Assembly (NCBI RefSeq): GCF_964204645.1
Contig: NC_134032.1
Coordinates: 5,444,275 to 5,508,274, forward strand
DNA from: Tubulanus polymorphus
Lineage: Eukaryota > Animalia > Nemertea
Direction of reading: 5' to 3'
Length of the DNA: 64,000 nucleotides
In this document: piece after piece, positions 1-64,000 of the stretch
How the letters are laid out: each line of letters opens with the position of its first letter
Position numbering within the stretch: position 1 is the first letter of the stretch
Translations under genes and position numbers: made by a program
The notes under the pieces: generated by a model
Told to the model about the DNA's origin: nothing
The model's input: only the letters and a program-made list of their open reading frames with translations
Database searches by the model: none

Positions 1-347
1 CCCAATAAATTAGATAATGTTTCTGAATGTGTTTCTTTGTTGAATAATTGTGTTAATCTAGACCGTAAACATTGTTTCAATCTAAAATTAAGATCTGTTT
101 GATATCTTTCTCTCATATATTCTGTCATATAATCATTATAAGATTCTCTATTATCTTCTCGATATTGTTTGGTATATAGTTTAATGCAAGTTTTACAGTA
201 ATATTGAAAACCATCTTTGCTAGTCTTACGCTTACTAAATTCTGTTAATGATTTATCTAATTCACATTTAGAACATTTCTTGTAATATATGTTTATAACG
301 CCAGTGTTATTTGTAATATTGATAGTTTGTGGTTGTTCTGGTTCCAT
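1..347 (-). CDS. HNH-like endonuclease, 5' part (homolog of 39153-39821)
   Basis: ATG at 347; sequence nearly identical to the start of 39153-39821 (MEPEQPQTINIT...). Confidence 0.8.
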   Translation of the reverse strand, partial: MEPEQPQTINITNNTGVINIYYKKCSKCELDKSLTEFSKRKTSKDGFQYYCKTCIKLYTKQYREDNRESYNDYMTEYMRERYQTDLNFRLKQCLRSRLTQLFNKETHSETLSNLL

Positions 348-483
348 TTATTATACATATTTTTTTACTAAATTGGTTAATAATTTTAGAATCCTCTTCC
401 ATTTCTTCGACCAACGTCATCCTTTTTCATTCCTCGCTGCTTTTGATAAGTTTTTTCGATTCCTTGATATCTAAATAATACAA

Positions 484-790
484 GCGGCCGGCCATTTATG
501 GCCGGTTTTGCTTAATGCGCATGCGTTAATCATAATTATAAATTCATTCTATAAATTCTGTAAAATAGAAACAACACATGCGTTACATGCGTCACATGCG
601 GCCATTTGTGGCCGGTTTTGATCAATACGCATGCGCTAATCATAATTATATATTCATTATGCAAATTCTGTAAAATAGAAACAACTGAACATAGAAAATT
701 CAAACGCATTCACGTCCCTCGTCACATGCGTTACATGTGTCACATGCGGCCATTTATGGCCGGTTTTGCTTAATGCGCATGCGTTAAACA
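484..790. repeat. Three imperfect direct repeats with palindromic cores in the left-arm non-coding region
   Basis: gcggccatttrtggccggttttg...trcgcatgcg recurs at about 484, 598 and 746. Confidence 0.8.
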
Positions 791-1512
791 TAATAGAAAC
801 GACTGAACATAAAAATTCACAAATCAGATTTACACAATACATTATACAAGTTGTTCAGTCATTTCTTCTAATACATCATTTGATTTCTATAAATACAATT
901 TATAATTACAAACATTTTTTCAATTGCTGGTAAATATTTAACTACATTAACAAATGTTAAACTTAATCATTGGAGTCTTAATGTTTTTGAAATTCTTATA
1001 TTTCTTCTTCGATCTTTTGGTGATTCTATTGGTTCGATATCCATTGCTGTTGATTCCTCAGTCAGAAAGAGTATCTTGAGTTTCTCTATCGCTTCTTGAT
1101 GCGTATGGCGTTTTATTAATCTAAAAGATATTAGCGGTAACTCTAGCTATCTAAAAGATATACTAAATACGCTTAAATATATCTAAAGGTTTCATATTTA
1201 ATAACCCTAATAACTACAACAAACGGTACTTACATTTAGATTTATAATTGTAAACTATAAACTCCTAATTTCGTTTCGAAAGATAGAATATCCTGAGCAC
1301 AATATTACAGCGTATGTCCATTTCCGGGGTGATTTCTAGAATGAACACGTCGTTGATTATGCCACGTCATCTAGTTCCGGCGCGCCTTTCTAGAATATTC
1401 TACACGTTTCTGATTATGACGTGTCATAATGTCTCGTCGTTATAGTAACAACTGAAACAGCTGTGAATTTATAGATTTATTCTATAGCTCTGTATATTGA
1501 ATGTATATAGGC

Positions 1513-1737
1513 TCAAATAGAATCATGTTCTAGTATAAACATCGTATCCTCAACGTATTGTTCATTATTTGGATCAGTGTTCCATAATTCAATAAATTTC
1601 TTTCCTTTTGTTAACTGTTCTGAATACTCTAGTTTCAATTTATTCTCTAAATGTGTTCTAGTTTTATTGTGTCTTGCTTTTTGGGATTTATCTATATCGA
1701 TATTACATGTTGGGCAGTAGTACTTATTTGCTTCCAT
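1513..1737 (-). CDS. Small C2H2-like zinc-finger protein starting inside the TIR
   Basis: CPTC-x10-H-x4-H; N-terminus matches 38824 and 56492. Confidence 0.75.
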   Translation of the reverse strand: MEANKYYCPTCNIDIDKSQKARHNKTRTHLENKLKLEYSEQLTKGKKFIELWNTDPNNEQYVEDTMFILEHDSI

Positions 1738-1819
1738 TTTAATACTGAATTTTTTATTAAAATTGATTTTAGAAGTTCAATGATTTATATTTTATTCATA
1801 TATATATGAATATTTTAAG

Positions 1820-2225
1820 AGTAATAGGGGTAATAGGCTTTCATATCAAAGGTTTAATGATCGAGTTCATTAATAACATATATTAAAAGTAATTAAAAAA
1901 CTATAATATATTTTCATAACCGCGTGCATTTCAGTTGAATAATAGAATAATTATTATCATTTGAATATATTTGATTATTTGAATTTGTGTATTGTAATTA
2001 AATCAATTGGTCGCGGAGCGGAGCGGTAGCGAAGTGGAGCGACCAATTGATTTAATACAATATGCTTTTTATATTATTGATATCTTAGAATAAATATTTA
2101 GTTTTGATATAAAATGCACGCGGTTATGAAAATATATTATAGTTTTTTAATTACTTTTAATATTTTGTTTTTTAATGGGCTCGACCGTTCGACCTTTGGT
2201 ATGAAAGCCTATTACCCCTATTACT
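1820..2225. repeat. Terminal imperfect palindrome (~406 bp) of copy D
   Basis: agtaataggggtaataggctttc ... gaaagcctattacccctattact. Inner arms ttttcataaccgcgtgcattt/aaatgcacgcggttatgaaaa and aaatcaattggtcgc/gcgaccaattgattt. Confidence 0.92.
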
Positions 2226-3375
2226 GATAACTGTTTCGCGAGAAATTTAGATAACCGGTATGTAGGAGAATTACAATTGGAGACTATAGGGCGCAGTGGA
2301 ACATTATCTTTATGAATTTTAGGCAATCCATAGATATATGGTAAAGAGGGAAGACGTGAATGGAACTTATTCAGAGTTTCTTTAGCGGAGGGGAAACGTT
2401 TAATAATATCCGAAAGACTTCTGTTGAAATTAGTTTGCATACGAGGAAGAGGATTCGATTTAAGTTTCTTATAAACACCAGGATTATCCAAGAGAGATTG
2501 CATTTTAACATTATAATTATCCAGATCTAAAATCACAATCTTGCCACCTTTAATCAGCCTTAGATATTTTAATAGTCTTTAACTTCCGTAGTTCTTGGAG
2601 GGCGAGCCGAAATCGACGAGGTAGATATTCAAAAAGGTTCCTGTTGAGTTGATCGCATATAGCCTGTAGATTCATGAATATAAAGTTATAGTCCAAACTG
2701 TTCGGAGATGATTTGCGATATTCCAATTGGGTGACAAAGTCTAAAACATGTTTATCTTGATGAGGAAGAGAAAAATTCAAACCGTAGCCGAGAAGTTGAC
2801 ACTGAGTAGAAGATAACGTGGTTGAAGACAAATTTACTATGTTTTCGGTGTTGCTAAATCTAGTCCAAGGGCTGGAATCAATGAGTTTATTTAGTTGGTT
2901 GGTAAGATCCACGGACTTTCTGTGCTGATGATATTTTCCAGAGCCTTGAACAATAGTGGAGAGCGATTTCCAGAGGAATAGGTCCGGTACGTGTGACTTC
3001 AAATAATTTTGAGATTGACGGAATTTGTAGAACTGATAGTTACAGTCTTCCTTAGCACGATCTATAGCGAATTTGAGTTGCTTGTTAGCTTCGGGTGGAA
3101 ACGCAGAGCTGGAGTCGTATTTCCAAATCCAAGAAAGTGATCGCGGAACCACTTTTTCGGCATAACACTCCTGAAGGAACTTGACTTTACTTTTAGCAGT
3201 CCTGGATTTGATATAGCATTTCTCATAATTTCGGAAGCTAGCGACGAGGTACGGGAACGTGAAGAAGAAGAATTTTAATACGATATTTCGATCCGTGGGT
3301 AGCATGATCACGATAGGTAAAACACAATATCCGTGTTGACGCGATGAGGAGAGAATCCCACAATGATAATAAAAA
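2226..3375 (-). mobile_element. Penelope-like element, 5' half (ORF from ATG 3305; +1 frameshift near 2550), cut by a Polinton insertion at GTTATC
   Basis: ORFs 2550-3485 and 2147-2536 match the plus-strand PLE ORF up to KFLAKQLS. The 5' leader ttttattatcattgtgggattctctcctcatc is repeated at the PLE 3' ends. Confidence 0.9.
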
Positions 3376-3489
3376 TTCAAAATATCAAAAAATTCAAAAT
3401 ATCTACCTCGTCGATTTCGGCTCGCCCTCCAAGAACTACGGAAGTTAAAGACTATTAAAATATCTAAGGCTGAAAAAGGTGGCAAGATT

Positions 3490-5124
3490 GTGATTTTAGA
3501 TCTGGATAATTATAATGTTAAAATGCAATCTCTCTTGGATAATCCTGGTGTTTATAAGAAACTTAAATCGAATCCTCTTCCTCGTATGCAAGCTAATTTC
3601 AACAGAAGTCTTTCGGATATTATTAAACGTTTCCCGTCCGCTAAAGAAACTCTGAATAAGTTCCATTCACGTCTTCCCTCTTTACCATATATCTATGGAT
3701 TGCCTAAAATTCATAAAGATAATGTTCCACTGCGCCCTATAGTCTCCAATTGTAATTCTCCTACATACCGGTTATCTAAATTTCTCGCGAAACAGTTATC
3801 TCCGGTGCTCGGTTCGTTCTCTCCGTCGCACCTTCGCCATAATCAACACTTACTTGAACGTATTAAGAATATTATCCCTGGCAACGACAAATTTATATCA
3901 TTTGATGTTACTTCCCTTTTTACCAATGTTCCTCTTGGACCTACTCTTGATTTCTTAAAACGCAGATTACCATTACTTAACATTAACTTCGGCATTCCTA
4001 CGGATTGTATCATCGACCTTATCTCTATTTGTACGACGGACTCCTTTTTTGAATTCAACAATTGTTTTTACGAACAGACATTCGGTATCGCTATGGGAAA
4101 TCCTCTAAGTCCTATTCTAGCTAATTTATTCCTAGAACATGTTGAATCTGAAATATTGCCTCTTTACACTGATATTCACCCTAAAATCTGGCTCAGATAT
4201 GTTGACGATGTTCTGGCTTTGGTTCCCTTTGACTTCAATGTTGATAACTTTCTTATATATTTAAACTCCCTTTACCCGTCTCTGGCTTTTACGTATGAAT
4301 GGGAATCTAATAGTAAAATACCTTTTCTGGATGTTTTGATTTTTAACTGTGGATCCTTTTTGAAATTCGCGGTTTATAGGAAACCTACCAACGCTGAATC
4401 CTACCTCCATTACTTCTCTTTTACTTCTCCGGATATTAAACTCGGTTTAGCTCAAGGATTATTTCTTCGCGCTTTGAGAATTTGCGACCCCTCATTTCTA
4501 CCCGATGAAATTCACCATATTAACCAATCTCTCAAAAAACTTGCCTACCCCGATTTCCTATTGAAAAAAGCTCTACTTAAAGCTCGTACTACGCATTTTA
4601 GAAATAACAACCTTAGAACTCCTACGTTGGCTACCGATAAACAGCCTATCATTGTACCGTATGTACCTTTCCTCGAGAATTCTAAAGTTTCTCTTCGGTC
4701 ACTAAATAAACAACTCATCTTTAAATACAATAATAAACTTAGTAACATATTGATTAACAACAAACCGAAAACCGAATCCCTAAACTGTGGAATTTATAAA
4801 ATACCTTGTAAAGTTTGCGACAAAGTATATATAGGAGAAACAGGTCGGAATCTTAATCAACGCATAAAAGAGCATAAATTAGATGTAAAAAACTTTAAAC
4901 CTGAAAGCGGAGTTGCTAGTCATGTTTTTCAGACTTCACACAATTTTGATTTTGCTAATGCTGAATTAGTTTACCCTTGCAGCGATAAAACTAGAAGACA
5001 TATTTTGGAATCTGCATTAATTATTGAAAATTCGAACAACGTTGTAAACCTCAACAATGGTTTTTCCCCCCATAATAAACTTATATCAAAATTCCTCTGT
5101 AAACTGGTTAAACTCAACACTTGA
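3490..5124 (+). CDS. Penelope-type reverse transcriptase + GIY-YIG endonuclease (N-terminally truncated)
   Basis: YGLPKIHK, PLRPIVS, SFDVTSLFT, GIAMGNPLS, RYVDD, FLDV, GIYKIPC-x2-C-x3-YIGETGR. Confidence 0.96.
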   Translation: MILDLDNYNVKMQSLLDNPGVYKKLKSNPLPRMQANFNRSLSDIIKRFPSAKETLNKFHSRLPSLPYIYGLPKIHKDNVPLRPIVSNCNSPTYRLSKFLAKQLSPVLGSFSPSHLRHNQHLLERIKNIIPGNDKFISFDVTSLFTNVPLGPTLDFLKRRLPLLNINFGIPTDCIIDLISICTTDSFFEFNNCFYEQTFGIAMGNPLSPILANLFLEHVESEILPLYTDIHPKIWLRYVDDVLALVPFDFNVDNFLIYLNSLYPSLAFTYEWESNSKIPFLDVLIFNCGSFLKFAVYRKPTNAESYLHYFSFTSPDIKLGLAQGLFLRALRICDPSFLPDEIHHINQSLKKLAYPDFLLKKALLKARTTHFRNNNLRTPTLATDKQPIIVPYVPFLENSKVSLRSLNKQLIFKYNNKLSNILINNKPKTESLNCGIYKIPCKVCDKVYIGETGRNLNQRIKEHKLDVKNFKPESGVASHVFQTSHNFDFANAELVYPCSDKTRRHILESALIIENSNNVVNLNNGFSPHNKLISKFLCKLVKLNT

Positions 5125-5433
5125 TTTCCCCTTTGATTATTTGTTATTTGTTCTCTCATCAATTTCGTCTCTGACTTAACTTGTATTCACCTTTGTTTTA
5201 ATTTAAGTGCCCCTTAGTTTGTCTTTCTTTTTACTACTGACTTTAAGTTTCATTTATATTTATACTCACTATTGTTGTTTATAATCACCCCTTAGTTTGC
5301 TTCCCTTTAATCTATTTTAGCGTGTAACTGTTTCTACGTTAATTTTCCTTTAGTTTGTATCATCTCTGATTACTTGAATTAGTCTCTTTGTCCCTGGATT
5401 GTATATATATCTCATAATTTCTGTAGTATCTCA

Positions 5434-5479
5434 TTATTCCTGAAGATGACTATTAGGATATAGTCGAAACGTTGAATAA
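5434..5479 (+). ncRNA. Minimal type I hammerhead ribozyme in the PLE pLTR
   Basis: ttattc-CTGAAGA-t-gactat/atagtc-GAAAC-GTT-gaataa: stems I and II plus the conserved core. Confidence 0.88.
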
Positions 5480-5552
5480 ACTACTATCTTGAAGTTTCAT
5501 TTTCGGACTTTTTATTATCATTGTGGGATTCTCTCCTCACCTATCAATATCT

Positions 5553-7248
5553 ATTGAGACAAATAAGTTTCTCGGTTGGGCAGCCGCGGATATCTACCGG
5601 AAGTGTTCCGGTTCGATATTTCGAGGTTTCTTTGAATTTTGGAGTGATATTGAAATCCGGTAAATACCAGCGGTAGATTGTGAAAACCCATCGCATGATA
5701 TTTGTATTACTTAATCAACGAAAAGCGTCGGGGCCGCGCCAGGAGTTTTCGTGATTCAAGTAGCGCAATAGCCTACTTCTTCGTGTTCGTCCACCTCAAT
5801 TTTCACTCCGCCGATCTCTGACACGGCTCTGTCCCCGTCGGCGCTGTGAGTGTGATTGCACTTTCGTACCACCAAAATTTTTTATTTCTATATCAGGGAG
5901 GTCTGGAGAATAAAAAAGTCAAAATTTGGATATCACATAGGCCTGATTTCATCGAATAAGTCGACCATGGTCGTTACGTTTCCGTACTTATTACAACCTA
6001 AAACCGTCTGAACAATTTTGTCACAACCAACATTTCGTTTACAGAAATCAGGTGTTCACGTGAATCCGCGGTATCGTCTACTGTTTTACTTCCGGGTTTT
6101 ATTTTAAGATTTAAAATTGTATTTCAAGATCGATTTCTATGAAGTCTTTAGTTGATTTGGTGTTTGGGAGGAATTTTTATTTGCTCTACAGAAAATTCAT
6201 CCTTGACAATTGCGCAAGGTTCGCGAAAAAAGGTTTTACCAAATCGGGTGTATGACCTTGATATGCTAATTAGCCATGTGCCCGAATTGCAAATTCAATC
6301 AAATTTTATTCTGCCAAAAAATGTTAAATACAATTCGCTTTCCGAGAGTTAATGGTATGCTGCATGGAACAAAGTTGTTTTGAGATGGGTCTTGAAGCTA
6401 TTGAGGTCGAGAGATAACCATCTAGATAGTTCGTGAGAGTTCCAAAGTTTTGAAGACGCTTCAAGGTAATGTCTTGATATTTGTTTTATACGTGTATCTA
6501 CCCTAGACACATCTTCAGGCCAAAAACTGGCCCTGTCAGATTCAAGATGGCCGACTGGCAACCATTGTTGTTCGCCAAAATCAGCACTTTTTACACATTT
6601 TTGAAGTTTTCGAGGGAAATTTTGAAGACACTTTTATCAATAACCTTGATCATTCGTATATATTTGTATCCCCCGAGGGCCCATCGGCATGAGAAAAATT
6701 GAGTCGATCGGACTCAAGATGGCCGTACTGTGACCTTTTTTGTTCCCAAAAATGTCAATTTTGGCCTGAATTCTGAGTACTATAGCTTTCTAATGGTGCG
6801 CCATGTTTCATTGCAATTTGTAATGGGTATTCTTTGGAACGGGATCTTTTATATCCGAGAGGGTATTTTTGACCAGGCAATTATGACGCACTTGGCAGCT
6901 ATCTTGGGGTCATCAGTACTCATTCGTAGGTGGGAAAAAAGTTTTTCCACATCATAATTGATACTTAAGCATATTTTGCTACTATAATCAATTGGAAAGT
7001 TGTAGCTCATGACATGTTCTATGATCGAGGTGAGTTGGTTTTTTTTATGGCCACCAGGGGGCGTTGAACAATACAATAACTTAGTATTTCTATATTACAT
7101 TCGTTCCTGCTGTCTGTGTTAACACACGATTTTACTATGTAAATGATATTGAGCAGGGAGTGTATATTGATAAATATAACCCACAGATTACATCATTTAT
7201 AAAAAGCAAATCTGACAGACTGGCCATTGTGCCCCTTGGGGCTCTTGT
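5553..7248 (+). mobile_element. Helentron-type non-autonomous element (HINE/DINE-like), 3' part
   Basis: 3' end gactggcc...gccccttggggc-tcttgttt (subTIR, short hairpin, T-run). The matching 5' part is at 58616-58965. Confidence 0.65.
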
Positions 7249-7512
7249 TTAGTATTTTTTATTTGTGATTTAAAGTATTCTTTTTTGAAAAGAAAATATT
7301 AAAAATATAATAGAATTCACTAGCTAGTTGAAGTTATTGTTTTTTAATATATTTTATTTAGGGTCGAGCTCGTAAAAAAATGAAAATAACAATAATTTCC
7401 AGTTGAATTAGGAGTGTGCGCGACTAATTTAACTGGAAATTATTGTTATTTTCATTTTTTTACGAGCTCGACCCTTCGACCTTTGGCCTGAAAGCCCATT
7501 ACCCCTATTACT
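7249..7512 (-). mobile_element. Left end of Polinton copy C (internally deleted), nested in the MSKK gene of copy E
   Basis: Terminus at 7512 with hairpin 7361-7512, joined directly to sequence matching about 8066-8175. It interrupts the ORF at KWVGY. Confidence 0.85.
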
Positions 7513-7945
7513 CATAACCAACCCATTTTTGTAATTCAGTCATAACTAAGTAGTCATTTTTCAAATCACTATATAATTTATTTTCATCATTAATTGGTAT
7601 TAACTGGTTACATAACTTAGAATAACATTTGACAATACCATCTGAAATAGAATCATTTATTCTAGCTAATCTTGCTTCTTCATAAATCTTAAAATATTTT
7701 ATTACTTTATCTGGTTTCATAGAGTCTAATTCTTGAAAAGTAATAATTCTATTTAAAAACTCTTTAGATTTTCCGCCAGCAATTAGTAATTCAAGATGGT
7801 GTTTACAATATAAATAGTATTCATAATCTATATTACAATTTACTTGAATAGAATTAGAAACAACTGGATCCTTATTATCACTAATACCCAAATCATCTAA
7901 TGTCTTTTCAATATCAATACTATTCTTACTCGATTTCTTTGACAT
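7508..7945 (-). pseudogene. Truncated homolog of 41322-41927
   Basis: Near-identical protein until KWVGY; the stop is supplied by the inserted terminus. Confidence 0.85.
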
Positions 7946-8246
7946 TTATATTAGAGAAATTTAATAAGAAAAATATTATAAGTATTATAAAATGATACCA
8001 GTATCTCTTCAGATTAATACTAGCTTAGTTAAAGGTAAAGAATTTTAGTATTAGTTATTGTTTTTTTAGTATTTTTTATTTGTGATATAAAGTATTCTTT
8101 TTTGAAAAGAAAATATTAAAAATATAATAGAATTCACTAGCTAGTTGAAGTTATTGTTTTTTAAATACTTTTTATTTAAAATCTATTTGATATCTCACTA
8201 CTTTTGTTTATCTATTAGGAGCAGTAATTATAACTGTCCAGATAAG

Positions 8247-8462
8247 TCATTTCGGATCCTTGATATCAAATTCCTCAACGTATTGTTCATTATTTGTATC
8301 ATTGTTCCATTGATCAATAAATTTCTTTGCCTTTGTTAACTGTTCTAAATATAACTGTAAATCTAGTTTATTAGATTTGATTTTATTTTCTTTCTTTTCA
8401 AGAGGTCTTAAATTTTTCAAATTCCAAATAAGTTTTTTATTGTATTCATCATTCCTTTCCAT
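8247..8462 (-). pseudogene. C-terminal fragment of the HNH protein with its own TAAATG start
   Basis: NDEYNKKLIWNLKNLRPLEKKEN matches the C-terminus of 39153-39821. Confidence 0.7.
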
Positions 8463-8975
8463 TTATAAATCAAATTTTTAATAAAATTGATTAATATTTT
8501 AGAATCCTCTTCCATTTCTTCGACTAACGTCATCCTTTTTCATTCCTCGCTGCTTTTGATAAGTCATTTCGGATCCTCGATAATAAATCCTGAACTGAAA
8601 ATCAATTCAACGAAACGACTGGTGGAAATATTATTTCATAAACACATATATTTATTATGTAAATTTTAGCGATCGATAATAGAACAATGGAGAACAATAG
8701 AAAAGCTGTCCAATCGGACCGGTTATTGCGCAATACACAGTTATATTTTTATTCTGTAAACTACAACATTCAAACATAGAAATGTAACCAATCAATATTG
8801 AGCAGCTGTTTCCGTCAACAACGATCGATAATAGAACAATGGAGAACAATAGAAAAGCGGTCCAATCGGACCGGTTATTGCGCAATACTTAGTTAACAGT
8901 AAACAATACAATATTAAAACAGATATATACAATCGAGATTACATTTTTGATATCTAAGACCTTCAGTGTTATAGT

Positions 8976-9443
8976 TTATAATTTTGTCCAGAATTCTTTA
9001 ATTACTGGATTGTTTCCAATCATTTCTTCAATTTTTGGTAAATATCTGACTACTTCACTAAATGCTAATCCTAATATTTTGAATTGTTCATATTTCATTA
9101 ATCTACCTACTCTTCTCAGTTTTCTTTCAAAGCCGGCACTGATATCTCCACTCATTTTCTTAGTTTTCGATTCTTTGAGTCCAAACAGCAATTTAAGTCG
9201 CGTTGCTGGTAATTTTGGTAATTGTAGTTCGCGCGGTAATTGTTTATTATGTATTACATCACTCAGAATTTTCACCATTTCTTGATGATAATCCAAATGT
9301 TCTTGTAATTTTTGTGAAGTTTGTTCGTCAATTACGAGAGTTTTATCCTCCATTTCTATTGATTCCTGAGTTTCACTATCTATCGTTTCTGGTTCCTCTT
9401 CCGATGGTTGACTTGGAATTTTTGGTTGATCTCTGTATTCCAT
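8976..9443 (-). CDS. Polinton hypothetical protein (MEYR...), intact allele
   Basis: Homolog of the frameshifted 40170-40632. Confidence 0.8.
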   Translation of the reverse strand: MEYRDQPKIPSQPSEEEPETIDSETQESIEMEDKTLVIDEQTSQKLQEHLDYHQEMVKILSDVIHNKQLPRELQLPKLPATRLKLLFGLKESKTKKMSGDISAGFERKLRRVGRLMKYEQFKILGLAFSEVVRYLPKIEEMIGNNPVIKEFWTKL

Positions 9444-9844
9444 TTTAATCCAAAAGATGTCGTGAAAATGAATTACTGTACTTAAATATGTTTAAAGGTT
9501 TCCCTACTTCATAATATATGTACTTACATTTAGATTTAGAACTGTAAACTGTGTTTTGAGAGAGAATATCCAATACGTACTATGTATGTGAAAGTTGATT
9601 TCTAACTGCCGACGTGGCGCACGTTCGACCAAACTAATTATTTCTGCATGTTTGCCTGGATTGTAACAGATGTTCCTTTGTGATGAAGTTAATTAATTCT
9701 TTTCAACTGAAATAGCACATTCGATCAATATTCAAATGAGGTGCGCCCCATTCAACTGAATATAACGTGCGACAGATGCTTTTGTAAACAACCTAATACA
9801 ATTACATATAGGCGGTTTGACATAGATCGAGAGTAACCGGTTTT

Positions 9845-10481
9845 CTAAGCGCTTGGTGTTGAGTTCCATAATTCAACAAATGTCTTTGCTTTATCCAGTT
9901 GATCTAAATATAATTTCATATCTAGTTTATTAGATTTAATTATGTTTTCCTTCTTTTCTAAAGGTCTTAAATTTTTCCAACACCAAATAAGTTTTTTATT
10001 GTATTCATCATTCATGTTAAATTTAGAAATCGGCAACACGTGATCAATATGAAAGTATTCACCATAATTATCTATATTCATTTTATCATCGAATCGATAT
10101 ATTATCCATGATATGAAAAATTCATCTAAACAACCCAATAAATTAGATAGTGTTTCTGAATGTGTTTCTTTGTTGAATAATTGTGTTAATCTAGATCTTA
10201 AACATTGTTTTAATCTAAAATTAAGATCTGTTTGATATCTTCCTCTCATATATTCTGTCATAATCATCCTAAGCTTCTCTATTATCTTCTCGATATTGTT
10301 TGGTATATAGTTTAGTACAAGTTTTACAGCAATATTGAAAACCATCTTTGCTCATCTTACGCTTATTAAATTCTGTTATAGCTAATTTATGTAATTCACA
10401 TTTAGAACACTTCTTGTAGTATATATTTATGAGGCCAGTGTTATTTGTAATATTTATAGTTTGTGGTTGTTCTGGTTCCAT
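9845..10481 (-). pseudogene. HNH-like endonuclease, frameshifted near 10269
   Basis: Two overlapping ORFs together match 39153-39821. Confidence 0.85.
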
Positions 10482-10733
10482 TTATTATACATATTTTTTA
10501 CGAAATTGGTTTTTTTAGTAGTTCAATGATTTATATTATGTATTATTTCAATCACACTTTACTAACACTTTTAATGTTTTAACATCTAACTCATACAAAT
10601 ATGAATATTGAAATAATGTTGTAAATATATCTATATCTCTATTCTATAAGAGCTTACACTTTTAAATTGAATAATCTGTCAATTTAAATGTTATTCATGT
10701 AAATTATGTTTATATACATATGAATATTTTAAG

Positions 10734-10922
10734 AGTAATAGGGGTAATGGGCTTTCAGGTTAAAGGTTGAAGGGGCGAGTGAGTAAAAAATGAAAATAAC
10801 AATAATTTACAGTTGAATTAGGAGTGTGCGCGACTAATTCAACTGTAAATTATTGTTATTTTCATTTTTTTACGAGCTCGACCCTTCGACCTTTGATCTG
10901 AAAGCCCATTACCCCTATTACT
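10734..10922. repeat. Terminal palindrome (~189 bp) of copy E
   Basis: Arms aaaataacaataatttacagttgaattag / ctaattcaactgtaaattattgttatttt around the loop gagtgtgcgcga. Confidence 0.92.
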
Positions 10923-11345
10923 TCCCTGGACCCCTAGTTATTCTAGTAGCGGACGAACAGCTCGTCGAACATGCAGAGCAAAGAAGGACCTGCGACAACA
11001 GTTATATTTACTTAAATTATCACGTTCAATTCTTCAACATTAAACTCCGCTGTGCATGGAAGTTCGACCGATAGATACCACTACTGAATAATTTAATGAG
11101 GTTTAATGAATTTAATAATTTTAAGGATTTAATGAGTTAAATCTGTACAATGGTTCTTTGAAAATTTTCCTACAACGCCTGGGCTTTTATGGTTAACTAT
11201 ATTCTAAACACTCGACCATTTACAATTGACCGCCCATCTTACAACACAAAAATCCACGCTTGACTCTATTCTATACCTCATACACCCTAATTTTCCTAAA
11301 TTTTGTTTTGAATATCCATCTCGACTATTTACATCTGGCTTCCCC

Positions 11346-11975
11346 GCCACACCAAAAGAAAACCCTGTTTCTCGGGCCCGACCGACCCGATATTTCGTCA
11401 TTTCAAATAATTATTTTCGAAATAAAATAAAATTGCCTACCGACCCTATTTCAAAATTGTGGATGAAATAACTATTTTCAAAAATATATATGTGGCCGAC
11501 CGACTACAAAGCTCTCCATTCTCGTAAATATTTTTCTTTTTCGTGAAATCGTGATGTCGGCACCGAGACGACATGATAAGAATATCTTATTACATCGGAT
11601 TTAACAATTTTATTCTCGATATGGTACTTGTGTGCTCAGACGACGTTGCTAATCAGATATTGATGGCGACCTTGGATTGTAAAATTCCAGGAATTCCGTA
11701 TACAATATATTATACGCCTATTCAGGATTTTGATGTTTTTCTTTTTATAAACAGTTTCCAAGTGTGAAATATAATACAAAAACATCAACTTCCCTTTATT
11801 ACTGTGGTCGTCTAGCTGCTAATCATATTTTTAACTGGAAATTTGGTCCCGTAAAAAATTATTTACGGTGACCTACCCACTGTCAGAAGAATACCCAAAA
11901 TTTTTTTCTATATTCCCTACCGACCTTCTCATTTTGGTGATTGCCCCGCCCGAGAAACAGGATTTTGGGGTGGCC
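11346..11975. mobile_element. MITE-like element
   Basis: Imperfect TIRs gccacaccaaaa...cctgtttctcgggc / gcccgagaaacaggattttggggtggcc; no coding capacity. Confidence 0.6.
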
Positions 11976-12085
11976 TAACCCACGAGTTTTCCTTGGCATA
12001 ACCTAACCATTTAACGAGATATTCAGGCATACCACTGCGGTGCCTCTTCCGTAACAGTTTCTCGACTGCAAAGACTTATAAAATG

Positions 12086-14696
12086 ATTAGAATTTAAAAA
12101 AATATGATAACAAGAATAGAGTGCCATTTGTAATATATGGTGACTTCGAGTCACTCAATAAAGAATTAACTGATCAAGATATTAATATATTATAAAAGAA
12201 AGATATTAAATTCTAATGAAAATGATGTAATTGATTATTTAGATCCTCTAATAACAAATACTATTAAAACGATTCATCAAAGAGCTGCAGCTTTCGGGTT
12301 ATATGTAAAATCTGATTATGCAGAACTAATTAAAAGTGAATATTGTAATTATAGAAATGAAAATGTTATCAATCATTTTTGTGACTTATCAATTGAATAT
12401 GAAATGAAGTTTAGTAAACTATTAGATACAAATATAGAAATTATAATGACAGAAGAAGATAAAGAAGAATTTGATTTAGCAGATGAATGTTATTATTGTG
12501 AAAAGATATTTAATCTAAAAGATAAAAAAGTTAGAGACCATGATCAATTGAATGGTAAATTTAGAGGTGCAGCACATGAGAATTGTAACTTACAAGTTAA
12601 AAAAATTAACTTTGTTCCAGTAATATTTCATAATTTATCAGGATATGATGCACATTTATTTATCAAACAGTTATGTCATAAAATAGAAGAAATCATTAAT
12701 GAAATTGAAAGATTAAATTCAAATAGATCAAAAAATGTTGCTAAAATACCAACATATAAATTTAAAATGTTAGCTAAAACATCTGAGAATTATATATCTT
12801 TCCAATTTGGGTGTGTAAGATTCATAGACTCGTATAGATTTTTAAGCAGTTCATTAGATAATTTATCAAAATCATTAGTTGATGATGAATTACAAATATT
12901 GAAACAACACTATCCAAATAATGATGATTTTCAATTAATGAGATATAAAGGAGCAATTCCATATAGTTCTATAAATCGCATAATGATTTCAATATAACTG
13001 AATTATTAAAAGAACAATTCTATGATGAATTAAAAAATGAATATATATGTTGAAGTCTATATATAAGATGAAGTCAATAATAGAACATTGAATATTTGGA
13101 ATCATTTTGGAATGAAAAATCATGGACAATTAGTAGATTTATATTTAAAATCAGATGTATTATAACTGACTGATATATTTGAAAGGTTAGGGTTAGGGTT
13201 AGGGATGTAAATCTAAAATATTTTAATACTGATCCATGTCATTGTTATTCTTGTCCAGGATAACTTGGGATTGTGGATTGAAATTTACAGATATAAAAAG
13301 GGATTTGTTAACAAATAGACCAATTATTATTATTTGAAAGAAGAGGAGGCGTTTCAGGTGTATTAGGTGATAGATATTTCAATGTAAATGATAACCCTGG
13401 TATAAGTTATTATATATAGACGCAAATAATCTATATGGTTGGGCAATGATGGAGCTTTTGCCTTACGGAGTATTTCAAATAACTGAAGTTCTACAACATG
13501 AAAATAATGATAAATTTTGATTAGAAGAAAAGAATTCTAGATATTGCAGATGATTCAGATACTGGTTACTTTTTCTTTGTAGATTTAGAATATCATGAAA
13601 ACATTAAATTTAAATCTAGATATCTAGCATACTGTCCCGATCATAAAACAGTAACACATGAAGAATTATCAAATTATCAAAATAGGATTAAACCTGAAGA
13701 TCATATTCATACAGAAAAGTTAATGGTAACTCAGGAAGATGAATCAAATTATGTAGTGCATAAAAAGTGAATGTTAAAATTCTATTTGAATCAAGGAATG
13801 ATCCTTAAAAAAGTACATAGATATATTTCATTCAGTCAATCTAGATGGTTATAAAAATATATAGATTTTAACACCAAACAGAGAACTAAAGCTAAAACTG
13901 ATTTCGAAAAAGATTTCTTCAAGTTAATGAATAATGAATTCTATGGTAAGACATGTGAAAATATTAGAAATAGAAATGATATTGAGTTAGTTAGTAATGG
14001 AAAACGAATTAGACATTTACAAACATATCCTAAATTTATTGGTAACAGAATACTTGATGAAAATTTTGCTGCAGTTAAAATGAGAACTTCTATGAAATTT
14101 CATAAACCAATTTATGTTGGAGCATCAGTTTTAGAAATATCAAAGTTATTAATGTATGAATTTTACAATAACGTATTACAACCCTATTTTGGAGAAAAGC
14201 ATGTAGAAATCTTATATTTTGATCCAGATTCTTACATATTAAAGATAAAAACTAATAATATAACAGATGATTTAAAAACATCATTTTGATTTCAGTAATT
14301 ATCCAAAAGGTCATGAATTGTTTAACAATGATAATAAAAAGGTGCCCGGTATATTCAAAGATGAATTAGGAGGTGAAGAAATGATAGCGTTCATTGGAAT
14401 TTGATCTAAAATGTATTCATATAAAACCAAAACTCATGAAGGTAAAAAGTTAAAAGGTATTACCAGAAGTGTAGTAGAAATAAACATTCATTTCGAAGAT
14501 TACACCAATTGTATATTCAATGAAGAAGTTAGAAAACATAAGATGAAATGTTTAAGATCAGAAGATCATGAAATGTTTATTGAAGAGATAGAGAAAATAA
14601 GTTTGAATCCTTTCGATGATAAATGATATATTTTAGATGATGGTATACACACAGTTGCTTATGGTTGTAATTTAGATGAATATCTAAAATTTAAAA
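12086..14696 (+). pseudogene. pPolB: Protein-primed DNA polymerase B pseudogene
   Basis: YGDFES, VRDHDQLNGKFRGAAH, FHNLSGYD, MNNEFYGK and YFDPDS, with many stops and frameshifts. Confidence 0.92.
13187..13204 (+). repeat. (TTAGGG)3 inserted in the pPolB pseudogene
   Basis: gaaagg-ttagggttagggttaggg-atgtaaa, versus gaaaggtttagagatgtaaa in the intact gene. Confidence 0.85.
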
Positions 14697-15585
14697 TAAG
14701 TAACGAGACGAGTAGTACTGTATAGGTTAACTATTTATTTGACGTACGAGCTTTCGCTTCTAATGAATAGAAGCTTCATCAGGTGAATGAGTATAGTCAA
14801 TGGAAAAACAACAGTATATATAGGTAGACTGACACTAATTACAGAGAACTGAGTGAGAAGAGTAATTACAAATAAATGACGAGTGACATGATAATTAATA
14901 ACTAAGTGAGTGAGTAGATAATTAATTAATTAAGGAACAACAGACTAAAACAAATCAAAGAAAAATAAATCAAAATGAAACTATATCAAAGAAAAATAAA
15001 CAGAAGGAATCTAAAAGCAACGAATAACAAGAGATGGAATTCCGATACAATGAATAACATACAAAATTACGTTCTGTAGTGGTACACGAATCCTAGATCG
15101 CGATTGAGGCCAAGATTAACAGTATCACCACGTTGAATGAGTTTTTGTTCCATGATTTCGCGCGAATGTTTATTAAAAGTGTTCATTTTATGTAACGCGG
15201 TCACTTTAAGGTTGCTGATGGTATGGTTCGGAAGATTGAAATGTTCGCCGATAGGTTTATCCATTTTCTTGTGTCTGATATCAAATTTGTGACCGTTTAA
15301 GCGTTGACGTAATGTTTGTCCAGTTTCTCCGATGTAGATGGTTCCAGGGCAGATATCGCATGTGATGGCATAAACAACGTTGGTGGAGTCGCATGTGTAG
15401 GGTCCAGTGACTTTGAGTTGTTGGTTGTTGGCTGCGGTGACCGTCGGTGATGAGTTGATGAGAGGGCAGAGTTGACATCTAGATTTGTTGCAGGGGCGCG
15501 TGTATTTGTTATCTGAGTCGTCTTCGGCGGATAGTTTGCTGCTGATGAGGAGTTTTCTTAGGTTAGCTGGTTGGCGATATTCTAC
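14697..15585 (-). mobile_element. Penelope-like element (second family), 3' fragment
   Basis: GIY-YIG remnant (C-x2-C...YIGETGQ...HFNLPNH). Flanked by a ~18-bp duplication gaatat(c)taaaatttaaaa of the pPolB 3' end. Confidence 0.8.
14746..14784 (-). ncRNA. Hammerhead ribozyme (PLE)
   Basis: CTGATGA-a-gcttcta/tagaagc-GAAAGCTC; stem I is weak. Confidence 0.65.
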
Positions 15586-18530
15586 GAATATTAAAATTTA
15601 AAAGAGAAGAAACAGGATTATTACATGTTAATCAAATTTGAATAAAAAATTTGATATTAAAATCGAGAGTAAACAAATACACAGTGAATTCTTAAATAGA
15701 ATTAAAGATGTAAAATCTGTAGATTATAAATCTAAGAAGTTAACAGAATTAACAATTCATAAGAAATATTTAATTACAAATATTGATACAGCTACTAACA
15801 AATATGGAGATAAATTAATAATTCACTTAGAATATGAAGGATTAAAAGGAATATACAAATTCAGAACATATTTACTAGAAAGATTTCATAGATTATCTAG
15901 TGAAGATCTAGAAGAATTATGTTCAGGTGATTGCTATTTCATATATAAAGGTAAGAATGAAAAAGGGCATCATGAAATAGATTTCGAATAAAATATGTAA
16001 AATGAACGGTAGAATTAAAAGAATATAGAATATTTGTTGATTCAAGAAGACTTACAAATTATAAATCTCATAATTTATTGATACAACTAGATAGAGAATT
16101 TAAGAATTGTGTTGATTTAAATTAGTAAATATTAGTTTATGTAATTCTTTTTATATATCAGATAAAACTCTTGAGCATTTATGATGTAATAACACATATT
16201 AAAAATATTGTATTTACTAATGAAACAACATTTGAACATGAAACAACAATAGATAAAGAAACTTATAATGTAGAAAAGATTACTGATTTAATTAGAGAAT
16301 CTTTCAGATTTTATGAATTAGATGAAGATTTCAATATTGATTAAAAAATAATAATTGAAATATATGATAATCATAAAAGTAGTAATGAAATAAATGTTGA
16401 AATAATTATAACTACGTTAACTAAATATTTTGAAGATAGTATTTTTTTTATTAATAAATGGCGGATCAGAAGTGGATAATAAATGGGTTATATAATGGAG
16501 CATTACTATCAGTTGGAACTGTTGGTTATACAATGTTATTAAAAAAAGTATTCAAAATGGGAAATATTAATGTTGATAGATTTGATATCAATGATATTTT
16601 AAAATTAAAATTAGCGGTTACTTTATCTCATTTAACTATTGATTATTTCGAAAAACAAAAATATGTTCCTCCTATATAAATGCGTAATTTTTTTACTAAA
16701 TAAATGGCATCTGCAATTATAACTATTATAGGATCAGCATTTGTTAACGCTTTAGCATTTACAGGTGGTGGGTATTTATTTAAGCATATTGATGAAAATA
16801 GTTCATTAGCAGAACAAAGAAGACATAACTTAGCATAAGAGAAATATAATAAAGCAGCAGAAGGATAAAGAGAAAAAAGATAAAACTATATGGATTACAT
16901 CAATAAAGAATTATATAATCAGAAAATTACACATAGAGATTTTCAATCAGTTGATGAAGCTATGAGTTTATATAACGCAGTAACAAATAAAGAAAAATTA
17001 CATTTGTACAAACATAAATTATCAGATTATTAAACACCAAGTAAAGAACAACAGAAATATGAAATAATTTGGATTTTAGGTGGAACAGTTATTGTATTAT
17101 TTGTTTCTTATTAATTTACTAATTAGTAATTTTTTTTCTAATTAAATGGATGATAAAGTTGATAATAATGATATAAATAATTCCTCATGATATAAATAAA
17201 ACTAAATTAAAATTAAATTAAGTTGAAAATGATTTAAAAATTAAAAAGAAAAAATATTTAAAAAGTAAAATTATGTATTATTTTATTATTAGTAGTTCCG
17301 TTACAATGAGTTCTGTAATAACATTTCTAGCAATATTTTCACCATTAACACCTTTAGCTATCTCAATTGGAGCTTTAGATTTAAGTTCGGCATAAGTTCA
17401 AAATTAAATATAAAAAGTTATAAAGAAAAACTAAAATCTAATATAAAAGAAATTAATAAATTAAAAAATACATTAGATTATATAATAAGTTTAAATGGTC
17501 ATATAACAATTCAAGAGCAGGATAAATTATTAAAAGAATTGATAAATCATTAATTTCTTTATTATATAAATGGTAGATAGTTTTCCAAAAGCTTTTCAAT
17601 ATAATAAATCAATTAAATATAATATTCCTGCAATAGATTTTAATAAAGATATTTCAGATAGAAATGAAGTTTTAGATTCATTAATTAATTTACATATTTA
17701 TGTTACTGAAACTAATAATTTTAATGCAGAGATGGAAAATTTATTTTATGTATATCTAATTAATTTTAAAAAATTGAAAGATGAAAAACAATGGTTATTT
17801 AAATCTAATATGAAGTATTGGCAGAACCAATTAAATTTTGCAGTTTATTGTGCAACAACAGGATGTGGAATTAGTAGGAATGATCATTTAAATAATTCAA
17901 TATATATATATTAATTCAAAGTTCATTTAGATTTCATACATACTTTCAAATAAGATTAATATTAAATGAATTAGAGACTCCTTTACCAGGATCTAGATAT
18001 TTTAAAGAATTAGATAATAATGTCAATTTATGAAAGTTTTATAAAATTTGTAATGAATTTAATATAGATATAAATAATTCTGATTTTAGAACAAAACTTG
18101 GAACAATAAGATCACTTCCTTGCCCTAAAAAGATTGCAGAATATTGTGCACTTCCCATGCCAATTAATATTCATTACAATATCTATAATAATAAATAAGG
18201 TAATGGTTAAATAGAAACTAAGGATTTAGAAACATTAAATTTTAATGAATTACCGAAATTTTATGATAATTTAAAACAAGAAAACAATAATGGTTGGGTT
18301 TATTTTATTTTAGAAAATAGTGAAGGATTTACAAAATCAGGTATACCAGGGAAGTGTGATGAGATGGAATACGGACGCTATTGTGCAGCTCTTGTCGAAT
18401 GTGCGTTGTAATTGCCCTAAAGCCGATAACGGTTCGTCGGCGAGCGCTTTGTTACGTAACGCGCCGATAAGCGATAACCAACGAGATCGGGAATCTCCCG
18501 TAATAATTCAGTTGTTTCCGAATATCGGTT

Positions 18531-18943
18531 TTTCATCCCATAATAAACTTATTTAAAAATTCCTCTGTAAACTGGTTAAACTCAACACCTGATTTCCCCT
18601 CATCAATTTCAGTTGATCAACTTGTATTCACAATTGTCTTAAATTTAAGTGTCCCCTAGTTTGTCTCTTAACTGCTTCTCTTTAATCTGTTTTAGCGTGT
18701 AACTGTTTCTACGTTAATTTTCCTTTAGTTTGTATCATCTCCGATTACTTGAATTAGTCTCTTAGTCTCTGGATTGTATATATATATATCTCATAATTTC
18801 TGTAGTATTCATTATTTCTGAAGATGACTATTAGGACATAGACGAAACGTCGAATAAACTACTAACATTTTTGGACTTTTTCGTTATCATTGTGCGATTC
18901 TCTCTACATCGCTTCAGACGGATATAGTGTTTTATCAATCGTG
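18531..18943 (+). mobile_element. Solo PLE 3'/pLTR fragment (same family as 3398-5539) with a degenerate hammerhead at about 18812-18857
   Basis: Matches 5060-5540; flanked by TSD atatcggtt (18522-18530 and 18944-18952). Confidence 0.85.
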
Positions 18944-19431
18944 ATATCGGTTCTTTCCGCTGTATTAAAATGGCAACGGTTGTCAACGAAATTATAAATG
19001 ATGACGATTTTGACGAACTATTCTTTGATAGTGACGAATTGGTTCAGATCGATACGGAAATATTACGGGAATCCTCTGGATCAGGATCAACTAATTCGGC
19101 CGATTCTAGTGAGTGTTATTCCTTTTGAATCGATGAAATATCGGAATAGTTTTCATATATGTACTTCTCAGGCTCAGCTGACCAGAGACTGCGATCTGAA
19201 CACGAGAAAACACACATACAGGTATTTTTTACATTTATTTTTATAATCAATACAATCCTTTTAGGTTATAAAATAATAAACGAATACAGAAAATAATATA
19301 TAAACATAATATAAAAAATCCAGATAAGTACATGTTAAAATAATAATCATTATTATTATTTTCGCAGGAACACTATATATTTGGAAAAGGCTATGACTGA
19401 AGTGATTAACCATCGAGTATTTAAATTCAGT

Positions 19432-19764
19432 TCAAATGGAATGGCAGCAGTACATTATGGAAAATCGATCGATAAAATTTTGACTACAAATACGTCGCCG
19501 TCCAGACTTGGAATTAACCAGTGGTTTACATGTCCATTGTTTTAATTTGATAGTCACAGGGACAGTTTTTTTAACGTTTTTGTTCTTACGCCATTTTTGT
19601 AATTTGACACGACACATATTACAGATGTATATCGGGTACTGTTCAGTATCATCATCAAAATCAATGTTGAACAACTCCTTCACATGGCTTTTGAAATTAT
19701 TTTTATCGATAGGACGACGATCCGGAGGTTTCGCATTTTTTCCACACAATCGACAAAGATCCAT
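19432..19764 (-). CDS. Zinc-binding N-terminal domain resembling the RAG1 N-terminal/Chapa or ZAD domain (truncated transposase)
   Basis: LCRLCG...ELFNIDFDDD...YPIYICNMC. A splice acceptor ttttag lies just before tcATG and a donor gtatgt lies near 20143. Confidence 0.6.
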   Translation of the reverse strand: MDLCRLCGKNAKPPDRRPIDKNNFKSHVKELFNIDFDDDTEQYPIYICNMCRVKLQKWRKNKNVKKTVPVTIKLKQWTCKPLVNSKSGRRRICSQNFIDRFSIMYCCHSI

Positions 19765-21244
19765 GACTAAAAACAAGAAAAGGTTAATTAAATGAGATTG
19801 CTGATGCTATTTAGGCAACTTGGTTTATATGGGGGACAATAACTTGTAGGCCTAATGCAAACGTTATTAAGTAACATTATTATGTAGTAAATACACATTT
19901 TAAAGATCATACTTCGTGTATATGTTTGTGTCGTACCATAGCAACATGACGTCAGAAACGAAAGCTGCGTGAGTCTGGGCCGAAATATTTGACATCTTCA
20001 AGGCCCAAATAACGCTAAACCCGGAATCGGAACGAACTGGCAAAAACATATGTTTAACACATAAAAACAGACTTTAATCACAATATAAATACTTAATGTT
20101 CCGATACCGGGTTTCGGAGATATAGAAGAATAAAAATACATACCTTTTTGGACAAATTTTACGAGAAATTGTTGAATTTCAACCGATTTTCTAAAGAAAA
20201 ATATGTGTATACACAGCCACTTCCACGTTGTTCAATGAACTGCAGTGCGCATGCGTAGTATCGATCGCAGAACATTTATCGGGCTAAAACTATTGCGGGT
20301 TGTTCTGCGACCAAATCAAAGTTGATGTTGACTGGTGTTCAGCTGGTAACACACACTCGATAAGCGTAGCTTACTGCTGTTGCGGTAACCTTTGATGTAC
20401 GGGCTGAATTGAATAGCCTACATCCGGCAATTAAAAGCGTCCGTATTCCATCTCATCACACTTCCCTGGGTATACAAAGAATAAATCAGTCAATTAGAAC
20501 GTATTTGATATGTATTCTAGGATCACAAGTTGAAACAAGATCCCCAATAATTGGAAATTTAAATACATCATTTGATACACAAAAACAATTCGAAGTTTTA
20601 TTTAAAGATTCCATTCATAATGATAACAATAGATCGATTCCAGAAAATATAGTCAGGTACTAAAACTATTTAGATAAATCACATATTAGATTAAATTATT
20701 GTATAGGACCTAATCTATTAATTATTTCTGATGATTTAATGTTAAAAATGGGAAATATAATTGCTTATAATAATTTAATTTAGACTGCAACAATATATAA
20801 TTAGTTTGGATTAAGTGATATAAATAAAAAAATTATCACTGCTCCAAAACTAATGGAAGGTAAAAAAATTAAAAAACATTTTCAATCAACTGAAACTAAA
20901 ACTAAGAATATTAAATTAAATAATGATTCTTAAATAAAAGATTAACATACATCAGAAAATATAAAAACTGATATTCAACATGAAATAATTAAAAGTAATA
21001 ACGATAATAAATCTCATGAAAATGCTAAATTAGCTATAATTGTATAGGAATTTTAATAGGAGGAATATTATATTTTAAATCTTAATTTTTTTTATTATGT
21101 AAATGGTAGAAGGTGGAGAAGCTTATGAAATGGGAAAAATGGGAAATAATAATGATGGATATATTGATGATGATCCAGGTTTTATGAATGAAACTAATAT
21201 TGATAATGAATCATCATATAACAATAATCTAAGAGATAATGGTT

Positions 21245-21680
21245 TGATAAGATAAAATCCCACTATTTACAGATTAAAAGAATTTAAAAACTAGAATTTA
21301 TTTATTCAATCAAAAATATATAAAAGACACGACGTTTCGATCTCACCCTTAAGATCATCGTCAGGTGCGAGATATAGATTAAAAACAGGGGTATATATAC
21401 AGAGGAGGACAGGTTAATTGAGTAAATTGGTGAGTGAGTAAATAATTAGTGTTTGGCAAGGCATGAAGTATTATATTTAGAAAGAAGGGAATTATGCGGA
21501 GAAAAGCCATTATTTAAATTGATACTCATATCTGAGTGACGAGTAATTAGGGCAGAATCAACTATGTGGCGTTTAGTGTAATTGCTGGAAGTATAAATAA
21601 TTTCGGCTTTATCAAAATTAAAACGATGACCAGTATTCCAAACGTGATTGGCTACACCACTAGCCGGTTTTTGATTTATT
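21245..21680 (-). mobile_element. Penelope-like element (third family), 3' fragment
   Basis: KPASGVANHVWNTGHRFNF...NLNNGFSP is the PLE endonuclease C-terminus. Confidence 0.8.
21327..21368 (-). ncRNA. Hammerhead ribozyme (PLE)
   Basis: gcac-CTGACGA-t-gatct/agatc-GAAAC-GTC-gtgt. Confidence 0.85.
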
Positions 21681-21744
21681 AAAAACTCAAATTTCGGAAC
21701 ACAAAAAGGATATATTAAAAAAACTAAATCGAGAATAAATCCTG

Positions 21745-23062
21745 ACAAGAGGACCATAAGGTCCATATGGTCGAATACAGTGCATGAGGAGATATCAGTT
21801 TTAGCGAAAGCAATTCACGTGTTTCCAGGGTTTCTTTTAACCATTATGAACATTTCCCGCAGACAAAAGTGGTCCTATTTTCTCAAAGTCCTGAAAAATT
21901 CTTTGAGGAATTGTGAAAATAAACTGATTTTTTTTCTAAAGACATTAAAGTGTTCTTATTTTAGTTTCTTTCAATATAACGATCTTTTTCAATGATAATA
22001 TGCGTGGATCTACATTCCATAAAAAGCATAGTGTAATCGTCCCAGGCATCCTACCCACCCTATTTCCCATAATGGTATAGTCCACGCGTTAACCAAACTG
22101 TGTTCTCTGTGCGTATGATGCTTCAATGAATGAAGTTCATGTGACGGGCACTACTACTAGTGGTAATTTTTATTAACCAAAGACCACATGGTAACAAAGG
22201 AATGCACTTAAAATGGCTATAAAAATCCTCAAACTTTTCCCTTTGCCTTGGGCATGACGCCTGATGTGCTCGACTTGGCATAGATACGCTTGTACAATTT
22301 TTTCCAAATAAAGAGAACGGACATTTTTTAACGATCACGGAAGCCCTGCGTATCTCACTATATCTTTTTTCTAGTACCGCGCGCCGAACAGTTTATCTTT
22401 CGTCAGTCAATGTGAGTCGGCCTGTGTTTAAACGAGTCGGGACACAGCCGCTTGTCTCGCTGTGTGTATACAGCACTGCTGTCTCTCTGATCTAGTCTAC
22501 TATTACTAAGAATATTGCATTGAATAGCGTGATATGTGATATCACTGGCTGGCATCACTGGTAATTTCCATTGCATGAAGAAAATCCTTCACTCGCAGTG
22601 CTTTCAAGAAATAAAATCCGGGCTAGTGAATGACTTACACAGCAGAGACCACCTTACCGGTACTCTCCCTGTCAGCGTAAACCACGAACCGCGCAGCATC
22701 TATGAACTACTTACGAATGTATTAGTACGCGAGCACCTGTGAGGATAGTGATGGGGATAACACTTCATTGCTGAGTAAAATCGATATACACAATTCACTG
22801 ATATGGTGAGCCCTTCGCGCGCCTCAAAACTTTCTATATTCATCACGATTTTGGGACCTTAGGTACAACAGGCTATGATGTTCATAGCTAGGATCATGCA
22901 TATAGGCAAATAACGCGTTACAGACAACTTTTTATTGGATCATCAGTCCTATATCGATACAGCATTATGGGACTATATCCATGGCAGTAGAGATACTACG
23001 GGTGTTGTTCGGTGAACGGCAGAATTTTACCAGCGACGATCCCTATATGGTCTTCAACCATA
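21745..23062 (-). mobile_element. Second Helentron-type non-autonomous element
   Basis: acaagag-gaccataaggtcc-atatggtc at one end and the hairpin tatggtcttcaaccata followed by an A-run at the other. Same architecture as the 5553-7248/58616-58965 element. Confidence 0.6.
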
Positions 23063-26000
23063 AAAATGAAAATCCAGGAAGAAGGCCACTAAATATTTGG
23101 ATGGATATATGAAAGCTGTGGGTACTGGAGTGTGTAATGGGTAGTGTAGTGTGATCTGTGTGCATTTGTGGCCAGCACACAGATCACATTGTTCATTGGG
23201 GTTTAGTCCAGGACTTCCGAGATTTTCAAAAACACGGAAGTAACTTGTAATAAATGATGACTCGAATTGCATGACTACCTACCACCCCTCATTATTGTAA
23301 AAAAAGTAAACGTTCCGCACTGACTAAAAATTAGTAATAATAATTAATAACATTTTAGAAATGGCCAGAATCTTAACTTAGGTTCTATCTCATTTTTATT
23401 TTACAATTGCGATTGGTATAATTTTTTTTAAACAGCCGTTAAGGCTTCATGTTTCGTCTGCAATTCACTGCAAATAGTTACGCAACTACGCACATTTCAG
23501 TGTTTTTGGCAGCTGTACACTCAATCGGCACCGTTCGTGACTAGCTTCACTGCGGAATTATCATTAATTAACATCGCCATATCAAATCATCAACTTATAT
23601 TGTGCCTTAAAACCCTAACAGCCGAAATAATTTAAATGCACACACGATTTCTATCATTGAAAATTGAGAGAGTGGCCGTGTTTGTGTTCTGCTGCTTCGC
23701 GTTAATCCCGCGCGGTGGCGCAACCGCGCGGAGTGGGGCCGATACGTCCAGATTTAATAAAACAAAATTTAGAATATAATGAATACATTTATCATTTCAA
23801 ACCTATATTTGAATGATCTGGAGATAATATAAATGATAGAGGTGCCAGATATTTAATAAGAGAATTAAAATTTTTAAATGGTGAATATTGTTAACATTTG
23901 AAAGATGATTATTATATTAATATCACTTATAAAAATCAAAATAAAATATTAGCAGAATCAACTTTGAGTTTTTAGAACCATCTAGAATTAAAAGAATAAG
24001 TAATAGTAATGAAATAGAAAATGTTGCCGACACAAATGAATCAAAACAAAAGAGTGTTTAAACGAAGAATTGATAAATTATTTGAAACAATCAATGATAA
24101 TTTAGAAACAGAAACAACTTCTGAACAGAATATAACTTCCAAAACTAGTAAACTTAAATCAAATAAAGTTCCAATTGAAAAACTTTTACCGAATGGATTA
24201 ATTGATGTAACAGATCAACAATTAGAGGATTTAGATATATTTTCTGATAAAGCAATTAGAGAAATTATTAGTATAAGAAGTAAAGCTGATAAATTTGCAC
24301 ATGATAAAAGTATAAGAGATTTTAAAACTAGAACTTTAGAAAAAGATAGAACTGATAAAATTAAAGAAATAGAACAATTAAAATTAGATAGAGATAATAA
24401 AGTTATTGAAGAAAATGAATTTAGAAAAAGAAATGCATATTTAGAAAAAGAAAAAGATGATTTAGAATATAACATAGAACTACAGAAAGAAGAAATTAAA
24501 TTATTATCAAAATCATATGATTATAATATTAATAGATTAAAAGCTATTTTTAAAGATTTGTTGATAAAACCAAATTCTGAAATATCATTAAAAGATAGAA
24601 TAAAACTATTATTTAAATTAGGAGGTATCACAATTCTTTCAATTCTAACAGCTGTAACTATGGTATTCACAACAATAGGTTTAGCCATATCAAATTCACT
24701 GAAATCTACACCTACTCCCAATGAACCGGATAAACCACCTCCAAATAATAATTCAATACAATATATAAAGTTAAGGATGGTTTAAAAAAATTAGCAAAAT
24801 ATCTATGGGAACTATCTAAAAAATCTGCTGCAGCTTTACCCGGAATTATAGCATCAATTGTTAGTTTCATATTGAAATCTGCAGGAAGTATGACTAGTTT
24901 TGCTGTTGAACATATTATTTTATTTTTAATGACAGTTGTAAGTGCAATTATTTTTGGGTTAGTGAATATGATAAAAGAATAAATAAGTAATTTTATTTCT
25001 TAATAAATGAGTGGGAGTTATATAGATCCTTCTAAGAATTCTAGAACATCTAATGCTATTAAAGCAGAGAGATCTCATCATATAATTACTCATAATCCTT
25101 CAAATATTAATCCCGATGAAACTTTATATGTTAGAATCCCTCGATTAACAAAAAATACTTTTTATGTTCCAAATAGTATCTATTTATCAGCTGATATAAA
25201 AGTTACTGGTAATAATAATAATAATGTTGTTGATAATGTTGGAAGATACTTAATCAAAAAATTAACTATAAAGATTGGGCCAAAAACGGTTTTCTCATTA
25301 GATGATTGTAATTTATTTATGCATTATAAAGATTTATGGTTAACAAAAGGAAATAGAAATAATATGATATTTCAAGGTATCCAATCAGAAAACCATAATA
25401 AATTAAGATCTGATGCTAATAGCGCAATATTAACTAATGATGCAGATAAATTAATAAAAAAAGATTTATGGAAGCAAATATAAAATTCCATTAGACTTTG
25501 AATTGATAAATAATAATGCACCTTTATATAAATATGCAATTCAAGAAGTTATCATATTCGAAATAACATTTGCTCCGGTTAATGAAATTGTAATATCTAG
25601 CGTTACTTAATATATGGGTGAAAAATTATCGAATATATGTTTAGAACATGATACAGTAACTGATGAAAATATTGCTAGTATAATTCAAACTCAATACAAT
25701 CAAGGATTTTCATTATTGTATGATTAAATTGAAAAATTTTAAATTGTTACTATTAATGCAAATGATGAAATAATTAATGAGAATATTAACTTCCCAAGGA
25801 GATCTATTAAAGGCGTATTAATATTTTTTACCATTGCAACATATTCTAATGGCGCAATAAATGTTGATAATTATTATAATCCAGAAATATCAAAAGTAGA
25901 AATAACTATCGAAGACATAGCTAATAAAGTATTTTGCCAAGGAAAGAGAATGATAGATCAGTGGCCAGAAATTAGAAAAAAAAAACATTTTATGAATGAA

Positions 26001-28628
26001 GAAATGAAATCATCTGAAGATTGTAATATAAACCAAATTGATTATTATACCGGTAATAAATATGCACTATGGTTAGATTTTAGAACAACAGAGGATAACT
26101 TATTAAATGGTTCTGGGACAAAATTACAAAATACAAAAGAAAAATTTTTCAATATAATCATATTATAATGAAAATCCTTCATGATATTGGGTTTGAATTG
26201 TGCTAGCAATATTTTCATCAGTTACTGTCATATTCTAAACATAAATTCGATAACTTATAACCCATATCTTTGACTACACTTGATAATACAATTTCATTAA
26301 CAGGAGCAAATGTTATCTCGAATATAATATCTTCTTGAATTGCGTATTTATATAAAGGTGCATTATCATTTATCAATTCAAAGTCTAATGGAATTTTATA
26401 TTTGCTTCCATAAATCTTTTTTTATCAAATTATCTGCAGCATTAGTTACTACTGGATTATTAGCTTCTGATCTTAGTTTATTTTGGTTTTCTGATTGGAT
26501 GCCTTGAAATATCATATTCTTTCTATTTTCTTTTGTTAACCATAAATCTTTATAATACATAAATAAATTATAATCTTCTAATGAAGAAACTGTTTCTGTT
26601 CCAATCCTTACAATTAATTTTTTTATTAAATTAATTTCTCCCAACATTATCAACAACATAATTATTATCATGACCAGTTACTTTTATATCAGCTGACAAA
26701 TAAATACTATTTGGAACGTAAAAAGTATTTTGATTTAATCTCGGGATTCTAACATATAAAGTTTCATCAGGATTAATATAAGAAGGATTATGAGTAATTA
26801 TATGATGAGATCTCTCTGCTTAATTACATTAGATATTCTAAAATAATCTTAGAAGGATTTATATAACTCCTACTCATTTATTTAACAAAAAAATTATTTA
26901 TTTATTTTTTATCATATTCACTAACCCAAAAAAATATCACTAACAATTGTAATTAAAAATGAAATAATATGTTCAGGAGCAATGTTAAGAATATTCCCAG
27001 CAGATTTTAAAACAAAACCAACAATTGATGCAATGAGTCCGGGTAAAGCTGCAGCAGATTTTTTAGATAGTTCCCATAGATATTTTGCTAATTTTTTTAA
27101 ACCATCTTTAACTTTATCTTGTATAGAATTATTATGACTTGGAGGGAATTTGAAATAGCTAAACCAATTGTTGTAAATAACATAGTTACAGCTGTTAGAA
27201 TTGAAAGAATTGTTATAACTTTTAGTTTAAATAATACTTTTATTCTATCTTTTAATGATATTTCAGAATTTGGTTTTATCAACAAATCTTTAAAAATAGC
27301 TTTTAATCTATTAATATTATAATCATATGATTTTTTAAATAATTTAAGTTCTTCTTCCAGTAATTCTGTGTTATATTCTAAATCATCTTTTTCTTTTTCT
27401 AAATATGCATTTCTTTTTTTAAATTCGATTTCTTCAATAACATTATTATCTCGATCTAATTTTAATTGTTCTATTTTTTTAATTTTATCAGTTCTATCTT
27501 TTTCTAAAACTCTAATTTAAAATCTCTTATACTTTTTTCGTGCGCAATTTTATCAGATGCAAGTCTTATACTAATAATTTCTAATTGCTTTATCAGAAAA
27601 TATATTTGAATCTTCTAATTCTTGATCCGTTGCATCAAGTAACCCATTTGGTAAAAGTTTTTCAATTGGAACTTTATTTGTTTTGAGTTTACTAGTTTTG
27701 GAAGTTATATTCTTTTCAGAAGTTGTTTCTGTTTCTAAATTATTTTTGATTATTTCAAATAATTCATTAATTCTTTGTTTAAATACTCTTTTATTTTGAT
27801 TTATTTCTGTGTCGGTAACATTTTCTATTTCATTACTATTACTTATTCTTTTAATTCTAGATGATTCTAAATTACTCCAAGTTGATTCTGCTAATATTTT
27901 GTTTTGATCTTTATAAGTGATATTAATATCATAATCATCTTTCAAATGATAGTAATATTGACCATCTAAAGATTTTAATTCTTGTACTAGATATCTGGCA
28001 CCCCTATCATTTATATTATATCTAGATTTTTCAAATATAGGTTTAAAATTATTTATATATTCATTATATTCTAAATTCTGTCTTACTAAATTTGGATTTG
28101 GATTTTCAATATTTATTCTCCGTCCAGCTCTTCTATCAAAATCGCCTGTTGATATTATATTATCATTAAAACCACTATCTGCTAAATTATTATTATATTC
28201 TGGCTCATTACCGTCATTAAAACTTGTTTCATTAAAATCAGGTGGTTGTTCTTCAGTTATGCCGGGTTCATTAAAAGTATCCATTCCAATATCTTCTCCA
28301 CCTTCTAAATCCATTTATATAATAAAAAAATTAAAATTAAAAATAAAATATTCCTCCTATTACAATTCCTATACAAGTAATAGCTAATTCAGTATTTTCA
28401 TGTGATTTATTATCGTTATTACTTTTAATTATTTCATGTTGAATAATATCAGTTTTTATATTTTCTGTAGTATTGTAATCTTTTATTTAGAATCATTGTC
28501 CAATTTAATATTCTTAGTTTTAGTTTCAGTTGATTGAATATGTTTTTTAATTTTTTCACCTTCCATTAGTTTTGGAGCAGTAATAATCTTTTTATTAATA
28601 TCATTTAATCTAAACTTATTATTTATTG

Positions 28629-30285
28629 GTTTCCATAGACAAGTGGCTGTCCAATATCAATAGTAGATAAAACCCACCATGAAAAGAAAAAACTATCTTG
28701 TAGCTTAACGTTTCAACTCAATTCTATGAGCCATCTTCAAAAACTGATTTATTGTACAGTTAGAACAATACAAAATATAGCAACAAGGTAACTAAGTGAT
28801 CCCTATAGCTTTTAGTAAATAGTGAATAAGGAGTTTATTTTGGGGGGAATCACATCTTAAACATAGTGCTGATCTTATGGACAGACTTAAAGATTACCTC
28901 AGGGCTGTAAATTCATTTCGTTTGATGCGAAATCTTTATTTACTAATGTACCTATTGGACCCACTATGGATTTTCTAAAACGGAAATTACCTGATATTTC
29001 TAGCTGTTTAGATATGCCAGTAAATTGTATTTTTGAATTGATTGACTTATGTGTCGGAAGTTCTTTCTTCCAATTTGATGAGACATTTTTCAAACAAATA
29101 TATGGCATGAGTATGGGAAACCCACTTTCACCTATTTTATCCTGCCTTTTCCTTGAACATGTTGAGTCTGAACTGCTCCCACTCTATAATTCTCTATATG
29201 GTATTTTACCACAATTTTGGTTTCGATATGTCGATGACATATTATGCCTTGTAAATGACAATTTTAACATCGATTCCTTCTTACATTATCTCAACTCCCT
29301 ATATCCCAGTTTGAAATTCACATTTGAATTAGAAGTTGATGGAAAAATCCCTTTTCTTGATGTTCTAATCCACAATTGCCAAAACATGTTAAGATTTTCC
29401 GTCTATCGGAAGCCATCTCATGCTGAATCATATCTTCATTTCTTCTCATTTACTGAATTAAATATAAAACTTGGGGTCGCTTCAAATCTGTTATTGAGAG
29501 CCTATAAAACATGTAGTGATGAATTCTTGCAAGATGAAATTAAACATATATTTGAATCTTTGTCTAAATTAGCTTACCCTACACATTTTTTGAATCGTGC
29601 CCATAAGAAAGCTAGATTAAGATTTTTCGGTATTTTCAGAAATAATGAGGCTTCCCGTACCCACAAGTTTGAAAAATGCTTAGTTGTCCCTTATATTCCT
29701 TCCCTTAGTCGGTTTAAAAAACCCTTAGGCGCGTGTGATATTGGAGTAGTTTTCAAATATAATAATAAACTTATCAACAACTTAAGTTCCAATAAACCTA
29801 AAGATAATACTATTGACTGCGGAGTTTATAAAATACCTTGTGGTAAATGTGATAAATTCTATATAGGTGAAACAGGACGCTCATTGAATATACGTAAAAA
29901 AGAACACCAAAAAGACGTCGTAAATGCCAAACCACAGAGTGCTATTTTTTCACACACATTTGAAACTGGCCATATTTTTGACTTCTCCTCTAGCCAGTTG
30001 ATATACCCTTGTTCTGATTTATATAAACGTCGAATCCTTGAGTCAGCTATTATTCTAAAAAACTCTGACTTCACAGTCAATTCCAATTTAGGTTTCTCCC
30101 CCAAAATAAACTCCTTAGTCACTATATACTAACAGCTATAGGGATCACTTAGTTACCTTGTTGCTGTATTTTGTATTGTTCTAACTGTACAATGAATCAG
30201 TTTTTGAAAATGGCTCATAGAATTGAGTTGAAACGTTAAGCTACAAGATAGTTTTTACTTTTTATGGTGGGTTTTATCTATTATC
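28629..30285 (+). mobile_element. Penelope-like element (fourth family) with an inverted 5' pLTR
   Basis: About 28665-28835 is the reverse complement of about 30100-30280. TSD atttattg at 28621-28628 and 30286-30293. Degenerate hammerheads at about 28702-28745 (-) and 30199-30242 (+). Confidence 0.88.
28966..30132 (+). CDS. Penelope RT + GIY-YIG, 5'-truncated
   Basis: GMSMGNPLS, RYVDD, FLDV, GVYKIPCGKCDKFYIGETGR. Confidence 0.92.
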   Translation: MDFLKRKLPDISSCLDMPVNCIFELIDLCVGSSFFQFDETFFKQIYGMSMGNPLSPILSCLFLEHVESELLPLYNSLYGILPQFWFRYVDDILCLVNDNFNIDSFLHYLNSLYPSLKFTFELEVDGKIPFLDVLIHNCQNMLRFSVYRKPSHAESYLHFFSFTELNIKLGVASNLLLRAYKTCSDEFLQDEIKHIFESLSKLAYPTHFLNRAHKKARLRFFGIFRNNEASRTHKFEKCLVVPYIPSLSRFKKPLGACDIGVVFKYNNKLINNLSSNKPKDNTIDCGVYKIPCGKCDKFYIGETGRSLNIRKKEHQKDVVNAKPQSAIFSHTFETGHIFDFSSSQLIYPCSDLYKRRILESAIILKNSDFTVNSNLGFSPKINSLVTIY

Positions 30286-31010
30286 ATTTATTGTTGCAGT
30301 TTGAATTGGATTCTTATAACCAATTATATTTCCCATTTTTAATATTAAATCATTTGAAATAATTAACAAATTAGGGCCTATACGATAATTTAATCGTACA
30401 TGTGATTTATCTAAATAATTTTGATATCTTTCTATGTTTTCTGGAATCGATCTATTTTTATCATTATGAATAGCATCTTCAAATAAAACTTTAAATTGTT
30501 TTTTTATGTATCAAATGATGTATTTAAATTTCCAATTATGGGGGATCTTGTTTCAACTTGAGCGCCTAGTATGCAAAATAAAATAAGTTCTAATTGATTG
30601 ATTTTGTAAAACAGCTTTAGTAAAATTTCACTATTTTCTAAAATAAAATAAACCCAACCATTATTGTTTTCTTGTTTTAAATTATCATAGAATTAATCGG
30701 TAATTGATTGAAATTTAATGTTTCTAAATCCTTAGTTTCTATTTTACTATGACCTCATTTATTATTATAGATATTGTAACTAAAAATTGGCATGGGAAAT
30801 GCACGATATTGTAAAATATTTTCAGGACAAGGAAGTGATCTTATTGTTTCAAGTTTTGTTCTAAAATCAGAATTATTTATATCTATATTAAATTCATTAC
30901 AAATTTTATAAAACTTTGATAAAATAATATTATTATCTAATTCTTTAAAATACCTAGATCCTGGTAAAGGGGTCTCTAATTCATTCAATATCAATCTTAT
31001 TTTAAAATAA

Positions 31011-33579
31011 ATTTAGATCGGACAATATATCTATTCGAACAAAAAACTTAATGTTCCGACAAGAAAATCTTGTTTGAATGAAAACAATTCCGTTTGATTG
31101 AACAATATGCTTTTCGTTCAAATGAAAACTTTTCATCCTTCGGACAAAAAAATTTGTTCGAATAAAAAGTTATTGTTGAAGTGAAAAACTTTTTGTCCCG
31201 ACAAAAAATTTTGTCGAGTGAAAATAATTTTGTTTCGAACAAATGTTTGAATGAAAATAATTCTGTTCGATTGAAAAACTTTTTACACTATACTTGTTCG
31301 AATGGAAAACTTAACATTCTGACAAGAGAATGAAAACGATTCTGTTCGATCGAACAATTGTTTGAACGAAAAACATTTCGTATGGACAAAGAAAGTTTGT
31401 TCGAACGAAAACAACTTTGTCGTAACGATTTTTTTCAAATTGGTTCAAACGAATGAAATAACATTTGTTCGAACGAAAATGTTTTTTGTTTTGACGAAAA
31501 AATTTCGAGCGAAAGGTTTTTTGAAAAAGAAAGATCTTTCTCGGGATCCGCAGTAACGTCATAAGGAATCAATTCTTTATTTTTGCCAATAGAATATCGT
31601 TAATTATTGTGATTGATCATTGGAAGTCAGAACCAGTTAATCACTAATACATGCATTTTAATAAATCTAATTCCTCCTTTATAGTGAACTTAGCTTTAAC
31701 CTAGCTGAGGCTACTAGCCTACGTAGGTCTATGTATATGCGTAGCCCTAACATCCGGACGGATTGGTCTTAGGCCTATTGAAGTTCAATCCTCCTAAACA
31801 TCTTATTCCTACGTATATCTTATTTAACAGGGATAGGTCTCTGGGATATTCAATTCGAAAATCGATTTCATTTTCAGATTATGAAGAAAGAAATGTTTTG
31901 TACAACGCAGCAATGTTGCCGGATTTCTTTTGCAAATTTTGTTTTGGAGTTCAATCCATGAGCCCGTTAATCATCACAACAATTACATGTGTTTGTTTGA
32001 GACAGTAAAGCTTAGTACCGGTAGACCTAAAGGTCACGTACAACTCAATGAACATTTCAATCGACCCGAGGAACGATCTCCTATCCCCCGCGGCGAACAC
32101 TTACTCCGAATATAAGCGTGAGTCCAGCTTACGGGTGAGAGTGTGTCATATACTTGTATTTAGTAAATATCTTGTGTGGATTTGCTGAAGATCGATATGT
32201 ACTGTAGGAAAACTTGAATGAAGCTCGCAGCCGAATCAAGTAATAAATTTTATTTTGATACCTCCTCGACACAACAGCTTTTCTCCGACGGATAATAATA
32301 TGTCCTATACAGGTGTTTAGTAAATATCCCGTGGATTTGGAAAAGCTCGGTATGTACTGTAGGAAAAATAGAATACTGATGCATGGTTAAAGCCCGGGAC
32401 CAAATCAATGTAGTAATAAATTCATTTATTTTGATACCTCGTCAACACAACAGCTTTTCTCTGCTGAATCTGTTCGGCCTGTTTAGTTTAGGCCCAAGCG
32501 ATGTAACAGAAAGTGATGTAATAATCATGCGAATATCAATAGGGTTTTCTGTGAAGAAACAGAAATCCCTAAATATAGCTGCAAAGCAGCGATCACGGGT
32601 TTTCTGCACAGCCTTGTTCGCGTCGAACACTAATGCGTGTATGCTGGCTATGAAAGTGAAGGGAATTTAGAATCCTGTTCAACGGTCAACACGGTTTTAT
32701 AAAATGAAGGTCGATCAACAGTCAATTGGGCTTACTTGTAACCATGGATGATTGGACCAGGTGGTTATTTGACTCTGGAAAATCGATTGTTAGGCCTTAA
32801 TTAGTCTTTTGTCCCGACATAAAGAATTGAGAAAAAACAATTCGAATAAAAACAATTCTGTTTGATCGAACAACATATTTTTTTGTTCGACGGAAAAGCT
32901 TTTCGAATTTTTCAAAAAAAGTTTTGTTGGAACGAAATCAACTTTGTCGACCACATAAAAAATGTCGGTTCGAACGAAAAGATGTTTAAACGAAAAAGAG
33001 ATCTCGTTACACGGGGCTTTGTACTAACATAAGTCACCGGGAATTAATAAAATACAAGTTTCATTAATGATGGAAAACTTCAAATGAAAAACTCTGGTTG
33101 ATAAAGCTAGCCAAGACGAATGCCAACAGTTTTTCAACGGCTATTTTTGCGCATAGGCCCAGCACCCGGACAGAGGAGGCTTAGGCCTATTGCGCTTTAA
33201 ACCTCCTAAACATCGTATTCCTACACCTTTATTTAATAGGGTTAGGTCTCATGGTGTATTCGATTTGAAAAATCAATTTCATTTTCGGATGAAGAAACAA
33301 ATCTTTTGTACTACGTGTCTTAGCAATCTTGCCGGATTTTCTATTGCAAATTTTGTTTGAAGTTCAATCCATGTGTCCATGCATCAATTATTGACCTCAA
33401 TAAACACTTCGAGCGGCCTAGAAACGATCTTCTATCACCCGAGGTATTGGAAATATAGCGTAGTTGGTCCCAGATATCAATCATTATTTTACGATTATTA
33501 TTAATTTCAAAATTATCATCTTTTTCAAGTATCTTCACGCATTTATGATTTAAACATATAATATATTTTTGTTCGTTCT
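31011..33579. repeat. Unclassified repeat: degenerate GTTCGAACGAAAA arrays plus a diverged internal duplication
   Basis: Motif arrays at about 31020-31520 and 32800-33000; about 31770-31965 is duplicated at about 33180-33375. Confidence 0.55.
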
Positions 33580-34029
33580 TGTCATAAACTGGAGACAGCA
33601 TGCCTTTGCTTGCCTGAGCATCGAATTGATAGTGTTTATCACTGTATTAACAATAATTTGACATCTGTTGCTCAGTTGGCAAACTGACTGCCACCTCTCT
33701 GTTTTCACGGGAATTCTAATTAGTGCATTTCTATGTGGACCTTCTACCCCCCGACCTTTGCTAGGACTTGACATGTATCCAATCAGGACAAGGGATTTCT
33801 GGATGGGTCCAAGTCTGGAGTGATCAGGGGACATAAACCGTTTCGGTCCTACTGGTCATTCTCGACTTGGTCGGAAAATAAAGCAGTTCGTCATCGAGAA
33901 ATCATCTTGTGCCTTATACGTGTGTTATTATTTTAGGTCGATATTTTAGGTCGACTTAAGTCCGATATTTTGTAATTTCTAACTTTAAGTCCTAAATTTA
34001 CGTGCTGGATTTGTAAATAGTATGTAAAT

Positions 34030-34590
34030 GTACGATTTAATAGTATTATGATATGAAGATTCGATTAATAGTTGTAACGTTGTTGCGCTGATGCAACATG
34101 TATAGTTACGTTTTAGATGTACGATTTAACAGTTTTACGATATGAAGATTCGATTAATAGTTGTAACGTTGTTGCGCTGATGCAACATATATAGTTACGT
34201 TTAATATGCGAATTGATAGTTGTAACGTTTTTGCGCTGATGCAACATGTATAGTTACGTTTTAGATGTACGATTTAATAGTTTTATGATATGAAGATTCG
34301 ATTAATAGTTGTAACGTTGTTGCGCTGATGCAACATGTATAGTTACGTTTTAGATGTACGATTTAATAATATTATGATATTAAGATACGAGTAATAGTTG
34401 TTACGTTGTTGCCCTGATGCAACAGGTATAGTTACGTTTACGTTTAAGATACGAATTAATAGTTGTAACGTTGTTGCCCTGATGCAACAGGTATAGTTAC
34501 GTTTACGTTTAAGATACGAATTAATAGTTGTAACGTTGTTGCTTGATGGAACATGTATTGTTACGTTTAAGATGTACGGTTTAATATTAT
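34030..34590. repeat. Seven hairpin-forming tandem units (59-89 bp) inside the putative LTR
   Basis: Core tagttgtaacgttgttgcsctgatgcaacakgtatagttacgttt at about 34069, 34158, 34217, 34306, 34395, 34460 and 34525. Confidence 0.88.
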
Positions 34591-34747
34591 TACCGGTATG
34601 ATATTGTATTTTATGAAACGATTCTCGACTTGGTCGCAAAATAAAGCAGTTCATCATCTTGTGCCTTATACCTGTGTTATTTTTTTAGATCGTTCTACGT
34701 GACTAGTTCCCGGCTAACACCACAGACAAATTCAACAGTGTTATAAT

Positions 34748-34757
34748 TGGTGGAGAA
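34748..34757 (+). promoter_or_regulatory. Primer-binding site, probably for tRNA-Ala
   Basis: TGGTGGAGAA is complementary to a tRNA 3' end ...UUCUCCACCA and follows gtgttata (degenerate LTR end). Confidence 0.6.
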
Positions 34758-34787
34758 CCCGCGAGCAAGATCTGACAGGCACTGCAG

Positions 34788-35820
34788 ATGTTAACATCCG
34801 GAAATTACGTATCGGTAATTACGAGAAACAGCAACGAGGCAAGTACATGTACGAGTGGGAGTACGAAAGCAAGTACCAGTGCAGGTCCAAGTACAAGTGC
34901 GAAAACAAGTACAACGAGTGGAACTCACCGGCAATCGTTACCAACATCAATAAATGTAGATCTCATTGAAACGACGTATAAGAAAATGAAAATGTTGAAG
35001 AAATCATTTAGTGGCGCCCCATCGGAGTGCATTAAAGAGCACCTGTCAAAATTTGACGACCAGGTGAGCTTTCAAGGACTCAGTGATGCGCAGGCCCTTA
35101 ACACTCTGAAACTTACCCTGGAGGGATATGCGTATCGTTGCGTAGCAGCCCTACCCGAGGGTGATCGTAAAGACCTAACGAAAGTTCGAGCAGCTCTTAC
35201 GTTTGGCGCACCGGGAAGTGGTGGTTTTGACCACCGAATCCTCACAGTTAGTCAACAACCAGCTGAAGCGGTACGCGAGTACATATTTCGAGTTCAGCAC
35301 CTGCAACAGCAAATGAACACTGATATCAAACTGGCCTTATCCTGCGCTATCCGAGGAGTCAATGAGGGACTTAAATCGGCAGTCGTCTCTAAATCGCCGC
35401 AAACTTGGCCGGACCTACTAGATGCAGTGTCAAATGCCGAGACCTACCTTTCATCATCGCCAGTGGTGAACCAGATCGCTACCGAAACAACAGAAATCAG
35501 CGAATTGCGCAGTGAAGTGCGGGAGTTGAAGAATGTTCCTGAGAGAGATGACTCCACAATTATCAGTCAACGCAGCAAAGCCAAATCCTGAACCAGCAAT
35601 ACACCCGGGTTTCAGACGAGACCGGTTTTCGAATTACTACAACCCAAGCAGGCAAGACCAACAACCACCGAGACAGCGACGACAATACGGCCGGCCCAAG
35701 TAACACAGTATAGTTGTTTGAATTGTGGTAAGTCTGATTGCGTTGGTTATAATTGTACAGCTATGGGTAAAACATGCTTTAAATGTCAGGGTATAGGTCA
35801 CATCAGCCGTTGATGTCCGC
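34788..35820 (+). pseudogene. gag: Gypsy gag
   Basis: Capsid-like region (Q...E.VREY) and a downstream CFKCQGIGH zinc knuckle after a frameshift. Confidence 0.75.
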
Positions 35821-38040
35821 AAGGGATTCGCCGCTGAAATTATGCGCCTATCCTAGGGATGGGCACCGCATCGAAAACAAGGATTCTGTATACGCCTTAA
35901 CCGTCACCCTTAATCGAAACACGACTCTACTAAACATTGGTAAGAAGAAAGTAAATGTTCTACTAGACACTGGTGCCTCTATTTCTTGTGTATCTCAAAG
36001 GCTTATTAATCAAACTTTCCTAGTCAACAATCCGCTTGGCCCGTCTGATATTCCGACACTTTCAGGTGTAGGTGGTGAGCGACACGACGTTGTAGGTACT
36101 CGGTTTATCCTACTTTCCTTTAATGGTTTGATTATTGAACACAAATGCTACATTTTAGCCGAGCTTCCCCATCCTCTGATTCTAGGCATCGACTTTCTTG
36201 ATGTGAGTCACAATTAATATTCATAACAAAACTTTCACAATTTTTGAAGACGAACATTTGGTTTTTCATTTGGATGCAAACTATGGATTAGCTAGGACTG
36301 TCAACGAGTGACAATACCGGCGAAATCCGAAATCACAATACCTGTTAAAATACGTAATTTAGTGAATCACAATGATGTATCTAACTTGCCGCATCGGCAA
36401 TGTGCTGAGCCTGCTGCTTGTTGAAACATTCTGATGGTTTAGGATATTATCTTCTTGCTAATCCAAAGGACAATCCTGTTTCTTTGCCGTCCAACACTGT
36501 TGTAGCCAACGTTTTTGAATTAGGAGACAGTATTTCATCACCAATCGGTGACTTCGAATGCCCCACGAATAACATTGAGACGCCAGTAGTTGCCAATTTG
36601 AACATCGCAAACAATACACAATCGTTCGGACCAAGAAAATCCTAACTGTTCTCGGAAGCCATTAGATTTTTCCCTCGAAGGAGCGTGGATCTCAGACGGA
36701 GAAAAATACCAATTACGGACTTTGTTAAGAATATAGTGATTTATTTGCGACTGAACTATCGTACCTCGGTAAAGCCACGGGTCGCGAGCATGTCACTGAT
36801 ACAGGCGATGCGGTTCCCGTTAGATCACGAGCCTGCAGGTACCCTCAGCCTATTAGACAAATTCAGGGTGATATGATCCAGGAGATGCGACAAAATGATC
36901 TAATCATACCTTCTCAATCACCCTGGAATTCGCCTATAGATTTGCCGTTGATTACAGAAAGTTGAATCAGGTCATCTCTCTAATATCTCATCCACTGTAT
37001 CGGTTTTCTGACGTATTAGATTCTGTTGGTGAGGCTCAGGCAACTATCTTCACCAGTTTGGATTTAGCTCAAGGTTTTTGGCAGATTCCTCTAGATCCTG
37101 AAACTATGCACAAGTCAACATTTGCCACCCAAACAGGTAGTTATATGTTCAAAAGATTACCGTTCGGTTTACAAAACGTCCCTATGAGTTTTCAGCTTAC
37201 GATGAACGAGTTCTTAAAGGGAAATTCGCACTTGTTTATATTGATGATATTCTAATTTACTCAAAATCATCCAAAGAACATTTAGAACATTTACGATTGG
37301 TTTTTGATCGGATTCGGGAAGCAAATATGACATTGAAATTATCCAAGTGCAAATTCGCGGTAGACAGTGTCCCTTACCTTGGTTTTGTTTTCACTAAAGA
37401 TGGTATCAAAGCAGACCCGGCAAAATCTCAAGCTGTTCATGACTTTTTTGTCCCCGAGTCTCAAAAAGAGGTCCACCAATTTCTAGGTCTCTGTAACTTT
37501 TATCGTAGGTTTGTCAAGGGTTACTCGAACATTGCGGCTCCACTTAACGGTTTGTTGAGAAAGGATAAACGTTTTGTCTGGATAGATGTCAATGGGCATT
37601 TGAGGAACTGAAGGCAGCTCTACGATCTCCAGAGGTCCTTATTTACCCTGACCCAAACAAGGATTTCTTTCTTAGTACTGATGCCTCCTACATTGCCATT
37701 GGATATATGCTTGGACAATGGGATGATGAAGGCCACGAGAAAGTTGTGTGTTACGGAGGTCGTTCCCTCTCGGAAGAAAAAAAGAAATGGTCTACCAGAG
37801 ACAAAGTGTTTGGCAGTTGTTGTAGGTAAACCTTCAGAGAATATCTCGCACATCGTAAATTTAGGATTTTCACGGATCATCAATCGCTTAAGTGGCTTCT
37901 CAATTCAAAACATGTCGAAAGTTGAATCGGACATTGGAATGCTAAACTTCGAGGTTACGCATTTGATATTGAGTACAGGCTCGGGGTACGCAATCAGAAT
38001 GGTAACGCTCTCTTGTGACGCCCCTACTCTGATGCCATTT
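35783..38040 (+). pseudogene. pol: Gypsy pol (protease, RT, RNase H), fragmented
   Basis: VLLDTGAS, ILGIDFL, LDLAQGFWQI, LPFGL, YIDDILI, FLGLCNFYRRFV. Confidence 0.88.
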
Positions 38041-38557
38041 CAAATGACGACTGTGACGAAGTTCCTTCACCTCACGATCTAGCTTGTATTTCGATACCTA
38101 ACTGTGAGCCATTTCTGGGGGTGTTTTATGTTGAAGAACCATCCCGTAATGACTCAAACATGGTTTTCGTTGTCAGGAAGATGATACTGACGGTGGCATA
38201 GAGGCCCCGGAACAATTTAGAGACGTCACAGATCCTTTCCCTTCCTACCCCTCATATTGAGAACCATCAACCCCAGAACCCGAGTTTACAGATTTCAGTT
38301 CTGGCTCAACAGCGTTCTGAACCGTTACAAGACGATAAAGACACCATGTCAGCGCCATTACTTCAGAGCTCGGTTTTGAAAGATGGTAATTGGGTAGAAT
38401 ATGGGTTTAAATATTCTGAGCCTCCTACGATTAATTCTATTAAATCTGCGCCCACTGAGGATGACCTACGGATAACTATCGAGTCCTTACAACGTGAGTG
38501 TCCCGATATAGTGCCTAAATTGCATATGATAAAGTTTCGAGAGGGCGGTGATCTACC

Positions 38558-38743
38558 AGTAATAGGGATAATGGGCTTTCATACCAAAGGTCGAAGGGTC
38601 GAGCTCGTAAAAAAATGAAAATAATAATTTACAGTTGAATTAGTCGCGCACACTCCTAATTCAACTGTAAATTATTATTATTTTCATTTTTTACTCACTC
38701 GCCCCTTCAACCTTTGATACGAAAGCCTATTATCCCTATTACT
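38558..38743. repeat. Left terminal palindrome (~186 bp)
   Basis: agtaatagggataat...attatccctattact with the loop tcgcgcacactc. Confidence 0.92.
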
Positions 38744-38823
38744 CTTAAAATATTCACATAAATGAATAACATTTAAATCATTGAACTTCTAAAATCAATT
38801 TTAATAAAAAATATAGTATTAAA

Positions 38824-39075
38824 ATGGAAGCAAATAAGTACTACTGCCCAACATGTAATATCGATATAGATAAATCCCAAAAAGCAAGACACAATAAAAC
38901 TATAACACATTTAGAGAATAAATTGAAACTAGAATATTTACAGTTATATTCAGAACAGTTAACAAAGGGAAAGAAATTTATTGAATTATGGAATAATGAT
39001 CCAAATAATGAACAATACGTTGAGGAATTTATTATCAAGGAATCGAAAGAACTTATCAAAAGCAGCGAGGAATGA
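38824..39075 (+). CDS. Small zinc-finger protein (TIR-encoded N-terminus + HNH-derived tail)
   Basis: CPTC...H...H; the tail LQLYSEQLTKGKKFIELWN resembles the HNH C-terminus. Confidence 0.7.
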   Translation: MEANKYYCPTCNIDIDKSQKARHNKTITHLENKLKLEYLQLYSEQLTKGKKFIELWNNDPNNEQYVEEFIIKESKELIKSSEE

Positions 39076-39152
39076 AAAAGGATGACGTTAGTCGAAGAAA
39101 TGGAAGAGGATTCTAAAATGTTAATCAATTTTAATAAAAATATGTATAATAA

Positions 39153-39821
39153 ATGGAGCCGGAACAACCACAAACTATCAATATTACAAATAACACTGGC
39201 GTTATAAACATATATTACAAAAAGTGTTCTAAATGTGAATTAGATAAATTAGCTTTAACAGAATTTAGTAAGCGTAAGATTAGCAAAGATGGTTTTCAAA
39301 ATTGTTGTAAAACTTGTGCTAAACTATATACCAAACAATACCGAGAAGATAATAGAGAATCTTATAATGATTATATGACAGAATACATGAGAGAAAAATA
39401 TAAAACAGATCTTAATTTTAGATTGAAACAATGCTTAAGGTCTAGATTAACACAATTATTCAACAAAGAAACACATTCAGAAACACTATCTAATCTATTG
39501 GGTTGTTCAGATGAATTTCTCAAATCATGGATAATATATCAATTCGATGATAAAATGAATATAGATAATTATGGTGAATACTTTCATATTGATCACGTGT
39601 TGCCGATTTCTAAATTTGACATGAATGATGAATACAATAAAAAACTTATTTGGAACTGGAGAAATTTAAGACCTTTAGAAAAGAAAGAAAATATAATTAA
39701 ATCCAATAAACTAGATTTACAGTTATATTTAGATCAACTGGATAAAGCAAAGACATTTGTTGAATTATGGAATAGTATTTCACAGAATCAACCGCATTCT
39801 GAGGTTTTGATCAGTGGTTAG
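39153..39821 (+). CDS. HNH-family endonuclease-like protein with an N-terminal Cys cluster
   Basis: CSKC...CCKTC and HIDHVLP...NLRPL...EN. Confidence 0.8.
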   Translation: MEPEQPQTINITNNTGVINIYYKKCSKCELDKLALTEFSKRKISKDGFQNCCKTCAKLYTKQYREDNRESYNDYMTEYMREKYKTDLNFRLKQCLRSRLTQLFNKETHSETLSNLLGCSDEFLKSWIIYQFDDKMNIDNYGEYFHIDHVLPISKFDMNDEYNKKLIWNWRNLRPLEKKENIIKSNKLDLQLYLDQLDKAKTFVELWNSISQNQPHSEVLISG

Positions 39822-40169
39822 AAAGCTGGCAATTCTATTTGAGCTTTGTATGTATATAATACATAGCTTTTGTTTACTACTAAAACATATGTTGCCAAAT
39901 ATATCTTGTTTTCAATTCTAAAGAATTAATTAACTTCATCATAAAGAACATCTGTGCAGAAGTTATTAGTTTGGTCGAACGTGCGCCACGTTAGCAGTTA
40001 GAAATCAACTTTCACATACATAGTACGTATTGGATATTCTCTCTCAAAACACAGTTTACAGTTCTAAATCTAAATGTAAGTACCGTTTTTTGTAGTTATT
40101 ATGAAGTAGGGAAACCTTTAAACATATTTAAGTACAGTAATTCATTTTCACGACATCTTTTAGATTAAA

Positions 40170-40632
40170 ATGGAATACAGAACCAGAAATTCTAAGCCAA
40201 CCAACGGATGAGGAACGATTGCTACTGGATAGTGAAACTCAGGAATCAATAGAAATGGAGGATGAAACTCTCGTAATTGACGAACAAACTTCACAAACAT
40301 TACAAGAACATTTGGATTATCATCAAGAAATGGTGAAAATTCTGAGTGATGTAATACATAATAAACAATTACCGCGCGAACTACAATTACCAAAATTACC
40401 AGCAACGCGACTTAAATTGCTGTTGGGACTCAAAGAATCGAGAACTAAGAAAATGAGTGGAGATATCAGTGCCGGTTTTGAAAGAAAACTGAGAAGAGTA
40501 GGTAGATTAATAAAATATGAAAAATTCAAAATATTAGGATTAGCATTTAGTGAAGTAGTAAGACATTTACCAGAAATTGAAGAAATGATTGGAAACAATC
40601 CAGTAATTAAAGAAATCTGGACAAAATTATAA
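40170..40632 (+). pseudogene. Hypothetical protein (MEYR), frameshifted near the 5' end
   Basis: ATG at 40170 is out of frame with 40219-40632; the intact homolog is 8976-9443. Confidence 0.75.
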
Positions 40633-40724
40633 ATTATAACACTGAAGGTCTTTGTAATATAGATATCAAAAATGTAATCTCGATTGTATATATATGTTTT
40701 AATATTGTATTGTTTACTGTTAAC

Positions 40725-40910
40725 TGTGTATTGCGTAATAACCGGTCCGATTGAACCGCTTTTCTATTGTTCTCCATTGTTCTACTATTGATCGTTGTTA
40801 ATGGCGGCGGTTGTTCTGTATTGATTGTTTACTGTTAACTAAGTGTTGCGCAATAACCGGTCCGATTGGACCGCATTTCTATTGTTCTCCATTGTTCTAT
40901 TTTCGATCGC
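40725..40910. repeat. Two direct repeats with palindromic motifs
   Basis: ttgcgyaataaccggtccgattgraccgc...ttctattgttctccattgttcta twice; also at about 8670-8885 (-). Confidence 0.8.
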
Positions 40911-41321
40911 TAAAATGTGTATAATAAATATATATGTTTATGAAATAGTAATTCCACCAGTCGTTTCTTTGAATTTATTTTCAGTTGAGGATTTGATATC
41001 GAGGATCCGAAATGACTTATCTGGACAGTTATAATTACTGCTCCTAATAGATAGACAATAGTAGTGAGATAATCTAAATCCTAATTTAAATAAAATATAA
41101 TAAAAAAACAATAACTTCAACTAGCTAGTGAATTCTATTAAATTTTTAATATTTTCTTTTCAAAAAGAGAATACTTTATATTTTGAATAGATTCAAATAG
41201 AAATTCTTTAAATTCAAATAGCTAGTATCAGTAGTCAATACTAGAATTCTTTAGCTTTAACTATCTAGTATCATTTGAAGAATACTTATAATACTATTCT
41301 TATTAAATTTCTCTAATATAA

Positions 41322-41927
41322 ATGACAAAGAAATCTAATAAAAATAGTATTGATATTGAAAAGACATTAGATGATTTGGGCATAAGTGATAATAATGATA
41401 ATGTGGCAACTAAATGTGATAATAAAATTGATAGTAATATTGATTACGAGTACTATTTATATTGTAAACATCATCTAGAACTATTGATTGCTGGCGGGAA
41501 ATCTAAGGACTTCTTAGGAAAAATAATAACTTTTCAAGAACTAGACTCTATGAAACCCGATAAAGTAATAAAATATTTTAAGATTTATGAAGAGTCAAGA
41601 TTAGCTAGAATAAACGACTCTATAAGTGATGGTATTGTCAAATGTTATTCAAAATTATGTAACCAGTTAATACCAATTGATGATGAAAATAAATTATATA
41701 GTGATTTGAAAAATGACTATTTAGTTATGACTGAATTACAAAAATGGGTTGGATATGCTTCATTTCAATTAGGATCGGTTATGACGTTGATTTCTACTGG
41801 AGTTATAACATTTTCGAACATCAAACCTATGGAATATAAATCAGGTAAGAACGAAACAGATGTACTACAACAAAACATCGAAACAGAAAATGAATCAGAA
41901 CAAAAATTAACTAAAATAAATGAGTGA
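41322..41927 (+). CDS. Conserved Polinton protein with a C-proximal hydrophobic segment
   Basis: Conserved in three copies; LGSVMTLISTGVITFS. Confidence 0.8.
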   Translation: MTKKSNKNSIDIEKTLDDLGISDNNDNVATKCDNKIDSNIDYEYYLYCKHHLELLIAGGKSKDFLGKIITFQELDSMKPDKVIKYFKIYEESRLARINDSISDGIVKCYSKLCNQLIPIDDENKLYSDLKNDYLVMTELQKWVGYASFQLGSVMTLISTGVITFSNIKPMEYKSGKNETDVLQQNIETENESEQKLTKINE

Positions 41928-42291
41928 TGGAGTTAAGAAAAAGGCTAGATCCGAGAAACAAATTAAATGGGCAAGAGAATTAGGTAAAAGATCTTCAGAA
42001 TTAAAAAAAGCTAAGAAAAAGAAATTAACTGATATAAATGAATCTGATGGTGCCGTACGGCACCCACACGGTGGTATTGATTCAAATAATAATCCATCTA
42101 ATTCTTCTAATGCTGGAAGTAATTATAAATTATATATTACAATTGGATTAGTAACAGTTATTATATTATCCGGTGTAATATATAAATCAAAATTCAAATC
42201 CGATGATAAAGATGATTCTAATGATAATAAACCCATCATACCAGAAAATAAATCAAATGAAAATAAATCTAAAATATTATTAATGGATTAA
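41920..42291 (+). CDS. Basic, single-TM protein containing a 27-bp palindromic insertion
   Basis: LYITIGLVTVIILSGVIY TM segment; GAVRHPHGG insert. Confidence 0.75.
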   Translation: MSDGVKKKARSEKQIKWARELGKRSSELKKAKKKKLTDINESDGAVRHPHGGIDSNNNPSNSSNAGSNYKLYITIGLVTVIILSGVIYKSKFKSDDKDDSNDNKPIIPENKSNENKSKILLMD

Positions 42292-42294
42292 AAT

Positions 42295-43383
42295 ATGATG
42301 AAAAAAGAACAATATTTAAGAGAGTTATATTATAACCCAGAAAGTGAAGTATCATATTCAAGTGTTTCGGAATTATGGGATAAAATTAAATCTGATAAAG
42401 AAAAAATAAAATATAGTGAATTAAAATCATGGTTACAAAATCAACCCACATATCAAATTCATAAAAAGATGGATAAAAAATATTTAACAAGAAAAGTTAT
42501 GGTTTCATATATCGATCAGCAATGGCAAGCAGATTTAATTGACATGAAAAACTAAGAAGAATATAACAAAGGATATTTTTGGATACTGAATGTTATAGAT
42601 ATATTCAGTAGATACGCATGGAGTATCTCGATTAAAAATAAAACCGGTATAGAAGTAACAAATGCTTTTAAATCTATATTTAAAGAAGCTATTCCAGATA
42701 AAATACAATTTGATGAAGGTAAAGAATTTTATAACAAACATTTTAAAAAACTATTATCTGATAACGATGTAGAATATTTTTCAACACATTCAGATAAAAA
42801 AGCATCTGTTATAGAAAGATTTAATAAAACATTGAAAACTAGAATGTGGAAATATTTCACCGCTAATGAAACATATAAATATATCGATGTGTTAGATGAT
42901 TTAGTTAAAGGTTATAATAATTCTAAACATAGTTCTATAAATATGAAACCTATACAAGCTAGAAAAGAAGAAAATTCAGAAATAGTTTGGAATAATTTAT
43001 ATGGAGCATTTGTTACACATGATTTTGGAGAACCTAAATTTAAAATAGGACAACATGTTAGAATTTCTAAATATCGAAAAACATTTTATAAAGGTTATAC
43101 CCCTAATTTTACAGAAGAAATATTTAAAATTAAAAAGATAATATTAACTAAACCATTTGTTTATAAATTGTTTGATTTAAAAGATGAAGAAATATTAGGT
43201 TATTTTTATGAACAAGAATTATCATTAGTACCAAATCCAGATGAAATAGAATACAAAATAGAAAAGGTATCGAAAACAAAAACTCTTAAAGGAAAAAAGT
43301 ATTCTTTGGTGAAATATAAAGGATATGATGATAAATTTAATGAATGGATTTTATCTAGTAAAATTAAAAGAATAAATGAATAA
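42295..43383 (+). pseudogene. INT: rve/DDE integrase with a C-terminal chromodomain; in-frame nonsense at 42553-42555
   Basis: WQADL, FDEGKEF, ERFNKT, YN-x3-HSSI, YKIEK...VKYKGY...NEW. TTA>TAA relative to copy C. Confidence 0.92.
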
Positions 43384-43990
43384 AGATTTATTTATATTTG
43401 AACCGCATAATATGTTAATAACTGGAGTAACCAATTGTGGTAAAACACATTTCATATTAGATTTATTAGTAACTATTTATAAAAATCATTTTGATAATAT
43501 AATATTATTCTGTCCTACATATGAAATGAATAAAACATATAATAGAGATATAGTTTTTAAAGATAAAAAGTTTATTATATTAAATTCTAAAACAGTAAAA
43601 GAAAATTTAGATAATTGTATAAAAATAACAATTGATATTCATAAAGGATCAAATACATTATTTATTATTGATGATTGCGCAAATTTACATGATTCTAAAA
43701 TTAGAGAAAGTGAGTTATGTTATTTAGCTTTCTCTGGTAGACATTTTGGGATAACAACTTGGGTTTTAAATCAGAAATATAATTCAATTGTGAAAGATTT
43801 TAGAGAGAATATAAGATTTCTAGTTTTATTCTACAACAAAGATAAAAAATCTATGCAACAATCATTGGAAGAAAATCAAATTATACCTACTGAATTACAT
43901 GATGAATATATGAATAAATTAAAAAATAATAAAGGATCCAAATTACTTATGAGATTACAATTTCCATATGAATATAAATTTATAAAATAA
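43376..43990 (+). CDS. A32/FtsK-like DNA packaging ATPase
   Basis: Walker A GVTNCGKT, Walker B FIIDD, SGRH arginine finger, NQ motif. Confidence 0.92.
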   Translation: MNKDLFIFEPHNMLITGVTNCGKTHFILDLLVTIYKNHFDNIILFCPTYEMNKTYNRDIVFKDKKFIILNSKTVKENLDNCIKITIDIHKGSNTLFIIDDCANLHDSKIRESELCYLAFSGRHFGITTWVLNQKYNSIVKDFRENIRFLVLFYNKDKKSMQQSLEENQIIPTELHDEYMNKLKNNKGSKLLMRLQFPYEYKFIK

Positions 43991-44006
43991 AATCCTAATT
44001 CAAAAT

Positions 44007-44567
44007 ATTATAGAATTCGCTGTATATTGATGGATGAGTGGATGAATTGGATGAATTGGATGAGTGGATGAATGGAAGAGTGAAATAATATATAATTTAC
44101 ATATGTTTTTTATTTTTAAAACAGTAAGAGTTTGATTTGAAGATGTCATATAATAATAAATATATTTTTATAAAATAATAAAATGACAGATAATAAATGT
44201 CATATAATAATAAATATATTTTTATAAAATAATAAATAATAAAATGATAAATAATAAAATGATAAATAATAAATATATTTTTATAAAATAATAAATAATA
44301 AAATGATAAATAATAAATATCATATAATAATAAATAATAAATATCATATAATAATAAATAATAAATGTCATATAATAATAAATATATATTGTGTTAAATT
44401 TAATAAAGAATAAAAATATTATATTTATACTCATACTATTCTTCCAATTTATGTGTTAAAAAGTAAAATATATATATTATTATACTCATTCACTCTTCCA
44501 CTCATCCAATTCATCCAACTCTTCCAACTCATCCATTCATCCATCAATATACAGTGAATTCTATAAT
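44007..44567. repeat. Central inverted repeat enclosing AT-rich tandem repeats, between the convergent gene arms
   Basis: attatagaattcgctgtatattgatggatga... / ...tcatccatcaatatacagtgaattctataat. Confidence 0.88.
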
Positions 44568-44571
44568 CTTT

Positions 44572-45639
44572 TTAATTTTCATTTTCATATTTTTCTTTAA
44601 GCTTATTATATTCTAAATATATATCCCTTTCCATTTTATTTGGTATAATTCCTGAACGATTCCCAAGTTTATATTTATAGAATTTTGCTCTTGAAAATAT
44701 TTTTGGAATATAATTTTCGATTTCAGTTTTAGATGGATGTTTATTTAAAAATTCTCTAAAATCATCATATTTAAGTTCAAATAACTTCATTGCATAACTT
44801 ACATTTGGTTTAAAGTTATCTAACTTTTTCAATATGGTAACTATATCATTACTCGAGAAATAATCTATAAATGTTTTTCTATACCACCGATAATCTAATA
44901 TATTATTATTATTAAATTTTGAATTTATAACTCTTGGATCTTCTATTACATTATCTGTACCAATATGTTTAATTGAGTATTTATGATTCAATTGTTTATC
45001 ATATATTACATATTCTTTACATTTTTCACACCAAGATTTAAATACTTTTATTGCATGGGCTGAATCATTTCCACTTTTTGTTTTTAATTTATAATGTTTT
45101 GCCCAATTAGCCTTTGTTATACATTCATTACAGAAAGCACAATAATTCTGATCCTCTTTACATTTATCTTTATATATATTAGCATATGTTTTTACTAATT
45201 GTAAAATATGTTCATCTTTTTTGATGTGTAATAAATAATCATTATAATTATCAAAATCTTCTTCACAATACATACATCTGATGTTATCTTTTGGTTGAAC
45301 ATTTGATTTTTCTATTTTAGGTTCAATATTATGTTCTATTTTAGGTTCAATATTATCATCATTCGATGTAGAAGGTATAACATTATCTTCTATTTTAGGT
45401 TCAATATTATTTTCTATTTTAGTTTCAATATTATCTTTTATTTTAGGTTCAATATTATCTTCTTTTTTTATATCAATATTATTATTACGTTCAATTAAAT
45501 ATTCTTTGTATTGATTTAATTCATTTAATAAAAATGTTCCAATATATTCATTTATTCTTTTATAAGGTATTACATAATACAAATCATCATTGATTTCTTT
45601 ATCAGCTTTGATTCTTTCATATACTTTACCTCCTTCCAT
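44572..45639 (-). CDS. Multi-zinc-finger protein with IEPKIEDN repeats
   Basis: CMYC...H...H, CAFC...H, CEKC...H...H; 24-bp tandem units. Confidence 0.8.
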   Translation of the reverse strand: MEGGKVYERIKADKEINDDLYYVIPYKRINEYIGTFLLNELNQYKEYLIERNNNIDIKKEDNIEPKIKDNIETKIENNIEPKIEDNVIPSTSNDDNIEPKIEHNIEPKIEKSNVQPKDNIRCMYCEEDFDNYNDYLLHIKKDEHILQLVKTYANIYKDKCKEDQNYCAFCNECITKANWAKHYKLKTKSGNDSAHAIKVFKSWCEKCKEYVIYDKQLNHKYSIKHIGTDNVIEDPRVINSKFNNNNILDYRWYRKTFIDYFSSNDIVTILKKLDNFKPNVSYAMKLFELKYDDFREFLNKHPSKTEIENYIPKIFSRAKFYKYKLGNRSGIIPNKMERDIYLEYNKLKEKYENEN

Positions 45640-45671
45640 TTATTATATATATTTTTATTAAAGTTAAAATT

Positions 45672-46919
45672 TTAATACATAACACTATCTAATTGTGAAT
45701 TTACAATATTTAATTGCGCGTCAGATATAATATAAATGTGCATTTTAAAATTTTTAATTCCTTTTTTCTTTGTCATGAATAATTGTATTCCATCTTTAGT
45801 GTTTTGTAGTTTTTTTCCAGAACCATGTAATGAATTATCTTCAGTTGTTCTAAAATCTAACCATAATGCATATTTATTACCGGTATAATAATCAATTTGA
45901 TTAATGTTACAATTTTCAAATGATTTTATTTTTTCATTCATAAAATGTTTTCTAATTTCTACCCATTGATCTATCATTCTCATTCCTTGACAAAATATTT
46001 TATTCGCTATTCCTTCGATAGTTATTTCTACTTTTGTTATTTCAGGATTATAATAATTGTCAACATTTATTGCACCATTAGTATACGTTCCAATGGTAAA
46101 AAATATTAATATACCTTTAATAGATCTTCTAGGGAAGTTAATATTCTCATTTATTATTTCATCATTTGCATTAATAGTTACAGTTTTAAATTTATCAATA
46201 TAATCATATAATAATGAAAATCCTTGATTGTATTGAGTTTGAATTGTGCTAGCAATATTTTCATCAGTTACTGTATCATATTCTAAACATATATTCGATA
46301 ATTTATAACTCATATCTTTAACAACGCTAGATAATACAATTTCATTTACAGGAGCAAATGTTATCTCAAATATAACGTCTTCTTGAATTGCGTATTTATA
46401 TAAAGGTGCATTATTATTTATCAATTCAAAGTCTAATGGAATTTTATATTTGCTTCCATATATACTTTTTATCAATTTATCTACATCATTTGTTAATATT
46501 GCGCTATTAGCTTCTGATCTTAATTTATTTTGGTTTTCTGATTGGATGCCTTGAAATATCATATTATTTCTATTTTCTTTAGTTAACCATAAATCTTTAT
46601 AATGCATAAATAAATTATAATCATCTAATGAGAAAACTGTTTCCGGACCAATCTTTATTGTTAACTTTTTAATCAAATATCTTCCAACATTATCAACGAC
46701 ATAATTATTATTATTACCGGTTACTTTTATATCAGCTGATAAATAAATACTATTTGGAACATAAAAAGTATTTTGTGTTAATCTCGGAATTGTAACGTAT
46801 AAAGTTTCATCGGGATTAATATTTGAAGGGTTATGAGTAATTATATGATGTGATCTTTCTGCTTTAATAGCATTAGATATTCTATGATTCTTAGAAGGAT
46901 TGATATAACTCCCACTCAT
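45672..46919 (-). CDS. Putative major capsid protein (double jelly-roll)
   Basis: 415-aa beta-rich protein conserved in all copies. Size and context fit a Polinton MCP; recognised by pattern, not by search. Confidence 0.75.
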   Translation of the reverse strand: MSGSYINPSKNHRISNAIKAERSHHIITHNPSNINPDETLYVTIPRLTQNTFYVPNSIYLSADIKVTGNNNNYVVDNVGRYLIKKLTIKIGPETVFSLDDYNLFMHYKDLWLTKENRNNMIFQGIQSENQNKLRSEANSAILTNDVDKLIKSIYGSKYKIPLDFELINNNAPLYKYAIQEDVIFEITFAPVNEIVLSSVVKDMSYKLSNICLEYDTVTDENIASTIQTQYNQGFSLLYDYIDKFKTVTINANDEIINENINFPRRSIKGILIFFTIGTYTNGAINVDNYYNPEITKVEITIEGIANKIFCQGMRMIDQWVEIRKHFMNEKIKSFENCNINQIDYYTGNKYALWLDFRTTEDNSLHGSGKKLQNTKDGIQLFMTKKKGIKNFKMHIYIISDAQLNIVNSQLDSVMY

Positions 46920-46973
46920 TTATTTAACAAAAAAATTAATTATTTATTTATTGATATTTTTTGATATCATGGT

Positions 46974-48404
46974 TTACTTGATATTTTTTGATATCATATT
47001 CACTAACCCAAAAATAATAGCACTTACAACTGTGATTAAAAATAAAATAATATGTTCAGCAGCAAAGTTAATAATGTTTCCTGCAGATTTCAATATAAAA
47101 CCAACAATTGAAGCAATAACTCCTGGTAAAGCTGCAGCAGATTTTTTAGATAGTTCCCATAAATATTTTGCTAATTTCTTTAAACCATCTTTAACTTTAT
47201 CTTGTATAGAATTATTTCCTGGAGGTTTATCTGGTTTATTTGGAGTAGGAGTAGATTTTAAAGCATTTGATATTGCTAAACCAATTGTTGTAAATAACAT
47301 AGTAACAGCTGTTAGAATTGAAAGAATTGTTATTCCTTCTAATTTAAATAATAACTTTATTCTATCTTTTAATGATATTTCAGAATTTGGTTTAATCAAC
47401 AAATCTTTAAAAATAACTTTTAATCTATTAATATTATAATCATATGATTTTAACAATAATTTAATTTCTTCTTTCTGTACTTCTAAATTATCTTTTAGAT
47501 TACTAATTTCTTTTTCTAAACGTAATTCTTTTTGCTTATATTCTATTTCATCAATTACTTGATGATCTAAATCAGACTTTAATTTTTCTATTTCTTTATT
47601 TTTATCAGTTAATTCTTTTTCTAAAGTTCTAATTTTTTGATCTCTTATACTTTTATTATGTGCAATTTTATCAGCTTCATTTCTTATACTAATAATTTCT
47701 CTAATTGCTTTATCAGAAAATATATCTAAATCTTCTAATTCTTGATCTGTTGCATCAAGTAATCCATTTGGTAAAAGTTTTTCAGTTTGAACTTTATTTG
47801 ATTTAAGTTTACTAGTTTTGGAAGTTATATTCTGTTCAGAAGTTGTTTCTGTTTCTAAATTATTATTGATTATCTTAAAAAATTTAGCATTTCTTTGTTT
47901 AAATTCTTTTATATTATCAGATCTTTCTTTTTCTGTAACATCAATTATAGCATCATTTTTGATTTTCTTAATTCTAGATTGTTCTAATAAATTAAAAGTT
48001 GATTTTGTTATTATTTTATCACCACTTTTAAGATTTGAAATCTTAAAATAATAGTCGCCTTTCAATTTCCAATAATATTCACCATTTAAAAATTTTAAAT
48101 TTTTTACTAAATGATCCATACCTTTATTTGTTATATTGAATCCAGATTTTTCTAATATTGGTTTAAATTCATGAATAATTTCATTATATTTTAATTCTTT
48201 TTCTGTTAATTCTGGTACTTCATTTTCAATACTTATCTTTGAACGTGTTTTATCAATATATTGAGGTGTAGTTAAATTAGAATTATATGCTGTTTCATTA
48301 CCATCATTAAAACTTGTTTCATCAAAATCAGGTGGTTGTTCATCAGTTATACCAGGTTCATCAAAAGGATCCATTCCAATATCTTCTACACCTTCTACTT
48401 CCAT
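46974..48404 (-). CDS. Coiled-coil protein with C-terminal hydrophobic/TM helices
   Basis: Charged heptad region followed by ITILSILTAVTMLFTTIGLAI and IILFLITVVSAIIFGLV. Confidence 0.8.
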   Translation of the reverse strand: MEVEGVEDIGMDPFDEPGITDEQPPDFDETSFNDGNETAYNSNLTTPQYIDKTRSKISIENEVPELTEKELKYNEIIHEFKPILEKSGFNITNKGMDHLVKNLKFLNGEYYWKLKGDYYFKISNLKSGDKIITKSTFNLLEQSRIKKIKNDAIIDVTEKERSDNIKEFKQRNAKFFKIINNNLETETTSEQNITSKTSKLKSNKVQTEKLLPNGLLDATDQELEDLDIFSDKAIREIISIRNEADKIAHNKSIRDQKIRTLEKELTDKNKEIEKLKSDLDHQVIDEIEYKQKELRLEKEISNLKDNLEVQKEEIKLLLKSYDYNINRLKVIFKDLLIKPNSEISLKDRIKLLFKLEGITILSILTAVTMLFTTIGLAISNALKSTPTPNKPDKPPGNNSIQDKVKDGLKKLAKYLWELSKKSAAALPGVIASIVGFILKSAGNIINFAAEHIILFLITVVSAIIFGLVNMISKNIK

Positions 48405-48420
48405 TTACATAATAAAAAAA

Positions 48421-49809
48421 TTAAAATTTAAAATATAATATTCCTCCGATTACAATTCCTATACAAGTTATAGCTAATTTAGTATTTTCATGGGATTTAT
48501 TATCATCATTTAGTTTAATTATATCATGTTGAATTTTATCAGTTCTATTATTTTCTGTAGTATTGTAATCTTTTATTTTAGAATCATTATCCAATTTAAT
48601 ATTTTTAGTTTTAGTTTCAGTTGATTGAATATGTTTTTTATTTTTTTCACCTTCCATTAATTTTGGAGCAGTAATAATCTTTTTATTTATATCATTCAAT
48701 CCAAATGAATTATTTATTGTTGCAGTTTTAATTAGATTTTTATAACCAATTATGTTTCCCATCTTTAATACTAAATCATTAGAAATAATTAATAGATTAG
48801 GGCCTATACAATAATTTAGTCTTACATGAGATTTATCTAAATAATTTTGATATCTTATAATGTTTTCTGGAATCGATCTATTTTTATCATTATGAATTGA
48901 ATCTTCAAATAAAACTTTAAACTGTTTTTGTGTATCGAATGATGTATTCAAATTTCCAATTATCGGTGATCTTGTTTCAACTTGTGATCCTAGAATACAA
49001 ATCAAATAAGTTCTAATAGATTGATTTATTCTTTCTATACCTGATTTAGTAAAACCTTCACTATTTTCTAAAATAAAATAAACCCAACCATTATTGTTTT
49101 CTTGTTTTAGATTATCATAAAATTTCGGTAATTTATTGAAATTTAATGTTTCTAAATCCTTTGTTTCTATTTTACCATAACCTAATTTTTTATTATAGAT
49201 ATTATAAAAACTATTAGATGGTATGGGAAGTGCACAATATTCTGCAATCTTTCTAGGGCAAGGAAGTGATCTTATTGTTCCTATTTTTATTCTAAAATCA
49301 GAATTATTTATATCTATATTAAATTCATTGCAAATTTTATAAAACTTAGATAAATTAATATTATTATCCAATTCTTTGAAATACCTAGATCCTGGTAAAG
49401 CGCACTCTAATTCATTTAATATTATTCTGATTTGAAAGTATGTATGAAATCTAAATAAACTTTGAATTAGTTTATATTTAGAATTATTTAAATGATCATT
49501 CCAACTAATTCCACATCCTGTTGTTGCACAATAAACAGCAAAATTTAATTGATTCTGCCAATACTTCATATTAGATTTTAATAACCATTGTTTTTCATCT
49601 TTCAATTTTTTAAAATTAATTAAATATACATGAAATATATTTTCCATCTTTGCATTAAAATTATTAGTTTCAGTAACATAAATTTCTAAATTAGTTAATG
49701 AATCTAAAACTTCATTTCTATATGTAATATCTTTATTAAAATCTATTGCAGGAATATTATATTTAATTGATTTATTATATTGGAAAGCTTTTGGAAAACT
49801 ATCTACCAT
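48421..49809 (-). CDS. Conserved 462-aa protein with a C-terminal TM anchor, function unknown
   Basis: WQNQLNFAVYCATTGCGIS; tail LAITCIGIVIGGILYF. Confidence 0.8.
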   Translation of the reverse strand: MVDSFPKAFQYNKSIKYNIPAIDFNKDITYRNEVLDSLTNLEIYVTETNNFNAKMENIFHVYLINFKKLKDEKQWLLKSNMKYWQNQLNFAVYCATTGCGISWNDHLNNSKYKLIQSLFRFHTYFQIRIILNELECALPGSRYFKELDNNINLSKFYKICNEFNIDINNSDFRIKIGTIRSLPCPRKIAEYCALPIPSNSFYNIYNKKLGYGKIETKDLETLNFNKLPKFYDNLKQENNNGWVYFILENSEGFTKSGIERINQSIRTYLICILGSQVETRSPIIGNLNTSFDTQKQFKVLFEDSIHNDKNRSIPENIIRYQNYLDKSHVRLNYCIGPNLLIISNDLVLKMGNIIGYKNLIKTATINNSFGLNDINKKIITAPKLMEGEKNKKHIQSTETKTKNIKLDNDSKIKDYNTTENNRTDKIQHDIIKLNDDNKSHENTKLAITCIGIVIGGILYFKF

Positions 49810-49826
49810 TTATATAATTAAAAAAA

Positions 49827-50261
49827 TTAATAATTTATTAATTCTTTTAATAATTTATCTTGTTCTTCAACTGTTATATGACCATTTAAACTTATTATAT
49901 AATCTAGTGTGTTCTTTAATTTATTTATTTCTTTTATATTAGTTTTAATTTTTTCTTTATTACTTTTTATATTTAATTTTGAACTTATACCAGTTAAAAC
50001 ACTTGAACTTAATCCTAATACACCAATTGATATAGCTAAAGGTGTTAATGGACTGAATATTGCTAGAAATGTTATTACAGAACTAATTGTAACCGAACCA
50101 CTTATAATCATATAATATATAATTTTACTTTTTAAATATTTTTTCTTTTTTATCTTTAAGTCACTTACAAATTCTAATATTTGTTTTTCTAAATATGTTT
50201 TTAATTTAGTTTTATTTATATCATGAGGAATAATATCAATACTATCAACTTTATCTTCCAT
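49827..50261 (-). CDS. Two-TM protein
   Basis: IIYYMIISGSVTISSVITFLAIFSPLTPLAISIGVLGLSSSVL. Confidence 0.78.
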   Translation of the reverse strand: MEDKVDSIDIIPHDINKTKLKTYLEKQILEFVSDLKIKKKKYLKSKIIYYMIISGSVTISSVITFLAIFSPLTPLAISIGVLGLSSSVLTGISSKLNIKSNKEKIKTNIKEINKLKNTLDYIISLNGHITVEEQDKLLKELINY

Positions 50262-50282
50262 TTATTTAGCAAAAAAAAATTA

Positions 50283-50705
50283 CTAATTAGTAAACTTATA
50301 AGCAACAAATATAACAATAACTGTTCCACCTAAAATCCAAATTATTTCATATTTCTGTTGTTCTTTACTTGGGGTATAATAATCTGATAATTTAGGTTTG
50401 TATAGATGTAATTTTTCTTTATTTGTTACTGCGTTATATAAACTCATTGCATCATCAACTGATTTAAAATCTCTGTGTGAAATCTTCTGATCATATAATT
50501 CTTTGTTAATATAATCCATATAGTTTTGCCTCTTTTCTCTATATTCTTCTGCAGCTTTATTGTATTTCTCTAACGCTAAGTTATGTCTTCTTTGTTCTCC
50601 TAATGAACTATTTTTATCAATATGTTTAAATAAATAACCACCACCAGTAAATGCTAAAGCGTTAACAATTGCCGATCCTATAATAGTTATAATTGCAGAA
50701 GCCAT
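50283..50705 (-). CDS. Membrane protein with hydrophobic N- and C-termini
   Basis: MASAIITIIGSAIVNALAFTGGGYLF; IIWILGGTVIVIFVAY. Confidence 0.78.
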   Translation of the reverse strand: MASAIITIIGSAIVNALAFTGGGYLFKHIDKNSSLGEQRRHNLALEKYNKAAEEYREKRQNYMDYINKELYDQKISHRDFKSVDDAMSLYNAVTNKEKLHLYKPKLSDYYTPSKEQQKYEIIWILGGTVIVIFVAYKFTN

Positions 50706-50730
50706 TTATTTAGCAAAAAAAATTATGTAT

Positions 50731-50952
50731 TTATATGGGAGGAATATATTTTTGTTTTTCCAAATAATCAATTGTTAAATTAGATAAAGTAACCGCTAAT
50801 GTTAATTTTAAAATATCATTTATATCAAATCTATCAACATTAACACTTCCCATTTTGAATACTTTTTTTAATACCATTGAATAACCAACCGTTCCAACTG
50901 ATAGTCATGCGCCATTATATAATCCAGTTATTATCCACTTATTATCACTCAT
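50731..50952 (-). pseudogene. Small hydrophobic protein with an internal TGA; intact homolog at 16458-16679
   Basis: gcatgacta here versus gcattacta in copy F. Confidence 0.7.
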
Positions 50953-50955
50953 TTA

Positions 50956-51294
50956 TTAATCAAAAAAATTACTATCTTCAAAATATTTAGTTAACTTATT
51001 TATGATTAATTCAACATTTATTTTATTACTAGTTTTATGATTATCATATATTTTGGATAATATGTTTTTGATATCATCAATAATTCCATCTTCATTTAAT
51101 TCATAATATTCTAAAGGTGATTTAATTAAATCAATTACTTTTTCTATATTATAGTTTTCTTTATCAATCATTGATGCATTGTTAAATGATTTACTTTTTA
51201 TATCAGTAATTACATCATTTAGTTTAATTCTCATTTGTTTACCATGTTTAAAATCAAACCCAAAACATATACTCGGTCCAACAGTTATATTCAT
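50956..51294 (-). CDS. Hypothetical protein
   Basis: ORF with a TAAATG start; a degenerate homolog lies near 16180-16455. Confidence 0.65.
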   Translation of the reverse strand: MNITVGPSICFGFDFKHGKQMRIKLNDVITDIKSKSFNNASMIDKENYNIEKVIDLIKSPLEYYELNEDGIIDDIKNILSKIYDNHKTSNKINVELIINKLTKYFEDSNFFD

Positions 51295-52070
51295 TTATAT
51301 ATCAAAAAAATTACTCTACATCTTATAACTAATTCATATATCACAGGAAAGTTATTTAAATCAATTAAGTATCCATTATGATTTCTAATTTCTAATCTAA
51401 AATTATTAAAACGAGGAATGCATGGTTTGAAATCACATTCTGTTAAATTATAATTTATTTGCGTTCCAAATTCTTTAACATTCTTCAATGGTAAAATGTT
51501 TAGTAAACCAGAATTACAAGTTATATCTTTAGTTGCTTCGAATGTTTTTGTAGGATCGATTAAATTGCAATAAATATAAAAATGTGTGTAAGGTATTAAG
51601 TTTGGTGTAGTAGCGTCAATATTTGTAAAAGATCTATCTGGAATAATTCCTAACAGTTTAGCTATAGGTTTTTTTACCATAAATTTATGTTTTTCACTAT
51701 TAGACAACCTTATCTTTATTCTATCAGAACTCTCATTTTTTTAAAATCTAATACTAAACCCAGAACTACTACCTAATTTGTGCCAAGCTTTTCTATTAAT
51801 TTCTTGTGCTAATGTATCTAAATTATATAACCCCGGTTTTAAATATATATAGACCCATTTATTTTTATTTTTATTAAAAACTAAAAAGGCTCTATGTTCA
51901 ATAGTTTTATTCGATATATTGTAAAAAGAATTACATAAACTTATATTTACTAATTTTAAATCAACACAATTCTTGGATTCTCTATCTAATTGTACTAATA
52001 AATTATGTGATTTATAATTTGTAAGTTTTCTAGAATCAACAAATATTCTGTATTCTTTTAATTCCGCCAT
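51291..52070 (-). pseudogene. Minor capsid (penton-like, single jelly-roll) protein, frameshifted near 51740
   Basis: IFVDSR...NSFYNIS...PGLYN...KLLG...YIYCNLI...LLNILP...EIRNHNGYLIDLN matches the mCP pattern. Confidence 0.75.
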
Positions 52071-52087
52071 TTATTTTACATATTTTC

Positions 52088-52429
52088 TTATTCGAAATCT
52101 ATTTCATGGTGCCCTTTTTCATTCTTACCTTTGTATACGAAATAGAAATCTCCAGAACATAATTCTTCTAGATCTTCACTTGATAATCTATGAAATCTAT
52201 CTGGTAAATAAGTTCTGAATTTATATGTATTTCCTTTTAATCCTTCATATTCTAAATGAATTACTAATTTATCTCCATATTTATTAGTAATTGTTTCAAT
52301 GTTAGTAATTAAATATTTCTTGTGAATTGTTAACTCAGTTAGTTTTTTAAATTTATAATCTACAGATTTGACGCTTGAAGTATCTTTAATTCTATCTAAG
52401 AATTCACTGTGTACTTGTTTACTCTCCAT
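52088..52429 (-). CDS. Small protein next to pPolB, possibly an OB-fold ssDNA-binding protein
   Basis: TNKYG...LVIHL...TYLP.RF...FVYKG beta-rich pattern; the fold assignment is an inference. Confidence 0.5.
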   Translation of the reverse strand: MESKQVHSEFLDRIKDTSSVKSVDYKFKKLTELTIHKKYLITNIETITNKYGDKLVIHLEYEGLKGNTYKFRTYLPDRFHRLSSEDLEELCSGDFYFVYKGKNEKGHHEIDFE

Positions 52430-52457
52430 TTATTATACAAATTTTTATTGAAATTGA

Positions 52458-55400
52458 TTAACACGTTAGAATCCTTTTCATAATCTCATTTTCTTTTGTT
52501 TCTTCTCTTTTGAATTTTATATATTCATCTAAATTGCAACCATAGGCGACTGTGTGGATTCCATCATCTAAAATATATCTTTTATCATCAAATGGATTCA
52601 AACTTATCTTCTCTATCTCTTCAATATACATTTCATGATCTTCAGATCTTAAACATTTCATCTTATGTTTTCTAACTTCTTCATTAAATATACAATTGAT
52701 GTAATCTTTAAAATGAATATTCTTTTCAACAACGCTTTTGGTAATTCCTTTTAACTTTTTAGCTTCATGAGTTTTGGTTTTATATGAATACATTTTAGAT
52801 CTAATACCAATGAACTCTATCATTTCTTCACCACCTAATTCATCTTTGAATTTACCGGGAACTTTTTTATTATCATTGCTAAACAATTCATGATCTTTAG
52901 GATAGTTACTAAAATCAAAATGATGTTTTAATGTTTTTAAATCATCAGTTATGTTATCAGTTTTTATCTTTAATATATAACTGTCAGTATCAAAGTATAG
53001 AATTTCTATGTGTTTTTCTCCAAAATGAGGTTGTAGTATATTATAGTAAAATTTATACATTAGGAATTTTGATAATTCTAAAACTGCAGCTCCAACATAA
53101 ATCGGTTTGTTAAATTTCATACTTGTTCTTCTCATTTTAACTGCAGCTAAATTTTCATCAAATATTCTGTTACCTATAAACTTAGGATATGATTGTAAAT
53201 GCCTTATCCTTTTACCATTACTAACTAAATCAATATCATTTCTATTTCTAATATTTTCACAAGTTTTTCCATAGAATACATTATTCATTAACTTAAAAAA
53301 ATCTTTTTCAAAATCAGTTTTAGATTTAGTTCTCTGTGTAGTATTAAAATCTATATATTTTTCTAACCATTTAGATTGACTGAATGAAATATATCTATGT
53401 ACTTTTTTTAATATCATTCCTTGATTCAAATAAAACTTCAACATTCTATAATGCACAACGTAATTATATTTATCTTCTTGAGTTACCATTAACTTTTCTG
53501 TATGAATATGATTATCGGGTTTAATTCTTTTTTGATAATTTGATAATTCTTCATGTTTAACAGTTTTATGTTCGGGACAATATGCTAGATTTCTAGATTT
53601 GAATTTAATATTTTCAGGGTATTCTAAATCTACAACGAAGAAGTAACCAATATCTGAATCATCTGCAATATCTAGGATTCTTTTCTTCCAATCAAATTTA
53701 TCAATTTGTAAAACTTCAGTTATTTCAAACATCCCATAAGGTTGTGGTTCCATCATTGCCCAACCATAAAGATTATTTGCATCTATGTACAATAATTTAT
53801 ATCCAGGATTATCATTTACATTGAAATATCTATCACCTAATACACCTGAAACACCTCCTCTTATAGATTTTTCAAATAATAGTAATTGATCTATATTTGT
53901 TAACAAATCCATTTTTATATCTGTAAATTTTAATCCACAATCCCATGTTAATCCTGGTGATGAATAACAATGACATGGATCAATGTTAAAATATTTTAGG
54001 TTTACATCTCTAAACCTTTCGAATATATCGGTTAATAATAATACATCTGATTTTAAATATAAATCTACTAATTGACCATGATTTTCTATTTTGAAATGAT
54101 TCCAAATATTCAATGTTCTATTGTAGACTTCATCTTTAACATATTCATTTTTTAATTCATCATAAAATTGTTCTTTTAATAATTCAGTTATTTTAAAATC
54201 ATTATGATTTTTATAGAAAGAATATGGAATCGCTCCTTTATATCTCATTAATTGGAAATCATCATTATTTGGGTAATATTCTTTTAATATCTTTAATTCA
54301 TCATCAACTAATGATTTTGATAAGTTATCTAATGAACTATTTAAAAATCTATATGAATCTATAAATCTTAGACAACCAAATTGGAATGATATATAATTCT
54401 CAGATGTTTTAGCTAACATTCTAAATTTATAAGTTGGTATTTTATCTTTTGATCTATTTGAATTTAATATTTCTATTTCATTATTGATTTCTTCTATTTT
54501 ATGACATAACTGTTTGATAAATAAATGCGCGTCATACCCCGATAAATTGTGAAATATAATGGGGACAAAATTGATTTTCTTTGCTTGCAAATTACAATTC
54601 TCATGCGCAGCGCCTCTAAACTTTCCATTCAAATGATCATGGTCTCTTACTTTTTTATCTTTATAATTAAATATCTTTTCACAATAATAACATTTATCTG
54701 CAAACGCAAATTCTTCTTTATTTTCTTCTGTCATAATTATTTCTTTATTTGTATTCAATAATTTACTAAATCTTATTTCATATTCAATTAATAAGTCACA
54801 AAAATGATTGATAACATTTTCATTTCTATAATTATAATATTCACTTTCAATTAGTTCTGGATAATCAGATTTAATATATAACCCGAAAGCTGCAGCTGAT
54901 TGATGAATCTTTTTAATAGTATTTGTTTTTGGTGGTTCTTCTGAATAATCACTTTCATTAGAATTTAATTTCTTTCTTTTATAATATATTTCTTTTCTAT
55001 CTTTATCTGTTAATTCTTTATTTAATGATTCAAAATCTCCATATATTACAAATGGTACTTTATTTTTGTAATCATATTTTTTGAATTCTAATATTTTATC
55101 TTTTTCATTTGGTAAAACTAATTTACAATAATCATGATTATCACATAGTTGTTTATGATTTAATAATGTACTTTCATTACTAAATTTATGTAAACATTTT
55201 CTACATAGATATATTTTATTATGGTGATCACTTTCTGTTCTAAAAAATAAATCTATTTGTTTAATCCACATATAATGATTCTCATAATATAGTATATCTA
55301 TAACATCGTTTGAATCATAATCTTTTGATAGATATAAAGGTTCTAATGTATAATGTTTTATGTTGTTACCTTTTGTATTTGGTAATTTGATTAAATCAAA

Positions 55401-56492
55401 TACATTTATCTTTATATTATTATCTCTTTCTATTTTTGGAATATTTTTAATTCTAACAGGATACTTATCTATCTTATAATTATTTTCAAATGGTTTATAA
55501 TGAGTTAATCTAAAACTATGTTGTTTATAATCTTCAACTGGGTGTGAGCAACTTATAATTGTCCATAGAAAACATTTATCATCTTCATTTTGTACATTTA
55601 TTACAGCATTAGTTTTAAATGGTAGTTTAATATAACTTGATGCTTCAATATCTGGTTCTTTCTAATATGATAAATTATTTTCATCAATTGGTTTTGATTT
55701 AGTTAACTTATTATATTTTGTGTTATAAACATGTAAAGTTATAAATATTATCTCATCAAATATTAAACCAGATCCTTCAAAATATTTCTCTTCTATTTTA
55801 GTTTTTATTTCATTATAACATTTATTTAATTTATCATCTATATGTTGTTTAGATATAATATGTTGTGAATGAGAATTTATATTATATATTGGTTTATCTT
55901 CAGATTTTATAAACTTTACTTTAACTGATATACTTATTTTAGGATATTCAACATCTGTAATTATTTTTATTATTTATTTCATATTTTCTAAATGTTTTTT
56001 ATTTTCTTCTATTGTTTTTCCTTTATGAAATTTAAACTCGATAGCTGCTGGACCAATATCACTTTTAAATGCTTCGGTTATCTCTATATCTTTTTTATTA
56101 TCTAATGAATTAATATAATTTCTTACATCTTCCATACATGGTCTTTTATTGTTTAATTTATTTTTTATTCTTTTAATTGTCTTCTGTTTCTTATCGTTAT
56201 CATTATCAAAATAATCTTCACCTAAAATATCATTATTCTTATTTCTAATATGACTTATAGATTTTAAATGTTCTTTATAATATCTTTTATCACTGAATGA
56301 TTGATTACATATATCACATTTGTATGTTTCTTTTTCATTCCTTAATTCTTCTAATTTAGTTTCTAATATATCATCTTCATATTCTAGTTTCAATTTATTC
56401 TCTAAATGTGTTCTAGTTTTATTGTGTCTTGCTTTTTGGGATTTATCTATATCGATATTACATGTTGGGCAGTAGTATTTATTTGCTTCCAT
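52458..56492 (-). pseudogene. pPolB: Protein-primed DNA polymerase B with N-terminal zinc fingers/terminal-protein region and an endonuclease-VII-like Zn insert; disrupted between about 55975 and 55660
   Basis: Exonuclease motifs YGDFES, FHNLSGYD, YLKSD; polymerase motifs YIDANNLYG, KLMNNVFYGK, YFDTDS; CYYC...RDHDH...GAAH..CN. Confidence 0.95.
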
Positions 56493-56572
56493 TTTAATAC
56501 TAAATTTTTTATTAAAATTGATTTTAGAAGTTCAATGATTTAAATGTTATTCATTTATATGAATATTTTAAG

Positions 56573-56840
56573 AGTAATAGGGGTAATAGGCTTTCAAGCT
56601 AAAGGTTGAACGGGCGGGTGAGTAAAAAATGAAAAACATAAAAATAATAACAATTTCTACTTTAATTAGGAGTGAAACTCATAAAAATGAAAAATTAATT
56701 CGAGCGTGTGAGAATTAATTTTTCATTTTTATGAGTTTCGCGAGTAATTCAAGTAGAAATTGTAATTATTTTTATGTTTTTCATTTTTTACGAGCTCGAC
56801 CGTTCGACCTTTGGCTTGAAAGCCTATTACCCCTATTACT
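56573..56840. repeat. Right terminal palindrome (~268 bp)
   Basis: Same outer arms as the other ends; core gaaactcataaaaatgaaaaattaatt / aattaatttttcatttttatgagtttc. Confidence 0.92.
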
Positions 56841-58602
56841 GTTATCTCCGGTGCTCGGTTCGTTCTCTCCGTCGCACCTTCGCCATAATCAACACTTACT
56901 TGAACGTATTAAGAATATTATCCCTGGCAACGACAAATTTATATCATTTGATGTTACTTCCCTTTTTACCAATGTTCCTCTTGGACCTACTCTTGATTTC
57001 TTAAAACGCAGATTACCATCACTTAACATTAACTTCGGCATTCCTACGGATTGTATCATCGACCTTATCTCTATTTGCACGACGGACTCCTTTTTTGAAT
57101 TCAACAATTGTTTTTACGAACAGACATTCGGTATCGCTATGGGAAATCCTCTAAGTCCTATTCTAGCTAATTTATTCCTAGAAAATGTTGAATCTGAAAT
57201 ATTGCCTCTTTACACTGATATTCACCCTAAAATCTGGCTCAGATATGTTGACGATGTTCTGGCTTTGGTTCCCTTTGACTTCAATGTTGATAACTTTCTT
57301 ATATATTTAAACTCCCTTTACCCGTCTCTGGCTTTTACGTATGAATGGGAATCTAATAGTAAAATACCTTTTCTGGATGTGGATCCTTTTTGAAATTCGC
57401 GGTTTATAGGAAACCTACCAACGCTGAATCCTACCTCCATTACTTCTCTTTTACTTCTCCGGATATTAAACTCGGTTTAGCTCAAGGATTATTTCTTCGC
57501 GCTTTGAGAATTTGCGACCCCTCATTTCTACCCGATGAAATTCACCATATTAACCAATCTCTCAAAAACTTGCCTACCCCGATTTCCTATTGAAAAAAGC
57601 TCTACTTAAAGCTCGTACTACGCATTTTAGAAATAACAACCTTAGAACTCCTACGTTGGCTACCGATAAACAGCCTATCATTGTACCGTATGTACCTTTC
57701 CTCGAGAATTCTAAAGTTTCTCTTCGGTCACTAAATAAACAACTCATCTTTAAATACAATAATAAACTTAGTAACATATTGATTAACAACAAACCGAAAA
57801 CCGAATCCCTAAACTGTGGAATTTATAAAATACCTTGTAAAGTTTGCGACAAAGTATATATAGGAGAAACAGGACGGAATCTTAATCAACGCATAAAAGA
57901 GCATAAATTAGATGTAAAAAACTTTAAACCTGAAAGCGGAGTTGCTAGTCATGTTTTTCAGACTTCACACAATTTTGATTTTGCTAATGCTGAATTAGTT
58001 TACCCTTGCAGCGATAAAACTAGAAGACATATTTTGGAATCTGCATTAATTATTGAAAATTCGAACAACGTTGTAAACCTTAACAATGGTTTTTCCCCCC
58101 ATAATAAACTTATATCAAAATTTCTCTGTAAACTGGTTAAACTCAACACTTGATTTCCCCTTTGATTATTTGTTATTTGTTCTCTCATCAATTTCGTCTC
58201 TGACTTAACTTGTATTCACCTTTGTTTTAATTTAAGTGCCCCTTAGTTTGTCTTTCTTTTTACTACTGACTTTAAGTTTCATTTATATTTATACTCACTA
58301 TTGTTGTTTATAATCACCCCTTAGTTTGCTTCCCTTTAATCTATTTTAGCGTGTAACTGTTTCTACGTTAATTTTCCTTTAGTTTGTATCATCTCTGATT
58401 ACTTGAATTAGTCTCTTTGTCCCTGGATTGTATATATATCTCATAATTTCTGTAGTATCTCATTATTCCTGAAGATGACTATTAGGATATAGTCGAAACG
58501 TTGAATAAACTACTATCTCGAAGTTTCATTTTCGGACTTTTTATTATCATTGTGGGATTCTCTCCTCATCGCGTCAACACGGATATTGTGTTTTACCTAT
58601 CG
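56841..58602 (+). mobile_element. Penelope-like element, 3' half (frameshifted RT-EN + pLTR); continuation of 2226-3375
   Basis: Starts gttatctccggtgctcgg, exactly where the 5' half stops; near-identical to 3795-5539. Confidence 0.92.
58463..58508 (+). ncRNA. Hammerhead ribozyme (PLE pLTR)
   Basis: Identical to 5434-5479. Confidence 0.88.
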
Positions 58603-58615
58603 AGATATTGATAGG

Positions 58616-58965
58616 ATCCATCATCTTCACCCGTCAAGGGATTCGAACCCACTAAGCTAAAGCCATGCCAGAATCGGGTCGGGCCAGTTACAGCGCTTGT
58701 AACAAACCACATTAGGCTTCTGTGGAATTTCCCAGTAAATGGGCCAATCAGCGAACACGTAGCGAACGCGGAAGTATTGTCGGGTGTTGATACATGACGT
58801 CATGCGCAAAAGCGCCAGTAATGAAATCGCGATAATTCACGTGAACAGCTGCTGATATTTTCAGATAAACCAATCACAGGGAAGACACAACGCCTTTTGT
58901 GTGGAAACCATGTCATTTAAATTCGCTCCATTTGTATAGTAATAGGCTCAGCCTACGGCTGGCCT
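58616..58965 (-). mobile_element. Helentron-type element, 5' part (continues at 5553)
   Basis: Minus strand ttt-aggccagccgtaggctgagcct hairpin/subTIR; contains a tRNA B-box-like gggttcgaatcc. Confidence 0.6.
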
Positions 58966-59087
58966 AAACAACAATAACTAATACTAAAATCATTTAGCTT
59001 TAACTAGCTAGTATCATTCGAATTCTTCAAATGATAATTATAATATTCAACTTATAATATTTTTCTTATTAAATTTCTCTAATATAA

Positions 59088-59690
59088 ATGTCAAAGAAAT
59101 CTAATAAGAATAGTATTGATATTGAAAAAACATTAGATGATTTGGGTATAAGTGATAATAAAGATACAGTTGTAACTAATTGTGCTCAAGTTAATTGTAA
59201 TATAGATTATGAATACTATTTATATTGTAAGCATCATCTAGAACTATTGATTGCCGGTGGAAAAACTAAAGAGTTTTTAACTAAGACTATTACTTTTCAA
59301 GAATTAGATGTTATGAAACCAGATAAAGTAATAAAATATATTAAGATTTATGAAGAAGCTAGATTAGCCCGAATAAATGATTCTATTTCAGATGGTATTG
59401 TCAAATGTTATTCTAAGTTATGTAACCAGTTAATACCAATTAATGATGAAAATAAATTATATAGTGATTTGAAAAATGACTATTTAGTTATGACTGAATT
59501 ACAAAAATGGGTCGGATATGCTTCATTTCAATTAGGATCGGTTATGACATTAATTTCTACTGGTGTCATTACATTTTCGAATATCAAACCTATGGAATAT
59601 AAATCAGGTAAGAACGAAACAGATGTACTACAACCAAACGTCGAAACAGAAAATGAATCAGAACAAAAATTAACTAAAATAAATGAGTGA
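59088..59690 (+). CDS. Homolog of 41322-41927
   Basis: Near-identical protein. Confidence 0.82.
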   Translation: MSKKSNKNSIDIEKTLDDLGISDNKDTVVTNCAQVNCNIDYEYYLYCKHHLELLIAGGKTKEFLTKTITFQELDVMKPDKVIKYIKIYEEARLARINDSISDGIVKCYSKLCNQLIPINDENKLYSDLKNDYLVMTELQKWVGYASFQLGSVMTLISTGVITFSNIKPMEYKSGKNETDVLQPNVETENESEQKLTKINE

Positions 59691-60058
59691 TAGCGTTAAG
59701 AAGAAGCCTAGATCCGAGAAACAAATTAAATGGGCAAGAGAATTAGGTAAAAGATCTTCAGAATTAGAAAAAAGCTAAGAAAAAGAAATTAACTGATATA
59801 AATGAATCACAGACTTTATCTGATATTGATTCAAATAATAATCCATCTGATTCTTCTAATGCTGGAAGTAATTATAAATTATATATTACAACTGGATTAG
59901 TAACAGTTATTATATTATCCGGTGTAATATATAAATCTAAATTCAAATCTGATGATAAAGATGATTCCAATGATAATAAACCTATTATACCAGCAAATAA
60001 GTCAAATGATAAAGTCATTGAAAATAAACCAAGATTATTATTAATGGATTAAAATAAG

Positions 60059-61188
60059 ATGAAAAAAGAACAATATTTAAGAGATTTATATTATAACCCA
60101 GAAAGTGAAGTATCATATTCTAACGTTTCAGAATTATGGAATAAAATTAAATCTGATAATGAAAATGGTAATGGTGCCGTACGGCACCCACACGGTGGTA
60201 TAAAATATAGTGAATTGAAATCATGGTTAAAAATCAACCAACAAATCAAATCCACAAGAAAATGGATAAAACTTATTTAACAAGAAAAGTTATGGTTTCA
60301 TATATCGATCAACAATGGCAAGCAGATTTAATTGAAATGAAGAACTTAGAAGAATACAACAAAGGATATTTCTGGATATTAAATGTTATAGACATATTCA
60401 GTCGATACGCATGGTCAATTCCAATCAAAAATAAAACTGGTATAGAAGTGACAAATGCTTTAAAATCAATATTTAAAGAAGCTATTCCAGATAAGATACA
60501 ATTTGATGAAGGTAAGGAATTCTATAACAAACATTTCAAAAAACTATTATCTGATAACGATGTAAAATATTTTTCAACACATTCAGATAAAAAAGCATCT
60601 ATTATAGAAAGATTTAATAAAACATTGAAATCTAGAATGTGGAAATATTTTACTGCTAATGAAACATATATTTATATCGATGAGTCTATAAATATATTAG
60701 ATGATTTAGTGAAAGGTTATAATAATTCTAAACATAGTTCTATAAATATGAAACCTATACAAGCTAGAAAAGAAGATAATTCGGAAATAGTTTGGAATAA
60801 TTTATATGGAGCATTTGTTACACATGATTTCGGTGAACCTAAATTTAAAATTGGACAACACGTTAGAATATCTAAATATAGAAAAACATTTTATAAAGGT
60901 TATACCCCAAATTTTACAGAAGAAATATTTAAAATTAAAAAGATAATATTAACTAAACCTTTTGTTTATAAACTAGAAGATCTAAAAGATGAAGAAATAT
61001 TAGGTTATTTCTATGAACAAGAATTATCACTTGTACCAAATCCAGATGAAATAGAATACAAAATAGAAAAAGTATTGAAAACAAAAACTCTTAAAGGAAA
61101 AAAGTATTCTTTGGTGAAATATAAAGGATACGATGATAAATTTAATGAATGGATTTTATCTAGTAAAATTAAAAGAATAAATGAATAA
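60059..61188 (+). pseudogene. INT: rve integrase + chromodomain, frameshift near 60230
   Basis: DDE motifs intact in 60223-61188; N-terminus in 60059-60280. Confidence 0.9.
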
Positions 61189-61995
61189 AGATTTATTTAT
61201 ATTTGAACCGCATAATATGTTAATAACTGGAGTAACCAACTGTGGTAAAACACATTTCATATTAGATTTGTTAGAAACTATTTATAAGAATCATTTTGAT
61301 AATATAATATTATTCTGTCCTACTTATGAAATGAATAAAACATATAATAGAGATATAGTTAAGATGAAAAAGTTTATTATATTAAATCCTAAAACAGTAA
61401 AAGAAAATTTAGATAATTGTATTAAAATAGCAATTGATACTTATAAAGGATCAAATACATTATTCATTATAGATGATTGCGCAAATTTACATGATTCAAA
61501 AGTTAGAGAAAGTGATTTATTTTATCTAGCTTTCTCTGGGAGACATTTCGGGATAACAACATGGGTTTTAAATCAAAAATATAATTCAATTGTTAAAGTA
61601 CATTATAGAATGTTAAAGTTTTATTTGAATCAAGGAATGATTCTAAAAAAAAAGTACATAGATATATTTCATTCAGCCAATCTAAGTGGTTAGAAAAATA
61701 TATAGATTTTAACACCAAACAGAGAACTGAAGCTAAAACTGATTTCGAGAAAGATTTCTTCAAGTTAATGAACAATGCATTCTATGGTAAGACTTGTGAA
61801 AATATTAGAAATAGAAATGATATTGAGTTAGTTAGTAATGGTAAAAGAATTAGACATTTACAATCATATCCTAAGTTCATTGGTAACAGAATATTTGATG
61901 AAAATTTAGCCGCAGTTAAAATGAGAAGAACATCAATGAAATTTAATAAACCAATCTATGTTGGCGCTTCAGTTTTAGAATTATAAAAATTACTA

Positions 61996-63063
61996 ATGTA
62001 TGAATTCTATTATAATGTATTACAACCACTTTTTGGAGAAAAGCATATAGAAATATTATATTTTGATACTGACAGTTACATATTAAGGATAAAAACTGAT
62101 AACATAACTGATGATTTAAAAACATTAAAACATCATTTTGATTTTAGTAATTATCCTAAAAATCATGAATTGTTTAGCAATGATAATAAAAAAGTTCCCG
62201 GTAAATTCAAAGATGAATTAGGTGGCGAAGAAATGATTGAATTCATTGGTATTAGATCTAAAATGTATTCATATACAACTAAAGAACATGAAGCTAAAAA
62301 GTTAAAAGGAATTACCAAAAGTGTAGTAGAAAAGAATATTCATTTCAAAGATTATATCAATTGTATATTCAATGAAGAAGTTAGAAAACATAAGATGAGA
62401 TGTTTAAGATCTGAAGATCATGAAATGTTTATTGAAGAAATTGAAAAGATAAGTCTAAACCCATTTGATGATGAAAATATTTCAAGTATAATTCAAACTA
62501 AATACAATCAAGGATTTTCATTATTATATGATTATATTGATAAATTTAAAACCGTAACTATTAATGCAAATGATGAAATAATTAATGAGAATATTAACTT
62601 CCCAAGAAGATCTATTAAAGGTATATTAATATTTTTTACCATTGCAACATATTCTAATGGTGCAATACAGGTTGATAAGTATTATAATCCTGAAATAACA
62701 AAAAAAGAAATAACTATCGAAGGAATAGCAAATAAAATATTTTGTCAAGGAATGAGAATGATAGATCAATGGCCAGAAATTAGAAAACATTTTATGAATG
62801 AAAAGGTAAAATCATCTGAAAATTGTAACATTAATCAAATTGATTATTATACCGGTAATAAATATGCATTATGGTTAGATTTTAGAACAACAGAGGATAA
62901 TTCATTACATGGTTCTGGAAAAAAATTACAAAACACTAAAGATGGAATACAATTATTCATGGCAAAGAAAAAAGGAAGTCTAAATTTCAAAATGCACATT
63001 TATATTATATCTGACGCGCAATTAAATATTGTTAATTCACAATTAGATAGTGTTATGTATTAA
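61996..63063 (+). CDS. Chimeric pPolB C-terminus / MCP C-terminus in-frame fusion
   Basis: YFDTDS...SLNPFDD joined to ENISSIIQT...LDSVMY. Confidence 0.85.
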   Translation: MYEFYYNVLQPLFGEKHIEILYFDTDSYILRIKTDNITDDLKTLKHHFDFSNYPKNHELFSNDNKKVPGKFKDELGGEEMIEFIGIRSKMYSYTTKEHEAKKLKGITKSVVEKNIHFKDYINCIFNEEVRKHKMRCLRSEDHEMFIEEIEKISLNPFDDENISSIIQTKYNQGFSLLYDYIDKFKTVTINANDEIINENINFPRRSIKGILIFFTIATYSNGAIQVDKYYNPEITKKEITIEGIANKIFCQGMRMIDQWPEIRKHFMNEKVKSSENCNINQIDYYTGNKYALWLDFRTTEDNSLHGSGKKLQNTKDGIQLFMAKKKGSLNFKMHIYIISDAQLNIVNSQLDSVMY

Positions 63064-63095
63064 AATTTTAACTTTAATAAAAATTTATTATATAA

Positions 63096-63503
63096 ATGGA
63101 AGGAGGTAAAGTTTATAAACATATTCCATACATCGATACACATGAAAATAATGATGGTTTATATTATGTAATACCTTGTAATATAGCTTTGATATTTGAT
63201 CCTATTTTCAAAATTTATAAAACTAAACTAATAGAAATCGATAATAATAAAAGTGGTGTAGTTGATAATTTAAGTAATGTAATTGATAATAATGTAATAC
63301 CTACTTCATCTAATAATGTAATACCTACTACATCTAATAATGTAATACCTTCTACATCTAATAATGTAATACCTTCTACATCTAATAATGTAATACCTAC
63401 TACATCTAATAATGCAATAATATTAAATGTTAGTGAAAATAGAAATTATTGTGATTATTGTAATGGTGAATTTTCAAACGCTCCATCAAATTGGAGAATA
63501 TAA
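63096..63503 (+). pseudogene. Truncated allele of the MEGG zinc-finger gene with NNVIP(S/T)TS repeats
   Basis: MEGGKVY...LYYVIP shared with 44572-45639; 24-bp tandem units at about 63285-63415. Confidence 0.75.
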
Positions 63504-63707
63504 GATTTCTAGTTTTATTTTATAACAAAGATAAAAAATCTATCCAACAATCATTGGAAGAAAATCAAATTATACCTACTGAGTTACATGATGAATATAT
63601 GAATAAATTAAAGAATAATAAAGGTTCAAAATTATTACTGAGATAACAATTTCCCTATGAACTATGAATATAAGTTTATAAAATAACTATTTATATACCT
63701 ATCCATC

Positions 63708-63985
63708 TAATACGTATTAAATACGTATTAGATACGTATTAAATACATTAATGCTTAAAACCCCATTTTTAAAATAAAAATTATTCATATAATTTTCAAC
63801 CAATTTATTTTTATTTTTTTCAACTAATATATGAATAAGTTTGAAAATAATAAAGGTTATTTATTATTAATGAGATTTCAATATAAATTTAAAAAAGAAA
63901 TATAATTTAAGGTATTTTCAAATAATATATATTAAATACGTATTGGATACGTATTAGATACGTATTAGATATGTATTAGATACCT
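63708..63985. repeat. Palindromic AATACGTATT micro-arrays in the central region of copy C
   Basis: aatacgtattaaatacgtattagatacgtatt at about 63709 and again at about 63935. Confidence 0.75.
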
Positions 63986-64000
63986 TAAATACTTAAAACC

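Follow-up and report, generated by a model that had tools for sequence, protein, structure and literature searches.

The window, a 64,000-nucleotide stretch of the genome of the nemertean Tubulanus polymorphus, holds nested, partly scrambled Polinton copies clustered in an AT-rich eukaryotic genome. A Pfam scan of its 26 ORFs of at least 150 aa found a pPolB with an EndoVII insert, an rve integrase, an A32-like ATPase and a weak capsid match, as well as Penelope-like RT/GIY-YIG elements. The principal features, with the five Polinton ends labelled A to E, are as follows.

1820..2225, minus strand: end D, a 406-bp terminal palindrome of a left-type end with its terminus at 2225; the interior matches the left TIR
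2226..2231, minus strand: TSD copy adjoining end D (GTTATC on this strand)
7361..7512, minus strand: end E, a rearranged end in which outer-arm sequence has taken the place of the inner arm from arm position 38 on, followed by internal Polinton sequence
10734..10922, minus strand: end A, a 189-bp terminal palindrome with a GA..GA tip at 10822-10833
38558..38743, plus strand: end B, a 186-bp terminal palindrome and left end, where 2225 reads pass into unrelated flanks
38744..38937, plus strand: inner, non-palindromic part of the left TIR (38651-38937 against 56674-56379, 91%)
43376..43990, plus strand: A32-like packaging ATPase (Pox_A32 E 1e-12)
45672..46919, minus strand: capsid candidate (Capsid_N E 0.006, below the cut-off; its structural look-alikes are viral capsid clusters, a lead only)
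52458..56492, minus strand: pPolB frame with zinc fingers, terminal-protein domain, vOTU, exonuclease with EndoVII/HNH insert, and polymerase
56379..56572, minus strand: inner part of the right TIR, containing the pPolB start at 56492 (same TIR comparison, 91%)
56573..56840, minus strand: end C, a 268-bp terminal palindrome and right end with a GA..GA tip at 56702-56711
56841..56846, plus strand: TSD copy GTTATC adjoining end C
60223..61188, plus strand: rve integrase with chromodomain (rve E 1e-10)

The palindrome-bearing element is confirmed as a high-copy Polinton with a protein-primed polymerase. Several hallmarks of Polintons/Mavericks are present: a protein-primed PolB (DNA_pol_B_2 E 6.5e-15), a retroviral-like integrase (rve E 1e-10, with a second copy at about 42832-43383), a packaging ATPase and, with weaker support, a capsid protein, and TIRs (38558-38937 / 56379-56840) with a TSD of 6 bp (GTTATC, ends D and C). 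A maturation protease had no Pfam match among the 26 ORFs, the copies being decayed. Named relatives of the window pPolB are insects, at only 33-40% identity. Further relatives were gathered in scans with a 21-sequence pPolB alignment, which gave 33, 80 and 75 loci (L numbers below), the metagenome set being the best 80 of at least 590. The window pPolB aligns to an intact relative in one frame, with two in-frame stops in the N-terminal part, and carries an EGSG loop (55778), a vOTU Cys motif (55589) and the EndoVII/HNH insert (54644). The EGSG loop and vOTU motif are also present in L034, L203 and others, and the TP serine and the vOTU Cys/His are invariant in 55/55 aligned relatives; judged from its sequences, the polymerase family retains the terminal-protein serine and the protease residues. 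In a predicted model of the L034 N-terminus (pLDDT 83), the serine sits in the loop that links helix 2 to the final strand, and the fold matches that of the Y-family little finger, a placement and fold described thus for Polinton terminal proteins (bioRxiv 10.1101/2024.03.18.585575). A link between EndoVII and cruciforms was set aside as not specific, the EndoVII motif also occurring in L027 and L174, where no terminal hairpin was detected. Elsewhere in the window, an imperfect internal palindrome of ~600 bp (43989-44585, 71%), its arms carrying GGATGA/TCATCC repeats, separates convergent gene blocks, with palindromes of like size in L053 (2719-3242) and L143 (17765-18336), and tandemly arrayed units of 89/59/65 bp lie at 33936-34601.

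The original observation that the five ends are themselves imperfect palindromes was borne out for each of them: the DNA folding energies of the ends at 1820, 7361, 10734, 38558 and 56573 are -121.0, -56.1, -83.0, -61.8 and -113.8 kcal/mol, respectively, corresponding to z-scores of -27, -14, -23, -15 and -25 when each end is compared with 40 dinucleotide shuffles. As was also proposed, the terminal decamer recurs in inverted form inside four of the five ends and is absent from 7361-7512, where the change from ttacagtt/aactgtaa to ttccagtt/aactggaa is likewise present. The inner arm of this end is indeed a copy of its outer arm, but the match had been called exact, and one stem mismatch and the tip differ. 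Similarly, the three proposed core types occur in the expected sizes (406, 186-189 and 268 bp), but they are related rather than independent; the core of end C is the 187-type with a second hairpin, a truncated duplicate of this end's inner hairpin, inserted into the tip. End E is likely a fold-back product. In the intact ends A, B, C and D the inner arm continues directly into the same inner TIR sequence (4/4).

Ends B and C (38558 and 56840) were considered as partners of one insertion, and rejected because their flanks are TCTACC and GTTATC, respectively. Ends D (1820-2225) and C (56573-56840) share the 6-bp TSD GTTATC within a Penelope-like copy, and one insertion therefore bore the 406-bp core at one end and the 268-bp core at the other; in the uninterrupted Penelope-like copy GTTATC is single, at 3795-3800. 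The D/C insertion has since been rearranged, or is misassembled. The Penelope-like RT/GIY-YIG element lies at 3490-5124 of the window, and a second copy, 98-99% identical and split by the Polinton, at 2226-2629 and 56841-58568; the left half of the split copy is now, together with end D, inverted and 54 kb away. A preference of Penelope for Polinton ends was rejected, as it was the Polinton that had inserted into the Penelope copy.

To sample the genome-wide population of ends, a portion of one raw-read run (about 12%) was analysed. In it 2225 reads exit the element precisely at the outer AGT (38557/38558) and continue into unrelated flanks (agreement 0.34), so that 38558 is the exact terminus. 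Read depth is about 7 in the flank of this locus and about 1700-1900 in the TIR, which suggests that the genome holds, as a rough order of magnitude, a few hundred ends. Across the inner junction depth is continuous (2302 vs 2377), and the palindrome therefore belongs to nearly all ends rather than to a separate MITE. Insertion of a hairpin MITE at the end was accordingly rejected, the inner side also joining the same TIR in all four intact ends. Forms ~90 bp shorter and several further cores are seen in the reads, and core length ranges from about 95 to 406 bp.

Flip/flop isomers of the parvovirus/poxvirus type, which the palindromes had led one to look for, failed to appear: orientation is fixed in 4/4 intact window ends, in 2/2 ends of the related element L203 and in the reads. 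The arm difference at position 35 has the same direction in four of four ends, and those at positions 42 and 47-49 in three of four, and none of the 40 variants listed (the smallest with 192 reads) is a flipped allele of position 35 or of 47-49. Loose ends at the inner junction are likewise absent from the six listed, the smallest of which has 395 reads against 2225 at the outer terminus, so the flipped share lies below about 18% and a 1:1 mixture is excluded. The tip has the common orientation in 10 of the 12 cores listed and is reversed in none. The asymmetry at position 42 is missing in 24% of inner reads, which carry the outer base, and this counts against strict conservation.

The proposed covariation between arms was confirmed. 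Six of arm positions 1-46 vary among ends A, B, C and D, and 19 of the 24 inner-arm bases equal the outer-arm base of the same end, more than in any other of the 24 possible pairings (P = 0.042, the lowest value attainable). Outer and inner allele shares in the reads agree at seven sites (43/48, 52/54, 16/19, 15/17, 38/34, 36/27 and 22/19%, unphased); an outer G>C at position 39, in 38% of reads, is unmirrored among the 40 variants listed. Some differences between outer and inner arm are kept and not corrected, namely those at positions 35, 42 and 47-49 counted above. Fold-back copying, also part of the prediction, has left products in the 7361 end, the nested 268-bp core of end C and the short forms in the reads, all of which look like the outcome of template switching. 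Template switching perfects quasi-palindromes neutrally, with no need of selection, so arm covariation alone is no proof of selection or function. The claim that end structure and not core sequence is under selection thus stands only as far as structure is conserved over core sequence; the retained strand-biased mismatches and the common tip are better evidence for function.

Read on the strand that runs 3' into the terminus, the arm mismatches are G-T in 24 cases and C-A in 3, G-A in 22 and C-T in 4, and G-G in 6 and C-C in 0, counts that come from four ends with tip columns included and are shared by descent, hence not independent. In ends A-D, four of the five in the window, this strand has an advantage in folding stability of 5.3-10.6 kcal/mol over the other, and in E the two are equal. 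Tandem 5'-GA-3'/3'-AG-5' pairs, a well-known stable sheared motif (PMC8163305), make up the bubble at arm positions 48-49 as well as the tips of ends A, B, C and E. The 24-nt tip of end D reads GGA-GC-GGA-GC-GGTA-GC-GAA-GT-GGA on the plus (3'-ending) strand, which can be read, on the model of satellite III purine zippers (PMC11014236), as two putative zippers (GGA/GGA and GGA/GAA) below a GCGNNAGC mini-hairpin of the type in PMC13037366. Altogether 16 hairpins were compared, selected by eye, several of them related, and those of L094, L021, L112 and L139 not established as termini; 14 have definable tips, of which 11 are GA..GA and none TC..TC, with D, L139 and L021 showing neither. L001-L188 contain 74 perfect stems with a length of 12 bp or more; a GA..GA tip occurs in 3 of these, all candidates, and is absent from the other 71. 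It was later also found in L209 and L226, and nearly so in L208. A GA/GAA bubble is known from MVM. The loose motif of a 6-bp stem with GA..GA is not rare alone (46 matches vs 21-28 in shuffles), and GA..GA is informative only at the tips of long stems. The variable spacer within the tip would be easier to reconcile with a strand that folds than with a site bound as duplex.

Similar ends occur in a second lineage. One complete element, L203 (G001:C67), spans about 19 kb and encodes an ATPase, an rve integrase and a pPolB 42% identical to that of the window. Each of its ends is a 159-bp hairpin that starts with ACACAC, the orientation being the same at both, and the 3'-ending strand carries the tip GA-GC-loop-GC-GA. 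L203 lies in an ATT microsatellite, which makes its TSD uninformative. A large direct internal duplication in L203 (8057-12470 and 12815-17213), including the integrase and the 3' part of pPolB, is either real or an assembly artefact. At the ends of L204, L208, L209, L071, L072, L186 and L165, those of L071 and L165 being truncated or decayed, an end's own arms are mostly 79-91% identical, and between elements identity is 37-72%. A 1-nt bulge in the inner arm lies about 20 bp from the end in 6/9 second-lineage ends. The energy gap between strands is small in this lineage (0.4-7 kcal/mol), and L094b, L021 and L186 (the last in one of its cuts) show the opposite bias. A second-lineage arm pattern gave 6 matches in viral contigs, none of them hairpin-forming, and 11 matches (9 places) in 5 genomes, of which L220, L224 and L228 are not hairpins, with 4 matches for a control pattern; the terminal 22-mer of the Polinton ends in the window had 0 matches in viral contigs.

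Hairpin ends are not universal among Polintons. L087 has a typical AGTAGT end with host flank and no hairpin; its hairpin-less TIRs (1-700 and 14600-15051) hold runs of TTAGGG telomere-like repeats. L034, the closest relative among the loci listed (79%), is cut inside pPolB and yields no end. A hairpin lies no more than 900 bp upstream of the TP domain in only 6 of the 101 loci with at least 500 bp there, a sample skewed by broken contigs and by elements whose pPolB does not lie at an end. The TIRs of L027 and L030 are without a hairpin, but start at contig ends possibly cut at one, and are therefore weak negatives. Short-read contigs probably break at hairpins, and many annotated Polinton ends may consequently be truncated. 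In L139 a 131-bp hairpin starting AGTAGTTAGGG (5613-5743) lies 150 bp upstream of an intact 1248-aa pPolB; its strand bias is alike (8.9 kcal/mol), the GA tip is absent, and a second end was looked for in L139 and not found. L139 is possibly a third lineage. Two long GA..GA-tipped hairpins lie upstream of a truncated pPolB in L094 (125-309 and 1162-1331) and are not established as termini. L203, L205, L208, L209, L139 and others are apparently eukaryotic Polinton contigs within bins labelled bacteria or archaea.

From integrated copies and short reads we infer how these ends would fold and be primed. The reading we prefer, to which we give a probability of roughly 0.45, is that the 3' strand, when displaced, folds back locally and so provides a duplex origin at which protein-primed replication starts. 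Once the element has been excised or the strand displaced, the 3' terminus would pair with the inner arm of the same end, and the fold would rebuild a double-stranded origin as a local version of the adenovirus/PRD1 panhandle. TP-primed pPolB would start on the stem and copy straight through the palindrome, and orientation would for this reason never invert. G-T and sheared G-A pairs would stabilise the fold of the 3'-ending strand, and C-A and T-C pairs would weaken the hairpin of the other strand and the cruciform in host DNA, while an occasional template switch at the stable tip would copy arm onto arm, leaving the core lengthened, shortened or nested. A local origin is the best fit because it would account at once for the strand bias, the single orientation, the retention of the TP and the debris of template switching. 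As a counterpoint, ordinary TIRs should already permit a panhandle, and L087 is without a hairpin; moreover, end D and L139 have no GA..GA tip, and the energy gap is nil in E. The panhandle on displaced strands in adenovirus and PRD1 is itself a model for which direct evidence is lacking, according to PMC11886824. That the hairpin has some single-strand function, whichever it may be, is very probable, and more secure than the choice among functions.

The folded end might instead prime itself in a rolling-hairpin-like manner, its 3'-OH priming inward; asymmetric resolution of the closed end, for which the EndoVII/HNH insert of pPolB is a possible nuclease, would then keep one orientation. Simple hairpin transfer, however, predicts the flip/flop that was not seen, and although the geometry fits, with no gap between inner arm and inner TIR and with the more stable fold on the 3'-ending strand, the invariant TP serine and vOTU residues speak against this possibility. 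Hairpin priming has been proposed for protist elements (bioRxiv 10.64898/2026.07.28.741278), and some bocaparvovirus termini occur in one form only (PMC8242256), but no Rep/HUH protein is among the Pfam matches of the 26 window ORFs scanned, and L027 and L174 possess the EndoVII motif with no terminal hairpin detected; we consider self-priming unlikely. It is likewise doubtful, if a little less so, that the hairpin is a recognition signal for excision, integration or packaging, with a protein reading the fold together with those bases in it that are unpaired or mismatched, and the hairpin base marking what would be the element-host junction on a single strand. Integron integrase reads attC, and vaccinia I1 reads telomere mismatches. 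That an rve integrase works on double-stranded ends, giving a TSD of 6 bp as observed here, counts against such a signal, as do hairpin-less Polintons (L087) and the fact that no binding protein was identified. On the other hand, the 1-nt inner-arm bulge recurs at a similar distance in six of nine second-lineage ends, an A32-like ATPase is encoded, attC shares the logic of structure over sequence with a variable tip, an extrahelical base and a purine and G-T skew favouring one strand (PMC5027507), and vaccinia hairpin mismatches are required for virion maturation (PMC8956199).

The ends could also be a neutral by-product, an inherited accidental fold-back duplication whose arms template switching keeps alike without function. 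End E, the nested core of end C and the short forms show that such accidents occur, and core length is variable; an accidental origin is also named as an alternative in bioRxiv 10.64898/2026.07.28.741278. Template switching should nevertheless erase mismatches, yet the tandem GA tip and the polarity persist in two lineages with unrelated arms, and nearly all ends retain the inner arm, as the steady depth across the inner junction indicates; a purely neutral origin is quite improbable. Beyond the local origin that we favour, we tentatively suggest, at somewhat less than even odds, that several distant pPolB-Polinton lineages share undescribed ends of this kind, a strand-specific, sheared-G-A-capped and fixed-orientation hairpin that would serve as a single-strand origin or excision signal.

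To our knowledge, neither Polinton excision nor the start of Polinton replication has ever been demonstrated. The standard Polinton model is a 2006 proposal and is so cited in bioRxiv 10.64898/2026.07.28.741278. With its conserved non-Watson-Crick tip, its strand bias and its single orientation, the terminal structure would make this question approachable with short synthetic DNA, and such tests would distinguish protein priming from hairpin priming; if several Polinton lineages do share such ends, these would give a physical handle on the exit of Polintons from the chromosome and on their replication. The suggested novelty of the ends survives in part: literature searches, with most subscription journals, Repbase and Dfam outside their scope, found nothing further on palindromic pPolB-Polinton ends or the GA tip, but terminal palindromes were already reported, in July 2026, for endogenous virophages of Halocafeteria seosinensis (subtypes 1, 2, 5 and 6) and PLV subtype 4 (bioRxiv 10.64898/2026.07.28.741278). 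As in those rve-integrating Polisuviricotina, for which hairpin priming was proposed, the palindromes here lie within the TIRs and adjoin the TSD. The Halocafeteria palindromes are short (52 nt in subtype 5) compared with 114-406 bp in the pPolB Polintons here, and favour replication genes other than pPolB, whereas the window and L203 have pPolB with conserved TP residues; the protist observation is thereby extended to pPolB elements, contrary to the suggested non-pPolB link. In the parts of the preprint consulted, nothing is said of orientation, of covariation, of a polarity of the mismatches or of a motif at the tip. New here are the non-random mismatches, the GA/AG-closed tip, and the recurrence of the same tip and polarity in a distant lineage (~42% polymerase identity).

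Canonical Polintons/Mavericks share the gene set, the TIRs, the 6-bp TSD and the TP-vOTU-polymerase layout, but here the outer part of the TIR is itself a long palindrome, which the typical relative L087 does not have. The likeness to integron attC is an analogy only and implies no homology, attC being bacterial and read by a tyrosine recombinase. With parvovirus and poxvirus telomeres the ends have in common a terminal imperfect palindrome, and in those systems too mismatches can matter (vaccinia; PMC8956199) and single-form ends exist (parvoviruses; PMC8242256); unlike them, the Polintons here integrate with a TSD and keep a terminal protein, flip/flop was not seen and a Rep nickase was not found in the window ORFs scanned. 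With adenovirus and PRD1 they would share a protein-primed start at a duplex end that a single strand has restored by pairing, as proposed in PMC11886824, but the panhandle pairs two ITRs, whereas here pairing would stay within one end. If the shared end architecture suggested above holds, it would combine protein priming of the adenovirus type with hairpin ends like those of parvoviruses.

Follow-up and report, generated by a model that had tools for sequence, protein, structure and literature searches.

Small capsid-encoding Polinton-like elements (AHEV_PLV1, AHEV_PLV2, CBEV_PLV1 and Ca_PLV1) have been proposed as parasites of poxviruses; the link to entomopoxviruses is co-purification, and the word "promoter" occurs 0 times in the main text of that study (PMC11296320). 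In mavirus, endogenous mavirus-like elements and the Halocafeteria virophages and PLVs, promoters match the late motif of the helper, and both reactivation and protection have been shown in these systems. For animal Polintons, neither a virion nor a life cycle has been established (10.64898/2026.06.19.733378), and they may be either autonomous viruses or satellites. Publications already exist on pox-associated PLVs and on virophage promoters that match the helper. We found no promoter analysis in the literature joining the two, and the supplements of 2026 preprints may already hold the lineage described below.

The window (the whole stretch of DNA analysed, 64,000 nucleotides) contains an 18.3-kb Polinton at 38558-56840, with genes for pPolB, rve integrase, A32 ATPase and a double jelly-roll capsid, and with palindromic ends (Table 1). 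This is an integrated, decaying, capsid-encoding copy with a GC content of ~23%, and many copies of the element are present in the host, probably an aquatic invertebrate; read mapping covered 38000-44100. No RNA polymerase was matched among 20 element ORFs, as an earlier note on this DNA had claimed. Since nearly all of the genes nevertheless begin with poxvirus-late-type signals, in this element and its closest relatives but not in sister lineages, the element likely borrows pox-like transcription machinery.

Table 1. Features of the Polinton copy, in window coordinates.
Feature	Coordinates	Strand	Remarks
Left TIR	38558-38937		Outer 186 bp (38558-38743) an imperfect palindrome, first letters AGTAAT; DNA fold z -16.6
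83-aa zinc-finger ORF	38824-39075	+	5' end of pPolB duplicated in the TIR; class 2 core, TAAAATG start
Likely HNH nuclease, 222 aa	39153-39821	+	TAAATG, class 2; weak HNH match on L001 homologue
Frameshift-broken gene	40170-40632	+	TAAAATG start; unbroken 155-aa copy at 8976-9443
201-aa gene conserved in lineage	41322-41927	+	TAAATG
123-aa protein with hydrophobic stretch	41920-42291	+	TAAATG promoter inside upstream ORF
rve integrase with chromodomain	42295-43383	+	Stop-broken at 42553-42555; TAAAAT just 5' of ATG; rve matches on L001 and L003 homologues
A32 packaging ATPase	43376-43990	+	Pox_A32 E 1e-12; TAAATG promoter inside integrase 3' end
~600-bp inverted-repeat segment	43989-44585		Between convergent genes
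Zinc-finger/repeat protein MEGG, 355 aa	44572-45639	-	TAAATG; class 2, likewise in L001, L002 and L005
Double jelly-roll major capsid protein	45672-46919	-	Class 1 (T-run + TAAATG); model pLDDT 81.5
Five-gene block with hydrophobic segments	46974-50952	-	476, 462, 144 and 140 aa plus stop-broken ~73-aa gene; all class 1
112-aa gene	50956-51294	-	Class 1
Likely penton (minor capsid protein)	51291-52070	-	Two ORFs here; single 254-aa ORF in L003
113-aa gene, putative "SSB"	52088-52429	-	TAAATG, class 2; second copy of the promoter at 39153
Protein-primed PolB with N-terminal zinc fingers	52458-56492	-	DNA_pol_B_2 E 6.5e-15; two in-frame stops; TAAAATG, class 2
Right TIR	56379-56840		268-bp terminal palindrome 56573-56840; DNA fold z -26.3

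The two TIRs are 94% identical over 267 nt. The right flank (56840) carries a 6-bp target duplication, GTTATC, that pairs with an element end at 2225; the end at 38558 has no target-duplication partner in the window, so this copy has probably been rearranged. The inverted-repeat segment is likely a later insertion. Integrase homologues are intact (72-96% over the aligned parts) and match both rve and Chromo, whereas the window copy is broken. In Foldseek, the capsid model matched PBCV-1, iridovirus and mavirus capsids, with NCLDV-type capsids leading; the penton candidate gave a low-confidence model (pLDDT 39) with weak matches to minor capsid proteins. Homologues outside the TAAATG-bearing clade described below were found for four of the five genes in the hydrophobic block. 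Two gene labels given earlier proved soft: the HNH match is weak (E 0.0055) and lies in the L001 homologue rather than the window gene, and a Pfam search of the "SSB" gene gave no match. Searches with the capsid and pPolB returned no relative in viral_contigs or plasmids, no PDB sequence match, and two distant loci in genome_contigs. In the relative L003, a deoxynucleoside kinase gene has the promoter type of the element's genes; we found no named viral relative of this kinase.

All 14 TAAATG and three TAAAATG starts listed in the earlier note were found where it had placed them, and the signal is enriched over background. TAAATG stands at 14 of 18 gene starts, compared with 7.2% of ATGs elsewhere in the element (p = 2e-13) and 23 out of 191 short spurious ORFs (p = 3e-10), the latter comparison serving as a control for first-ATG-after-stop bias. 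Stop/start packing, named beforehand as a possible source of the motif, was excluded: across the window and 13 related loci, TAA is the stop codon of the upstream ORF in only one out of 66 TAAATG starts, the exception lying in L003. At 50952, the upstream ORF ends at a separate TAA, not that of the motif. The genes starting at 40170 and 50952 are broken here and intact in a sister copy (9443) or L003. The near-copies L002, L012 and L014 were excluded from the counts of motif geometry, stop/start overlap, depletion and gaps.

The start signal follows phylogeny. Among the 56 out of 80 loci with a usable capsid N-terminus, TAAATG marked the capsid start in 13 out of 14 loci at 50% identity or above and in 0 out of 42 below, and in a quick tree the loci so labelled group in one clade of 15 rows (SH-aLRT 98). 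At ORFs of at least 100 aa, we counted TAAATG in 55 out of 65 cases in the clade, 0 out of 40 in the sister clade and 6 out of 312 elsewhere. The loci are related and do not give independent counts, so that the motif may have a single origin. The corresponding figures were 1 out of 46 for AT-rich outgroups and 25 out of 32 for clade loci with a GC content of at least 0.28, and clade members of up to 44% GC retain the motif. The sister clade has an asfarvirus-like ATT...TATA signal in its place. Starts in the AT-rich outgroup clades read T, then four to nine A's before TG; an A-rich start context is thus wider than the clade, and what distinguishes the clade is exact spacing. The tiny intergenic gaps that the first reading had stressed are present but occur in all clades of the capsid lineage (median 2.5-32 nt) and do not discriminate. 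Depletion of TTTTTNT on the coding strand (15 vs 38.7) was rejected as a pox-like trait because T-runs are depleted in nearly all groups, and AATAAA depletion was rejected as a clade marker because it did not separate the clades.

The sequence upstream of the motif is also constrained. According to a review (PMC11980589), one of the Ts in vaccinia late promoters is conserved, that "at the 10th nucleotide upstream". We observed a T 9 nt 5' of TAAAT (-10 counting the first A as +1) at 60 out of 66 starts, compared with 32% of 130 other TAAATG sites, and its match to the vaccinia position is exact or one off, depending on the numbering scheme. All 14 TAAATG starts in the window have this T, and it persists in promoters that are embedded in coding sequence. 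A run of five Ts precedes 30 out of 66 starts but only 9 out of 130 other TAAATG sites. T-runs after stop codons occur mainly where a same-strand gene comes next, and therefore belong to the next promoter. In divergent gene pairs separated by less than 80 nt, TAAAT was present on both strands in 8 out of 8 cases, six of them measuring 19-30 nt from ATG to ATG. In L007, a T-run and TAAAT lie 17 nt 5' of the ATG, showing that signal and start codon can be separated.

Both proposed promoter classes, the T-run (class 1) and the A-rich core (class 2), were present. The class 2 core (A-rich TTWAATAA) was found at -21/-22 in 8 out of 68 starts versus 1 out of 189, although its copies are not independent: 38824 and 56492 belong to the two TIRs, and 39153 and 52429 have ~50 nt of near-identical upstream sequence in common. 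The long common form of the motif is partly duplication. Only its A-rich core was upheld, as relatives have no AAATTGA part in their class 2 promoters. The proposed reverse-strand AAAATTGA (mimivirus-type) early motif failed: it is antisense to these genes and not conserved in relatives, and the 7-mer AAATTGA occurs 14 times in the element. Class 2 would be better taken as a sense-strand, intermediate-like core. By hand count, the register matches the vaccinia G8R core printed in PMC12917281, where the vaccinia intermediate core is described as without consensus and no VITF-3 homologue was found in entomopoxviruses; a salmon gill poxvirus table lists A23R in all poxviruses. Vaccinia intermediate promoters are said to lack the -10 T (PMC11980589), whereas class 2 TAAATG promoters keep it and only TAAAATG starts are without it. 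The distance from the core to TAAA or to ATG shows a one-base spread either way, which does not discriminate the anchor. The idea of two temporal classes is plausible, but the classes are loosely tied to function, since in L003 the likely penton carries a class 2 core, and the 113-aa gene belongs to class 1 there but to class 2 in the window. When viral contigs were scanned for the class 2 pattern, seven IMG/VR contigs matched, none with general TAAATG usage, and no helper was found.

As a positive control, we used a single contig (L091) of a lineage known from entomopoxvirus occlusion bodies, not itself found in them. Its capsid belongs, as third member, to lineage 1 of the entomopox-associated PLV capsids (Barth et al., supplement S4), and the contig shares no protein with the element at E<=1e-3. 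TAAATG was present at 6 out of 12 L091 starts versus a 2% background (p = 8e-8), with T at -10 in four of the six; one of the six is stop/start packing. In viral_contigs, we found neither the second entomopox PLV lineage nor a further member of lineage 1, and four out of five matches in the lineage 1 search were unrelated. A helper-type promoter found across the TAAATG clade fills a gap in the entomopox-PLV study, which offered no promoter evidence.

These promoter sequences suggest that the element probably depends on post-replicative transcription by a co-infecting pox-like helper and is likely a satellite. The earlier proposal of pox-type promoters is supported by sequence comparison in its post-replicative part, in view of clade conservation, the fixed T, the interleaved divergent promoters and the L091 signal; its early motif is not. 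The helper polymerase would read TAAA as an initiator, start at the first A and slip, giving transcripts a 5' poly(A) leader. Promoters with a T-run (capsid and membrane block) would act as late promoters, and the A-rich core (pPolB, HNH and MEGG) as an intermediate-like promoter, in which case the replication genes would be expressed before the others. The satellite's own pPolB would replicate it, its ATPase and capsid would serve packaging, and its rve integrase would insert it into the host genome.

A cytoplasmic viral-type polymerase might instead come from a non-pox helper, either a different large DNA virus whose initiator is TAAA or a linear cytoplasmic element that encodes a polymerase, as yeast pGKL2 does; we regard this as unlikely. 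Yeast virus-like elements do have a TAAAN initiator with slippage leaders (PMC6211774), but the full geometry seen here, with the T-run centred on -10 and TAAATG on the start codon, is that described for poxviruses and is matched by the entomopox-linked control. Likewise, although no poxvirus has been shown for the host of the element and the outgroup clades have related T plus A-run starts, the reviewed mimivirus, CroV and asfarvirus motifs differ from the signal, and the seven IMG/VR contigs lack general TAAATG usage.

We consider it somewhat less likely again that the element is autonomous and nuclear, with TAAATG fixed in the clade either as an initiator for host RNA polymerase II that leaves a very short leader or as a translation signal whose in-frame stop insulates the start codon. 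Such a reading would suit an element that carries an integrase and a polymerase and has many copies in the host, and some protists initiate transcription adjoining the ATG. However, the ORF starts of neighbouring retroelements showed TAAATG in 0 out of 6 cases and TAAAATG in 1 out of 6, and AATAAA is not avoided in window ORFs (56 observed, 51 expected), in a test that drew no distinction between clades. Where relatives of the flanking Penelope element carry a species name (3 out of 120 rows), they are crustaceans. G at +4 in 46 out of 66 starts fits a Kozak-like context, whereas T at -3 departs from the purine that eukaryotic start contexts usually favour, and a translation signal leaves the fixed T and the displaced L007 copy unexplained. 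Finally, a by-product of AT richness and stop/start packing, suggested by the low GC content and by the 64 occurrences of TAAATG across the element, is refuted by the enrichment, stop-codon, outgroup and higher-GC clade counts given above.

Dependence on a pox-like helper thus remains the preferred reading, and such a promoter predicts pox-like viruses in carrier hosts. Being clade-wide, it makes the question of autonomy testable, and start motifs could serve to assign helpers to endogenous Polintons. More tentatively, and with less confidence than we place in the helper itself, a widespread animal Polinton lineage could consist of integrated virophages whose subclades switched helpers by rewriting one promoter on every gene, to poxvirus-type TAAATG here and asfarvirus-type ATT...TATA in the sister clade. 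If so, endogenous copies would record the large DNA viruses of each host, including undescribed pox-like viruses of aquatic invertebrates, and might act as an inherited antiviral trap in animals.

Compared with known systems, the element shares pPolB, rve, A32 and a double jelly-roll capsid with animal Maverick/Polintons (Polintoviricetes), Polinton-3_NV, N1A_NV and the octocoral, hydrozoan and bivalve elements near Aquintoviruses, and, like animal Polintons, it has TIRs beginning AGT and a 6-bp target duplication. Group 1 Maverick-Polintons encode an adenovirus-type cysteine protease, for which there was no match among the 20 ORFs here, several of them unassigned; our guess is that the element belongs to an outlying animal Polinton group. 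The entomopox PLVs, at ~12 kb, carry a protease and a phospholipase and no rve integrase, whereas the 18-kb element has an rve integrase and a membrane-gene block. Their capsids are unrelated to that of the element (pairwise BLASTP E 0.037 for lineage 1; lineage 2 compared by eye only). As in poxvirus late and intermediate promoters, TAAATG lies on the start codon with a T-rich core and a conserved T near -10, and the position of the class 2 core fits the poxvirus AT-rich core ~12 bp before TAAA. Unlike poxviruses, the element has this signal on nearly all genes without a polymerase or transcription factors of its own, and we saw no early-class promoter. Terminal palindromes are not a new trait, having been reported adjoining target duplications in Halocafeteria elements (10.64898/2026.07.28.741278), mostly on those without pPolB, which the present element has. 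The mavirus group and Halocafeteria elements likewise combine rve integration and pPolB with helper-type promoters, although they have protist hosts, CroV-type helpers with a TCTA late motif and a capsid related to that of the element only structurally. By analogy, the element's borrowing of helper transcription likely resembles that of virophages with giant viruses.

The element that carries the TAAATG starts is a Polinton. Among its ORFs, pPolB and the A32 ATPase gave family matches, the rve integrase was identified through homologues, and the capsid was recognised as a double jelly-roll by a structure model and fold comparison. None of the 20 ORFs matched a protease family or an RNA polymerase family, the latter in agreement with the earlier note. 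The element is decayed: damage extends beyond pPolB to the integrase, to the likely penton and to two small genes, all of them broken. Both ends are large imperfect palindromes, a published type of terminus (10.64898/2026.07.28.741278), with a mismatch pattern that looks as if one arm serves as template for the other while a patch of mismatches persists. Further copies fill the window, and read contigs were much deeper over the element than over its flank (three runs of one study; relative depth, not copy number). A single 6-bp duplication of the Penelope target is found at both the 2225 end and the 56840 end, in inverted arrangement, so the locus has probably been rearranged. Relatives of the flanking Penelope that carried species names were crustaceans (3 among the 120 matches listed), which points weakly to an aquatic invertebrate as host.

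Features and their coordinates in the window and in one related locus
Feature	Coordinates	Strand	Observation
Polinton (the element)	38558-56840		18.3 kb, bounded by TIRs
Palindromes	38558-38743; 56573-56840; 10734-10922		Five arm mismatches at identical positions in 3/3 ends; three positions co-vary across both arms
Stretch with the zinc-finger ORF	38801-39136		Skipped by many genomic copies, one class 2 core being joined to the next
Inverted-repeat segment	43989-44585		Interior made of AT-rich tandem sequence; flanked by ATPase and MEGG; a small element has probably inserted here
MEGG (355-aa zinc-finger/repeat protein)	44572-45639	-	
Membrane block	46974-50952		Five genes
pPolB	from 56492		Single frame, interrupted by two stops
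Element copies	1-31009; 58980-64000	both	Several, fragmented, 82-94% identity; interleaved with Penelope and Gypsy-like pieces
Deoxynucleoside kinase gene, related locus L003	10340-10981		Class 1 promoter (T-run plus TAAATG)

The TAAATG start signal is a real feature. All the TAAATG and TAAAATG starts previously read from the sequence were present, and TAAATG stood at 14 of 18 gene starts, compared with 7.2% of other ATGs and 23/191 short ORFs. Of 66 TAAATG starts pooled from the window and 13 related loci, 60 had a T lying 9 nt before TAAAT; among 130 background sites the share was 32%. Divergent gene pairs less than 80 nt apart had TAAAT on both strands in 8/8 cases, six with their ATGs spaced 19-30 nt, and at one related locus (L007) a gene had the whole signal 17 nt ahead of its ATG. 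This geometry is the one described for vaccinia late promoters (PMC11980589; PMC5294985), and published annotations of a fish poxvirus and of an entomopoxvirus mark TAAATG as well (PMC4542343, PMC3061580).

We consider it probable that these promoters are read by the transcription machinery of a pox-like helper. The helper's polymerase would recognise them, transcription would begin within TAAAT, transcripts would carry poly(A) leaders, genes would be expressed in temporal order, and the element would replicate in the cytoplasm. Another cytoplasmic polymerase, not pox-like, is an unlikely reader of the promoters. Some observations count against the specificity of TAAATG: yeast virus-like elements are described as using TAAAN (PMC6211774), and in AT-rich outgroups (L020-L022, L034, L037, L088) genes begin with T plus 4-9 A's and then TG.

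The signal was confined to one branch of the capsid lineage. A capsid alignment search gave 165 metagenome loci, from which we took the best 80; the capsid N-terminus could be used in 56 of these. TAAATG stood at the capsid start in 13 of 14 loci with at least 50% identity versus 0 of 42 below, and the loci with this start grouped as one clade. Counting ORFs of at least 100 aa, TAAATG occurred at 55/65 starts in the clade, 0/40 in the sister clade, 6/312 elsewhere and 1/46 in the AT-rich outgroups. Since most of the membrane block occurs in outgroups too, the clade is marked by its promoter, not its gene content. Locus L077 had TAAATG at both its ORFs although its capsid fragment is only 38% identical. 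A host signal is also an unlikely explanation, slightly more so than a cytoplasmic polymerase that is not pox-like. Chance is very improbable; stop/start packing, checked as a cause of TAAATG, accounted for 1 of 66 starts and is not the explanation. Anatomy, motif, clade restriction and geometry are established for the element, at the level of sequence.

Of the class 2 motif proposed earlier, a sense-strand core, TTWAATAA at -21/-22, was conserved (8/68 starts versus 1/189); the long shared form came partly from duplication, and the reverse-strand AAATTGA early motif showed no conservation among relatives' class 2 promoters. By hand count on the scaffold in PMC12917281, the core shares its register with the vaccinia G8R intermediate core. 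Three points argue against a true intermediate class: class 2 TAAATG members retain the -10 T, promoter class and gene function mismatch in places, and VITF-3 is described as not found in entomopoxviruses (PMC12917281).

Associations of PLVs with poxviruses (PMC11296320) and helper-matched promoters in endogenous virophages (10.1101/2025.10.09.676808; 10.64898/2026.07.28.741278) have been published. In a search covering mostly non-subscription literature and the main text of preprints, we found no report of poxvirus-type promoters in a Polinton, and the word "promoter" is absent from the main texts of PMC11296320, PMC11131425, 10.64898/2026.10.13.758929 and 10.64898/2026.06.19.733378.

In a group with GC of about 0.52 (L032-L067), TCTA/CTAG was enriched ahead of starts (TCTA 20/84 versus 6.1 expected), the same tetramer as in the CroV late motif. 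In four sister-clade loci (L015, L016, L023, L031; L017 is a near-copy), TATA lay within 25 nt of the start in 21/28 cases (4.0 expected), and ATT began 14-17 nt before the TATA in 11/19, versus 21/155 other TATA sites. This bipartite arrangement resembles the ASFV p72 late promoter, described with TATTT at -15 to -11 and TATATA at the start (PMC5294985). The PLV contig L091 (IMGVR_UViG_3300031924_000064) served as an outside control: PMC11296320 (supplement S4) places its capsid among those of PLVs associated with entomopoxviruses. It has no protein in common with the element and has TAAATG at 6 of 12 starts, one of them via packing, including those of capsid, ATPase and phospholipase.

Follow-up and report, generated by a model that had tools for sequence, protein, structure and literature searches.

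A 27-bp GC-rich palindromic sequence at three sites of a Polinton family in a probable animal genome

A long-standing question is by what means hairpins of 20-40 bases that carry no genes move; it is posed by the double-hairpin elements (DHEs) and GC clusters of mitochondria, the SDRs of Nostoc and the Rickettsia palindromic elements (RPEs). The sequence described here, a 27-mer found in a window of 64 kb (the whole stretch of DNA that was analysed), belongs to a kind of element already known, and what is new is its setting, a Polinton in what is probably an animal genome. In size, hairpin and precision of insertion it resembles what is said of the SDRs, which Elhai and colleagues reportedly described in 2008 as hairpins of 21-27 nt with precise insertion, often nested in other repeats. 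The SDRs are cyanobacterial, whereas the targets of the 27-mer are plain AT-rich viral DNA. SDRs are named in PMC3116915, and a further known analogue, MUSE1, in PMC7218506 (published sources are cited throughout for their accessible portions).

By analogy, the 27-mer may work like mitochondrial DHEs and GC clusters. It shares with the DHEs of Allomyces and Schizosaccharomyces, and with the hairpin elements of sponge mtDNA, the character of a short, GC-rich, gene-less unit in an AT-rich replicon, presence or absence at different sites (three of three here) and occasional in-frame insertion in protein genes (PMC10085805, PMC2800124); like Allomyces DHEs, it has no flanking duplication (PMC2800124). 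DHEs are, however, two-hairpin units (PMC10085805, PMC2800124), and the second hairpin of the 27-mer measures only 3-4 bp. The comparison is one of description, not of sequence, and sets units of mtDNA against one that lies in an integrated nuclear virus and has a strict AT|AT target (a vertical bar marks the insertion point).

Yeast mtDNA GC clusters such as GC42 are likewise GC-rich palindromes set in DNA very rich in AT, and their homologous sites too occur both filled and empty (PMC4478555). GC42, however, has 42 nt instead of 27, and each cluster lies between direct repeats (AG or ACT) that resemble a target duplication (PMC4478555); the 27-mer has no such repeats. RPEs offer a different likeness, being palindromic inserts in tolerant parts of unrelated genes, where they are translated in frame; they are about 150 bp long and bacterial, whereas the 27-bp sequence resides in a eukaryotic virus and occurs also in non-coding DNA (PMC10969869).

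The 27-mer and its Polinton host

The hallmarks of Polintons/Mavericks are a protein-primed-type family B polymerase (PolB), a retroviral-like integrase, a packaging ATPase and terminal inverted repeats, with capsid proteins, a protease and a 6-bp target duplication as further features (PMC8097293). Judged from its predicted genes and its ends, copy A (Table 1) fits this group, since PolB, integrase, packaging ATPase and terminal inverted repeats are all present. The integrase of the family matches rve (PF00665) and has a chromo domain, and the polymerase ORF has an internal endonuclease VII domain (PF02945, E 3.3e-5); the separate endonuclease VII/HNH-like ORF matches HNH_4 at E 0.19 only. 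No Pfam match to a protease was found among the 19 ORFs scanned, and no target duplication is visible at the ends of copy A, the right one of which is abutted by a Penelope-like element. Because family-wide read depth is several hundred, the family has many copies.

Polinton-like DNA makes up about 39 of the 64 kb, and the copies bearing the 27-mer sit among Penelope-like and Gypsy-like elements. Some peculiarities of this neighborhood were noted: (i) Positions 1-31000 of the window hold many nested, inverted and partly deleted pieces of the same Polinton family. (ii) Copy C is rearranged at 61181-63503, with ATPase, polymerase and capsid-like pieces in chimeric ORFs. (iii) Two Penelope-like retroelements (3792-5539 and 56838-58568) are 98.6% identical, the second being the one that abuts the right terminal repeat of copy A; the label comes from reading their ORFs, and the only related ORF that was profile-scanned, at 28966, matched RVT_1. 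(iv) Three TTAGGG telomere-type repeats (13186-13203), which copy A lacks at the matching position, lie within a degraded piece of polymerase gene; they suggest break repair by telomerase and a host with TTAGGG telomeres.

Table 1. Coordinates of the 27-mer, its sites and the Polinton features in the window
Feature	Position	Strand	Remarks
Polinton fragment B, exact empty allele of site 3	8183..8202	-	AT|AT, cut about 8192
Polinton/Maverick copy A	38558..56839	.	24% GC; AGTA...TACT terminal inverted repeats
Endonuclease VII/HNH-like ORF, copy A	39153..39821	+	phrog_1035, E 2.8e-17; candidate nicking enzyme
Site 3	41068..41083	+	non-coding; empty in copy A, filled in other genomic copies (reads, contigs)
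Membrane-protein ORF (123 aa), copy A	41920..42291	+	open through the element
27-bp element, site 1	42049..42075	+	membrane-protein gene of Polinton copy A; codon phase 0
Empty integrase site (site 2), copy A	42400..42411	+	position about 42405
A32 ATPase, copy A	43376-43990		PF04665 (Pfam)
Weak capsid match, copy A	45672-46919		Capsid_N, E 0.006
Family B polymerase, organellar/viral type	52458..55271	-	PF03175, E 6.5e-15; candidate copying enzyme
Empty allele of site 1, copy C	59820..59830	+	cut 59824|59825
Integrase (rve + chromo), copy C	60059..61188	+	broken by frameshift near 60229
6 extra bases 5' of element, copy C	60167..60172	+	bring insert to 33 bp
Identical 27-bp element, site 2	60173..60199	+	integrase N-terminus, Polinton copy C; in frame

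The initial annotation had reported an identical 27-mer in the membrane-protein gene of copy A and in the integrase of copy C, and the search confirmed both: at up to three mismatches, the window contains exactly two matches, both on the + strand. Two matches were reached in none of 100 shuffles, and no 9-mer of the 27-mer occurs in the 64-kb window outside these copies. The identity of the two copies gives no date (p 0.13 at 7% divergence), and their distribution, with both in the 39 kb that are Polinton-like and neither in the remaining 25 kb, is not significant (p about 0.37).

With 70% GC against 24% for the surrounding Polinton, the 27-mer starts at its 5' end with a perfect 16-bp palindrome (42049-42064 in the site 1 copy), so that its left end is flush with the palindrome base. 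The second hairpin (42064-42074) is weak, which corrects the double hairpin claimed earlier. The minimum-energy DNA fold is the first hairpin alone, at -5.7 kcal/mol (z -0.28 relative to shuffles), with the two-hairpin fold 0.3-0.5 kcal/mol above it, whereas the minimum for RNA has both hairpins, at -11.4 kcal/mol. In context, TGGT borders the core on both sides, and in a register shifted leftward by one base the element begins with TG and ends with GTGG. The length equals nine codons with no stop in any frame on either strand, and the coding copies translate as GAVRHPHGG.

Filled and empty alleles at three sites

The two window copies occupy different genes, and each site is empty in the other Polinton copy, as had been claimed before. 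At site 1, the empty allele in copy C reads TGAT|ATTG; directly before this point, copy C has 12 bp that are missing from copy A. Comparison of eight membrane-protein homologues (found by phmmer; a word search found none) places the insert in a variable linker between a basic N-terminal motif and a hydrophobic stretch, and none of the eight has a GAVRHPHGG-type peptide at this position. The membrane gene of copy C is frameshifted as well, near 59767, away from the element site.

At site 2, the 27-mer identified by the initial annotation is there, but the insert relative to copy A is 33 bp long instead of 27 because six further bases precede it, and the empty site of copy A does not itself read ATAT. 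The 33-bp allele still keeps the reading frame, and the frameshift of the copy C integrase lies downstream of the element. A contig of X3 (joint 42404->42048) also has site 2 filled, with different letters where copy C has the six extra bases. The insert falls in a loop where, by eye, at least 8 of the 120 listed integrase homologues have insertions of their own, and no GAVRHPHGG-type peptide occurs at this position among those 120; the named homologues include one from a nemertean (55%) and one from a nematode (49%), which together with the TTAGGG repeats point to an animal host. Querying with the integrase N-terminus including the insert returned a single protein, without the insert. Both coding inserts start at codon phase 0.

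A third site emerged from reads of four runs (3 samples, 2 studies), placed on 39850-44100 at 80% likeness; the inner letters at site 3 may accordingly differ from those of the 27-mer. The rows listed (15 of 76 joints, 12 of 75 contig joint rows and 12 of 151 indels) yield at least three sites. The left joint of site 3 (41067->42046) is covered by 29 X6 reads with 22 start places, whose short side never exceeds 33 letters, and it recurs in contigs of X1, X2 and X3 (3 samples, 2 studies); at the right joint (42077->41083), 18 reads return after seven other letters. These joints represent an insertion, given the short side and the return joint, for a true deletion would continue into the membrane gene. 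The AT at 42076-42077 and the seven following read letters equal the right flank of fragment B, which reads GAGAT|ATCAAATAG with nothing in between. Site 3 therefore has a filled and an empty allele that correspond exactly, at AT|AT, without target duplication. Both it and site 1 already read ATAT when empty, so there is no flanking repeat of the GC-cluster type.

About 29 of 470 reads are filled at site 3, and about 94% are empty. The depth of the X1 contig at the site 3 joint, which is not a copy number, is 712.6 versus 22-133 for most other listed X1 joints, and the depth bin containing the element shows no excess over its neighbors. Read fraction and X1 depth suggest that the filled allele is present in several genomic copies, in which case insertion preceded multiplication of the virus.

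Site 3 lies about 36 nt past the stop codon at 41034 and upstream of AATAAA motifs, with no convincing ORF found across it. This position, together with an RNA that folds into both hairpins, is what might be expected if the hairpin were a functional viral signal (for transcript processing, pausing or packaging) or if a useful Gly/Pro/His peptide were kept by selection. We nevertheless regard selection for such a role as very improbable: where copies can be counted, most do without the element (about 94% of reads at site 3), the contexts differ, the peptide is absent from the 120 listed integrase and 8 membrane-protein homologues, and a positive role would leave the movement unexplained.

At all three sites, the orientation is the same, the right end is exact, insertion is at AT|AT without target duplication, and both flanks run on into Polinton DNA. 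ATAT occurs at 2.2% of positions in copy A, giving P of about 5e-4 for two further hits once the first is given. The shared orientation, by comparison, has a 1-in-4 probability by chance, and the shared codon phase of the two coding sites 1-in-3. In-frame fusion in unrelated ORFs is seen at both coding sites, so the earlier description of a frame-preserving insert in genes suits sites 1 and 2 but not site 3; because one of the three sites is non-coding, frame-keeping is best read as a survival filter. Longer micro-homology as a guide was considered and rejected, since flanks beyond AT|AT are no more alike than those of random ATAT sites (total p 0.38; best side p 0.09).

By one route or another, the 27-mer is very probably mobile, and likely among the smallest selfish DNAs. 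The initial claim of mobility has gained from the third non-homologous site, with both its junctions in reads and its exact empty allele in the window. The two cases that were to count against that claim can be set aside. One was that only two sites exist through one local rearrangement; on the Polinton map sites 1 and 2 are indeed close, at a distance of about 350 bp, but site 3 is about 1 kb away from them and appears in three samples, and with the shuffle result an origin of the window copies by a single rearrangement, or by chance, is highly improbable, the former being largely refuted. The other was that the 27-mer is the end of a larger transposon. A solo remnant or excision footprint of such a transposon, inserted three times, would account for TGGT on both sides of the core, as short terminal repeats; we judge it improbable, as no longer form was seen, both junctions at all three sites are in Polinton DNA, none of the six largest listed X6 loose-end stacks is at the ends of the element, and plasmid and phage collections hold no true match. 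It is on the grounds of three non-homologous sites, empty alleles and Polinton flanks on both sides that we exclude both one rearrangement and the end of some larger insertion.

Candidate routes of movement

Protein-primed polymerases use strand displacement, which exposes single strands, as is established for adenovirus-type replication. We tentatively favor, at somewhat short of an even chance, the reading that a selfish micro-element, folded up as a single strand, is copied to new places as the virus replicates. Protein-primed strand-displacement replication would expose single-stranded Polinton DNA, and the palindrome could fold in the exposed strand, its hairpin setting the ends of the copied unit. 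A nascent strand might then jump at an AT beside the donor copy, copy 27 nt and return at the next AT; a nick by the Polinton-encoded endonuclease VII could initiate the jump. Since donors carry AT on both sides, jump and return at AT would produce AT|AT without duplication. Inserts in frame in tolerant loops, or between genes, would survive and spread with the virus to many genomic copies. The candidate machinery is encoded in cis (one polymerase and two endonuclease VII domains), and the multi-copy allele of site 3 fits an insertion before further spread of the virus. Against copying stands the fact that two bases, AT, are little to account for such exact ends.

Exact ends suit an enzyme, and in the main alternative the 27-mer would be a minimal substrate that a host HUH transposase (a Helitron RepHel or similar Rep) moves in trans. 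In the register shifted by one base to the left, the element consists of a 16-bp palindrome plus 10 nt placed between A and T without duplication at all three sites, which resembles the 3' end of Helitrons, with their insertion between A and T, lack of duplication and 16-20-bp palindrome near the 3' end (PMC6544945). The A|T target in this shifted register, the palindrome 10 nt before the 3' end and the fixed orientation extend the likeness to HUH elements at large (PMC6544945, PMC10288648), as Rep transposons in general have hairpins and insert in a specific orientation (PMC10288648); the HUH-type elements compared include Replitrons (PMC10288648). The ends, however, are TG and GTGG in place of the 5' TC and 3' CTRR of Helitrons, and the length is far below the 162-257 bp of non-autonomous Helitrons (PMC6544945). 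The Helitron 5' end is essential for activity (PMC6544945), and 27 nt are too short for one. No HUH family appears in the Pfam matches of the 19 ORFs scanned, and the window has no other end of the palindrome-plus-[C/G]TRR|T type. From its letters, then, the 27-mer may work like an HUH substrate but is apparently not a Helitron member, and movement by a host HUH enzyme seems unlikely to us.

A further possibility is that endonuclease VII/HNH or another nuclease makes blunt cuts at the midpoint of ATAT, where double-stranded 27-mers would then be captured through end joining. The cut at the center of palindromic ATAT without duplication at three of three sites agrees with this, as do the endonuclease VII gene of the Polinton and the small changes next to two sites, one with 6 additional bases and one with a 12-bp deletion. 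From end joining, however, ragged ends and both orientations would be expected, but one orientation and three of three exact right ends are observed, and a source of free 27-mers is not known; we consider it quite unlikely.

Returning to copying during replication, a fuller version of it is possible but doubtful to a slightly greater degree: a 27-nt element living only in an animal DNA virus, moved by the viral polymerase and nuclease, and persisting as a harmless 9-residue loop in viral proteins. If true, the Polinton would have a parasite of its own, comparable to the GC clusters of organelles but nuclear and animal, and with a candidate for its mover encoded in cis. The setting is an 18-kb virus-like genome with few genes and many genomic copies, in which filled and empty alleles occur together. 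This small gene set and the coexisting alleles leave few candidate movers, namely the viral proteins (polymerase, integrase and endonuclease VII) or an HUH enzyme of the host, and make the question of the mover testable on the phylogeny of the copies and in vitro. The element also exemplifies how viral proteins can acquire new peptide loops.

Searches beyond the window and other hairpins

Matches in four kinds of collection, which contain little animal DNA, were all taken as chance. In IMG/VR, the 16-bp palindrome gave seven matches, none with the tail, and the 3' 16-mer gave 39, all in DNA of 47-68% GC, the best with 23 of 27 letters. A 22-mer query of JGI metagenomes gave two matches inside GC-rich (67% and 61%), bacterial-looking genes, and none of the 15 plasmid and 12 phage collection records covers 80% of the query. 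Rfam returned one match, at E 0.75, far below its threshold, and capsid and integrase queries against viral contigs found no relative. We found no report of such a micro-element in Polintons/Mavericks in the literature covered, which lay outside subscription papers, and the accessible part of a preprint on polisuvirus mosaicism (10.64898/2026.10.13.758929) has nothing on such elements.

In GTDB bacterial and archaeal MAGs, 39 contigs (L010-L048) encode Polinton-type integrases; they are probably mis-binned eukaryotic viral DNA. All 39 loci together show no excess of GC hairpins (33 versus about 35 in shuffles), their relatedness being only 32-50% identity. In homologous integrases, a palindrome of half-length at least 8 could be encoded by 6 of the 52 short inserts compared (10 long terminal extensions were left out), versus 14 of 150 control windows, and in a shuffle test 1 of the 52 reached p<=0.05 (positive control p 0.03). 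With no excess in the 39 loci or in the integrase inserts, a general habit of Polintons is not supported. Odd integrase inserts that GC hairpins could encode were noted in P0008, P0030 and P0045 (PSAEGH and VPEGH in one protein, PLGSREPKA, and GHRPDGH); those of P0008 and P0030 are leads only, the insert set as a whole being without enrichment.

Other hairpins occur in the window. A long-stem hairpin at 1991-2060, with AT-rich arms and a GC-rich loop of GGAGC repeats, lies between terminal-repeat fragments of the Polinton. Between Polinton genes, at 40703-40909 and 8670-8913, a unit about 115 bp long, containing a CGGTCC...GGACCG hairpin, is repeated in tandem; repeated hairpins like it are found also at 488, 599 and 747, and these tandem units are possibly viral regulatory motifs. 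A lone GC-rich hairpin with a 9-bp stem (23708-23731) lies just before the start of a Polinton fragment.
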